Shown here in pieces: positions 1-64,000 of a stretch of DNA of 64,000 bases (the stretch's first letter is position 1; each line of letters opens with the position of its first letter). The translations under genes were made by a program, and so were the position numbers. Below the pieces are notes generated by a model, which was not told the origin of the DNA, did not search any database, and worked only from the letters and a program-made list of their open reading frames with translations. The DNA comes from Callorhinchus milii (lineage: Eukaryota), in NCBI RefSeq assembly GCF_018977255.1, contig NW_024704742.1, forward strand, positions 97,342,001-97,406,000. The letters run 5' to 3'.

Positions 1-244
1 TTTATCATTACAAGCAATAGCAATACTTTCTTGAAATATTTGGCCCATATTTCTGCACCCAGTGATAATTGGCATGAAAATATTCTTAGTCAGTAGGTTT
101 TTCTTTGTAGAAAAGAGGCATTACTGGGTACAGGATACTTTATGCAAAAGGACACCCCTTACATTGTTACATTTAGAAAAAGTCTCCCAAGTATCACCTT
201 TGTTGTCCTGAATTCTTATGAATGGTTCAACTATATCTCTGAGC

Positions 245-600
245 ATTATCCATAGAGTAACATGGAATGCTGCAGCAACCAAACATTTGGGCCAAATAAT
301 CTGTACCAGTGTTTATATTCCACATTAGCCTCTCTATTCCCTTCTCCCTCATATATCCATCAAGTTCCATCTTAAATAAGTTGATGTTTTTTGCTTCGAC
401 CATAGCTTCCATTAATGAGTTCTCACCATCCTGTGTAAAGAATTCCTTCTCAACTCCCTTTTTGTTCTGCGACTTCTTATATTTATGTCCCCTAGTTTCA
501 AAGAAGTGGAAGTAGCTTTTTAGTGTTCACCTTATCAAATCGTCTCATCTTCAGAGAGAAAATCTCAAAATTATCCAATCTTTCTTGATAGCTGTACCCT
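245..600 (-). mobile_element. Degraded CR1 LINE 3' fragment
   Basis: Minus-strand VEAKNINLFKMELDGYMREKGI resembles the CR1 ORF2 C-terminus seen at 24963..25172. Confidence 0.7.
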
Positions 601-3519
601 TAACTGCTTTCAGCATAGGAATATATCAGATCATCAGCACAGTTTTGTATGATTGGCATGTTCATATCAACATTCATTTCAGTAGAGACTTTTGCAAGAT
701 TCTAGACTTCCCTCGTGCAGATGTCATTAATTAGTTTCTGCCTCCCTATTCATGTTCATGGATAACTCCCACTTGGATCAAGCATGCGGAAATATGTAGA
801 GACCGAAAGGCCTGACTGAATCAATCAAATATTACCTGCAATTCTTCAAAGGATGTTAAGATCCTGTTATACATAATTTACCGTATCAGAGCAGATAAGC
901 TTTTGAATCCAAATTAGAAGGGAAATTTCTAGGTGTCAGTCTGGCTCAGTTGGCGGGACTCAGAAAAATAAAATATGACTGTACTCTCATAGAAGTACAA
1001 ATAGACAAACTGTGCTAGCGTATCAAAGATCACATTATTACAACTATATCTTGTAAACATACAGGGTGGGTAGAGTGTACATATGAAAAGTAGGCAGCAG
1101 GTTTGGAGCTTTAGGAGGTCTAAAGTATCTCAGATTTAAAGGGAGTGCGTACCATAGGCACAACTAGGTCCATTCTATTGGTTCAGATGCGTAGATGTTG
1201 AGAGAGAAAGGGGCGGGGTGGGGGGGGGGGTGCAATTTGGCTGAAAACAATGAAATCACAGTCCACCATGGTAATTACAAAATTACAATTATATTTAAAA
1301 CATGTCCACAGCACTGCATTATGGATGAAACAACTTAGAACTGGTGCAAATACTATATAATTCAATGAAAAGGTTTTCAACAGCTTGCTATCCAGAATGC
1401 ACTGCTAAAAATGTGTTAGACAGTAATAATACTACATTTTATTACTTTCTCAGAATAGCACCAATAGGTTATATTTTTATAGGTTGCAAGATGAAACTAC
1501 AGTATTAAAAGGTGAGTGAGAGATGTGCTTTTGGTCCCAAACTGGTCAGCACTATTTTGTTTTTATAAACCGCAAACCTGTATGATACACCAAGGCTTAC
1601 AATGCAATATACTGTATAACCAAGGTAGAAAAGAATACAAAAGGAAATGAGGTAGATTAAGAGGAATGGTTCAGTGACTTCAAACTTATGTTTTAAAAGT
1701 ATGTGAGTTGTAGGATAAAGAGATCGCTGGCTGTGATTAGCAGCTCCACAGTCGGTAAGACTGAGAAAGAATGAGTTATAGAAAGGAATGTGATTAATTT
1801 TGACTTTAACACACTGAGGATAAAGGCACAAGGAGACGTACATTGATGGGTAATTTAGAATTGATTTGGATTCTCATAGATAAGCATCAGCATGGGTTTG
1901 GGAGCATTTTGCCTCAAGGTCCCAGCCGAAAAATTGTGCAATGTGTCTGGAGTTGGAAGTGGAAGGGTATAGAGTGACAACAAATCAATTAAAGTATATA
2001 ATATGGATATTTAACACAAGAGTTCTTTGTCAACTTTTGTCAGGTTTTAGTGAAACGTTTCAACATCATGTCATTAAATTCTATACAGAAGAGAAGTGTT
2101 TTAAAGTGAATACATTTTTCAGTCTCTAACCAGCAGGCCTTACTATCATCATAGATAGTAATGATGCAGTCTGACAGCAACAGACAAAACAATGACAGTG
2201 AAATTGTTGGATGCCAACACAATCAATCACCTGTGTCGGATAATTGAACGTGAATGTGTAATGACAAGAATAACTTCTGACAGTGATTCCCTGCTTGCAA
2301 AGGTGAAGCCGCAAACTAGAAGCACATATTTGGTTATAATATCTTACTTATGACTTGATATGCTATACGAAAGTATTGTAGAGTTTCCCAGTAGTAACAC
2401 AAACATTGGGGTCTTGCATTGATTCATAAGGGGATTCCTTAATAATAACTGAGGGACGCTTTGGGCTAACGAAAACTACATCCCACTGACTCGTGAATTT
2501 CGCTCCAACATGGTAATTGGTTTCCGCATGTGTCAGACACCTGGCTGACCAAAACTAACTCACTCCAACACAGCTAATTCCAAAGTGGAATTCTTGTAGA
2601 GCATTCCTTTTGGTACCTGGAAGTATGTCACATGTACAAAGTAGTACATGTAAACTTAAATATCAATTCAATTAACCGCTTTAAAATTGAGATGTATATC
2701 TGGCTGTGAAAGGGTATGTTGAGGTTTGGGATTAAAAAAGATATAAATGATAGGTGTTTAAATACTAACAGAAATGTCATCTATAGAATACAATTAGGCT
2801 TATATAATGTATAATGTAACAATAAAATCAAGATATGGATTGTAGAATATTACCTAAAATGTTCTTCCATTGTGTTTGGGTTACAGAGAAATCTCATAAT
2901 TTATTTTTCTTGGAGGAAAGAAATCATTTGTGATCATTTGTCTCCCGCAGGACCCGCAAATACATTTTCGGAGAACTTCAAGTAATAAAAATTGTACATG
3001 ATCTGTTAGATCAATTGGTACTTCCAAATAATGTACACCTGCTATCAATAACACTAAAGGAAGAGTTGGAAATTGCAATTAAACTAGTTTGCTCCACAGG
3101 AACAGGTTTGATCGAGCAAATGGCTTTCTTCTGTGCTGTAATTTCTGTAATTCTATATCTAGTAAGGTCTCTTTTTGGAACATCATGTGTATGTTTGCAC
3201 AGCTCAAAATCACATTGACATGCTAGGTGGAGTTCAGAAAGGAGCAAGAGGGATGTTAGATGAGAGCTCTCTTATTAAAGGCACATAGAGCCTGGTTTTT
3301 ACTCCTTGTTATACGCATTGATGTGTGACACGTTCCAGGTTCTTAAAATGATGAGAGGCAGAGATGATGCAGATGTAAGCGATCTATTTAATTTTGACAG
3401 TGAGAGCAGAACCGAAAGGCCTCAATCTGGATTAGAAATTAAAATAATTTCTCCTTCACAAGAAAAGATGTGGAACAGATACTCAAAGAGAGCAGTTAAC
3501 TTTTTAACAGGACTTGTTA

Positions 3520-4394
3520 AACTCTGCCAGACATCAAGTCCTGGAGGAGAGCTAACATTCTTCAGTTTAACTTCAACAAGACCAAGGGCCTCCAGATTGG
3601 CTCCCGTCTGCGCCCCCACACCCCAGGCGCTGACAGCATCACCGTCCATGGATGCACACTCCACCTCACTGAGCCAATCCAGGACCTTGGCGTCTTGTTC
3701 CTCGACTATCCTTCCTACCCCACATCCGTTCGATGACCTGCTATCTTCCCCCACCTCCGCAACATCGCCCAGCTCTGCCACTGTCTCACACCACAGACCG
3801 CCGAAACCCTCATGCATGCCTTCATAACATCCAGGCTTCACTATACAAACTCCCTGCTTGACGGCCTCCCCAACTCCTCCCTCCATAGGCTGCAGATCAT
3901 CCAGAACTCTGCAGCCCATTTCCTCTCCCGCACCACGTTGTATGATCCTATCACCCCATCTTTGTCCGACTCCACTGGCTTTCCATCACACAGAGGAAGA
4001 TCCTGGTCCTCACCTTCAAAGCCCTCCACGGCCTTGCTCCCCCTACCTCTGCGACCTCCTAACCCACTACCAATCTGCCCGCTCCCTCTGCTCAGTGGGC
4101 TCCAGCCTGCTTTATGTCCCCTGCCTCGCCCGCGTCACCATTGGCGGGTGGGCCTTCAGCTACTCTGCCCCCATCCTCTGGAGTTCATCCCACAGTCCAT
4201 CCACCTCGCCCCTTCCCTTGCCTTCTTCAAGACTCATCTCAAGACCCTCCTCTTTGACTATGCCTTCGATCACCCTCCTTCCCCCCCTGCCCTCCACCCT
4301 CCCCAATCCCGACCCCCAGCTCGGGTCCGAAGCTTTGGGACGTCCTCCCGACGTGAAAGGCGCAATACAAACTTAATTTTATTGTTGTTGTTGT
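3520..4394 (+). mobile_element. L2-clade LINE 3' fragment
   Basis: [34 protein letters not shown] and FKTHLKTLLF motifs typical of L2 ORF2; tail gctttgggacgtcctcccgacgtgaaaggcgc...(ttg)n; frameshifted. Confidence 0.88.
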
Positions 4395-5617
4395 TGATAC
4401 ACTTTCGATGAACTTGGAACAGACATCCAGTTTTTTTCATGAGAAATAATGGCCACAAAAATTTGTTAAGTAAAATTTGGATTCAGCCTCAAACACAAAA
4501 GAGGTTCAGGACTTCCGCTCCAACTTTTTTTTCATTCACAAAATTCAGATATTTGATGGATAGTTGGAGGTTGGAACATACGTCCGATTTTCAATGGTTG
4601 CTGACTCCAACGTGGTATTTGAAGCACATCAAAAGCTTTTCATTTGTGTGCTCAGCTTGTTTACATATATTAAACTTCAGAGTAACATTGGGGACGATAT
4701 TTTCTTATCCAGAGCAAACATTGTATCATTTCCAGTGTTTTCATTATTAAGAAGTGTTTGAGGCAAGACGTCTGGACTCATTGAAGAAACAATTTGATGC
4801 TGTATGGGAAGATGGGAAGATAGCTATTCTAGAAAGATGAGATCAAATGGGTCACACCTCTCTTGCTATCTACAAAAGTTTAGCATTAAAAAAAATTAGT
4901 GGGTTGAATCTCACTGCTAAATCTAAATTGGCATCGATAAATGACTTTTTTTTTAAGAAGCCAAGAGTCAAGGTCCATAGTGCAGCAGTTTACCAGAGCT
5001 GAAAGGAATCAAAAAATGCCAGTTAAATAGATTTTTTAAAAAAACAATATATTGTAGTATAAATTAATTTCATTCAAGTTCATTGGCCCAACGATGATTT
5101 GATAAGCCCCACTATTTGGCATTTGGGTGCATCACAGTGCACAATGCGCAATGGTGTAACCTTTACTGACATATGTAATCACTTCCATTATGCACATCAT
5201 TTTGATGAAAATGATGCACACGTCTTCTGCCTTTTCCCCTAAAAAACAAGTTTATTGAACACTTTCCAACTGGGATATTGCTCTTTAAAAGATGCTCAGA
5301 GTAAAATAAGTTTGTCAGCAACAACTTACATTTACACAGCATGTTTCACACAAAAGAAGCCTCAAAGCGCTGTAGAAGAGATTAATTTGAAATTAAATGA
5401 AAGTTGGCAAACACAGCAGTTAATTTGCACAGCAATGTCCGATGGACAGCAATGAAATGAGTTGCCAATTAGTTTGAATAGGGTGGGAAGGAAGTGAATT
5501 TGCAATGAGAAGGAATATAAATCAAGATTTTTATATGCAAAAAAATCTCTCTTTGAAATGAGAGCAGTCCATCGAAAAATCACAAACCAGGCAGAAAATA
5601 ATGGCAAACAGCTTATT

Positions 5618-5627
5618 TCTCTTTCTT

Positions 5628-5658
<31 letters not shown>

Positions 5659-6147
5659 CTCTCTCTCTCTCTTCCATTCCTCTTTTGTTTCTCTTCCCTC
5701 CCGTTTATGTCTTTTCGCCCACAAAACAACAGTCGATTCACTTCGCTGTTGAAGAAGCCCTTTGAGACGTCGCCACGACGCGACACGGGCGCTGCATCCA
5801 ATGCAGGGAATCATGAGTTCATTCCATCCCCTTTCCTTCCTGCCTTCCATCTCCCTCCCTCCCTCCCTCCCTCCCTCCCCGCTTTCCTTTCCCTCCCTTG
5901 ACCGGCAATCTCACTGCAACCTGCTGCCTCCACTGCAGATGAGGTCTCAGGCAAGTGAGAGAGAGAGAGAGAGAGAAAAAAAAAATCTCTCCCTCTGAAC
6001 CTCTGCCAAACTGCACCATCTCCGAGATGATGTCAGGCGGTTGGGTCACAATTGTCTGATTGGTTACAGTCAACGCATCGGCACCGCCTGAACGTGTGAG
6101 TGTGAGTGTGTGTGTTTGTGTGAGTGCTCTCTCTCTCTCTCTCTCTC
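5618..6147. repeat. Cluster of (CT)n, (CCCT)n, (GA)n and (GT)n microsatellites in the promoter
   Basis: Runs at ~5618-5672, 5851-5880, 5957-5976, 6094-6147. Confidence 0.85.
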
Positions 6148-6384
6148 CCCTCCCAGTGCTGTGCTCTGCTTCTGCTTCTGCTCTGCTCCAGTCTCTGACA
6201 GGACAGGCAAGATAGCTCTGTGTGGCGGGGAGGCAGGCGGGGTGGGGGGGGTTCGCTCAACGCAGAGGAGGAGGAGGTGGTGCAGGTGGTGCAGGTGCGA
6301 GACAAGACCCAACCCAACCCTATCAGCCCCCACCCGCAACATACTACAACCCAACACAGCAGCAGCTCAACTTTTGTTTTTTCT

Positions 6385-6710
6385 TCCCCCCTCTCCTCTA
6401 CCCCCTCCCCTCCCCCCTCCTCCTCCTCCCCCTCCTCCTCCTCTCCCCCTCCTGTACCCCTCCCCTCCTCCTCCTCTCCCCCTCCTGTACCTCCTCCCCT
6501 CCTCATCCTGTCCCCCTCCTGTACCCCCTCCCCTCCTCCTCTCCCCCTCCTGTACCCCCTCCCCTCCTCCTGTACCCCCTCCCCTCCTCCTCTCCCCCTC
6601 CTGTACCCCCTCCCCTCCTCCTGTACCCCCTCCCCCTCCTCCTCCTCCCCTCCTCCTCTCCCCCTCCTGTACCCTCTCCCCTCCTCCCTTCCTGTACCCC
6701 CCCCCCCCCA
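6385..6710 (+). repeat. C-rich polypyrimidine minisatellite (about 9 cctgtacc-containing units) in the probable 5' UTR
   Basis: Repeated cctcctgtaccccctcccctcctc(ctctccc) variants. Confidence 0.9.
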
Positions 6711-6723
6711 CCAGCAGCCTCAA

Positions 6724-6768
6724 ATGCAGAGCTCAAGCGGTCCCCACATAAAGCAGAAAGATGGATGA
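6724..6768 (+). other. Out-of-frame upstream ORF ([14 protein letters not shown]) overlapping the PRUNE2 start codon
   Basis: ATG at 6724 in weak context (caaATGc); stop TGA at 6766-6768, downstream of the main ATG at 6761. Confidence 0.5.
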
Positions 6769-6796
6769 GTTCTTGCAGCGCACCAAGTCCATTCTG
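6761..6796 (+). CDS. PRUNE2: PRUNE2 coding exon 1 ([12 protein letters not shown])
   Basis: Strong Kozak context aagATGg; donor CTG|gtaaga at 6797; lies in the CpG-rich region. Confidence 0.9.
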
Positions 6797-9700
6797 GTAA
6801 GAGATACTTCATTCCATTCCCAGGGGCTGACTGCAGTGGGGCTGAGCTTTACATGGAGGGTGGGGAGGGTGGTGGGGGTGGGGGGGTACTGCCCATGGCC
6901 AGGGAAACGTTCAGAGAGGGGGCGAAGTGTCCCCCAACACTCCCATCAAGGTTTGGGGACAGCCCAGTGCTATGGGTCCCTTTTCAGCAGTAGAGTCCAA
7001 CTGAACTGAGAGCGAATGAGTTTGTGCATCTGCTGCTGCAGAAAGACAACCGGAAAACTTCCTCTTCGAGTCCCCTTTTTGGCATTTACCTTTGCAAAAC
7101 TTTTTTTTTCTTTTAAAAAAAAATCCTTTTTTTTAAAAAAAAATCCTTTTTTTTTGGAAAAAAAAAGATGCTGCCAGAAACTCCCGTGGCTCGACCCTAA
7201 AGATGTAACTCGCCAACCCCCAGCGTTTAGGCGTCGTGTGTCCTGTCGCTCGTCTTCATTTGTATTCGTTAAATTGTGCGTTCGTTTCGCTGCTGTCACA
7301 TTTGAGACGTGTAAAACGTGAAATGTCACTGTACGTGTTTTTTTTTGCTGGTTGAAAAAAAAATAAAAACACCAGTCAAGAGCAATGCGTGGAATAAAGT
7401 GGCTTCAAACTGCGTGGCAGTGATTCGGCGATGCAAAGCTGTGGACGAGTTTCAGTTTCACCGATTTCATATCGAAACGTTGATGCCTTTAAAAAGTGCA
7501 GTGAAGTTTCACCCCTTTTCCCTTTTACTGTTCGGACGGTTATTTCGAGTGGTTGACCCGTGAGAACTAACGTTGAGGGCAATGGTCTGGAGGTTTTGCA
7601 GTGCCAGTTTCTTTTCTGATAATTGTTTTCTCACTGAATTCAACAGTACTTCACCCACAGCACTGGGAACCTTTCACTTCAACTAATGTCCCTGGGTGTT
7701 AATAACTCATAATGCTTTTGCTCTCAGTGAAGCTTTCATAAGCAGTGTTTTCGCTTCAATTATTGGCACATTACTTTAGTCTCATAAGTAAGTTGAAGAT
7801 TACCAGTTGTTAGCACTTCTATCTCCACTGTTTTCTCTTTAACCCCCGGAACCTCACCCTCTCTCCACTGGTACATACCATCTTCTTTTTAAAACCAACC
7901 TCCTCAAAAAACTCCTCTACTTGACCTTTCATGCTATTCAGCTACCGCTCCGTGTCCAACCTACCCTTCCTCTCCAAGGTTCTGGAACAAATTGTCACCT
8001 CCCACCTTCACTCCTTCCTTTCCCACCACTCCCTCATCCAGCACCTGTTTTCCGGCTTCTGGCCCGCTCATGGCACAGTGACTGGTTAAAGTTATCAAAA
8101 ACATTCTCCATCCAGAAATCTGCAGCCTGTGTCCTCTCCTGGACCAGACTCTGTTACCCCCACGCTTGCCCAGCTCCACTAGCTCCCCATCTCTCAGATT
8201 CTCTCCCCATCCTCATTTTCAAATGTTGCCATGGCCTTGCCCCACCCTATTTCTGTGACCACCTGTGACCCTTCTATCTCGGCTGCTCCCTCTATCACAA
8301 ACACCCATCTGCTTAGTGTCTCTTGTCCATTCCGTCCAAAGTATGGTCAAGTCTCTCTCCACTTGCCCTCTGCCTTCAAAACACGCCTTAAAATCTCTAT
8401 TTTCCCCTATGCTTTTGGCTACATATAACTCCATCCCCCTCTTCAGCTCTCTCCTCACCCTCCCAGCTTGGACTGCCAGACAACTGTGTAAAACTATTTG
8501 AGATATCCTCTTGACATGAAATGCACTGTCTAAATGTATATTATTGTAATTTTTGTCCCACACCAGACTCCTCATCCCCACCCTCGCCCAGCTCCACTGG
8601 CTCCCCATCCCCCAGAGGATAGAGTTCAAAATCCTCATCCTTGCCTTCAACGCTCTCTACTGCTTAGCTTCTCCCTACCTCTGTGACCTGCTAACTCCAT
8701 ATCAACTTGTCCACTCCCTCTCCTCAGCAGGCTGCTCCACATCTCCCACCTGGCTCTCAGCACCATCAGTGGTCGGGCCTTCAGCCTCTCTGCCCCCACT
8801 CTTTGGAACTCCATCCCACAGTCCCTTCACCTTGCTCCTTCCCTTGCGTCCTTCAAGGCCCATCTCAAGACCCTCCGCTTTGACTCCACCTTCGGGCACT
8901 CTACCCTCCCTCCCTGGCCTCAATCCCTCCTGATCTCAACCCCCAGCTCGGGTCCAACTCTCAAACTGTCCTCCCGCTGTGAAAGGAGCTATACTAATGT
9001 AATTTGTTATTATTGTTGCTTGGAACATTGACTTCAGCGTCACAAGCAGGTTGAAGATGAGAGTTGCGAGTAAGTAGTTTCACTGTGCACTTTGAACCTC
9101 TGCAAGCTGGTGTAAATAATATATTAAAAAAAGGGCAAAGGTGACTGTTTAAAGTAAATATTGAAACAGGCCATGTCCGAGATTAAACCGGATCCAAATA
9201 CAGATGGTATCACAATACTATTCTAGGAAGGTTTACTTAAATAACATTGTCAACAATGAGCTTGATTGCCAAGTCCAGTAAGCCATTAGGATCCTGGCTA
9301 ATTTTTCTCTTCGTAACAAAGGAGCGCTGAGGCCAGTTATCTCTAGGGCCACACTTGCTGAGGTCATCTAATCTGAGGGTAGATTCGGGTTCAAACCTGA
9401 GAATTCGTGGTGTCTATCGTTCAGTTCTATTACCACTGTAGTGCTACTGTACACCCACTAGGCCATCAGGACACAAGAAAAAAAGGTGTAATTTTGGCCA
9501 AACATTTCAAAAGATTTCTGAACAGAAAACTAAATTATTTAAAAACAATTATAAATAACGGGTTGATCAGTAGAAGTATTAGAAGTATGTAATTAAACTC
9601 TATGCTGTTAAGTATGCAAATGTATGTTTGATTTTGTGTGTACTCTTATTTCTGCTGATATTTATCTCAGCTAATCAACTGAAAATTACGGAAGGGACTC

Positions 9701-12700
9701 CTTCTGAAATAAATCTATGACCCTCGAATAAATTGTAAATGTGCTAAATATATGGGTGTCTATGATGGCACCATTTGGTCTTACTTCAGTAGAATTCACT
9801 TATCCCAAATCAGTGGAACGTATATACTTCCATGGTCCACAGAGAAACTAACCAGAATCGATAGAAATCACTATTTTCCACAGCTACAATGACACTTTAA
9901 CATGTGTTCTGTGGTAGACATTTTCATACTTGTACACTTAATGTTGCATTGGTCATCAGCAATTTGCAGTTATTACTACCTTTTATTGTAGACCTGTGCA
10001 CTGGTTTGACTTGACTTTTATGGCTGACGTCAACTCCAACAACAGCAATTTGCATTTATATATATCTCCCTTCATGCAGGGTAGTGTCTCAGAGGGCTTC
10101 ACAGTGACGTAGCCCAACAACGAGCCAGGGGGAGCGGGAGGCACGACTATTGTATTTAGGGGAATATTTTCACTTGATTACAATTTCAACAGAAACATAA
10201 ATAGGCATTTTAACTGACTTAGTGTCCAATCATCCTGTAAAGTTACACAGTGTACATCGTATAGAGCTAGTGTAGCATTAGCAATGAACCTCTTTTGGGA
10301 AGATTGGTATTGCTGTAAAGTTTGGAGATGCATTTTTTAAATATAATTTTCATCTTTGCTGTAAAATCAATTGGTTCATCCTAATAACGGAGTAGCATGC
10401 TTTATTTAAGAATAAAATGTACTTCTTAGTGTTCTGAAAATGCCTGTTTTTCATGGTTGCTCGAGTGCATCACTGTCAGCTTTCCTGCCTCCTTTTCGAT
10501 CAGATGAGTGAAGGATAATAAATAATCCTGGTAATTGATATAATGGCTTATTATATCAGTGAATCATCTCAAAGCATGTCACAGGATTTATCATAAAGTG
10601 TGACTTCCTGTATTTTTTAGGCAAATACGGCATTCAATTTGTGCAGAACAATAGCCAGGCAAAAGTGTTACCATCTGAATTGATATTTGAGACTCATCTG
10701 TTGAATATCGCCATTTTTGACCCCAGTATCATATCTGCCAATCCACCATAGAAATGGGTTCAAATGTTGTTAGGAATAACATTTAGCTAGTCTGTTCAGT
10801 CTGTCTACATTTAAAACACAGTAGTGTTTCTGGTCGGGCAGCAGAAGTACGTCTGTCTTCCTTTTTTACTTAATCACTTATTCCAGCAATATCAGCTATT
10901 CTCACATCAACAATTCCAATCATGTAACAATGCCAGTCCACCTAAAACAATGGGGTGAGTGATCTCAAATTATATTCAATATACTAGTACAGAAAAATTG
11001 CAAAGAATTGAGGAAAATGATTAAATGAAGTCTCAGTTTAGTTCTTTAGTCAGTTCTTTTTACGAACTGTGTGAAAACCAGCTTTCAAATTAAGACCGAA
11101 TTGAAGAATTTTTCACAATTCTGCATACGTTTGAAATTTAAAACAGTCTTATGGACAAAGAAAGACAAAGTGTTTTCTTCATCCATAAACTGTAGTTTAG
11201 TTATATTCTAGATTCTCAGCACTCTCCTAATATTTAACTAATGCATTCCTCAAAGAAGGATGGACTTTGGAGTCTTGTTCAGTTAATATATTAATTAAAA
11301 CAAACTTCCTCAAAAAATCTTATAATTTTTAAAAAAAGGCAAATCCTTAACAAAGTATTATTGGATCTGACTGATTCAGAGACCTCAGATAAGTACTGCA
11401 GATATGAGAAATATATCATTGAGGACCATTAAAGTAATTTTTTATCTGCAAAATCCAAATTGGAATTTTTTGGATTTTTTTTTGTGTGTAAAAACCCGGC
11501 ACCACCACAGAGTGGGAATAGGGCAGCCCACCACACTCCCCCCACCCCCACCCCCAGCAACTTTTTGTCTCGCTTCAAATGTACACCAGCCCCCCACAGC
11601 CAGCGCCACTGGTGGTTACTTGATTGCTCAGAAGTTAGTTGTTATTGACCAAAAGAAGACAGCAGGCTTTTAAAAGTGAGCTGGCTTTCTGTCTATGCTA
11701 CTGTTTTAAGAAGCACTATACAGTAGTGTATTACTCTTGAGCCTGTTTAGATAATGTCATAAATAATAGGGTTGTCTTATTTATTAGTCTTTTTTAAAAA
11801 ACTATCTCTACAATTTTAGAAGAGCAGAAAGGCTTGAAGAACGTTCAGGTTTCCCTGCTCAGAAGTCTGAAGTGCTTTATTCTTTTTTTCGCGCTCTGTT
11901 GGAGAACCACTTAGCCTCAAAGATTCTTTTGTGTATCATTCAATTTGCAAACACATATGAAGTCATCAAATACATTGATGCACTCTTCTGCATTTTGTGT
12001 AATTGTTATTCCCTTTATAGGCAAATATGCCCTCTGTTGTGGGCAGTACAATTTTGATTTCGATTTGATATTCTGTTTTATTAAAACCTGCTGTTCAATT
12101 TTTCTAAATTATGCGTTCCAAATTGCCCTTTCTTTTGTTGCATTGCTTGTAGAATTCTGTCCATCTGCACATCTGCAAGAATAAAAAAGCCATTAAAAAG
12201 GCTCTGTTATCAACCTGGATAGCTTTGCTTTTCAGTCATTAATTTGGTTTCTAAGGCTGGAAGTATAATGGACCAGCAGTGAACTTTCTTAACAACAACT
12301 GCAAGTGATGGCTGAGTGAACTTGGGTGAATGGTCGCGAGTGTGGCAGGAAAAGGCAATGACATTTGTGGGCAGCAGTTTAAAAGTTAAAGTTTGCTTTG
12401 ATTTTAAAATGTGCTTTGTACTTCAATATCCTGATTCACTCTTAACATTGCACAATCTTATGGATAAGAAAACAAATCCATATTCTGAGATTTTTTGCAG
12501 AAAAATCTTAAGTGTAATTGATTTTGTAGGAGACAATTGTACTGTTAAAATGCTCCAAAAGCGCAGGTTTCAAAAAACATTCCTTTAGTTACTTTAAAAT
12601 GTGGTTATATCTGAATGGGTTGCTTGAAACCAGAAGCTACTATCGACGTTGTTCCTTTCCAAAATGACTTAAAAGGAAAATGTTTTATGTTTGAGCCAAA

Positions 12701-15700
12701 CCTTTGTCTGCAGAAGATTAGTTATGAACAAAAGCGTGTGTATTTGGATAAAGCTTGCGGAATTTTATATGACCACAATAATGTTCAAAATATTTGTTAT
12801 GAGTTATACTGTATTCTATTATTTGTTTTAACTAAAGGGCAAAAGGGGAAGCTCAACCAGGATTGGTGCTGTCAACATAGGACACAACAACACAATAAAT
12901 TACACTTGTATAGCGCCCTTCATGTCAGAAAGATGTCCCAAGGTACTGGACAGTCATGGGTTTTTGGACCCGAGCTGCCGTTGGGTCAGGAGGGGTGCAG
13001 GGCAAGGATGGCAGGGGGGTAATGGAGGGAATGCAAGGAGAGAGAATTAATAACCACTGAACTAATAGAGAAATGAGGGAGAACAAAAGGAATGAGGGAA
13101 ATTAATGACAGGAAGCACTGCATAGAAAGAAAGGGAAGTGAAATGTATAGAAACATGGGAAAGAGCATGAAACACTCTCGACGGTTAAGCAGGTAAATTG
13201 GAACTTAATGGATTGATCTTTAAAATAGCCAACACACACATGATAGTCTGAATGGCTTTCTTCTGTCCTGTAAATTTCTATGGTTCTAAGTACAGAGAGA
13301 ATAAAAAAAAGCAAATCAAGTCCTTTTCCTGAAATATTATTCATGAGTTTGCTGCCAGCCTTTGAAAGATATATTCCTTCAGTTTTTCTTTTAGCAAGGA
13401 TTGAAAAATATTCTGGTTCTCTCTCTAACCATGTTCAGTCAAGTTTATATTTATGGAGCTGTTTAGAGAACAAAGCGGAGACTTGTATCACAAATCAATG
13501 CATGATAAATGAGGCCAAATACAATAATTCATGTTTTTTGGGGGGGGAGGGGTGGGGTAGTCAGCCAGGTGTCCGACACATGTGGAAACCCATTACCATG
13601 CTTAAGAGTGGGCTGACTCCCTACCCCAGTGACTAGTCTGCCCTTCTAGGTACTGACGATGAACCAGGCTGGCTGTACTGTCATCAGCAGTGCCCTGGAA
13701 TACTGTGGACCTGCCTGGTTCAGGAACTGGACTCCGAGACCACCACAGATGTTGGCTCGATTCCAACATTCCATTGCCAGGCTTGTCACCTTGGAGCCTG
13801 TTCAGCTCCAAGTAGATCCCGCTTACCTCCCACCCCAACGAGCATAGTTATTATTTGGTTGTTCCACATCTGACAAGAGCTGGGTTAAACTTCATTAGGT
13901 GGATGGTTTGGTACACAGAACTCCTTGTAAGCTTCTCGGTGGGTAACGTATCTCAGCATGAAATGTGTGAGAGCATTGCCACCATCATCCTTTCCGCAGC
14001 TCAGGCACATGTCCCTTCCCATTAAACGGTTGTTCCACCAATCCAATTGTAGTTGCGGAGTTTAAGCAGCAGGTGCTGGGCTCTCTGCAGGCCAGTTAAG
14101 GTGGATTCCAGACCCTGGACATCTGACCTTGTGTTCATGAATTTGAACTCCAGGTAATGCCTTCAGCAGTCGTTGCCACAAGCCTCAGAGTTTCCTCATC
14201 AGCTATCTGGCGAGCAGTTGCCTTCAGTGTGGTGGGTGGACCTTTTACAGGACAGCTTGTGACATGCCAACCACCTTGATGTTCTTGAGGTCCAAATCCA
14301 ATGCTGTATACCAGGCTTACTCAGCACCAGCTGCTCAATCAATTGCATTTAGGACTTGCATATGGTGAAGGTCTGTTCCAAATTTACAATTTATCATTTG
14401 CAGCCTATATTCTTGTAACTTAACATTAAATATATTGCATTTGGCAACTTGGATAATAAATGCATTGATATCTAAATGTTTTCAAATGTAATTATTAAAA
14501 ATCAATTTAAAATGGGAAACCATGATCATTCTAGTGAGGGATAATGTCTGGAAGAACAGTAGTGTTATTGACCCAGTGATGTTACCCAGATAACTCAGCC
14601 TTAAGATATTCTGGCTGCAAATAATGTCAGCGCACTGTGTCAATAAATACAATAGGAAAATCATATCAACTTTCCAACAATTTTCTCTGTTAAAATCTAT
14701 GGCGCTGTTTTAGGGGGAAAAATTACATGCACAGATGAGCCAAGAATTCTTCAAATAAGACATATTGTCTCAGTCAGTGGGAAGCACTGTAGAAGTTATG
14801 TGTATGTAAGTAAAATAAATCACTTCTTCGGTGTCTTAGATGGGACTTTTGAATGACATGGTGACCAGTTGCCATCTGTCTGTATTTCATTCTTTCTTAG
14901 ATTTCATTGGGAAACCACTTACCAACCTGATATATGAACATCTGACTGTTCAGCACTTTGGGACGTCCTCCCGATGTGAAAGGCGCTCTATAAATGTAAT
15001 TTTGTTGTTGTTGTGATAATATCTTCAGAATTTTTAAACCCAGGCATGGGATTGTCCCCAACCATCTGAATTGACTTGTTTATCCCATGAATATCCTTTA
15101 GCTCAATGGGACTTGTTGGGTACTGATGACAATTTGTACCATTGATAGTGTTGTTTCACATACCTGATGTATGTATACCAAGGAAAGAAAAATCAAAATT
15201 AAGCCCTCTGAGATAGTGGTGGTATTAGAATGGGAATCATGACTGTTTACAGAACTTACATATATGGTTTGCACACCCTATTGTAGACATGGTGGATCGG
15301 TATTATTAGACCTAGGAAGTACATAATATTGAGATTGGAACAGGATTACTGCATCTTTTACATTCTATATTATTTATACCAAAATAAAAAAAGTGCAATT
15401 TCAGTGGTACAAAGCTCATATATCAAATCCGATTTACTGAGAACTATTCACTGAATTTAAACAAATACTTTCCATGTTCTTTTACTAATCATGAAAATAT
15501 GATAGTTAAAAAAATTATTTTCACTTGCTAGACAAAATAAATTTTAGTGAATTAATATTTTACAAATGTCTAGTTTAGGCACACAAAAAGGCACACAAAA
15601 ATATTTTGTCCATGCCTACCCAGAATACAGGTGCATTTTAAAATGTATTTTATTTTGAGTTCATTTTTTATGCAGCAGCAACTTTCTGTCCATGTCAATA

Positions 15701-18700
15701 AATTCCTGAGAGACAGTACATATTTTATTTTAAAAAAATCTGAGGGAAAGTCAGGTGATATTTATTTCCAGGAACCAAGGCCAAGTGGTCCAACTGCTAC
15801 CCTGATTGAATTCAGCTAACTCAGCCCAGATTGGGACTTCACCTTGTCATTTTGATTTGCATGGTTTAGTTCAACAATCAACTGTACCTATAGCTACAAG
15901 AGAATCAGAGAAGCAGGTCATTTTAATTCAATTTTAAACTACAAGAGGCAAACTACAGGGTGAAACCTTGGGCAAGTTTCCTTACTCCACACGCCCAATA
16001 ATAATCCCTCAAGAAAAAGAACAATAATAAATTGGTCACTTCAATCCACGACTTTGTGGGACACTGCTGTGTGCAATTGGCTGCCGCATTTCGCCCACAA
16101 AATGTACAATCGGTTCACTTTTCAATATATTCTGTGAAGCGCTTTGAGATGTCTAGAAGACGTGAAAAGCGCTATGTCAATTGCAAGGATTATTATATTA
16201 TTATATAAGAGTGCACCAACACTTGAGGACATAGGTTCAGAATTACAAAGGGCAATTTCAGGGCTGACACCAGAAAGTACAAAGGGTGATTAATGATTGG
16301 GACATGTTACCAAGAAAGCTTCTTGAAGCCAGAATGTTGGATTTATTTAAGAAACAGTTTGATATTGTAATGGGAAGATGGTAGGTGGGTATTCTGGATC
16401 AAATGAACCAAAGGCCCCCCAACGTGAAAGATGCTGTACAAATGTAATTTTGCTGTTGTTGTTATTAACCAAACCTCGCTTGTGTCATCTTAAAACAAAA
16501 GATTACATGAAAAATATTTCAATATTTTATGCAACTCTTCAGCTGCAAGCCACTGCAGATTTTATTTAGATTTTAGCATTTGGTGTAAGTAAATAATGAT
16601 ACACAGGCTTAAAATGAAAGTTAATATGTTGAAAAGGGACAGGCACTGTTTGCTTGCAAACAAGACTTTTTTTTGCTTTCAACTCTGTCGAATTTGAATG
16701 TTGGCCAAAGAACACAGTGATGAAATTGACCAGGAAGCAAAGGAAGGTAAGCCTGATTTTTCTGCTGTGGCAGCACTGCGTGTTGATGTCTGGCCAAAGT
16801 GCTTCCTGGATAAATACAGTGCTTCTGCTGAATCATAAAGCAAGGGTCATCACATATTTCAGCGGTCTCTGTAAACCAATTTACTTTCACTAATGGTCAT
16901 GATGGTCAGTGATCTGTTATTTGATAAAGGCATTGATTTGTGTGCTGTTGATTCCTTGTTTTATTTTGGAAGCACCAAGTTTGTTGGTTTTAAATTCAGT
17001 GAGTGAAGACAGGGAAAATGTGAAGAGGACTATCTTCATAAGTGGTTGCCAGAACCTTTTTTTTCTTGCAAACACACAGCATAACCACATATGTTGTGAC
17101 ACCCCACCATTTATGCAAGAACATAAAACATAGCTCTTTTATCCTTCATGCAAACAGAAAAGGTATTGGCAAATACTTTTTCACAGAGATAGTGTCACTT
17201 TAAAGGACCATATGTGCATATTTTATCTGACGCACTTGTAAGGTAATTTTATTTGTGGCTAATCATCAGGATGTAATAAATATTATTGCAGAATGGAACA
17301 CTTTATACTTTATACTTGATGCCATGTGGTCAGCAAGTACTCCTGGATCAAGTAAAAGACAAATTATATTCAGGGTAAAATGCTACAGCAGCCTTTGATT
17401 AAGCTCTTGTCAAAATGCAAATACAGCAATTATAAATTGAAATTGAGGTGAATTTAGTGATGCAGTTGATATTTAGCAAATCAGAGGTGTGAGAAGTGGA
17501 CCCCCAGGTACCGCCATTTATGTGTGTGTGTGTGTGTGAGAGTGTGGGGGGGCTAGGTGAGTGTGTATGTGTGTGTGTGTGGGTGAGTATGTGTGTGCGT
17601 GTGGGTAAGTGTGTGTTCGTGTGGGGAGAGGAATTTGACTCACACCCATAGCCTCAGTCCTTGCCAGGCTCCGCTGGCTCCCTGACCCATCTTCAGCAGA
17701 TCGATTTTTAGGTCCTCGCTCTCACGTACAAACCCCATCATGTGCGAGCATCTCTCTATCCCACTGATCTCCTACTCCACTGCTTTGCTCTTCTCCTCTG
17801 CTTGGCTAGCTCAAGCTTGCTGCATATCCCCTGCATTATCCCTTGCCAAGCTTTCAGATTCTATGCCTCATCCTCTACATGTTCTTCTCTCTAACTCTCT
17901 CCCTCATTTCCCCCCCCACCCAATTTGCCTTCAAGTCCCACCTTAAAAACCTACCTCTTCAACTGTGCCTATGGTTGACAACCTCTTCACTCCTCTCCAC
18001 TATTTTCTGTTCAGATTTGACCCCATCACTGTAAAGTGCTACAAGACATTATTCGATGAAGGCCACTATATAAATGCAAGTTGATGCCATTGCTTTTCAG
18101 GGCAGTTTTGATGTTATAAATATTGAAGGTATCCTTAGCTTTATCCTATTTACCTCTATAAAGAGTTGGGTAACCAACAACCAGGGAATCAATGCAGGGA
18201 GAAGGAGATAGAATTAGATAATGCCGGGACAAATTGTGCAATTTTTACTGATGGGAAGACCAAGTCAATAAAGGCTGAAAGGCTATTTCACAATTCAATA
18301 CTGCTGACTGTGATAGTCCCCATCCACCTGAAAGTTGCAAGCTCTTCATTCATCGACTTGGTAATCTGATCTGTGGTGAAGCAAACTCGTCTCAAAGAGA
18401 CGTAAAGGACCCTGTGGAAGAGTAGAACTCTTCAATAAAGTGTGGGATAGCATAATACTGTAAACTGTTTAAATGATATGCAAATCCTATTTGTGGCCAC
18501 TGATGGAATAGTTTAATTTTGGGGCAAGTGCAGTCACATTTCTTAGCTTTGTTCAGTTGATTCCACTTCAACTTCTGGATCAGAAGGTTATGGATTCAAC
18601 CGCCAGTTTAGGATTTTGTGCTCAATCTTATCTGACATTCCAGGCAACTGTTGAAGGAGTGTGAAGTGCCACTTTCATACATTTTGACGTCAGTTTTGTA

Positions 18701-21700
18701 GACGCTATATCAATGTTATTTTTATTTCAGTACATTTAAAGATCAATCGACAAGTTGGCTTACCTACTATATACCAAGCTCTGTCCTCTCTTTACATGAA
18801 GGAAATATGGCTGCATTGTCTGGCTTCCTTAATGTTAAAGCTGGATCAATCCTTTGTGTGTTACTGGTGCTTAAGTCAAAATTCCTGTTTAAGGCAGCAG
18901 TATTAAAATCCCACAGCCATCTCTGGTTGTACCTTGGTTTAAGAAATGGCAAAAAACTTTTGACCCTAATTGCATTTTCTGCATCAGATGTCCTTTGGGG
19001 GTCTGAAAGAGAGGCCAATGCTGTTACATTTTAGAGTCCTGTAGCGTATTGGTTATTGCACTCGCTTCACGAGAGGACTTGGGTTTGATTCTTGGGCAGG
19101 GCGAAACCTTAGGCAAGTTTCCTTACTCCATATGCCCCTGTTTACCTAGCAATAAGTAAGATCCTGGTCATTAGTTGATTGGCAGATTGCTTTTGATTAA
19201 GCTCTTGTCAAAATGCAAATACAACAATTATAAATTGAAATTGAATTGAAGTTAATGATCTAGTCGATATTTGGGAAATCAGATGTGTGAAAAGTGGACC
19301 CCCAAATGCTGCCATTTGTGTGTATTTTGAGTAATAATCCCTTCAAAAAAAAATAATAATTTGGTCATTCAATCCACGACTGTTTGTGGGACACTGCTGT
19401 GCGCAAAATATACAGTCAATTCACTTTACAGTATATTCTGGGAAGCGCTTTGAGATGCCTTGAACACATGATAAGTTGCTATATCAAATGCAAGAATTAT
19501 TATTATTGTCTTATATCATTAGTTATCATGACCCAACTGTGCAGCGCCTTGGGACGTCCTCCTGACGTGAAAGGCGCTTTATAAATGGAATCTTGTTGTT
19601 GTTGTTGTTGTATCAGATTGTGAGTCCTCAAATTCATTTTACTTGGTATCTGTCTAGCAAGGACAGAGAGTGAGGAAAAGAAATAAAGAGAAATAAGTAA
19701 TCAATCTGGGTTCAAGTGAAACCCAGGTCAAGGAGCTGAAAGAACAATGTCCTAAATGTGTCATTGAGTAGTTCAATAAATAAAAGGTTAGATTTTCAAG
19801 GCTTGTGGAATATTTGTACCTAATGGCTCAGTTGAGTTAACAATTCATGCATGATCAAACTGCCAGTATTGTCAATAGGATATAAATTGGACAGCCCGGG
19901 TCTGTATTCTGCTTAAACCAGAGTTTTTAAAAAAAGAATTGTAGATTAACTTTACCTTCAAGTGCAAAGGTTATGAAAGCTTTATGCTCCTTTGTGGTGT
20001 GGTTCCAATGGAAGTGCCGTTGAGACCAATATTGTACGATTTGAATGAAAATTGCCTCTATACTTTGAATATTTTTAAATAAGTAGTTTATTAAGTTTGA
20101 ATATGTTTTCCAATGAAAAATGAAAAATATTTCATGGAATCACATGGCACATTGTTGATCTGGATTCTCTTTTTCCATATTTGGTAATTTTGAGTCAGGA
20201 TTTTGTCAATTGTGGTGTCCCCCAAGTAATATTGTTACATTATACTTCATTTGTAGTTTACTACATAAATATATTGATAGAAATGAGAATAATGGTGCAA
20301 ACATTTACCTGAGTCCTGTAGCTCAGTGATTAGAGCACTTGCCTTGCAAGCGAGTCACCTGGGTTCAATTCCCGGCAGGGTGAAACCTTGGGCAAGTTTC
20401 CTTAATCCACACGCCTGATATTAAGCCCTCTAAAACAAAACAATAATAAATTGGTCATTTTCAATCCACGACTGTTTGTGGAACACTGCTGTGCGCAATA
20501 GGCTGCTGCATTTTGCCCACAAATATACGGTCAATTCACTTTACAGTATATTCTGTGAACCGCTTTGAGACATCTAGAAGATGTGAAAGGTGCTATATCA
20601 AATGCAAGGATTATTGTTATAAACATTCCTATGTAACTCAGAAGACCCCTTTTATAATTTTAAGGATCATCATATATCGATGACCAAGAAATAACCATCT
20701 CTTATCTAACATCTTTATATTGAGGAATCTTATTAAAAAGATTTATTTAAAGTATGACTTTTTTAATAATTGCTGCATGAAAAAGCCCCAAGTCTCAGTA
20801 TTGCTTAGTTGCCAGAATCTTAGTCAAGATATTGCACTGATATATATATTTGATTGGCATTTAACTGACAAGATGCTGTCACAAACAGTGACCTGAGTTT
20901 ATTTGCTATGTTGCTTATTTAAATGTTAATATTTCATAACTGCTGTTATACACGCATGCACCTTATGCAATGATGCCCACCTGTTACTGTATAGCAATTG
21001 GATGAACAAAGATTAAATTTAAGTTGTGTTTGTCGCGAGGCATTCTCTAAATGTGTTTGTCTGAGTCATTATAATATTATACCTAGACTATAATGAATAA
21101 TAATAACTCTTGTGTTGACATAGTATCTTTTCAAGTTGAGAAGACTTAAAATGCTTCGCAGGAAAACTGACTGACCTAAGGTCATTTTTAAGGTTGACTT
21201 CATTGTAGCTAGATTGTTGTAAACGGGATGAGGAACAACAGGTGATGGCAAGCTGCAGCATTCATGAGGCACGTTATGAAACGTTATGAAACTGGATATG
21301 ACCTACTGTAGTTTCAGCATTTCAGCACTCTTGAGTTGCTACCCCATGTGGAGATCACTGTATAAATACAAGTTGTTGTGGTTGTTGTAACTGCGAGATT
21401 CAAGGACGTTATTTCCTTCTCTGATCAGTTTTGCTTTCTGTTGTAGTTCCTTTTTGGGTGTTCTGCCCAGTTTTGGGACCACTCAGTTTTTAATGTGTTA
21501 ATAACTATTGATAAAGCTTCATTGAGTAGAAATTTATTTCAAAAACTAAACATTTGTAGACATTTGCATTTAATTAAAGTATTTAAAAATGAAACATTCT
21601 CTCTTTTGCTTAACACCGTGTTCTGGGACTCCATTGAGGACAACCACATCCAGTGGGGAACCCTTTTAAAATACAACACAATAGAATTTACATTTATGTA

Positions 21701-24700
21701 TCGCCTGTCACGTTGAGAGGATGTATCAAAGCGCTTCAAAATACAATATGTCATCCAATCCCCTTCTTTCATACCAGCTGGCCAGTGCCTTTTGAAAGCA
21801 AATCTTTTTCGTATACCGTATTTGGATACAGTAAACAAATGTCGCCCTGACTTAGTAGTTGGTATTATTCTCGCCTCTCGAGTCGGAAGGTTGTCATTTC
21901 AAGTCCCACAACAGGACGTTGAGCTCACCATCTAGTCAGACACTTCATTACAATGTTGATATGGTAAAGCAAGATCGTCTGCAGGTTCATGTAGACTTAA
22001 AGATGCCAAGATTTGGAATGAGGAGTTTTTCCTGGTGCCTGGCCAACAACCCCCCAGATAAAATTGGTCATTTACTTCAGGGATGGCCAACTTGTGACCT
22101 GTGTGACTATTTCATATATGTGTATTGTGGCCCGTGAGTTAGCCAACCCCGATTTACTTCATGGGTGTTTTGGGGACATTGCGATGTGCAAATTGACTGC
22201 TGCATTCATTTGCAAAATGCATGATCAGTACACTTCCCAGTATATCCTGTGAAACACTTTTTAGATGTCCTCCAGACGTGAAAGGTGCTTGATCAAATAT
22301 AAGGATTAGTATTATTATATGAGATTTTTTTTACATTGATCGCGAAGAGCCTAGATACTGGTGCAAGCAACTCAGAAACCTTCAGGCTTGCTTCTCTCAG
22401 AGAAGTAAGAATAGGATTCTTAAGGATTTTGTTTCCTTTCTTCTGCACTTGTAAAATGTTTTCGAATGAATTGACTTTTATGTTTTGTTTACCAAACAGA
22501 AAAAAAACTGCCTTTAAAAGATGCAATGCCTTGTTTTCCATTTTTCTGCCATTTTCTTCCATTCTATTATTTTCTCCCCCCTGCAAAGCGCATTCTTCAA
22601 CTTTAAGGGCCTGTTCCTAAAACTGTAGTACTGAAGACTTTCTCCTGGTGCAGGCATATTTTAATTCTGACTCGGCATTTCTTCAGGAAGCTGCCTGTGT
22701 TACTGAATCTAGTATCTGAGTGCAGTAGTTTACTGCAGCCCATCATTTCATTGCTGTTTGTGGGACATTGATGTGCACAGTTGGTCTGCCACATTCAACT
22801 ACAATCACTTCACATCACTGTAAATTCTATCCCCTTTGGGAACTCCTCCTGATGAAAAGCTGCTATACCAAATGCAAAGATTATTATTATTTCTATTATT
22901 GTTTGAACCATTCAGTTATTATTATTTATAACATAATGAATCTCCATTCTACTAATTTGAACTGCTTTGCATAAGAAATATCAGATATTTTTAATACAGG
23001 ATATCGTCTATAATACATTTGATTTCGTTTTGTATAGTTCATAGAATTGCATTTACAATATTATAAAGATGAGTGAAACACTTTAAAGGTCACACACAAA
23101 AGTTGTGATATAAATTTGTTGGATTATACTTGCTTGTATAAATTCAATTTAAGAATAGTAAAATCAAAAAGCTTTTTCAATAAATTAAGACCCTTTACTT
23201 AAAGAATGGGCAAATAAAATGAACTAGGTAAATCAATGACAAACAAGTGCCAATAGCAAAACTGCTACTATAAACCATAAATAATGCAAACTAAGCTCTT
23301 TCCTTCACTCTATGCATTAAATATTGTTCTTCAGGGAACCAATTAAAAGTATTGAAAATTTGGAAGCCAGCCACATGAAATATAGAGAAACCCGTCAATA
23401 TCAGGCTTACTCAGCAGATTTCAGTAAAATCTCTGGTCTAAAACCCCTTTGAATTTGAACCAGAAATAAATTAGTCAGGGTGTATCTTCACAAGACAAAC
23501 TAGCCACTACTGTCACATTGAAGGACAAGGTCGATGTAGGACCTCAGTGCCAAATGTACCAGAATTTGCTATGTGTATTCTAGGGCATTAGCAGCATGAG
23601 AAAATTGATGTGTTTTGTGGCAACCAAATTACCATTTTATGACCCATTTCAAAGGGACAGGGCTATGAAGATTGGTCACAGTTTTTTTCTGTTGAACAGA
23701 GAAGAAGGGGCTAGGTGGCAGCAGTTAGATAGAAGAGCAGTGTAACTCTCTAAACCTACATGATGACTTCTCTGCTTGGGCTCCAAAGTCCAAGTGGATG
23801 TGGGGCTTGCAAATCCAGCTATGTGCCTACATGTAGTTACATAGGACACAGTTTTCTCACTGTGGCTAAATTGTGGACCTGGTAACCATGTGTGCAACTG
23901 ACCTTGTTCTTGCCCGTAGCATGACCTGTTTATTCAACAAAATATAATATAAGGATAGAGTCAAATATCAACAGAAAGTCATAGAGAGTAAGAGAGATAG
24001 AACGTTAATCAAAGAGAGACACTCAGAGAAAGGAAGAGAAAGAAAGAATATTGAGCGGAAATGAGAGAGAGCGAGAGAGTACGGTTGGCACATTTCTTTA
24101 GTCACAGTATATGATTCTTGATGGAATTTTTTTCGCCCAGAAAATACACAGTCAAATCACTTTACAGTATAACCTGTGAAGCCTTTCGAGATGTGTCAAC
24201 GAAGTGATAAGGCGCTATATTAAATGCAAGGATTATTATTATTATTTAGCACTGAAGCTAATTTGTATTTTGTTTCATGACCAATAAATCACACAATTTG
24301 CTTGTCCACTATGGGATTCCTTCCACTTAATCCGTAAAATCAGATCTAGTTAAGATTTCAAAGAGTTTTTGAAACCTGGATTATGTTAGTTTTCTGCCTG
24401 AGTGAAAAATGTAAAAACTGGAGCTCATATCTTTAAAACAGAAAGGGAAATGTAAGCAACATTTTTTTAAACAAAAGAAATGACAGAAACATAGAAGAAA
24501 ATGCCAGCACAGGTGATAGAACAAGAAACTATAAAGGGTTTCAGAAAGGAAATAGGAAGGTTTGTTTTGCTTATGCAAAACAAAGGGTAGGACTGGCAAT
24601 GTTTTCATTGCTAATTGGGCCTTTCACTTTTGAGAATGCATTGTATGAAAGAATAGCTTTAATTTCAAAATTATTCCAATAGTGTACAGCTGACCATAAA

Positions 24701-27700
24701 GGGTTAAATGATCAAGCACCTGGTCAAATTATTGTAGCTCTGAACATATGGGAAAGAAATGGTCGTGTTGCACAAAGAACATTGGAAACTCACCCAGTAA
24801 TAATAATCCTTGCATTTGATATTTGATACCAAAATGATCCAAAATCGCACTTTGATGGAGATTGGTGCAAAAAATAGTGCAACAAAAAGTTTGTTTAACG
24901 TGTTAAATCATATTTTTGAAGTATTAATATATTACATACATTACATTCAATATTATTAAAAACTAATGAGAATTACATAGAATATACAGCACAGAAATAG
25001 GCCATTCGGCCCAACTGGTGCCGGCGTTTATGCTCCACACGAGCCTCCTCCTACCCTTCCTCAACTTAGTCTTATCAGCGTAACCTTCTATTCCTTTCTC
25101 CCTCATGTACTTATCTAGCTTCCCCTTCAATGCATCTATACTATTCGCCTCAACTACTCCTTTTAGTAGCAAGTTCTACCTTCCCGCCACTCTCTGGGTA
25201 AAGAAGTTTTTTCTGACTTCCCTATTTGATTTATTGGTGACTATTTTATATTTATGGTCCCTGGTTTTGGTCTCCCCCACAAGTGAAAGCATTGTCTTTA
25301 TGTCTACTCTATCAAAACCCTTCATAATTTTAAAGACCTCTATTAGGTCACCCCTCACCCTTCTCTTTTCAAGAGAAAAGCATCCAAGCTTGTTCAGCCT
25401 TTCCTGATAGGTATAACCTTGCAGTTCTGGGATCATCCTTGTAAATCTCCTTTGTACCTTTTCCAGTGCCTCTATATCCTTTCTATAATATGGGGACCAG
25501 AACTGTACACAGTACTCCAAGTGTGGTCTAACCAAGGTTTGATATAAGTTGCCTGCTTTTCATTTCTATCCCTCTAGAAATGAACCCGAATGCTTGATTT
25601 GCTTTTTTTATGACCTTATTAACCTGGTTTGCTACTTTTAGTGATTTGTGTATCTGTACCCCAAGATCCCTTTGTGCCTCTACCCCATTTAGATTCTTAT
25701 TTGCAGGCAGTATGTGACCTCCTTATTCTTCCTACCAGATTGTACCACCTCACACTTATCTATATTGAAATTAATTTGCTAATTAATAATAATAATCCTT
25801 GCATTTGATATAGCGCCTTAAAATCTTTGAGACATCTCAAAGTGTTTCACAGAATATACCTTAAAGTGAATTGACTGTATATTTTGTGGGCGAAACGCGG
25901 CAGCCAATTGCGCACAGCAGTGTCGCAAAAACAGTTGTGGATTGAAGTGACCAATTTTTTTTTTTTTTTTTTGAAGGAATTATTACCCCCGGAAAAGTGA
26001 TCAGCCAATTGACTAACAACCAGGTTCCTTCTTACAGCTAGGTAAACAGAGGTGTGTGGAGTAAGAAAATTTCCCAACATTTCTCACTGCCAGGAATCGA
26101 ACCCAGGTCTCTCGCTTGTGACGTGAAACCTCCAGTTGTATCACCAGAATGAAGTGCCTATTCGGAAAGTTTATTAATGTGTTGTTGTAATTTGTTGCAG
26201 TCCTCCTCAGTATTAACTACACCCTCCAATTTGGTGTCATCCACAAATTTTGAAATTGTATTTTCGATCCCCGAGTCAAAATCGTTAATGTAAATCGTGA
26301 ATAACAGTGGTCCCAATACGGATCCTTATAGAACACCATTAACCACTCTCTGCCAGTCTGAGTAGCTATCCATTATCCTACTCTCTGTTTTCTGTCTTGT
26401 AGCCAGCTTGCTATCCATTCTGCTACTTTTCCCCTGACTCCACGTGCTCTGACCTTATTCATTAGTCTATTATGCGGTACTTTATCAAATGCCTTGTTTG
26501 ATAATTAACAAGAACATTTTTCTGAGAAGCAAGAAATAATTTCACAGAAACACAGAAACATAGATACAGGAGTAGGTTATTCAGCCCCTCGAGCCTGTTC
26601 TGTCATTCTATAAGATCATGGCTGATCTGTACCTCAATTCATATTACCTGCCCTTGCCCCATATCCCTTGATACCCTAATCTCACAAATATTACATTTAA
26701 CTCATATGAAGCGTTCAGAATTCTGTTACATTATTGATATGAATGCAACTTTTCCAATATTCACCACAAGGTTATCAAGCATATCATAATTACAGTAGAT
26801 CATTGTGAGAGACCAGCAAAACTTTACAACAAGATGGTAAGACATTTAAATAGTTAGAATAATAGTATAACTGGATTTATTTTCTGTTTAACGATTCCCT
26901 TTAAACTGTAACATTTCAAGAAAAATAGCTGAATCTCAGAAAAAGAACTTGCGTATTTATTCTTGCCTCACTGTAACTAATGGATGTTGTGAATTTTAAA
27001 AAAATGAACTCAGGTGGAGCAGTTTAAGGGAAGGATGGCTGTATTGAGAGTCTTTTATTTGTAAAAAGCATTCCGATGATGAGGATTGAATATATGTGTG
27101 TATGTATATATACTATCTTATAACAAGGTCTGCTCTTTCATCCATTGAATAACAATGTAATACAGTATAGTTTTGGTTCATATTATGTAGTTCAAGACAC
27201 CAAATGGTTCACCAGAGGAGTCTGCCATCCATTACTGTCAACCACAACACTTGCCGCAGGCAGGGAAAATAACTTGTTGAAAATGGAGTCTATCATCTCG
27301 ACAGACTCCATATGTGTGTGTTATAAAGAACACGGCCAAAGAGTGATGCATCAGGTTTGAACACCAACACAGCACTTCAGTTGTGTGGAGATGCAGATTT
27401 GATCTTCTGCACTGCTGAGCTGCAAATCATATAGCTATGCTGCTGTCGAGACACCCAGCAGGTGCTAGTTATCTGTTCAGAGCAGGGAGGGTTAACAGGA
27501 AGGTGAGTCTTAAATATGTGTACCTACTCTTTGCTAATCTGGATGCAGTAGAGCTCCCTAATGATATACTTACCAAAGACAATGCCTCCAGAGACCGGGA
27601 CTAGACTTCTGAGAGAAAGTGCTACAACAATACCGGCTTTCCATTGCCAATCATTTTGCCTTGGATCCAGCTCAGCAACAGGAAGTCCCCGCTTACTTCC

Positions 27701-29124
27701 CCACTCAAGGAGGATAATCATGACATGGTACATCAAGAGATTGATATGGCAACTTAAATCCCTGAAACACACTGTAAGGGTAGGAGGGGACTGTTCTGTT
27801 TCAGAGGGTATGAAATCCTTCACTCTCTCCTTAATACTCCTGGTTCAAGCACCTTTTTTGGGTGAGACTGTGAGTAACTTGCTTCAGGGCCTTGATCTAA
27901 CTGAACGTTCCCTTCTCAAGGGGTGTCTTAAGTGAAGACACCCCACATCCGTGCCATGACAGCCCTCCCACTTTCCCTACCTCCAGAACATCACTCGGCT
28001 CCACCACTGTTTCACACCGCAGGCCACCGAGACCCTCATACACGCATTCATAACATCCCTGCTTGTCGGCCTCCCCAGCTCGCCCTCCACAGGCTGCAGA
28101 TCATCCAGAACTCTGCAGCCCTGTGTCCTCTCCCACACAAGGCTCCGCAACCCTATCACACCCATCCTCACCTGACTCCACTGTCTTCCCATCCACAGCT
28201 CAAGATCTTGGTACTCACTTTCAAAGCCCACCATGGTCTTGCATCCCCTACCAACTTTCCCGCTCCCTCCGCTCAGTGGGCTCCAGCCTGCTTCACGTCC
28301 CCCGCCTCGCCCTCCCCACTATCGTCGGGTGGGCCTTCAGCCACTCTGCCCCCACCGTCTGGAACTCCATCTCTCCCCCTCCCTTGCCTCCTTCAAGACC
28401 TTGGTATGTCCCATTGACGTGAAAGCACTATACAAATTTAATTTTGTTGTTGTTGAACTGTACACTGTGTTTTGGTGATCTCTCATTAGTCCTTTTGAAA
28501 CTACAGTGCTGGTCATGTTTTAATATAAGCTTTCAGATTCTATTGCATCAGCATTGTCATCCTTTGATCTTGTCACACGGCCATTTCTCCACTCTGTGCA
28601 CTTAATGCATAATGCTGAGAATTAAAGTATGAAAATCGATTTTGTTTTTAGTACAAAGTGACTTGAGCTCACAGTTCTGTGGATTCTCATGAGCTATTTG
28701 AATTTTGCTCTCATGGATTATTTGGCCATGAGGACCTTTCTGGTTTGAATTACCAGCTTTGTAATTTCCTGAAACTTTTATTAGCAGTGGTGGAACTCGT
28801 TGAGAGGAAATTGGGAGATTCTAAAAAACAGACCTTATAAGTCCATTTTATTACATTCTCCTTCAACAGTTTTTTCCATCTCCCACATTGAGCATTACAA
28901 ACAGTCTAATTTCTCTGTCTGCTTTTGAATGTAAATTAAGTGAGGTAGTGTTATGTATGAATTGGCTGCCCCCATATAGTCACTGCACTTTATAGTATAT
29001 CCAGTGAAGCATTTGGGATGTCTTCCTGACGTGAAAGGCGCTATATCAAATTACTGGGAAAATTCCTTGTCATGGAAATAATGTCTTGCAGTTTTTAAGA
29101 TCCACCTGCAGGCAGACACATGCC

Positions 29125-29155
<31 letters not shown>

Positions 29156-32100
29156 TTTGATATAGCACCTTTTTACATCTTCTAGACGTCTTACAGCACT
29201 TCACAGAATATATTGTAAAGTGAATTGACTGTATATTTTGTGGGCAAAACAAAGCAAAGGCAAGCCACAGCATATTTTCAGTTTCAATTTCTGCTTTACT
29301 GCAAATTGGTAAATAAGTAAATCACAACAATTGCAAAAAGTTGCTTTGAATATCTGTAATAAATAAAAAACATTTTTGAAAAAAATATTATTTTTATTGT
29401 TGCGAAAATATTGTGACCTAATCACTACTCTTTTAATAAGATACTTTCTACAAAGTCTTGATGATTTGAAATATAGCCATGAAGTGATTGACTTCATAAA
29501 TGTGTTAAATTAATAAAGGGCAGGAATATGCCAGTTGACAAGTCCTTCCTTTCCCTGTTACCTTCATATTATTAGGCAACATGTAAAACATGAACTGTGT
29601 TTTACATGTTGGATTTTGCCTTTGCTCTTGGATTTTGGCAGATCTTCACAAGATCACTAGAGATGCTTGCACAAAGAAGGCCGGTTATCCTATTCCATCA
29701 AAAGCAAGAGTTTTTAATTATTATCTTAATTTCTCTTTCAATTTATCTTTTTAAACAATGTCATACTTCAAATCAACTTAACGTTCCATAGTTCTGTGGT
29801 TTAATGTTTCCAAAAAGCTTTTAAAACAATTAGGAATAAAGATTTATGCTTGTTTTGAATGTCATTTGCAGTACAGTATAATCCAATTACCGTAGAAGCA
29901 GTGCAGACTTGGCCGAACAGTCAGCCTCCTCTTATTCGTCAAAATGCAGGTTGAGCAACACAGTTGTGACAATGTTTCAGATAAAGTCATTATACCTGGG
30001 CTAAGTAGTGGTTTGGAAAAGTAACAGGATGTTGTTTGTTTTGAGATGATAGTATTCCAAGAGTTTCTGGTGAGCATATCTTCAGTTTTCCTCTTGAATA
30101 TTTCTGCGCTCCAGTGGCTGATCAGAAAGCTAGTATTTGGTGCTTTAGTGAACAAGAATGTGAAGCAGAGAACTGGCAACAGATTATTTTGGAACCAAAA
30201 TATAGTTCACTGATCATTTAAGTTATGAACCAGCTTTTCAGGTCTATGAAGCCATCATAGACCTGATTAATTAAGTGTGCCTTTAGCATTTTATAGTTGT
30301 GTGTAAGTTTCTATGTTTAATTAGTCCCAGCTCATTCTGCCTTAGATCAGCTAACTCTGTGCGGACCGGAGAACAAACCAGGGAACTTGCTGGTCTGTAT
30401 TGCTCAGTTAAAGAAGAAAGCAGTAGCGGTAGCAAAGGTGCCTTTAGGGCAGCTAAGCCACCAACTTCAACACAAAATACATGCTTGAGCCAAGCAACAG
30501 ATTGCATACACTCGTTTTCTAAAAAGGCAACATAAGCGTGTTTGATCCAGTTCATGCCACCTCAAAATGCCTAAATAAACCCACAATGGAGTTTAGTGAA
30601 TATGGCCTATCCTACACTTTGGAGAAGGACTAGTGGCCAGAAACATTCATGCAATGTGACTTTTGCACAATTGTGTGTGTTGTATATACAGTGCATTCCA
30701 CAGCACCAGCAGCCTAAGGGTATTTCAGAACTGCTTCCGCTTGAAGTGGCTCTGTAATTTAAGTCGAGCACAAGAAAAACATTTGCAATTGTCTTTCCAC
30801 AGTTTCCGACTGATTTGTCACTTGCATTCTAAATCACATTTTGTTGGCATGCCTGGACTCCAATCATCTTTATATTCATGCTCAATTGTTAATGATGGTG
30901 ACCCTTTTTTTACAAATAGAATGAAAAATCTTTTAGTTTACATTATAATGTATACACTGTACACTTAAGTAAGAGCAAGTACTGTACAGTTGACATTCAT
31001 CTAGTGATTTATGAAAACTTTTCAGTTGATTAAAATTAAGAGTCTTGGCAGTTTCACTGCAGTAGCACAGACATTGGATTAGTGTCAGAATGTCATTCAA
31101 TTCACCTTGGAGCGTAACCGTGAAAAGTAAGAGATCAAGGTAATGGAAATGTTTAATAAATACGCATGTTGGGAATTGATCCATTTTAGCCACCCAGCCT
31201 TCCTTTCAGGGTTTGAATCAGTCAGGATTCAAGGAATGGAAGGACATTTTGTGTTTTAGTGGCTGTTGAAAGCTTGGTCAGTTCTAACCCAGTTACTTCT
31301 GGGTGCAAAAAAATCTGTGGATAATTTGGGGCAAATCTCACACTGGTAGCAAAAGACAGCGGAAGGAAGATTGTTTTAAAAAAATAATGCTGATTCATAT
31401 TAGAGTGCTTTTCTGAGACTGGGATTAAGACATTTTGTTGGAGAGAATGAGGGACTTTACTCTATAAGTATAGGTTGACCTGAAAGTTATTTCCATGGTT
31501 CTTAAATGCATCTTCTCCCACGGAAGAGATATTTATCCAACAGATCCATCTCTAACCCTGGCCAAAAAATTTGGGAAGGGTTAGAGGTGGATCTGTTAGA
31601 TAAATTATCCTGGTGGATCTTTCCAGCCAGCAGACTTGAAACTAGTTCACCACAAGAGCTGTTCTTTATTTAACAAAATCTCTCACGGACCAGATATATT
31701 TATTTCTTTTTTCTTGGGCAATATTTTTTCATTAATGCACTTTTCTTCTTTCTTGTGCCCTAATTCAGAGTGACTAATTTTAAAAATGCCTTCTCATCCT
31801 TTTTGTGTACAGACACTCGGGTAGATTTTCTGTGTTGGCAGGCTCCAGAGGGTTTGAAATTTATTGAATCTTGGCATGATTGTGGCAGCCACATTTTTGT
31901 GTACCTGGCAGCTCGGAAATACCCAATTTGGAGCAATGCTTTGTAGAAGTATTTTTTATTTTGGGTTTTGTGGCATTTCTTTAATTTTATACTCATTCGC
32001 CGCTGGCTCCTCGGATATAGGAGGCCTGAAATTTCTTATGTGCTTAGCCTGAAAACCGTTAACTTAAAATTTAAGGTTATTCGAAAATGTGGAAAATTCT

Positions 32101-35100
32101 TAAAATCGGTCTTAATTTTGAAGATGGTTTCTGCAGATCGTTTTTAAAAACTGAATTTAGGAATTTTCAAAAATTCACATTGTTCCTAAATTTTGCAAGT
32201 GGTTATAAGGTTAAGAACATGTGAAATTTGGGGTTTATGCAGTGGAAATGCGGATTTTGTGCTCAAAGCCTCCATTACATAGCAGAACAGATTGTATAAC
32301 CATATGAAAGTAGCCCCAAGCACTGCTAATGAATGATGTTCATCGTTTAAACACATGGCTTCTCCTTATTCCTGATAATCTGAGTGACAGCTATCAATGT
32401 AAAGCACACTCCCTTGTTAATTCACAGTTCTAAACAACGTATAGTTATATTATGCCATTATGTAAAAAGAAACACCTTGAAATGTTTTGCAGAGATTAAT
32501 TAGAAATGATGTGAATATTATTATGGAGAATCATTTACACCAAGCTCTACAAACAATGCAAGGCCTGAAATTTCATCTTACCTTGTAAGACCATTTTGTC
32601 TTAATATTTAAGATTGCACACAATTGGGGGAAATTCTTAAATTCGGTCTTAATTTGGAGGCCAGTTTCTTAAAAGGGAAGTTTTTCCAAAATAAGACTAA
32701 ATTAAAGAATATTTCTCAATTCTGCTCAATCTCAGATTTTAAGACAAAATTGTCTTGCAGGCTACAACTAAATATTATTTCAGTTTCGGACCATTAATTA
32801 GAATATAGTGTAAATTTAAAAAAGGGAGTGAAAACCAGGAGAAAAACGGTATGTTGAAGTGTTTGATCATTCCGCTTACAACTAAATCATAGCTGCCATA
32901 ACAGAAAAAAAACACTGTAACAACATCTTACATAAGGTAAGTTAGCTCAGTTGGCTGCACTCTGGGCTGTGAGTCAAAAGGTTGTGGGTTCAAGCATTAC
33001 ATTGTGGTTTTGAGCTCATAATCTCCTTGACATTTCAATGCAGTATCAAGGGAATGCTGCATTGTTGGAGATGCTGTGCTTCAAATGAAATGTTAATCTG
33101 AGGTCAAACCTAAGTATTCAGGTGGACGTAGAAGATCCAATTGGCACTACTTGAAAGGAGTAGGAAGTTGCTCTCGGTGTCCTGGCCAACAATCCTCAGA
33201 TAATATTGGCCATTCACTTCATGCATTAATTTGCTCCAAGGTTATATGCTTGGAAACAAAATGTCAGAATTGAGCTAACCCTCAATGGCAGTCTTGGTAG
33301 TCCAGTTCCTGAGTCAGGCAGGTCTGCAAGACTGCAGCACTGCTGATGACAGCCCAGTCTGCCTGCTTATTTGCAGGACTTGGAAGCGCAGACCACTCAC
33401 TGGGGGCTGGGATACTTCCCACTCAGCTCCTGTTAATCCTGCAAGCCCAAACCCTAAAAGGTAGGGTGGTGCTTGATGGACAAGCAGTGGGAAGGCTTGC
33501 GAGACAGTGCTCTAAATGGCAAGCTGCAGTTTTACCTGGTTAGACTCCAGCAGTACCCCAACACACACTCTGAGCCTTGGCTCTTGCTAACCTGTGCCTA
33601 ATGCTTTCTGGCATAGGTAAGCAGGATGCATCCCTCTGGGGAGAGAGTGCGCATTCCAATAAATATCTCAAAAAATTCTGTGTGTAAGTTGGATCTATGG
33701 ACATCTCAGTTTCATTTAGATTCACTTAAGCATGGTTTCCGCATCTGTCAGACACCCAGCTAGCCCCCTCCAAAATCCTTGCATTTGATATAACACATTA
33801 TCATGACATTGAGACATCTCAAAGCACTTCAAACACTATTGTATATTGTAAAGTGAATTGACTGTATACTTTGTGGGTGAAACGTGGCAGCCAATTAGAC
33901 ACAGGAGTGTACTTCAAGATAAGATTGCTGCACTTATGCAATTCAATGGCTATGTGGTTTGTTTTCCTAAATAGAGTCACGGGTATCAGCCCCTGCAAAA
34001 TCTGCTTACTCTTGAGGATGTGAAAGCATTAACTGGCTAGTTAATGGTTACATCTAAAGAATAACAATACTGAGCCACGCAAATGGTATTAACAAACTAC
34101 ATCCTCCTATTTTGCACATTCTAGTACAGTGCTTTATTTTGGCTTTGTGATTTTTAAAAAAGAAATGTTATTTCAGTGTGTTTTTTATTTCAACTCCCTT
34201 TCTTCACCTCTTTTCAGAAGAACTGCCCAATACAAAGGGATATGATTTGATTGGCGCAAGCAGCATTCTGGTCCCTGAGCCAAGTGGTGAATCTTCATAT
34301 TGTGAATTTAGCTGAGATGAATTTAGCATTGGCAGCCTGTTTGACTACAATAGACATTGTAGACGAACCGAGTCTTACAGTCCTATATGTACTCCACATA
34401 TTGTTTTTTGTTTGCACGTTTCAGAAGGCATCACTGCATGATGATTAGGAGTGTCTGATTTCACCTCCCCCTCCCGTTAGCCCAGGAATGCTGAGGCAGA
34501 TTTGTGCTCCTATCTGTGCCCTGTTCAAATCACTTAACTCAACACTCCACCCTTGGGATCTTCTTGGGTTATTCCTAAATTGTTTTGTTTTAAGGTTGCT
34601 GCCTACAGAATTATGGAAAATAATAATAATAGTCCTTGCATTTAATATAGTATCTTATCGTGTCTTCGAGACATCTCAAAGCGCTTTACAGAATATACTG
34701 TAAAGCGAATTGACTATATTTTGTGGGTGAAATTCCTCAATTCAGTATTCATTTGAAAGCCTGTGCTTTTTGAGAATTGTGGAAAACTGACTTCCAAATT
34801 GAGATTAATTTCAAGAATTTCCCACAAAAATGTGGTACCAAATTTTTAAGATGAATGGTCTTATAGGCTAGATATGGGTTGAATGTTCGTGTTAAGAAAA
34901 GGATTGGGCTCATCTGTGTTTGACCTGCCAACACTCAGTTGTTTAGACTCATACAAACAGGTTAGATAATTTGTAGAGGTTCCACCTGAACCACCACAAA
35001 AGGCATAATGTCTCAACTAAAGGATGGCACCTCCAACAATTAAACTCTTCCCCAATTCTGAACTGGAATGTCAGCCTAAGATTAAAATACAAAACCTCAA

Positions 35101-38100
35101 CATGAAGGAGAAGTAAAGAGTGACATTTATGATCAGGAAAAGTGATGTGGATGATAAACTTGTTTAAACCAATTAAGCTATGTTTATTTTTAAAAATTAT
35201 GTGCATCAAAATTGCTTGCGTTTTTTAATCAAATTGATTGCTGCTCTTTTTGAGGGACATCTAAAAAGTTGGAAAGTAGACCCAGTACTAAATTTTCTCC
35301 AGCCTAAGCCCCCACTCAACCAACAATTTCTACCCCTCTCCACCACCTCCCCACTCAAATCATATGCAGAAATTGTTTCATATGAAATGATAGAATCATA
35401 GAATTGTACAGCACAGAAGGAAGCCATTCGGCCCATCGTGTCTGTGCCAGCTCTTTGAAAAGAGCATCCAAATCAATCCCACTTCCCCACTCTCTCCCCA
35501 TAACCCTGCAAACATGTCCTCCCCAAATAATTATCGACTTCTCTCTTAAAACCTGTTATCGAATCAGCTTCCAACACCCTTTCAGGCAATACATTCCAGA
35601 TTGGAACAACTCGCTGTGTGAAAAAATTTCTCTTCACCTCCCCTCTGTTACTTTTAACAATTATTTTAAATCAGTGTCCTCGGATTACCGATCCACCTGC
35701 CAGTGAAAATAATTTCTCCTTGTTCACCCTATTGTGGAGTCCTGTAGCTCAGTGGTTAGAGCACTCGCTTTGCAAGTGAGAGACCTGAGTTCAATCCCAG
35801 GCAGGGCGAAACCTTGGGCAAGTTTCCTTACTCCACACTCCTAATAATAATCCCTCCAAAAAACAAAAACAATAATTAAATTGGTGATTTTCAATCTACG
35901 ACTGTTTGTGGACATTGCTGTGCGCAATTGGCTGCCGCGTTCGCCCACAAATATACAGTCAATTCACTTTACAGTGTGTTCTGTGAAGCGCTTTGGGACG
36001 TCCTCCTGACGTGAAAAGCGCTATATCAAATGCAAGGATTATTATTAATATTATTATTATATTGAATCCCCTCACAATTTTGAAAACTTCTATTAAATCT
36101 CCTCTTAACCTTCTCTGCTCCAAGGAGAATAATCTTAGCTTCTCTAACCTCCCCTGATAACTGAAGTCCCTCATTCCTGGTACCATCCTGGTAAATCTCC
36201 TTTGCATCCTCCCCAATGCCTTGACATCCTTCCTAAAGTGTGGTGCCCAGAACTGAACACAGTCTCTAGCTGAGGCCTAACCAGTGTTTTATAAAGATTT
36301 ATCATAATTTCTTGATTTTTGTATTCTATGTCCCTATTTATAAAGCCTAGTATCCCGTAATCTTTTTTAACAGGTTTATCTACCTGTCCTGCCACCTTCA
36401 AAGATTTACTTATATGAACCTCAGGTCTCTCTGTTCCTTCACCCCTTTTAAGATTGAACCAAATAATCTGTATTTGCTTAAAAACTTGCATTTGAAATTG
36501 GGAATCTTTTAAATAATCAAATTGGTATTCTTCAGTTTATGTTTATACTGATTATACTGTTATACCGTATGAATAATCCAAAAAATGAGTATATGTTCTA
36601 ACTAGGTAAACAATAGTAGGAAAGTCCCTGGTTGGCATAATTTGTAAACTGAGTTTAGAAATAATTTGACTCTATGCTGTACATTTATTTATTTCAACGT
36701 TTGAAATTTTTTTTTTACCATGCAGGTTAGTTTAATTTAAAATCATCAGCCGTTCAACAGCCAACACAGGAAACAGCTAAATTGCTCAAGTAAAGCAAAG
36801 TGCATTGGCCTGTTTCCCAGGTCACTTGTGAAGCATTCAGCAGAATGATTGTTTTATGTTACTTGGCCATTACTGAGTGCAAAGCAAATGGGATCCTGGC
36901 AATACATAGTGCCAAAAGTACACCTTGTGAAGAATTGGTACAAAGTCACACCGGTCCCTTTGGAAGCTGTGTTGGGTCATGTAATATGCACTAATCTTGC
37001 TGAAAGGATATCAAGAATGTAGAGTTTAGTTTAGTCTGAAAATACACTTGTGGAAGCAAAAGGTGCAGTATTAGGCACTGATGAACAAGGGATAGTAGTG
37101 ATGGAGAAAACTGGTACAGAGCAAGTGCCCAGAACATCGAGCATCTCAATTAAGGAGAACCGATATGTAGACTTTAGGGATGCTTTGAGGTCAATAGTGT
37201 ATTTGGATTTTATCAAGCAGTTACATGTCACCAGCCACCATTCATTATAAGTGAGAAGGTGTATTGGCAGTTGGCACCTTTCTGATACATGGTGCTATCT
37301 TTCAAATGTGTGTCATATTTACCAACAGCATTTTGTAAGCGTAAACAGTACTCTACAACAACACCAACAACAATGATAATATGCATTTATATGGTGGCCT
37401 TCATTCAGGATAGAGTCTCAGAGTGCTTCAATCACTCTAGTCTTCTTTGCTAATAATACTACAGTCAATACCAATGTAGGATCTAGGGATAAACCATTGC
37501 AGATTGAACTGAACATAATGTCCAAATGACCATGAAGTGAGAGGATGCCCTTTTTATGTGTGGGAGTGTTTTGTAATGCACTTTGTCACCACAATCCTCA
37601 GTTTGACTACCCTTTATGTGGTTGGCTGGCCAAGAAAAAGATTTGCAAGTGAACATTGATCAATCCTGAAGTCTCAAACAGTGTGATGTGGTGATTCTAG
37701 GTCCAACTGAATGCTATGATACATAGCACAGATATTAGACTGCAAATTAGAGGGGTTTATTCAGATACTAAACTGTGCTCTGGTGTCTCCACATTAAGTA
37801 CTGTGTCCAGTTGCAGGTGTCATACCTGGGTAATGGAGGCATGGAAGAAAGTGCAGAGACATGCCACTAGATTCTAATTCTTCAACTCTCGGAATTCTCC
37901 AGAATGACTACACCCTCTCCCCCACCCTGTTTGGCTTTTTTTTTGGTTTTCATTGGGATTTTTTTGCCTTCTCTATTTGATGTACTGCCAGCTGATATTC
38001 AAAAGTATCAGTTCTGTGCCATCACATAACCCTTCAGGAGTGACTGGTTACTGAGCCCACAGTGCATGATCTGGACTCAGTCAGATCAGAGAGCTCTTGC

Positions 38101-41100
38101 AAAGGTGCAAGCCAGTAATCGGGAATAACAGATGCAAGTAGCTGGCCTTCTTTTGTATTGCCTGTAGTGCTATTGAACATCCACCAGTCCTTCTCCTTAA
38201 ACTAGATCACCTGCATAACCACCAGAAAAACTTCATGAGACATATCAACATCAACTACAACTTGCATTTATATTGTGGTAATGTCTCTGGACATTTAATA
38301 TCGAAGTGGATTACATAAAGGAGTATATAATTTTAACCACCTGTACTATTATTGGTACACAATTTAATAAAATGATTTTTATTAACAATATTGTTAATGA
38401 AGAGTCGAGTAAATAAAGCAATATATGCATATTGTATGGAATATGAAATTGAAAGTTCCAAGATTCCAAGGCTTATACACTATGTCTAAGTGAAAAGTGG
38501 CTGATTACATAGTTTAATGGAAATAGTGAGATCCTGGCACAGTGTCTCTGTGGCTAAATGCTGGTCTCCTCCTACTGGTAGCTGTTCATACTATTTTTCC
38601 CTTAATACAGATGCTCCTCAGCAATGTGGATGGATCTGGCCAGCGCTACATTATTTGAAATGCAGCAGAACGTGGTCACTATTTGATACCTAACTGGGGC
38701 ATGTTTTATGTTCTGAACATCTTGCACCCGAAATTTCCTATTTTTTCAAGCTTAAGATCATTGTCCTAAACTTTAAGACTGTCAGGAATTTTCAAAGATC
38801 ATTAAATTGTTCTAAATTATTTTTGAGTAGTAAGGAAAATTTGCTTCCAGTTTAGACTGCTTTCCAAAATTCCCTGTGGTCTTATTTTTAAAACAATGGC
38901 CTTAAGCCTAAGAACTTTGAGAAATTTGAGCTTATGAATCATTATTTAAGAACTTTGCAAGAAGTTTTCTATGATAATTTTGATTCACGTGGGCTAGTTT
39001 AGTTAGTTTTGTCCTTGGTTCAGTGTTTCTGTGGGTGTGTTATAAGCAATAATAGAGATCATATTCCCAAGTAGCCCGAAATGCTTTAGATTTGTAAAGC
39101 TGTGGTGGCCTCAGTATGAATGGTTTCTTCTTGGGTGCTGTGAATAAAGTGCCCCATTTTCTCTTCATGATTGCAGACCAATTGAAAGTTAATAATGGAT
39201 TGTAACTTTGTGGTTTGAGGTATGTCATTGATTTGTAACCTTATGCTTTGATGTTCGCCAGTAAATACATGTCTGTATTTGATAATTTCCTGCAGTTTTC
39301 GAGGGCCTGGTATTTGTTAATATCTGCTTTTGTCTCTGCTGCTGCTGCTAGTCACTGCCTATGTAGATGTAATGGTGTTCTTTTCAACCGAGACATGCAG
39401 ATGCTCCCCATTGGCAGTGGGGAAAGCCACATTGTTGGAGGTGCTGTGCTTTGAACGAGATGTTAAACCTATTGAGGTCCTAAACAATTGGTCATACACT
39501 TCATAGCTGTTTGATTGTTATTATGTGCAACTTATCTATCACAATTGCCTATGAATACACAGTTATTAGACTTTATGGAATCCTCCAGCAAAGCGGTTTG
39601 AGACATTTTGACATGAGAAGACGACATTAATTGCAAGGGTTTATTTATTATTGTTGGAATCAATTAAGGTTATGTTGCCATAATGCTTAATAATTGGTCT
39701 CTAAATGTAAGAATGCAAACACTGGACAAAGTGTCATCAGTTGACCTTGCAATCCTTCTTTCCTAGATGAGTGGAGATGATCTTCCCAGAGTTCATGCCA
39801 TACTTGGAAACAAAGTGTGTGGTCTGGACTCCACGGTTTCAGCCTTAGCCTATGCCTACTTCCTTTATAAGGTACTTCTATGCTACAAATCAAAAGAAAT
39901 GTAACATTGAAATGTAACATTGTATGCAGATTTTCCATGTTAAAAAGCTCTTATCAAAATTGTATGCATGCATAATAATGTGCTATTTTAACATACTACA
40001 AACAGATGCAAAGACTGTGTATTGAATGATGATGTGGTGCTAGATGAATATGCGTATTGCAGCTAAAGTATCAGATGTTGCTAGCTAGTGACAATCATCC
40101 ACTCCAATTTAGTCGTAGAGGTCATTCTATCATTGGGAGGGTTTCAAGTGGATGTTAACTGGGAGGGAAAAGCATCCTAGGTCATGCTTTTATCTTTGCT
40201 GGCCTCCATCTCAAGAACAGAATGGTTATTGAAGGGAAAAAACTAACTCTTAACACATGGGCACCTTTTGTACCTAATCTTTCCACATAAAGTTGTCTAC
40301 TGCAAAAATGGTACCATGCAAGGATTTAGCTAATATGCTGACCTTTCTAATCAATTGTTCTAAGATCAATTCTGTGTAGATCAATTCTACCTCAGACTGA
40401 CAGAGACGAAAGCTCTCTCTCTGCCACCCTTCCATATTTCCAGAGTATTTATCAATATCTGTTTTAAACATTTCAATTGATTCTGCTTTCTGTGACAATG
40501 CATCACATCACCTCTATGATCATGCAGTGTATATGCAGCTAAATTCAATTTTGGAAGTAAGTTTAAAATATGTTAATCTCTGTGATGCTTTGTTTTAATT
40601 TTATGTTTTGAAAAATACATTTAGAATTTCTAACCAAAAGAGCTACCATTTTAGCATTTAACTAGCAGTTGTAGTATCAGACTTTTAAATATTTATTTGC
40701 AACTAAAAGAAAATATTTTTGTTTTATAGACACATCCAAATAATGACCTGTATGTACCAGTTCTGAACATAGATCGATCAGAATTCCCTCTCCGGACTGA
40801 AGTTGTGTTTGTCATGCAGCAGCTGAATATCACAGACTCTTGTTTAATCTTCAGAGATGAAATAGATCTCCATCTGCTGAACAGGGAAGGGAGGCTGAGT
40901 GTTACACTGGTTGACCACAATATGCTGGCCAGGTATTTAGTTGCATATTTTAACTCCAAAGTACTGTAACGGGATATATCGTGGAATGAAGTTATGTATA
41001 CAGCAAAATTATAACCTGTGACATTCTGAAACTTCTTTTGAATCAAGTATATGTAACTGACCTACCGTTCCATGTGTTTTCATAGATTCTTGTTCACCAA

Positions 41101-44100
41101 ACAAAATTCTGCCCATAATCTTTCTTGGATCTTCTAATATTGACTAAAAATGAATGCTTCATATCTGTGTCTACAAGTGGAGTTACAAGTATTACAGGCA
41201 TTTACAGTCCAATGTTGAAGTACCCCATAATCTGTATTGTATGAATAATGGTTCTCTTTAATATTTAACTACTCTGCATTTTATGCCTTATGATACAGCT
41301 ATAAATCAGATCAACAAGAGTTAATTCTATGATTTGGGGAAATATAGATAATTGACCTGAACTGCAGACTTCTGAGGGATGTTATTTATTGTTGATTGAT
41401 TTATAACCATGATATTTAAATATTGCATTCGGAGACTACCTCTTATATTGAAACACTTTGAATAAGGTCCACTGTTTGGATTCATGCCTGCATTTTGGTT
41501 TCATAGGATCCACACTTTAAGGGTCACTGTTGATATCTGAATTCAACTGCAAACCTCTGCGTAAAAGATGACCTATTACTATTGGAACATTGGAATCTGT
41601 GGAACCCTGAATTCAATCTTGACCATCTCTCGATGATTTCTGTCAATCATTTGAGCTTTTTTCTGGCTCCCAACCAGGCTGTTGGTTACGTTAGTTTGGA
41701 GGAGAGATTTGATGTGTCACATGAATGTGGATAGAAAGAAAAACAAAGAAACTTGAGTTGGAACTAAATATTTAATGAACTTTACGTTTTGAAGTGTTTT
41801 TCTAGTGTGGTTGCTATTGGTATCCGCCCGATCACTGTTTGGAGGAAACATATTTGTTTTTGTCCTTGTTATCTTGGTTTATATTGTCTTCTCATCCAAA
41901 TTAACCTTAGTTGCAAATTAATTGGCTGAACTCATAGGACATTGCTGGTGCATTAGTTGTCATGTTTGCCTGTGTAACAACATTCACTTCTTTTCTAATC
42001 AATTTTATTTTGGTTCTGACGAAAGGTCATTGACCTGAAACTTTAACTCGCTTTCCTATTATTTAAAGTACTTAAGATGATAAAGTGATTTGATAGGGTA
42101 GATACAGAGAAGCTATTTCCTCTGGTGGGAGAATCTGAAACAAGGGGGCAGTTTTAAAATTGGAACCAGGCCATTTAAGAGTGAAATCAGGAATCATTTT
42201 TTCGCTCATAGGATGGTAGAAATCTTAATCACAAAAGGCTTTGGATGCTGGATCCAAGATTGATTTTTGGTTGATCAGGGTATTAAGGGATATGGGGAGA
42301 AAGTGGGAAATTGGAATTGAAGGGATTAGTTGAGGTACAGATCAGCCATGATCTAATTAAATGGCAGAACAGGCTCAAAGCGCTGAATGGCCTCTCCTGT
42401 TCCTATGTTCCTCTCTCCATAGATACAATGCAAAATTGTATTTGTATAGCACCTTTCACGTCGGTAGGACAACCCAAAGTGCTGGATAGTCAAGAATTTG
42501 GACCCGAGCTGGGGGTCGGGAATTGGGAAGGGAGGAAGGCAGGGAAGGTAGGAGGGTAGCTGAAGGCTCGGTCGAAGAGGAGGGTTTTGAGATGCATCTT
42601 GAAGGAAACAAGGGAGGGAGCGAGGCAAAGGGAATGTCGGATGGCGTTCCAAAGGTTGGGGGCAGAAAGGCTGAAAGCTCGACCATTGATGGTGGAGTGG
42701 GCCAGGCAGGGGATGTGGAGCAGTGGTCCTAGAGTTAAGGTTGGCGACAGAGAGGTATAGTTGGGTGTCACCTGCAATACATGTGGAAATTGACCCCATG
42801 TCTATGGATGATGTCACCAAGAAGGAGCATATAGATATTGAAGAGGATGGGACCAAGGACAGAGCCTTGAGGAACTTGTTCCAGAACCTTGGAAAGGAAA
42901 GGGAGGTTGGAAATAGGGCAGTAATTTGAGAGCAGGGAGGGATTTTTAAGGAGGGATTTTTAAGGGTAGGAGTGATGACTGCTGTTTTTAGAGGGGTGGG
43001 ATCTGTGCCAGTGGACAAATATACCACCTGACCTGCTGTGTGTTTTCAGCCACTTCTGTTTTTATTTGTAATTTTATTTTGGTTTTGCTCTTTGAGATCT
43101 TTTATTTTATATAAATGCAGGAACCTGTATTATCATCACTATTATTGTAAGAACAATGGATATGAAGTTGCAGTTATGCCTTCTGTTGTCTTTTAGTCCT
43201 GACAATGAACTTGAAACAGCCGTTATCAAAATAATTGACCACAATGAGCAAGATCGACTGCAATCTGTACATTGTGAAGTGGTCCAGGAGCCAGTAGGAT
43301 CATGTGTCACGCTGATAGTTTCAGAGATTCTTCAACATGCACCAGAGTTGCTTAACAAACAGCTTGCACATCTATTCAGAGGTAAGAGCTTTCATCTTGC
43401 ATTAAAGAATGGAATCAGAGACATTTTTTTTCCCACAGCAAGAGCTGTGAGAATGTCAAATGCACTGTTCCAGAACACCACAGATACAAAATTGATAACG
43501 ATGTTTTAAAGGGAGGGAGATAGATATTTGGCAAGGAAGGGTATTAAGGAATATGTGAAAAAGATGGAAAATGGGGTTAAAAGTTCAGCTATGATCTAAT
43601 AATACAGCACAATGAGTTTGACTGGCCGATCTGTATATTCCTGTTCCAATAGATTAAGGTTGTGCAGAAAGTTATCATTTATACTTCAGGCACATTTATT
43701 AGCCCTACAAAATCACAGAGTTCTCTCATACAGAGCACTGTCATGATATGATCCTAGAATCATAGTCTTACAGTGCAGAAACAGTCCATTCAGCCCATCA
43801 GGTTTTTTCCCCCATATGAACACCCACTCCCCTGTTTGCTCCCCACAACTTTTAATATTTCCCTTTTCACACACCATCTTTTTTTCTTGTCTTTTAAAAT
43901 AAGTTATGGACCCTGATTTAGCAATGGTTTGTATTCAAATCAACTTGGATGCAAGGATGCAGGGCAGCATTGGAATAAACAGATAATTCATCTTATAACA
44001 CATTAATTTGATCAAGCGTTGAGATAGTCTCATAGTCTAGCAGAAAACAATCAGATGATGTTTAGCTGTTATCTGTACAACATACGTTCCTCCCTTTCCT

Positions 44101-47100
44101 GTAAAATTCTCCCAAGTATCAGTTTATTTTTTAAAATAATGTTTTTATTCGGTTTGGAACGCATTGTTATGCTGACAGTAGATGTCATTGGGATTACAAC
44201 TGTCACAATGCTTCCTTCAGTTGATGTGCATTTGATAAGCGGCAATCCTAGCATTGAAAAATGTAATGATTGTCATGTCATTCTGTCACATTTCATCAAG
44301 AAACAATTCATAGTTGATGGCTCAAAAATTTAAGGACCTATATTTCTTGTTCACAAAGAGTTCATCAAAATACATTTTTGAAAAAAACCTTCCTTAAATT
44401 AGCTTAAAAACATTATGACATGTATTTTGTTAGGAACAATACTCCTAGATAGTGTGAATATGACTCCGGAAACTGGAAAAGTGACTTCAAAAGATGAAGA
44501 AATTGTAGCTGCTCTGGAAGAGAGATTTCCTGATCTCCCGCCACAGAAAGAGGTTTTTGATGCTCTGCAACAAGCAAAATTTGATGTCACTGGTACTTAA
44601 TTTACTCTTATTTTTGTGCGTGAGAGCTGATTACATAAATAGTAGAATGCTGATTAACTGGGCACTGAATTGTCTCTATCTGCATCAAAATTGGATGCAG
44701 AAGTGAAGTAGGGCTGTGATGTTTTAGAACTTAGAAGATAAGAGCATAAGAATTAGGAGCAGGAGTAGGTCATTCAGCCCCTCGAGCCTGCCCCGCCATT
44801 CAATAAGATCATGGCTGATCTATTCTAACTCCACCTACCCACCTTATCCCCATATCCCTTAATCCCTTTATCCACAAGAAATCTATCAATCTCAGTCTTG
44901 AATATGTTCAAGGACTGAGCATCTACAGCCCTTTGGGGTAGAGAATTCCATAAATTCACTATCCTCTGAGTGAAGATGTTTTTTCTCAACTCAGTGTGAA
45001 AGGGCTTACCCCTAATTTTAAGACTGTGAACCCTGGTTATAGTTTCTCCAACCAGGGGAAAACGTCTCCCACTATCTATTCTGTCATGCCCCTTAATAAT
45101 CTTATAGGTTTCTATTCTAAATTCTAGAGAATATAGGCCTAAATTGCTCAACCTATCCTCATAACTCATCCGCCTCATCCCAGGTACAACCTAGTGAATC
45201 TACGTTGTACCCCCTCCAAGGCGAGTACATCCTTTCTTAAATAAGGAGACCAAAACTGCACACAATACTCTAGGTGCTGTCTCACCAGGGCCCTACACAG
45301 TTGCAGCAAGACTTACCTACTCTTATATTCTAACCCTTTTGTAACAAATGCCAACATACCATTAGCCTTCCTAATTGCTTGCTGTACCTGCAAACTAGCT
45401 TTTTGTGACTAGTGTACAAGGATACCCAAGTCCCTCTGAACGCTAACACTATCTAGTCTCTCCCCTTCTAAAAAATAATCTGCTCTACTGTACTGAATCC
45501 TAGGTGGATGACTTCACATTTCTCTACATTATACTTCATCTTTCACCTATTTGCCCACTCACCTAGCCTATCCATATCCTATTGCATTTTTTTAATGTCA
45601 TCCTCGGTGTTTACTCTCCCTCCTAGTTTAGTGTCATCCGCGAATTTGGATATATTAAGTTCGATGTCCTCATCTAGATCGTTGATGTAGATTGTGAATA
45701 GTTGAGGCCCAAGGACTGATCCTTGTGGCACTCCACTAGTCACATCCCGCAAATCTGAGAAGGACCCGTTTATCGCTACTCTTTGTTTTCTTCCTGTTAG
45801 CCATTCTTCAATCCATGCTAATATATTCTCCTTAATTCCATGGCCCCTAATCTTGTGGATTAACCTTTTATGTAGCACCTTATCGAATGCCTTTTGGAAA
45901 TCTGAATACACTACATCCACTGATGCCCAGCTATCTAATCTACTTGATATGTCCTCAAAAAAATCTAAAAGATTTGTTAAGCATGACGTCACACCACTGT
46001 AGCTCAGCGGTTAGAGCACTCGCTTTGCAAGTGAGAGACCTGAGTTCAATTCCAGGCAGGGCGAAACCTTGGGCAAGTTTCCTTACTCCACACGCCTAAT
46101 AATAATCCCTCCAAAACCAAACAATAATAAATTGGTCATTTTCAATCTACGACTGTTTGTGGGACATTGCTGTGCGCAATTGGCTGCCGCGTTCGCCCAC
46201 AAATATACAGTCAATTCACTTTACAGTATGTTCTGTGAAGCGCTTTGGGATGTCCTCCTGACATGAAAAGCGCTATATCAAATGCAAGGATTATTATTAT
46301 TATTATGACTTCCCTTTTGTAAAGCCATGTTGACTCTGTCTAATCATATTGTGATCCTCTAAGTATCCCACTACGACATCCTTAATCAAGGCTTCTAGAA
46401 TTTTCCCTACCACCGATGTCAGACTAACTGGTCTATAGTTCCCCATCTTTTCTCTCCCACCCTTCTGAAACAGTGGAGTGACGTTTGCGAACTTCCAATC
46501 AGTGGGAACCGTTCCAGAATCCAAAGAATTTTGGAAGATTAGACACAAGGCCTCCACTATCTCATGAGCTACCTCTTTTAAAACCCTAGGATGCAAACTG
46601 TCAGGTCCAGGGAATTTGTCACTTTTTAATGCCAACAATTTCCCTAGCACCAATTCTTTGCTAATGTAAATTTCCCTAAGTTGCTCCCTATCTTGGCTTA
46701 TCTCTATCTTGGCTTATCCCCTTGGCTTATCTCTATTTCTGGTAAACTTCTTGTGTCTTCTAACGTGAAGACAGAAGCAAAGTATTTATTTAGGGACTCT
46801 GCCATATCTTTATCCCTCATTATAATTCCTCCTGTCTCTGCCTGTAATGGACCCACATTTACTTTTGCTCGCCTATTTCTCTTAATGTATTTATAAAAAC
46901 TCTTACAATCTGTCTTAATGTTCCTGGCTAGTTTGCCCTCATAATCCATTTTCTCACTCTTAATGAGCTTTTTGGTTTTCCTTTATTGGTCCCTAAAACA
47001 CTCCCAGTCCTCAGGTTTGCTACTTTTTTTGGCAGTTTTATAGGCCTTTTTTTTAGTTTTATACTTTCTCTAACTGCTCTAGTTAGCCACAGATGAACTG

Positions 47101-47831
47101 CTTTCCCTGTGGTACTCTTATTCCTCAAGGGACTATGTGACCGCTGAGAATTATGCACTACATCTTTAAACGTTTGCCATTGTTGGTCTATTGTCATATC
47201 CATTAATCTAATTCCCCAGTCTATTTTAGCTAATTCTTCCCTCATACCCACAAAGTTAGCTTTATTTAAATTTAAGACTTTGGGGTTTGGGGGAAAAATA
47301 GTTGCATTCATGCACATACGGATAATTATTTTCAAGCATACTTAAAGAGAGACAGATACAATAACAGAGATGGTGAGGGGTCAAAAGTACACTTTTCATA
47401 CTCACATTGGGGTTATTCACAATCAGTACTAGCTATCTGGCTGGGTACATTGTATTCCTGTAATTTACATTGCTTTCTGCATCCAAAGAGACTTTGCTTA
47501 CTGAAGCTCAATGGCCTGTGTGTTTTCACGGTGTAGTAGATTGCTAAGTAACCAATAGTTTCAGTAATCTGGATAAAGAATTTTGTACAGATTGGTTTGT
47601 GTGATTGTGCATGTTTTAATAACATTAAAACTATTTAATAACTTTTTAATAACATTGAAATACTATCCAAGTCAGAAAGAAACAATCACCCCTACATATT
47701 TTGGGGGAAATATTAAAAGTTTTGTTTCTATTGTAGGTTTAAGTACTGAACAGATTTTGCTGAAGGATTTTAAAGAGCTGTCAGAAGGAGAAACAAAGCT
47801 CGCAATTAGCACTGTATACACGACCCTGGAG
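6761..47831 (+). CDS. PRUNE2: PRUNE2 ortholog, 5' part: join(6761..6796,39767..39871,40730..40932,43197..43381,44434..44592,47737..47831); 261 aa, 3'-incomplete
   Basis: Six GT-AG bounded exons (36,105,203,185,159,95 nt; intron phases 0,0,2,1,1,0) splice into one open frame: [66 protein letters not shown]...[29 protein letters not shown]...GSCVTL...[13 protein letters not shown]...[38 protein letters not shown]. The N-terminus and exon 6 resemble PRUNE2 (recalled human MEEFLQRAKSKL; LKDLKELSDGEIKVAISTV) more than PRUNE1. An in-frame TAA at 6749-6751 lies just upstream of the ATG. Confidence 0.9.
7840..9020 (+). mobile_element. Two head-to-tail degraded L2 3' fragments (~7840-8550 and ~8553-9020)
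   Basis: [22 protein letters not shown] motif; each fragment ends in an L2-type tail (tgaaatgcact.. / tgaaaggagct..ttgttatt). Confidence 0.8.
9285..9470 (-). mobile_element. Old tRNA-type SINE fragment (family unassigned); related pieces at ~15770-15910, ~30320-30420, ~34450-34520, ~50660-50740
   Basis: Shared ctgatttt..cctc..ctgaggccaattg / gatcagctaactc..accgg motifs; ggttcaaacc B-box-like motif. Confidence 0.45.
12885..13030 (-). mobile_element. L2 3' tail fragment
   Basis: Reverse complement of the L2 tail (gcgcccttcatgtcagaaagatgtcccaagg...ggacccgagctg). Confidence 0.7.
13560..14350 (-). mobile_element. 3' fragment of a non-CR1/L2 non-LTR retrotransposon (clade unassigned)
   Basis: Minus-strand remnant HLLLKLR...[21 protein letters not shown] (degenerate CCHC knuckle, ~13948-14010); its terminal motif catggtaat..ggtttcc.catgtgtc.gacacctggctgac recurs at ~2509-2550 and ~33728-33765. 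Confidence 0.6.
15956..16205 (+). mobile_element. tRNA-derived Deu/L2-tailed SINE, 5'-truncated
   Basis: Matches the body and tail of the copies at 20311, 35737 and 45997. Confidence 0.88.
17520..17625. repeat. Imperfect (GT)n microsatellite
   Basis: tgtgtgtg runs interspersed with gggtgagt. Confidence 0.85.
17640..18085 (+). mobile_element. Degraded L2 3' fragment
   Basis: ctccgctggctccc..gatcgatttt; ccttcaagtcccaccttaaaacctacctcttc; tail ..tgaaggccactatataaatgcaagttg. Confidence 0.65.
19034..19508 (+). mobile_element. Long-form tRNA SINE carrying an internal ~130-bp insertion
   Basis: Head gagtcctgtagcg...; extra ctgtttacctagcaataagtaagatcctgg segment; insertion 19192-19325; Deu/L2 tail with (att)n. 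Confidence 0.85.
20311..20620 (+). mobile_element. Full-length short-form tRNA(Ala-like) SINE
   Basis: A box tagctcagtgat, B box ggttcaattcc; flanking aaacatt repeat (20299-20305 / 20621-20627) as likely TSD. Confidence 0.92.
21848..22318 (+). mobile_element. Old DeuSINE (SacSINE1/AmnSINE1-like); related copies ~32940-33225(+), ~39410-39650(+), ~55790-55960(-), ~62005-62390(-), ~18540-18720(+)
   Basis: ctcgcctc..gagtc.gaaggttgt..ttcaagtcccac head; caggt..atgta.a..aagat; cctggccaaca; Deu domain and L2-like tail. Family named from recall. Confidence 0.65.
22078..22151. mobile_element. 74-bp hAT-type non-autonomous element nested in the old SINE
   Basis: TIRs cagggatggccaac / gttagccaaccccg (11/14 match); perfect 8-bp TSD ATTTACTT at 22070-22077 and 22152-22159. 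Confidence 0.8.
24969..26496 (-). mobile_element. CR1 LINE 3' fragment (RT C-terminal half) interrupted by a SINE
   Basis: [35 protein letters not shown]...[15 protein letters not shown]1 3' UTR at 24969-25100. Confidence 0.93.
25784..26119 (-). mobile_element. Long-form tRNA SINE (5'-truncated) nested in CR1
   Basis: Reverse complement of the SINE tail and body, including the acagctaggtaaacagagg segment. Confidence 0.88.
26545..26680 (-). mobile_element. CR1 (HER1/HE1-type) 3' end fragment
   Basis: cagaaacatagatacaggagtagg..cagcccctcgagcctg..aagatcatggctgatc, same end as 44724-44860. Confidence 0.8.
27985..28455 (+). mobile_element. L2 3' fragment
   Basis: [26 protein letters not shown]; tail ending (ttg)n. 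Confidence 0.85.
31528..31609. repeat. Near-perfect ~80-nt hairpin
   Basis: tttatccaacagatccatctctaaccct / agggttagaggtggatctgttagataaa (one G-U, one mismatch) plus inner ccaaa/tttgg. Confidence 0.9.
32022..32790. mobile_element. Two ~200-230 bp fold-back (palindromic) MITE-like elements (32022-32232; 32562-32790); relatives ~10990-11155, ~34570-34880, ~38726-38932
   Basis: Ends (g)cc(t/c)gaaattt ... aaattt/gtttcgg; shared core gaaa(a)ttctta(a)a(t)tcggtcttaatt / aataagact.aatt.aagaat. Confidence 0.65.
35389..36460 (-). mobile_element. CR1 LINE 3' fragment interrupted by a SINE
   Basis: [74 protein letters not shown]; tail atagaatcatagaattgtacagcacagaagg. Confidence 0.92.
35737..36060 (+). 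mobile_element. Full-length short-form tRNA(Ala-like) SINE nested in CR1
   Basis: gagtcctgtagctcagtggttagagcactcgctttgcaagtgagagacctgagttcaatccc; TSD TATTG at 35730-35734 / 36060-36064. Confidence 0.93.
39767..39871 (+). CDS. PRUNE2: PRUNE2 exon 2 (DHH motif I region, GNKVCGLDS)
   Basis: Acceptor ccttctttcctag|ATG; donor AAG|gtactt; 105 nt; [35 protein letters not shown]. Confidence 0.92.
40730..40932 (+). CDS. PRUNE2: PRUNE2 exon 3 (contains DHN at the DHH signature)
   Basis: Acceptor ttttgttttatag|ACA; donor AG|gtattt; 203 nt; ...[16 protein letters not shown]...[28 protein letters not shown]. Confidence 0.93.
42065..42412 (+). mobile_element. CR1 3' end fragment in intron 3
   Basis: tttgatagggtagatacagagaagctatttcctctggtgggagaatc...cagccatgatctaatt..ctcctgttcctatgttcc. 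Confidence 0.8.
42428..43010 (-). mobile_element. L2 fragment with internal deletions, tail-to-tail with the CR1
   Basis: Minus-strand [34 protein letters not shown]2 tail reverse complement at 42428-42520. Confidence 0.82.
43197..43381 (+). CDS. PRUNE2: PRUNE2 exon 4
   Basis: Acceptor ttgtcttttag|T; donor G|gtaaga; 185 nt; [18 protein letters not shown]...[31 protein letters not shown]. Confidence 0.93.
43435..43900. mobile_element. Two short degraded CR1 3' ends (+ ~43435-43630; - ~43750-43900) in intron 4
   Basis: Similar to the CR1 3' UTRs at 42300-42410 and 35389-35500. Confidence 0.55.
44434..44592 (+). CDS. PRUNE2: PRUNE2 exon 5
   Basis: Acceptor tattttgttag|GA; donor G|gtactt; 159 nt; [53 protein letters not shown]. 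Confidence 0.93.
44724..47281 (-). mobile_element. CR1 (HER1-like) LINE, ~2.2 kb of ORF2 plus 3' UTR, frameshifted, occupying most of intron 5
   Basis: RT motifs [74 protein letters not shown]. Confidence 0.95.
45997..46304 (+). mobile_element. Short-form tRNA SINE nested in the CR1 RT region
   Basis: Near-identical to the 35737 copy; TSD ATGAC at 45983-45987 / 46305-46309, with 9 extra 5' bases (gtcacacca). Confidence 0.93.
47737..47831 (+). CDS. PRUNE2: PRUNE2 exon 6 (start of DHHA2 domain)
   Basis: Acceptor tttctattgtag|GT; donor GAG|gtaagt; 95 nt; [32 protein letters not shown]. Confidence 0.92.
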
Positions 47832-48447
47832 GTAAGTGAATCACTGGCAAAACTTAACTGCAATTCAACAATAGCAAAGCATAGGGTGGCCTATTCCATC
47901 ACGTCAATATTTACTTTGAATATTGCTTGCAACACTCACAGCACTGTTTGAGTGATGTTACCACCACTTTACAGACATAAATCTATAATTGTAGGCTGAT
48001 TTGCATAATACATATTAATAACTTCTTTTAATGAACAGTGATTTATCATAATGTTTTAGAACATCAGAAATGAAATATTACATCCTTCATTGCGAGATGT
48101 GGTGTCACCCTGAGATGGCTCAGTAGGGATTCCTCAGTGTGGAATCTGAGCAGGATGCCTTTCATTTCTATGGATGTGTTAACTGCCTACCTGTCAGAAA
48201 CCAATGGCAAGTACAAAAATGGATATCATCTGTACGAGAAACAACTATGAATGCTTGCGTGTTTTCCTTTTGCTGATTTTCAAGGTGAGTATCTCAGGAA
48301 GTCATGCTACAGACTAAAGATGTAGCGTACCTATCCTATAGCAGTTTTCCCTGGGAATCACAGCTCTCAAGTAACTCCTATGATGGTTTGGCACTGTCCG
48401 CTGCTGTGTCCTGTAGATTCACTCCCTATTAACTGGGATACCCCACT

Positions 48448-48560
48448 TTTTGCCCACAAATATACAGTCAATTCACTTTACAGTATATTTTGTGAAGCGC
48501 TTTGAGACGTCTAGAAGACATGAAAAGCGCTATATCAAATTCCAGGGTTATTCATTATTA
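48448..48560 (+). mobile_element. ~110-bp SINE 3' fragment; similar fragments at 24131-24246(+), 29125-29265(-), 33775-33910(-), 34621-34732(-), 50278-50377(+), 56333-56445(+)
   Basis: tttgcccacaaatatacagtcaattcactttacagtat..gtgaagcgctttgagacgtc...gcgctatatcaaat. Confidence 0.85.
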
Positions 48561-51500
48561 TATATTAGTGAATAAGAGTGGGGCAGTCTCACAGAGAAAT
48601 CTGACTTGAAAGGCCTTGGGCTAATAATACTAAATTTTATGTATTTACTGAAACCTTTAAAACAAGTTCTGTACAGACTTACTGTATTTTCTTCTAAAAA
48701 AAGACGAGAGTATTTTGTATAAATCAACAACCTCGACTTTGTGTTTTACTTTTCATTGAATATCAGTTGATTGTGAATATGCCAAGGTGAATGATTTACT
48801 TTGATTATAATGGAGAATTCTGGATTGATTTTGACTCTGATAATACGGTTCACTTTTTGTATCTGACGTGTTTGTCCAAGTGAAATGGTTCAGATTGAAT
48901 ATTTTCGCGCATTTTAAATTCTGTTCAGCACTTTTCCTGAAATATTTTTTAAACCAAATGCTAGGTCATTAAATGATTTGTTTAAATTTCATTTATGTGT
49001 CAGTTTATAAACCGAGCAGCTGGAATAAAATATATAATTACCTTAAAACAAAGTAGTTCAATAATTCCTCTTAACTACAATAAAGCCATCTAATCTTTTA
49101 TCCTGTCGATAATGTGCAAGGCTCTTATCTAACACTTTACTGCACTCAATATCAATCACTAGGGAAAAATTATCCTGTAATGTTTAATCTGTGTTTTGCC
49201 ATTGATTCAACACAAAATTTACACATAATCATTACCAAAAGAAAGTATAAATCAGGTTAGCATTGTGGTAATTCATACTGGAATCTTGGTTGCTGAGACT
49301 GAGTTGTAAGTAAAGGTATTTTGATTGGATTCAGCCTTCAATCAAAAATGGTTCTCTAAAAGATCTTGCACAGTCCAAGAAACTTTTAGGGAAGCTATTT
49401 AATGTTATTTAAGGTCCGTTGAATTCAATACCAATTAGCAAGAACTCTGTGAATGGACTTAGTTGCTTATGTTCAGTGCTTTACTCAGCTTGCGCGATTA
49501 AGTTTTGAATCATAAAGTAAAAATGAGGCATCCTGCTCCTAATTGCTTCCAGCAGTATAAATTGGTATGTGGCTCATAAGGATAATCTACCATCTCTTGA
49601 TTATTTTTCTTCATGTACTTAATGGCAAAACAAGTCGGACAGACTGAAGGCCTACTCCAGTTTCTATCTTCTTATACGGGCCTCTTGCCCTCTTAATACT
49701 CATCATGAAATAACATTTTCTATCTTATTCCTGTACAAATATTAATTTTCCAAGTCATCTAGTTATATTTGTTTTGTGTTCTTTTCCCATTAAACATCAC
49801 TGTCATAATTATTACTGCTGTGCTTATGTACTTGAAGATGCATTCTCGAGAGGCTTATGTGACGTGAAGTAAGTGCTGAAAAGCCATTTAATACGAGTGC
49901 CGTCTGCTCTGAAGCTCCCACTGCTGGACAGTTTGTGAAATGCTTGCTTTCCTGTCAGACATATCAGCTGCCCACTGGCTTTTGGTGGACTCTCAATGTA
50001 TTCAATTAATGCAATATGGATAGAGTTTTAATGGTTACTTCATTATCCCAGTATTTATTATAAAGAGTGACCTGATGTTGAAAATGCTCATTAACTTTAT
50101 AATTCTTTGCTTTACTAATAAGGATTAATATTCAAAACTGGAATCCCAAACTTGAAGACTCAGATGAAAATCTGAATGTTGGCTCCTTCTCCACCCCTCT
50201 CCCTCCCCCCCACACATTTGTTTTCATCAGATTCTCATTTCCTTTCTTCAGGTACTTGACGAGTTTTTCCTACTACATTTCGCCCGCAAAATATACAGTG
50301 AATTCACTTTACAGTATATTCTGTGAAGTGCTTTGAGACGGCTCGAAGATGTGATGATGCAAGAATTATTATTATTACATTTCCATGACTAAGACACTGG
50401 TCACGTTCAAATTCAAATGGTCATTGTTTGTGTGTAAACCGTGTCAGGCTATTGTCCATGGGGGTGAGGAGTATCAGAACTGAGCCCATTTGCTATCCTC
50501 ACCATTCTAATAAGATTACTGTCACTCTAAATGAGCAAAACATGGAATATTTGCCAGTAATTGCAGTTCATAGACCTGAAGGGTCAAAATGAGAATGCCA
50601 AATGTAAAAAAAAAAACCTGAAAAAATAGAAACGTCACAATTTCTGAATGTAAAAGCACAAAGGGGGTACTTCCTAACCATCAGGAGAGGGGGCCCTGAT
50701 TTCCCCTCTTCTGCCTAACTCAAGATGCTGAGGCTAATTGTTATAATTCTTCATATCAAAATAGCACTAATTTTTTATAAAAGGATTTAAAGTTACAGAT
50801 GTATGGTGTGGAAGAGGGAGAGAGAGAGAGAGGAATAAATGAATCCATTTTAACTTTTGAAGAAGTTTGAAGAGAAACTGTCTTAATTAAGGAGCTTTTG
50901 GCAGCTTTTTTTTGCTTTTTTTTGCTTAGAAATGGAAAAAGGGAGCACAAATGCTGTACATCTTGCACAAATAATGTGATGGCATGTTTCAACGTGATTT
51001 AACCAGTGTAATATGTAGTGGTAAATTTACAGTATACAATATATGATTTTTCTTTCCTTTAAAGGAGCTTGAAATTAATTTGCAATAATTCATCTTGTTT
51101 CTGTTCATTATGTTTACAGTGAACTATCTGATAGAACTCAGTCCAAAACTGGTATCTGAATTTGAGGTTGGAAAAGTCAATGTGCAATGTGATCCTTAGC
51201 TTTGTAGTTTTTACTGGAACTAAAACTTCAAATTTCACAAATATAGTATACCTTCTTTCCTGTTTTCAGTGATATATTCTGCATGACTTTTTGTCAAAAC
51301 AATAAATTAATAAATTATCTGCTAAAAATTCCAGTTTAGCCTGATATATAAAAATCAGGAATTTCTTGTCTTTTCCCTTTTCCCTTACCCCTTCCATACA
51401 CAGTTATATTTTACAGTCCTATTAAACCCTATGTTGTAAAACATAAATTCAGCAATATACAGTAAAACTCACATAAATCATCTCTTTATAAATCGTATAA

Positions 51501-54500
51501 GTCTCATTCAGTTTCCTACAAAAAATGCTTAGATTTATTTGCATTAGTCGTATTTTATACATTAGAGAAATGGCTAAATCGTAACAGTTTATTGGTCTCA
51601 AATGCATCATAAATCCTTTGCAAATCAACTCATAATATCGTAAAGGTGTTACCATACTTTAGCGGCTGAATTGAAATGCGGCAATGCCCAGTGTTCCACT
51701 TGAAACAAGCATGGGAAACAAAGTGTTGACCCATCGCCGCATGCACACTTACCAGCTGCAGTGATGAAGTACCATGCAGTGCAGTACAGTGCTGTGTCTT
51801 CTATAAAAACAAACGTGGAAAATGAGGTACTTGTTTACTGTATTTGTTATGTATTAGTTGTATAAAATCCACATAAATCCACAATTTGCATAAGCTGTAC
51901 ACACAAGTTTGCCTGTAACTCATAATTTGGCAAATCATATTAAATGATACAACTTATTTGGTTTTACTGTAATTATCAAACAGTACTATGTACCTAGATT
52001 GAAATTACCTACACATTATTATTTACTGGATGTTAAAATTACAGCTAGGCAGAATATCACCCCCGGTTTAGTTTTCTTAATCATTTGAGACTAAAATTAA
52101 ATCTTTTTAATAAATTACTATAATTCTTGATGAGCAAAACATGGAATTTTTGCTGGTTTTTGCTGTTTATAGGTTTCGGAGGCTCAAAATGAAAGTGCCA
52201 AATGTAAAAAAAGAAGAAATAGAAATGCCATGTTTTCTGAATGTAAAAGCACTGGCAACCTCCAGAACAAGTCTCAGGGGTCAGCATTTCTTTGCTCCTT
52301 CAGAACCATAACACAAAAGCAAACCAAATCCAAAGTAAAACCTACTCTGCCCGGATATTGTCTTTATCTCCAATCTCAGAAGAGCGCCCTCTAGTGCACA
52401 ATTGTGACATTTCCATGTCCCACATCACCCAGAGATTTACATAATTTCTGTGATAGGGTGACTGGTTGGTTCATAAGAGTGTGGAAAGCATGGAATGAGA
52501 AAATAAAACATTTAGTTCACAAAACCCATTCCCATTGTTCAGGATTTAAATTTGGGGAGGGGAGTGGTGGCTATAATGGAATTCTCTGTATCGGGGCCTC
52601 TTGACTGAACCTTCAATTTGAATTCCCTTCTCAAAAGTCAAGTTTTCCTACTTTAAGACCTCCAAAGCTACAATATTGCTTAACGGTGTTTGGGCGTTGG
52701 TGTTGGGTTCAGCATATAGAGACTTTACAATGTCATCTGAAGTTCTGCTCATTCATACCAACACCTTTCCTACAGGGAGAATATTTCAAAGAGCTTTTCA
52801 AAGTCAGTGGGAGTAGGAGCTGGTTAGGAGACTGAGGTAAGGGAAAATGGCTGAAGGTGCAATTAAAGCAATCAGTCTATCAACTTGAAGTAGCTGAAAG
52901 TTTTCCTATCAAATTGCGTGTAGCTTTTTTTAAAATAACTATTAGAAAACAAACTAGAAACCTGAAATTTGTGTCACCATTATCTTGGTGACTCTGGCGA
53001 TGAGAGATTATAATGTAGAAATCCAGTCAGATATTAAGAATAGGTACATTGCTTCACTTGCAGCAGTATAAATAGAGTATCAAAGGATTTTAGCGTGTGA
53101 GTCACATTCATATTAATTCATATTTTATACTCCTCGGATTGTTTCACGTTATTTTCAGCTATGGAATTATTTAGAATGGGAGGTCTATACAGTGTGATCT
53201 GAATCCTTTTTTCTGCAAATGTAACATTTGTCAATTTAATAAGATTGCAAAGTGCCAAACATGCCACCAAATTAGCCTTGTATTGCCCTGAACCAGAATG
53301 CTAACCAGAATATCAATAACTAGTTTACATTTGCTATTAAATATGTTGAGGTGTCCATTGGGTAAATTAGGTTTCACAAGCCAAAAAATGGTTGCTGCCG
53401 TGGGGCTTTATTGTGAGCTTTTTTGTACTGTTAAAAACTAATGATTGTATAATACAGAATTTAGTGTTAATAAGTGACCGATGTTTACTAATTCATTTTG
53501 CATTTAACTAAATAATGATATGCCATAATTGGTTCATTTCCTTTTACAAAGCTAATGCCGCAACTATTTGAATATTGTTTGACTGTTATAAAATGAGGTT
53601 ACATTGAAATTGCATTTTTTTAAATGACATTTTTGATTGTCTGAAATTTAAACAACGGAGTTTATATTGATCTAGTGTGTTTTCAATTGTCACATCTGAG
53701 GATAAAATATCATTGCTGTATCTGTCTCAGTTAAAGATTACAATGTGCAGAGAGATGGACAAGGAGATTAGATATGATTTGAAAGTAATAAAATCAGGTT
53801 AATATTAGACATGTAAATACACCTTATATTAATATAAGGTATTTCTATCCCCATCATACACTTGCTTAGAGTACCTGTGAGATCTGAGGGAGAATGTAAC
53901 ATATGGCTTTGCGATAGAGAAAAACCTAGCCACTCATTTTATACACTGGACTTTTGGTGATGTGCTGCATAGCCAAGGGGAGGCCATTAGAGATTAATAT
54001 TAAATAAATCACCAAGGGGTCCTCTCAGAACACAAGTCTTAAAGCCACATAGTGTGCTACTAATGTGCATAAATGGGTTGAAATGAATTTGTTTCATGGA
54101 TGTCATTTACATTATGTATATATTTATTTATGATTTTTTAATTGTGGCTGGAAATAAATGTTAGCAGATACAGTGTTCTCCTTTTCTAAGTGCATATTGA
54201 ATGTGAATCAATCAGTTCCAATTAATCTTGACTTTACCGTGGCAGTGTGAGACTAATTCTGTCAGTATTTGATATCTTAAAAGAAGGATTGCTTTTGTGA
54301 CAAAAGAAGAATTGTTTAACTCAATCGAGGCTTCGGAGGAAAAAGCTCTGTGTATTTATATAAATGGTATTAACATAGCTGAACTTTTGTAATAAATTAA
54401 TGTTATTTTGATATAAAGTATTGTGACATTTACAATATTTTAATAGTGTTTACTTTCATGTGCACTTTTCTTTTTAACATGTTCACACAAGATTTTGATT

Positions 54501-57189
54501 AAGAATTGAGAATCTATGTACATCATTCGTGCAGCTAAGTATTCAGTAATGCTTAACCCTTGCTAAAAAATTACAGTTGAAGGAAAAGGTGTTCAGCATC
54601 TTTTCCCTATGGATTTTATCGGAAGCAAAGGATGTACATGGCTATCATTCTACGTGGTAGCTGTTCTCTTATTGCAGTGTATCCTATCGAAAAGCAAAAA
54701 TAGTACAAAAGGACTATCTAATTATACTTTTAATGGTGAAGATTTTGCAAATCAGTCAGATTTAATTCAAATTTAAAAAACAAACAGCCATTTTCACTTA
54801 TCTTTCAAGTAATTAATAAGATTTCCACCATATGGAGGTCCCAGCATCATACTCTCTGCATGCTTAATTTGCCACAGACGCATCTTCAACCAAATCATAT
54901 GTAAAATATCCCAAAGGGCTATATAATTTTAAGGTGAAAATTTCCAACAGTTTCTGATTTGAGCTTTTTTTATAATATAAAGTTTAGTGGCTGTGCCATT
55001 GTCTGAGACATGAAAATGATAGTTCTGTTCTGTCTTATCTGTGTTTTGGAATGCCATTATTGCCAGTAGGTTATTTGTTTCCTCTGAATTGAACATCATC
55101 AGACAGCTAAATGACATGACATTAGTTCATAAGCTGCTGTGGGCGTTCCATTGACTGTGAGACTAATGCGTTTATCTATCTGAAAGTTATGGAAGTTTTA
55201 TTTATCTCGCATACTGCCTTAATATTTCACTGGTATGTAGTGATTTTTTTGTGGTAATTTATTTCAAGCCTGGTGTTGTACAGATGTTGTATCAGCAGGA
55301 TTTTATTTCTTTACATTTTATGGGCCCTCATTAACCCTTAAAATGCTAATCACCACATCCCCAATTGTTCAATAGTGCTTCTTGTTGAATAGTTTTCAAC
55401 CACATGAGATAACTTTTAATTTTTCATGCAGATTTGATATTGATGGATACAAAGAGGTTTGTATTGTTCAATAGTGTCTGTCAGGAGTAAACTGAGACAG
55501 TCAGAACTTGAACAAGCTATTTACATGACGTTGCTTGAGGTGTTTGCAGTTATAAAGTTAATAAGATTAAAGAGCATGGGATTTTTGGCTGCAACATTTG
55601 CCTTTTACCCCTGTCTACAAAATGATTAGGATATTTATAATTTGGGGTAATGCAGTAATTGGGCTTCTTTATGTACTTGCTATCTTGTAAATGGCAATTT
55701 GCATCTGCCAGACCCGGCAAACTGTCGTAAAGTGAATTAACAAAAAATCTATAGGATTGCTGACCAGGGCACTAAGAGAATCTTTTCAATTATTGTCACT
55801 GACTCTTTAACATCCACCTGAAGAACAAGAAAGATGGGACATCTCAGCTGAATGATAGAACCTCCAACAATGCAGTAATACCCATTATTCCACTGGAATC
55901 TCAGTCAAGACTATGAGCTCAAGATCCTGTTGATGGGATTGATCCCTCAACCGAGTACTCCATCACACAGTAGATGGTAGAAATTATTTTTATAAGGCTT
56001 CACAGGTACTGTAACAATCATAATAAGGTCAGATGCATTGATGGCTGGTGATGAAGTTTACCTTCAGTGATTGTTACTTGGTTTGTTGTTTTCCATGCCA
56101 CAGAAAAGTTATTTGATTGCTGGGTTAGCAATTTCAACTCTTTTAAGGTCTTGCAATTGTAGAGGTGACTTCTTCATTGTTGTTCAATACTATTGAGTTT
56201 GCACTCTGAAAAACAAGCTTGGATGTCAAATCCCACTCAGGCCTGCCTCAATTTGAGCAGCTTGAGTCAGCCTCAGAACCTCAGCAGTAAAGCTGCCAGT
56301 TGATCCCAGTTTCTGGCTTTAATATTCCTATGTTTTGCCCACAAAATATACAGTCAATATGCTTCACAATATATTCTGTGAAGTACGTTGAGATGTCTCG
56401 AAGATGTGATAAGGCGCTATACAAAATGCAAGGATTATTATTATTGGTACATATCCTTCCCAGCAGCAGTCTTTGTTGCCTTCAGTTATTTCATGACATT
56501 TTTATGTTTGAAACAACTCAGCAAACAATGGACACTGTGATTGACTTTCAATTATTGGAAAGAAAATTGTGTGCATAAGAATATCCAAGCTTCATCTGCC
56601 AGATAGAGATTTTTTTAAAAATGAGCAAGGTTAGGCCTGCTCACCCCCATTAGCCAAATTAGACCAAATGCGTTCCACTAAGGGAACAAGGTTTGTCCCC
56701 ACACACAGGCCCTAATCCCCTCCAAACTCTTCTAGACCCCAAATTATCAAAGGATAGTGCAGGCTTGAACCATGTCTTCACGACCACCCGAGCAAGTCAG
56801 ATGACTGGATCGCCCCTCCGGCCTGAGCCTAGTGACCAATAACTTAAGTGCGCTCGGTGTTCCAATATCTCTGCTTCCTCTTAATGAGATTTGAGAGGGT
56901 TAATTTAGCATGAGCTGTGAGGTGCAGCCAGAATATGTTAGGAAAACCTGTTTTGGAGAATTGCATCATGTTCAGCATTTATTATTTCTCACAAGGTCCA
57001 AAGAGACCCTGCTTATGAAACTACCCACTGACTCATTTTTCAGATATAAATGCAATACAGTATGAAGTTTCTTGGAAAACTTTTTTTAGTTCTTGCGAAG
57101 CAGTGATTCTAGAAAAGAAGTAGAACTGCACGACTGCCTTGAAAAGCATCAGTTTGTATAATTTTGTACAAATCTTTTAAAACAATACA

Positions 57190-57615
57190 ATGCATTTATG
57201 AATTTACATTTATATAGTATCTTTCACATTGAAAGGACGTCCCAAGGCACTGACTGGAAAGTTGCCCTTGCACCCAAGCTGGTGAAGAAGGAAGGATTAA
57301 TGAATGTGGGGTGCAGAGGAAGGCTTTGATCAGACCTTGAAGGAGGCAGGGGAAAGGGCAAGTTGAAAGGAGTCCGAGATGGAGTTCCAGAGAGTGGGGC
57401 AGATACACTGTAAACTCGATCACCGATGGTGGGGTGAGTGGGACAGGGGACGTGAAGCAGACTGGTCCCCACTTAGCAGAGGGGGTGGCTGGGTTGGTAG
57501 GGTTTGAGGAGAATGCAGAGGTAGGGTGGAACAAGACCATGGAAGGATTTAATTCTTAGGATGAGGATCGATCTGCTGGGGGTTGAGGAGCCAGTGAAGT
57601 TGGATAAGGTTTGGA
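57190..57615 (-). mobile_element. Degraded L2 3' fragment
   Basis: Minus-strand SLLHVPCPTHPTIG, ILRIKSFHGLVPPYL; tail reverse complement ctttcacattgaaaggacgtcccaagg. Confidence 0.75.
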
Positions 57616-60600
57616 TGATACCCTCACTCCAAGCAACCTCAAATCTCACAATGTATGGCAAAATATCAATAAATAGAATTTTGTGGGGATGGATCTCCAG
57701 TTTATAAATTTTAGTCCAGTGAGGAGAGCACAAATAAAAATGGAGGCATTTATTATACCCATCCCGTGACAAATTTGTGAATCCACCTCATGCATTTGTA
57801 GGTTCACCTACTCTTAAGAACAAATTAAGAACCAGCAGAATTCTGACTTTTGGACAGGGCTTGAATCCAGATGCCAATGGATGCCCAAACATTTCTTCTC
57901 TGAGAGGATGAAACCTATGAGATTGACCCCGCCGATTGAACTTCTTTTCAGACAGTACTCTAATTTGTTGCACCAGCCAGTATTCTGACTCTCAGGCGTG
58001 AATACTAGACCAACAGTTTTGCACTTTAGCCCGAGCCTGTTTGCAGCCATCTTTGGAGCTGACTTAAAAATAGGGCATTGCCAGCCTAAGAAGTAAATGT
58101 GATAAAATGACCTTATCCCTGTGCCAGATTTGATAGTTTAATATTAGCTTCCACACTGTGTTACTGACTGGGCAGCTTGTGCATGTGGCTTAAAAATATG
58201 CATGGCCCTGGCAGGATACAGATCAAAAAGGTGTTCAGAGACTGTTGTATTAAAATGCCACTGAGATGCTTTGGCACACCAATGTTTGTACATTGTTTTA
58301 GCCTGAGGCCTTGCTCGCAAACTTGATTACCCTGTTAACTTTATCCTCACATAACTGATACCCAATTCACATTTGCTAGCTTGGCATGCCACCAAAGTGG
58401 AAACAAAATCATCTGTCTGGTTTGCCACTGAGAAATGAATATTCTGGACTTTTTGGCATGCAGCACCAGCTGAGATTTAATCTTCTTATTCTGTTTGGAA
58501 GAAAGCAAACCCAGTGATATTCTTTAACCAAAATGAATCAAACAGTGAGTATCTAGTGGCAGGGGTCAGATTTATCATTCTTTATGGATAAAACTGCATG
58601 TGGTGGCCTTGCCTTTCCAGACCATTGTGGAGTTGTACTTTTATTTTAACCAATTGCATTGTCATATCATGCAAATATAAAATGATATTAGATTGCTGTT
58701 ATAAATAAAAGATGAATCAATAGGATATGTGCATCTTTCAGAAGCTGTTTGATGTTTTGATACAAAGTTCTTTTCAAAAAGAAATACATTTGCTCAATAG
58801 GATATTAAAATCATACCATACATATTTAAACAGTTGCTAAAATGTAACCTGTTTCCATAATTAAGTGCATAGAGCACTTGAATGCGCGATTTGCAAGTAC
58901 TGTTGTTTTCTCGAAGACCATTTGGAGTTAGAAGATGCTTCTCAAGGGTTAGCTGGCCAGTTTATGTCAAATTATTATCTTGGTTTGAACAGTTTTATTG
59001 CTTATTTAATAAGCATTTGCCAGCATTGTGTCATTTTTTTAAAATATTTCTGCTCATTGGAAGTGAGCCAGTTAATCAGTTGAGGATGAAACCAGTCATC
59101 TGGAAAAAAAGGATGTTTTACAGTAATAAATATTATACATATCCACTACATATTTTAGACACCAGTATTTCCCTCCCAGAGATACGTTTAAGAAGTCTAG
59201 ATTGCTGGGAGGGCAAATAGATCTCCCTGCACTGACACACTGGGGGCATAAATGTGAACCTGGCTGTGTATCAGTTTTGCTCACTAAGAGGAACTAGCAG
59301 GGACCTAAATCCATGGCTTGCTCAAGAGCCACTCTAATGAATACTATACCACTCAGTGATTGATATGAATCTTCATTGTTTGATTCCCACATTCCGTCTG
59401 ACGGATGAGACATTAAACTACCGTCCCACCTATCTGTTCATGTGGATGTTAAACAAAAAGAATAAGGAAGTTTCTGCAAGTTGATAACCTAGAGGTAGGA
59501 CTAGCATGACTGTTATGGACTTCTTGGATCTTTTGAGATACTTAATAGAATTTGGGATAACTCTTTTTCTTAATTCTTATCTTTTGCCTTCTTGAGGGAA
59601 TGGAAACTTAACACATTCATGAGGGAAAAGAAAATAGAGGGGGTATATGAGAAGGAAAATAGGAGGGGCAGAGACTCATGTGGGGTATAAACATTGGTAC
59701 CGACTACTTTTGTTGAATGGTCTGCCTCCATGCCATATCATTTTATGTAATTCTAATACCCTAATTCGCAGTTTCATCACTATCTACCAACTGGACTGAC
59801 AATCAATTTGATGAAAAATTAGAAGGATGAAAATATAAATTTGCATCAGTTTAGATTGTGGTATGGTCTTCTCTTAAAACAAATGACATTATTTATGATA
59901 ACATTTTCTATCATGCAAAAGATTCAGTAACCTAATTTGAGGTTGTGGTGCTGTGCTATCAATGTCTTCAGAAGTAGTGACTTTTATCTGCTTTGCTATT
60001 TTAATTACTTGGTTATTTTAATGATAGTTTGTGAATAATTTAGTCTTTTACCTTTGTATCTATTTTCCCCAATGAGAGATTGGTGGAATCTTCATGTGTG
60101 AAGAGGTAGTGGGACTCGTTTTCAGATCAGTCCCTGACCTCTAATGTTTTTATCTCTGACAGTCCAGCAAAGCCATTTTCTACTTGTGGTCTGATTTTGG
60201 ATTTGGAGAATTTGAATTTTGAATCTGAAATCAGGTCCTATCTCCAACTTTGTGCCTTCCCACAGTGTGATCTATTCAGAACTTTCATTTAGATTTTACA
60301 TTTGAGTGCTCATAGTTTGTTACCATACTCAGATCTCCTGAAGTTATAAGAGCTAATGTTCCTCATCATTCATGTTGCTTTGATTTCAGACAGTTACATC
60401 ATATATGTCACATCATGCTTTACAGAGCAAAATTAGACAATGAAAATATGTAACTTGGGAAGCAAATTTTCTTTTATTTAGCAGGTTAATTTTTTAGTTT
60501 TTTAAAGTGTCACCATATAAGGTTTCCTAACAGTATTTCCATTATGGAAAATTAGTAGGTCATCTCAGAGAATGTAAAGCTCCTACTTAGTAGAATAACA

Positions 60601-63319
60601 GGGCATTAGAGATGAAATGTTTCCTGAATTTCATAATATATATTTGGTGGATGGCATAATAGTGGAAGGCTTCAAATTTAAATTAAAGTAAAAGAAATTA
60701 CAAAAAATGTAGAAGATGAATGCTGAAAATAATCCACAGAACCTTGATTCCCATAAAAACGTAAATTATGCAGTGTTTGCTTTGTACTTTTGTTTTCATT
60801 AAAGTTTTGTCACTTTCTTCCTTCATTTATTGACCTCTTTGACTTAGGATAACATATTTCCTATTTCCACACTGTTTGTCAGAACTGGACAGAAGTGCCT
60901 TGTAATCTATTAGGTTACATCGTCCAGTGTGGTAAGAAACTCCTTGGTAACCTAAATGATAGTTGAAACCCATCTTGCTATTTTGAATCAGGATGTGAGT
61001 TAAGATTGGAGTTGGTTTTGTGTACGTATTTCTTGGAAATTTAATCCTCTGCAAATGTTGCTATTAGGCTGCACATGATGTTACCGCTTAATAGCAGACA
61101 GATTGTTAGACAGTATTGGTGAATTATTACCTGTCTGATAAATTGTACATGGTAGAAAATGACTATGTGCTGAGCAAACAGAGGAACACTGCCTTTAACA
61201 TTAAACCTTGAAGCAAAAGTTGCAGGATTTTCATCCCTGATCATATGAAGTATCCTTTTTTTCACTAGGGTAGGGATTAAGTGGTACATCATCTACATTT
61301 TAGTAAGAGGGTGCAGAATATAAAATCACGCAGGGAATGAATATTAACATAATATATAGGACAGAATCTTGTTCCATCTTTAAGCATCAGCAGACACGAG
61401 GATGCACTGTGCTTCGTCTTGCCCCAAAGCCCTCAAAATGCTTTTTTAATTCAGCGGTGCACAATGTTGTTTTGCACTGGTCAATAAATATTAATGGCTT
61501 GATTCAAATGAGTTCCCAGTAAGCTTGCAGGATGGTATGACACGATTATATTTCGGGCACTAGAAACAAAGTAGCTTGATGTGGAATGGAAAGAATATTT
61601 CCCTTCAGGGTTTGTGGAGCTGCAATAAAATGAAAGGTATTTACAAAGGACTATGGCTGTTGGAAACATTGGGGTCTTGAGTCTATTAAGAAAAACTATT
61701 TTGTTATAAACAGAATTAAACAATTATTTGTAGCTTTGGAGAAACGTTACTATTCAGTGGGTTGAACACAACAATGGCTGAAAACAGAAAGGTACAAATT
61801 AACAGTGAAATAATGATGCAGTTTTAAGACCCTACCAAGAATTGAGTAAAGCAAGCCTCCCTTACTTCTATAAACAGGGCAATTCTAAATACTGTATGAT
61901 GCATTCTTTTTTTGGTGTAAAATAATGATATGAAAGCAATTGTCACAGCCAAGTTCAGTCCATAATGTGTGTCACTAACTGTACATCTATGGTTATGAAA
62001 ACACAAAAAACCTTTCATGTTGGGAGGACATTTCAAAGTGCTGCACAGGATATACTGTAAAGTGTAATGAACGTGTATGCTGTAGGCAAATACAGCCCCC
62101 AATTTGTACATAGCAATATCCAATAAAGAGCCATAAATCTTACTGGGAAATGTGTTCTGGTCACCGAGAGAAACTTCTTTCTCATTTCCAATAATGCAGG
62201 AGATCTTCAATATTCACCTGAACAGACAGAAAGGACATTATTGTTTCATCTGAAGGATGGTATCTCCAACAATGCAGCACACACCCAGAACTTCAAATCA
62301 TAAAACCTAGGGTTGTCAGCATAGCCTTCATAATTTCAAAGTCCCAATATATGGCTTGAACCTAGAACCTTTTGATTTAGAGGCAAGAGTACCAACAGTC
62401 ACAGGACACAATAATAATTTTCACACAATTGAGTCACACTTTTCATCTTTACAACTGTGCTATGCGTGCACATTGCACAATGAGAAGAAAAGTCTTGTCA
62501 TGTTGCGAGATCTATTTTTGAATTATTTGATTTCCCCACAACTGGAAATATCCATCCATGGTTTATTTGATCTGTTGACAATGAGCCGAATAAAGTTAAC
62601 TTGCTTGTTCACCAACTATGTCTGCTGTTGACTGCTTTTCCATGTCACTCCCATGCCTTCTACAATGTACTCAGATATGCCAAGGCTTTAGGTAAACAGA
62701 GCACAGGTTCTGAGCAATTTCAAGACAGATACTAGCAACAGCAAGTAATCAACAGCTGCAGCAGGTTAACTTGGTTAGACCAAGATGCTGGACCCTCTCA
62801 AGAAATAGATTGTGATATAACATGAAGAAGGTAGGGTGGATATTCTAGAAAGACCAGATCAAATGGGTCAAAGAATCTGGATTTTGTTTTCTCCATTGAC
62901 ACACCAACTATAGATAACAGGAAATGCGAACTCCTCACTGGTCCTTGCTCTCTATTATCTGTTGTGGTGTGACAAGGGGCTACATGACAAAGCTACTGAT
63001 TTTCTACACTTTACAAGGAACCCTCTGCAATTTGCTCTGGAGTAACAAAGGTAAATCTCTTCATTTTGTAGGATTCAAAATTGTATCCAAAGAAAGGTAG
63101 AGTTGAAGATGACCCAGTTGACCTTGTTTTTCTAGAATATGCATCCTACCTTCTTCATCTTTCGTCATCAAGCTGATTTCTAAATGAATTCAGCAATGTG
63201 GTATCTAACCAAATTATAGCCATTGATTCTTCTCTGGGTGAATAAATACTTCCTGGTACTTGTCTTTTGCTGTAAACTTTTATTTTCTTGTCCTACAACA
63301 TTGGCATATCTAAATATAT

Positions 63320-63797
63320 CGTAACAGGCATGAGGGTGACACGGAAGAATCGGTCAACACCAAACATAGTTAGTGAATAGACACATCAACTTTATTGGGC
63401 TCAGTGCCATCAGATAAAATAAACCATGTGTAGAGGACACCCACAGTATAGGAGTCAGCTCCTTTACCTGTTCCTCCTCAGTTCCTGAGTTCTGGTCCTT
63501 GGAAGTAGCCTAGAGCATAATGAGTTATGCTCTAGGCTACTTCCAAGGACCATCCAAGGGCTTCCCTTCTGAAATGGCAGCTTGGATTATTCAATAGGTC
63601 AATGCGTAGCCTTGGATGACATTGCTCCAAAGTTGAGAATTGAGTGGAGAGTGAGCGATTACACTCTCATCGCTGTGTATCACCCAGCGATGAGACTGGG
63701 TCCTCATCACCCCCTCCCCTCCTACTCCCCGCCCCAGAATGACCAAACTTGAGCTCAGTTGGCTTACCTCCCAGTTTCATACTCCAAGCATGTTACA
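63320..63797 (-). mobile_element. Probable solo LTR (~478 bp) inserted in an old CR1 remnant
   Basis: Inverted termini (c)GTAACA ... TGTTACA; minus-strand AATAAA (~63391-63396) about 70 nt from the end; CR1-like sequence on both sides (~63110-63300, ~63840-63930). TSD imperfect (atat/gtac). Confidence 0.5.
63493..63552. repeat. Perfect 28-bp inverted repeat with a 4-nt loop
   Basis: tggtccttggaagtagcctagagcataa-TGAG-ttatgctctaggctacttccaaggacca. Confidence 0.97.
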
Positions 63798-64000
63798 GTA
63801 CTGTGTGGGTTTGCTTTATCCCAATGAGCATTTTAATACACCTATCCATAATAACTCCTTTGAGGAGTCTCTTCAACACAGAAGAGCCCCAATTTATCTA
63901 ATCATTTCTCATAGCTCAAGATCATCCTTCAAATACTTGAGATTGGGCTCATTGTTTACATCTGTATTGCCCCGAGACCAGGACAGCAGCATAATTCAAA

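Follow-up and report, generated by a model that had tools for sequence, protein, structure and literature searches.

Catalysis in PRUNE1 and yeast PPX1 relies on two metals for activating the water, and the polyphosphate is held by basic residues of motif III and of SRK, a C-terminal motif. The decay of one paralogue after gene duplication is a common theme. The ligands of the two metal sites, M1 and M2, are described in a preprint (bioRxiv 10.1101/2025.02.25.640086) and in PMC7062746, and substrate binding by SRK in PMC11210485. Reported mutant data give loss of activity for N24H, D28A, D179A and R348A (review PMC8569853) and for R128Q (PMC7788287). PRUNE2, which is the same gene as BMCC1 and BNIPXL, has orthologues in all jawed vertebrates sampled. 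Its human DHH domain is still described with phosphodiesterase activity in a 2025 case series (PMC12663043). A full-text literature search, with most subscription journals outside its coverage, returned no paper on PRUNE2 active-site evolution.

The gene considered here is a known and annotated one, the chimaera copy of PRUNE2, and its novelty is comparative only. The window, i.e. the whole 64-kb stretch of Callorhinchus milii DNA that was analysed, contains six PRUNE2 exons with GT donors, AG acceptors (exons 2–6) and a single open frame (Table 1); the coordinates given in the initial annotation all agree with the recomputed positions. The encoded protein is 100% identical over 261 residues to C. 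milii PRUNE2 XP_042189607.1 (P0009), an open RefSeq model of 2997 aa with the Pfam architecture DHHA2, BNIP2 and CRAL_TRIO_2, in which the prune module is N-terminal and the BCH domain C-terminal. DHHA2 is matched at E 2e-17; Pfam DHH is not matched in this model at E 0.001 but is matched in shark P0008. No tblastn match to exon 7 or the BCH exons was found inside the window, and a candidate exon 7 at 48060-48284 was rejected, having in-frame stop codons and no tblastn match. The BCH domain and residue Q351 both lie beyond the window and were read from P0009, which equals the window over residues 1-261.

Table 1. Coding features of PRUNE2 in the C. milii window.
Feature	Position	Strand	Remarks
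PRUNE2 coding exon 1	6761..6796	+	ATG, residues 1-12; matches N-terminus of XP_042189607.1 (P0009)
PRUNE2 exon 2	39767..39871	+	Residues 13-47; motif I with position 27, G31, D33; spliced contigs X5, X6
Gly31 codon GGT	39821..39823	+	Replaces M1 metal-ligand Asp (human PRUNE1 D28)
PRUNE2 exon 3	40730..40932	+	Motif II D109-H110-N111 at 40913-40921
PRUNE2 exon 4	43197..43381	+	Motif III D129-H130-N131 at 43237-43245; GSCVT at 43297
PRUNE2 exon 5	44434..44592	+	Motif IV D182 at 44448-44450
PRUNE2 exon 6	47737..47831	+	DHHA2 start; intron 6 extends beyond window end

The predicted structure of the domain (pLDDT 95.2) has yeast PPX1 (2qb7) as its best match (E 4e-26, TM 0.80), which together with the DHHA2 match assigns it to the two-domain DHH + DHHA2 fold (DHH subfamily 2). 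PPX1 and the family II pyrophosphatases, the best structural matches, have in common with it the motif II Asp, the motif III Asp-His and the M2 ligand set, whereas equivalents of PPX1's M1 aspartate, phosphate-binding H149 and R381 are absent, the last being aligned with Q351. With PRUNE1, a short-chain exopolyphosphatase of the same subfamily, the chimaera protein shares the fold, motifs I-IV and DHN, yet it lacks equivalents of D28, R128/H and R348 and has ~2600 extra residues ending in BCH.

Residue by residue, chimaera PRUNE2 has kept the equivalents of human PRUNE1 N24, D30, D106, H107, D126, H127, D179 and K349, and the M2 ligands D33, D109, H130 and D182 are all intact. What has been lost is concentrated at three positions: G31 (human D28), N131 (R128) and Q351 (R348). 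Motif I (G-N-x-x-x-D-x-D) thus has Gly at 31 instead of its first aspartate, a position assigned to the M1 ligand via alignment to 9m0m and bioRxiv 10.1101/2025.02.25.640086. Motif II conforms to D-H-(N/H), and the view that H108N is a degradation has to be rejected, as DHN is found in 98/116 vertebrate PRUNE1 proteins and is canonical in PPX/PPases (PMC3022644). Motif III, D-H-(H/R), ends in N131; its third residue in PRUNE1 is H (61) or R (47), with 8/116 unscored. The motif IV aspartate is present as D182. The C-terminal S-R-K reads SQK in P0009 and in 14/14 C. milii models, all beyond the window; this substrate-binding Arg348 had been overlooked initially. Since G31, N131 and Q351 fall on positions of reported dead human mutants, the domain is likely catalytically dead, although this carries findings on human mutants over to a protein with ~50% identity and relies on bacterial PPases for telling M1 from M2. 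On these sequence comparisons we put at roughly 70% the reading that the chimaera DHH/DHHA2 module is dead but would fold and may bind one metal at M2, with M1 and both substrate-holding basic residues lost.

Phylogenetically, the gene groups with bony-vertebrate PRUNE2 with 100/100 support when the catalytic columns are dropped (25-row tree), an AU test rejects its grouping with PRUNE1 (p=0.00036), and the PRUNE2 clade has a FastTree support of 1.0. Together with the BCH domain of the RefSeq model, this upholds the original identification as PRUNE2. C. milii also has an intact PRUNE1 (P0362), to which the PRUNE2 domain is 48% identical. The counts exclude an additional Amblyraja isoform, an incomplete model from Scyliorhinus (P0002), three C. 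milii alternatives and two PRUNE1-like duplicates of teleosts (P0020, P0347), of which P0020 has N24 and K349 changed as well. The prune-BCH fusions of invertebrates (Branchiostoma, Saccoglossus, echinoderms and molluscs) branch outside the PRUNE1/PRUNE2 pair. They show the same DHH-DHHA2...BNIP2(-CRAL_TRIO) architecture (Pfam, precomputed domains), but, in contrast to chimaera PRUNE2, no active-site residue is missing and ASRK is retained (8/8), which suggests that in invertebrates polyphosphate hydrolysis is physically linked to BCH signalling.

Among jawed-vertebrate PRUNE2 proteins, 5-7 of 9 core residues are kept in 15/15 cartilaginous fishes versus 1-3 of 9 in 16/16 bony vertebrates. Chimaera PRUNE2 retains D109-H110, D129-H130 and D182, unlike bony-vertebrate PRUNE2, in which DH-x, DH-x and D179 are lost in all 16 sampled proteins; the loss proposed for mammals is therefore real there but not mammal-specific. 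The metal ligands gone from mammals are indeed kept here, as had been proposed, and are seen in sharks, PRUNE1 and invertebrates. The pattern is thus general among cartilaginous fishes but not among bony non-mammals. DH[HNR] strings occur in 4/53 bony-vertebrate PRUNE2 proteins, several of them partial models, and lie outside the motifs. The chimaera stands apart from most shark PRUNE2 by G31, by N131 and by N27, the last an ancestral state. Sharks mostly retain D28, a full metal site being present in Pristiophorus and Mustelus, and in place of R128 they carry His, a substitution (R128H) reported to raise kcat, which tells against a dead site. D28G is no peculiarity of the chimaera lineage, being present in 5/5 rays too, and Asp/Gly at position 31 takes two changes whether it was lost in parallel (chimaeras, rays) or regained (sharks).

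Chondrichthyan PRUNE2 needs at the fewest 11 changes at 11 catalytic columns (tree length 1.07), versus 0 at the same columns in chondrichthyan (2.73) and 0 in bony-vertebrate PRUNE1 (4.50; 25 PRUNE1 proteins), a distribution with a conditional probability of ~9e-7. In chondrichthyan PRUNE2 these columns change at background level (1.00 vs 0.95) and above the 72 other PRUNE1-invariant columns (0.57; Mann-Whitney p=0.03, Fisher p=0.07). No scored chondrichthyan departs from H110, D129, D182 or K352, and the six D/H columns near M2 stand at 0.67 versus 0.57 for the structural core, in a post-hoc split with small counts.

Such low change around M2 fits retained function as well. Cartilaginous PRUNE2 might have a real but altered role, its M2 site serving as a one-metal, metal-dependent phosphate or nucleotide sensor, or as a phosphoesterase retuned to another substrate, coupled to the Rho-regulating BCH domain. 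It would then be the last trace in sharks, rays and chimaeras of an ancestral animal enzyme-scaffold fusion, split by vertebrates into PRUNE1 and PRUNE2, with an Asp at position 31 lost twice or regained in sharks and an elasmobranch Asp27 replacing the M1 ligand lost in rays. Asp27 is fixed in 14/14 elasmobranchs, and the chimaera domain is 74-78% identical to those of three elasmobranchs in PRUNE2 versus 60-62% in PRUNE1. Human PRUNE2 is also named among recovered GTP/8-oxo-GTP-binding proteins in PMC3765211 (citing Iwama 2011), but it binds GTP without these residues. Moreover, the chimaera with its N27 and G31 is without compensation, and elasmobranchs carry D109N (Carcharodon, Chiloscyllium), H130Y (Mobula), D33E (Heterodontus) and G149R (Scyliorhinus), none of which is tolerated in the scored PRUNE1 set. 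Keeping 7 of 9 sites is, at p=0.12, expected from the average rate alone, and we regard an altered function as rather unlikely.

Less probable still, at odds we consider long, is the original proposal that the ancestor of jawed vertebrates still had a functioning PRUNE2 polyphosphatase, which afterwards died independently in each lineage. It has on its side that all metal ligands are common to sharks, PRUNE1 and invertebrates, hence present at the split, and that different ligands were later lost in the bony and cartilaginous lineages. As these ligands are kept in cartilaginous fishes, ancestral jawed-vertebrate PRUNE2 must still have carried them. Against a 'still largely catalytic' ancestor stands the Arg348 equivalent, which is R in 25/25 PRUNE1 and 8/8 invertebrate proteins but in 0/14 chondrichthyan and 0/16 bony-vertebrate PRUNE2 (P0001 is without the SRK region), where Cys predominates (11/14 and 9/16, respectively). 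With Arg348 gone from 30/30 PRUNE2 and mostly Cys in both lineages, and R348A reported inactive (PMC8569853), severe damage to the activity likely predates the divergence of sharks and bony fishes, and the pattern points to one common early loss rather than to fully independent inactivation. Further derived states common to both lineages are 238 L (15/15, 15/16), 28 K/R, 126 K and 349 V. Cys at 351 in both could instead be parallel.

Under the favoured reading of a dead but folded module, the starting point would have been a prune-BCH fusion in intact form, of the kind seen in amphioxus, acorn worm, echinoderms and molluscs. Because these fusions are intact, the enzyme likely stayed with PRUNE1 after duplication and the BCH scaffold with PRUNE2. 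Arg348 would have been lost in PRUNE2 ahead of the shark/bony-fish split and the M2 ligands on the common stem of bony vertebrates. In the slowly evolving cartilaginous fishes, M2 ligands were presumably retained as M1 and substrate positions eroded piecemeal, and the domain itself was probably kept, in its folded form, for binding or scaffolding. This order is argued from living sequences, with the PRUNE2 comparison covering jawed vertebrates. Living species would thus form a graded series from the intact enzyme-BCH fusion of amphioxus via Arg-less sharks with an intact metal site and M1-less rays and chimaera to fully stripped bony vertebrates, the human PRUNE2 DHH domain being its dead end. 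With such a series, the origin of a pseudoenzyme can be put to a direct test, a matter of concern mainly to those who specialise in pseudoenzymes, polyphosphate or BCH proteins.

Finally, the GGT codon of Gly31 was borne out by spliced contigs and a DNA run. Exons 2-5 are joined at GT..AG with 0 differing letters in one spliced contig each of X5 and X6, from two studies taken to be RNA by guess rather than on record. The DNA run X2 spans 39600-41994 with no difference listed at 39821-23; its study may include the assembly source, so that the independent support is that of the two RNA-guess studies. Organism B (X12) has differences at 39769 and 39813 and none at 39821-23 among the rows listed, and Gly31 is present in 11/11 clustered C. 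milii isoforms. Although some shark orthologues carry the database label 'PRUNE1-like' (P0001), the notion that Gly31 stems from a mistake in the assembly, or that we are dealing with a PRUNE1 copy or a pseudogene, has next to no probability left and is refuted by the agreement of these contigs and the DNA run, by the isoforms and the rays, by the model open through to its BCH end and by the AU test.

The gene is already annotated as PRUNE2: the protein spliced from the window shares 100% identity over 261 residues with P0009, the RefSeq model for Callorhinchus milii protein prune homolog 2 (XP_042189607.1), which runs to 2997 residues and carries DHHA2 (220-360) and the BCH domains BNIP2 (2699-2823) and CRAL_TRIO_2 (2826-2962). 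Sequence past residue 261 is absent from the window. In trees built with FastTree (66 rows) and IQ-TREE (25 rows, 13 catalytic columns removed), shark and ray PRUNE2 are sister to the chimaera protein (support 100/99), and all three lie within one PRUNE2 clade with bony vertebrates (100/100). Together with rejection of a constrained grouping with PRUNE1 (AU p=0.00036) and the presence of BCH domains in P0009, this bears out the PRUNE2 call of the initial annotation. A separate C. milii PRUNE1 (P0362) has a complete active site. The AlphaFold model of residues 1-368 (pLDDT 95.2) matches yeast PPX1 best (2qb7; E 4e-26, TM 0.80), followed by family II pyrophosphatases.

Canonical splice sites join six coding exons in a single open frame of 261 residues, and their translation places every active-site residue where it had been read initially.

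PRUNE2 coding exons and active-site residues in the window
Feature	Position	Strand	Basis
Coding exon 1	6761-6796	+	splice sites, open frame
Coding exon 2	39767-39871	+	splice sites, open frame
Coding exon 3	40730-40932	+	splice sites, open frame
Coding exon 4	43197-43381	+	splice sites, open frame
Coding exon 5	44434-44592	+	splice sites, open frame
Coding exon 6	47737-47831	+	splice sites, open frame
G31 codon GGT	39821-23	+	translation of exon 2
D109-H110-N111	40913	+	translation of exon 3
D129-H130-N131	43237	+	translation of exon 4
GSCVT	43297	+	translation of exon 4
D182	44448	+	translation of exon 5

Gly31 is genuine, since sequencing data agree at its codon: one contig from each of two presumed-RNA runs (two studies) links exons 2, 3, 4 and 5, lacking all three intervening introns (GT..AG) and matching at every letter, the differences listed for a DNA run include none there, and among those listed for a related organism's contig are 39769 and 39813, with none at 39821-23.

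Human residue numbers were mapped via the papers, turtle PRUNE1 and PPX1. In the mutant data of a review (PMC8569853), human PRUNE1 N24H, D28A, D179A and R348A lose activity, D106A, H107N and H108N retain a reduced level and R128H raises kcat; a section of another paper (PMC7788287) gives D106N and R128Q as inactive and PPX1 phosphate-binding H149 as the equivalent of R128. H108N had also been counted as degradation, but motif II reads DHN in 98/116 vertebrate PRUNE1 (DHH in 15, unscored in 3), so this change is not decay. T. commune PPase binds its two metals through H10, D14, D84 (M1) and D16, D84, H106, D158 (M2), according to the ligand description in bioRxiv 10.1101/2025.02.25.640086 (M1 also in a passage of PMC7062746). 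In an alignment made with shark PRUNE2 (Heptranchias P0001), whose numbering is identical to the chimaera's, these map to N27, G31, D109 and to D33, D109, H130, D182, by which the M2 set is complete and M1 broken. The SRK motif, substrate-binding in an account within PMC11210485, is SQK in 14/14 C. milii models, with Q351 opposite PPX1 R381.

Scored at nine core positions in one PRUNE2 protein per species, each of 15 cartilaginous fishes keeps 5-7, versus 1-3 in each of 16 bony vertebrates (sturgeon, gar, tarpon, lungfish, amphibians, reptiles, a bird, mammals and one further record), 0/16 of which retain the motif II Asp-His, motif III Asp-His or D179. Position 31 is Gly in the chimaera and 5/5 rays and Asp in 9/9 sharks; with rays sister to sharks, two origins of Gly31 or a reversion in sharks both cost two changes. 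Asp replaces Asn at position 27 in 14/14 elasmobranchs, Asn131 is confined to the chimaera among the 15, and D109N (2), H130Y (1) and D33E (1) are scattered. In carpet sharks (P0233, P0234, P0008), motif III is longer by three inserted residues (e.g. DHHDHHE, DHHDYHE). P0001 carries the label 'PRUNE1-like'; the model belongs to PRUNE2, is short, ending just past exon 6, and resembles the human six-exon BMCC1-2 isoform (PMC2655648); the lungfish model (P0032) is likewise short.

Minimum changes at 11 catalytic columns, counted on trees built without them and leaving out two teleost PRUNE1-like duplicates (one itself degenerate), number 11 in chondrichthyan PRUNE2 (tree length 1.07), 0 in chondrichthyan PRUNE1 (2.73), 0 in bony PRUNE1 (4.50) and 44 in bony PRUNE2 (4.80); given the tree lengths, all 11 would fall on PRUNE2 with a probability of ~9e-7. 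Chondrichthyan PRUNE2 averages 1.00 changes per catalytic column, 0.95 in the background and 0.57 at 72 other PRUNE1-invariant columns (catalytic versus these: rank test p=0.03, Fisher test p=0.07). The whole domain is nonetheless better conserved in PRUNE2 (74-78%) than in PRUNE1 (60-62%), and pseudoenzymes typically show this combination of a preserved fold and relaxed catalytic sites. In the PRUNE1-like duplicate of the teleost Sphaeramia (P0020), N24 and the SRKK lysines are gone, possibly a second, independent decay.

That cartilaginous-fish PRUNE2 instead retains metal-dependent binding or an altered activity is rather unlikely. Counter to a simple pseudoenzyme reading, a post-hoc split gives 0.67 changes for the six D/H columns around M2 and 2.0 for the N24, D28, R128 and R348 equivalents, from which the M2 side may still be under constraint; retention of 7/9 sites fits slow average drift too (p=0.12). 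At the average rate, losing five given sites, picked after the fact, along so short a branch as the bony stem is improbable (~4e-4), which suggests distinct remodelling there.

Invertebrate prune proteins combine BNIP2, or BNIP2 and CRAL_TRIO_2, with a complete active site, and the long fusions of this kind in amphioxus, acorn worm, echinoderm and mollusc (P0285, P0031, P0027, P0289, P0290, P0049, P0092) suggest that PRUNE2 keeps the original architecture and that PRUNE1 is a shortened form. The Arg351 equivalent is retained in 25/25 PRUNE1 and 8/8 invertebrate proteins; it is found in 0/14 chondrichthyan PRUNE2 (11 Cys, 2 Ser, 1 Gln; one short isoform unscored) and 0/16 bony-vertebrate PRUNE2 (9 Cys). 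A fully catalytic jawed-vertebrate ancestor with lineages losing activity independently, close to the initial proposal of a largely catalytic one, is improbable beside these counts, even with the differing residues lost in each group.

In the pseudoenzyme reading, the history probably starts from an active prune-BCH fusion that then duplicated; the PRUNE1 copy would have dropped the BCH part and kept the enzyme. Human PRUNE1 and BNIPL are presumably adjacent, which would fit a gene split. Arg348 was probably the first PRUNE2 loss; M2 ligands would then have been lost jointly in bony vertebrates, while cartilaginous fishes likely drifted slowly. Three separate chimaera changes each sit where human mutants are dead, from which no tripolyphosphate hydrolysis is predicted. 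We give this reading of chimaera PRUNE2 as a pseudoenzyme, history included, a probability of roughly 0.7. The residue pattern is visible in any alignment, and no description of it was found in the main texts of the full-text literature, a scope outside which most subscription journals lie. Living species form an orderly natural series in which to follow how a pseudoenzyme evolves, though a less surprising one than initially held.

Some BCH proteins bear DHH domains, whose activity is undiscussed in the portion of PMC3313917 that describes them. Two JGI proteins (P0239, P0011) join two or three tandem DHH/DHHA2 units to BCH, P0011 additionally with calponin-homology domains. The fusion may predate the animals sampled or extend beyond them.

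Intron 1 (6797-39766) spans 33 kb. Three intronic tRNA-Ala(TGC)-like elements (20312-20383, 35738-35809, 45993-46064) are likely heads of tRNA-derived SINEs. Intron 5 holds, on the minus strand (44700-47270), ORFs of reverse-transcriptase fragments that we take to be LINE-like, and read depth marks a cluster of a very high-copy repeat in intron 3 (41994-43190). Intron 6 (47832-64000, to the window end) exceeds 16 kb; its human counterpart contains PCA3, reported for mammals only (PMC2655648).
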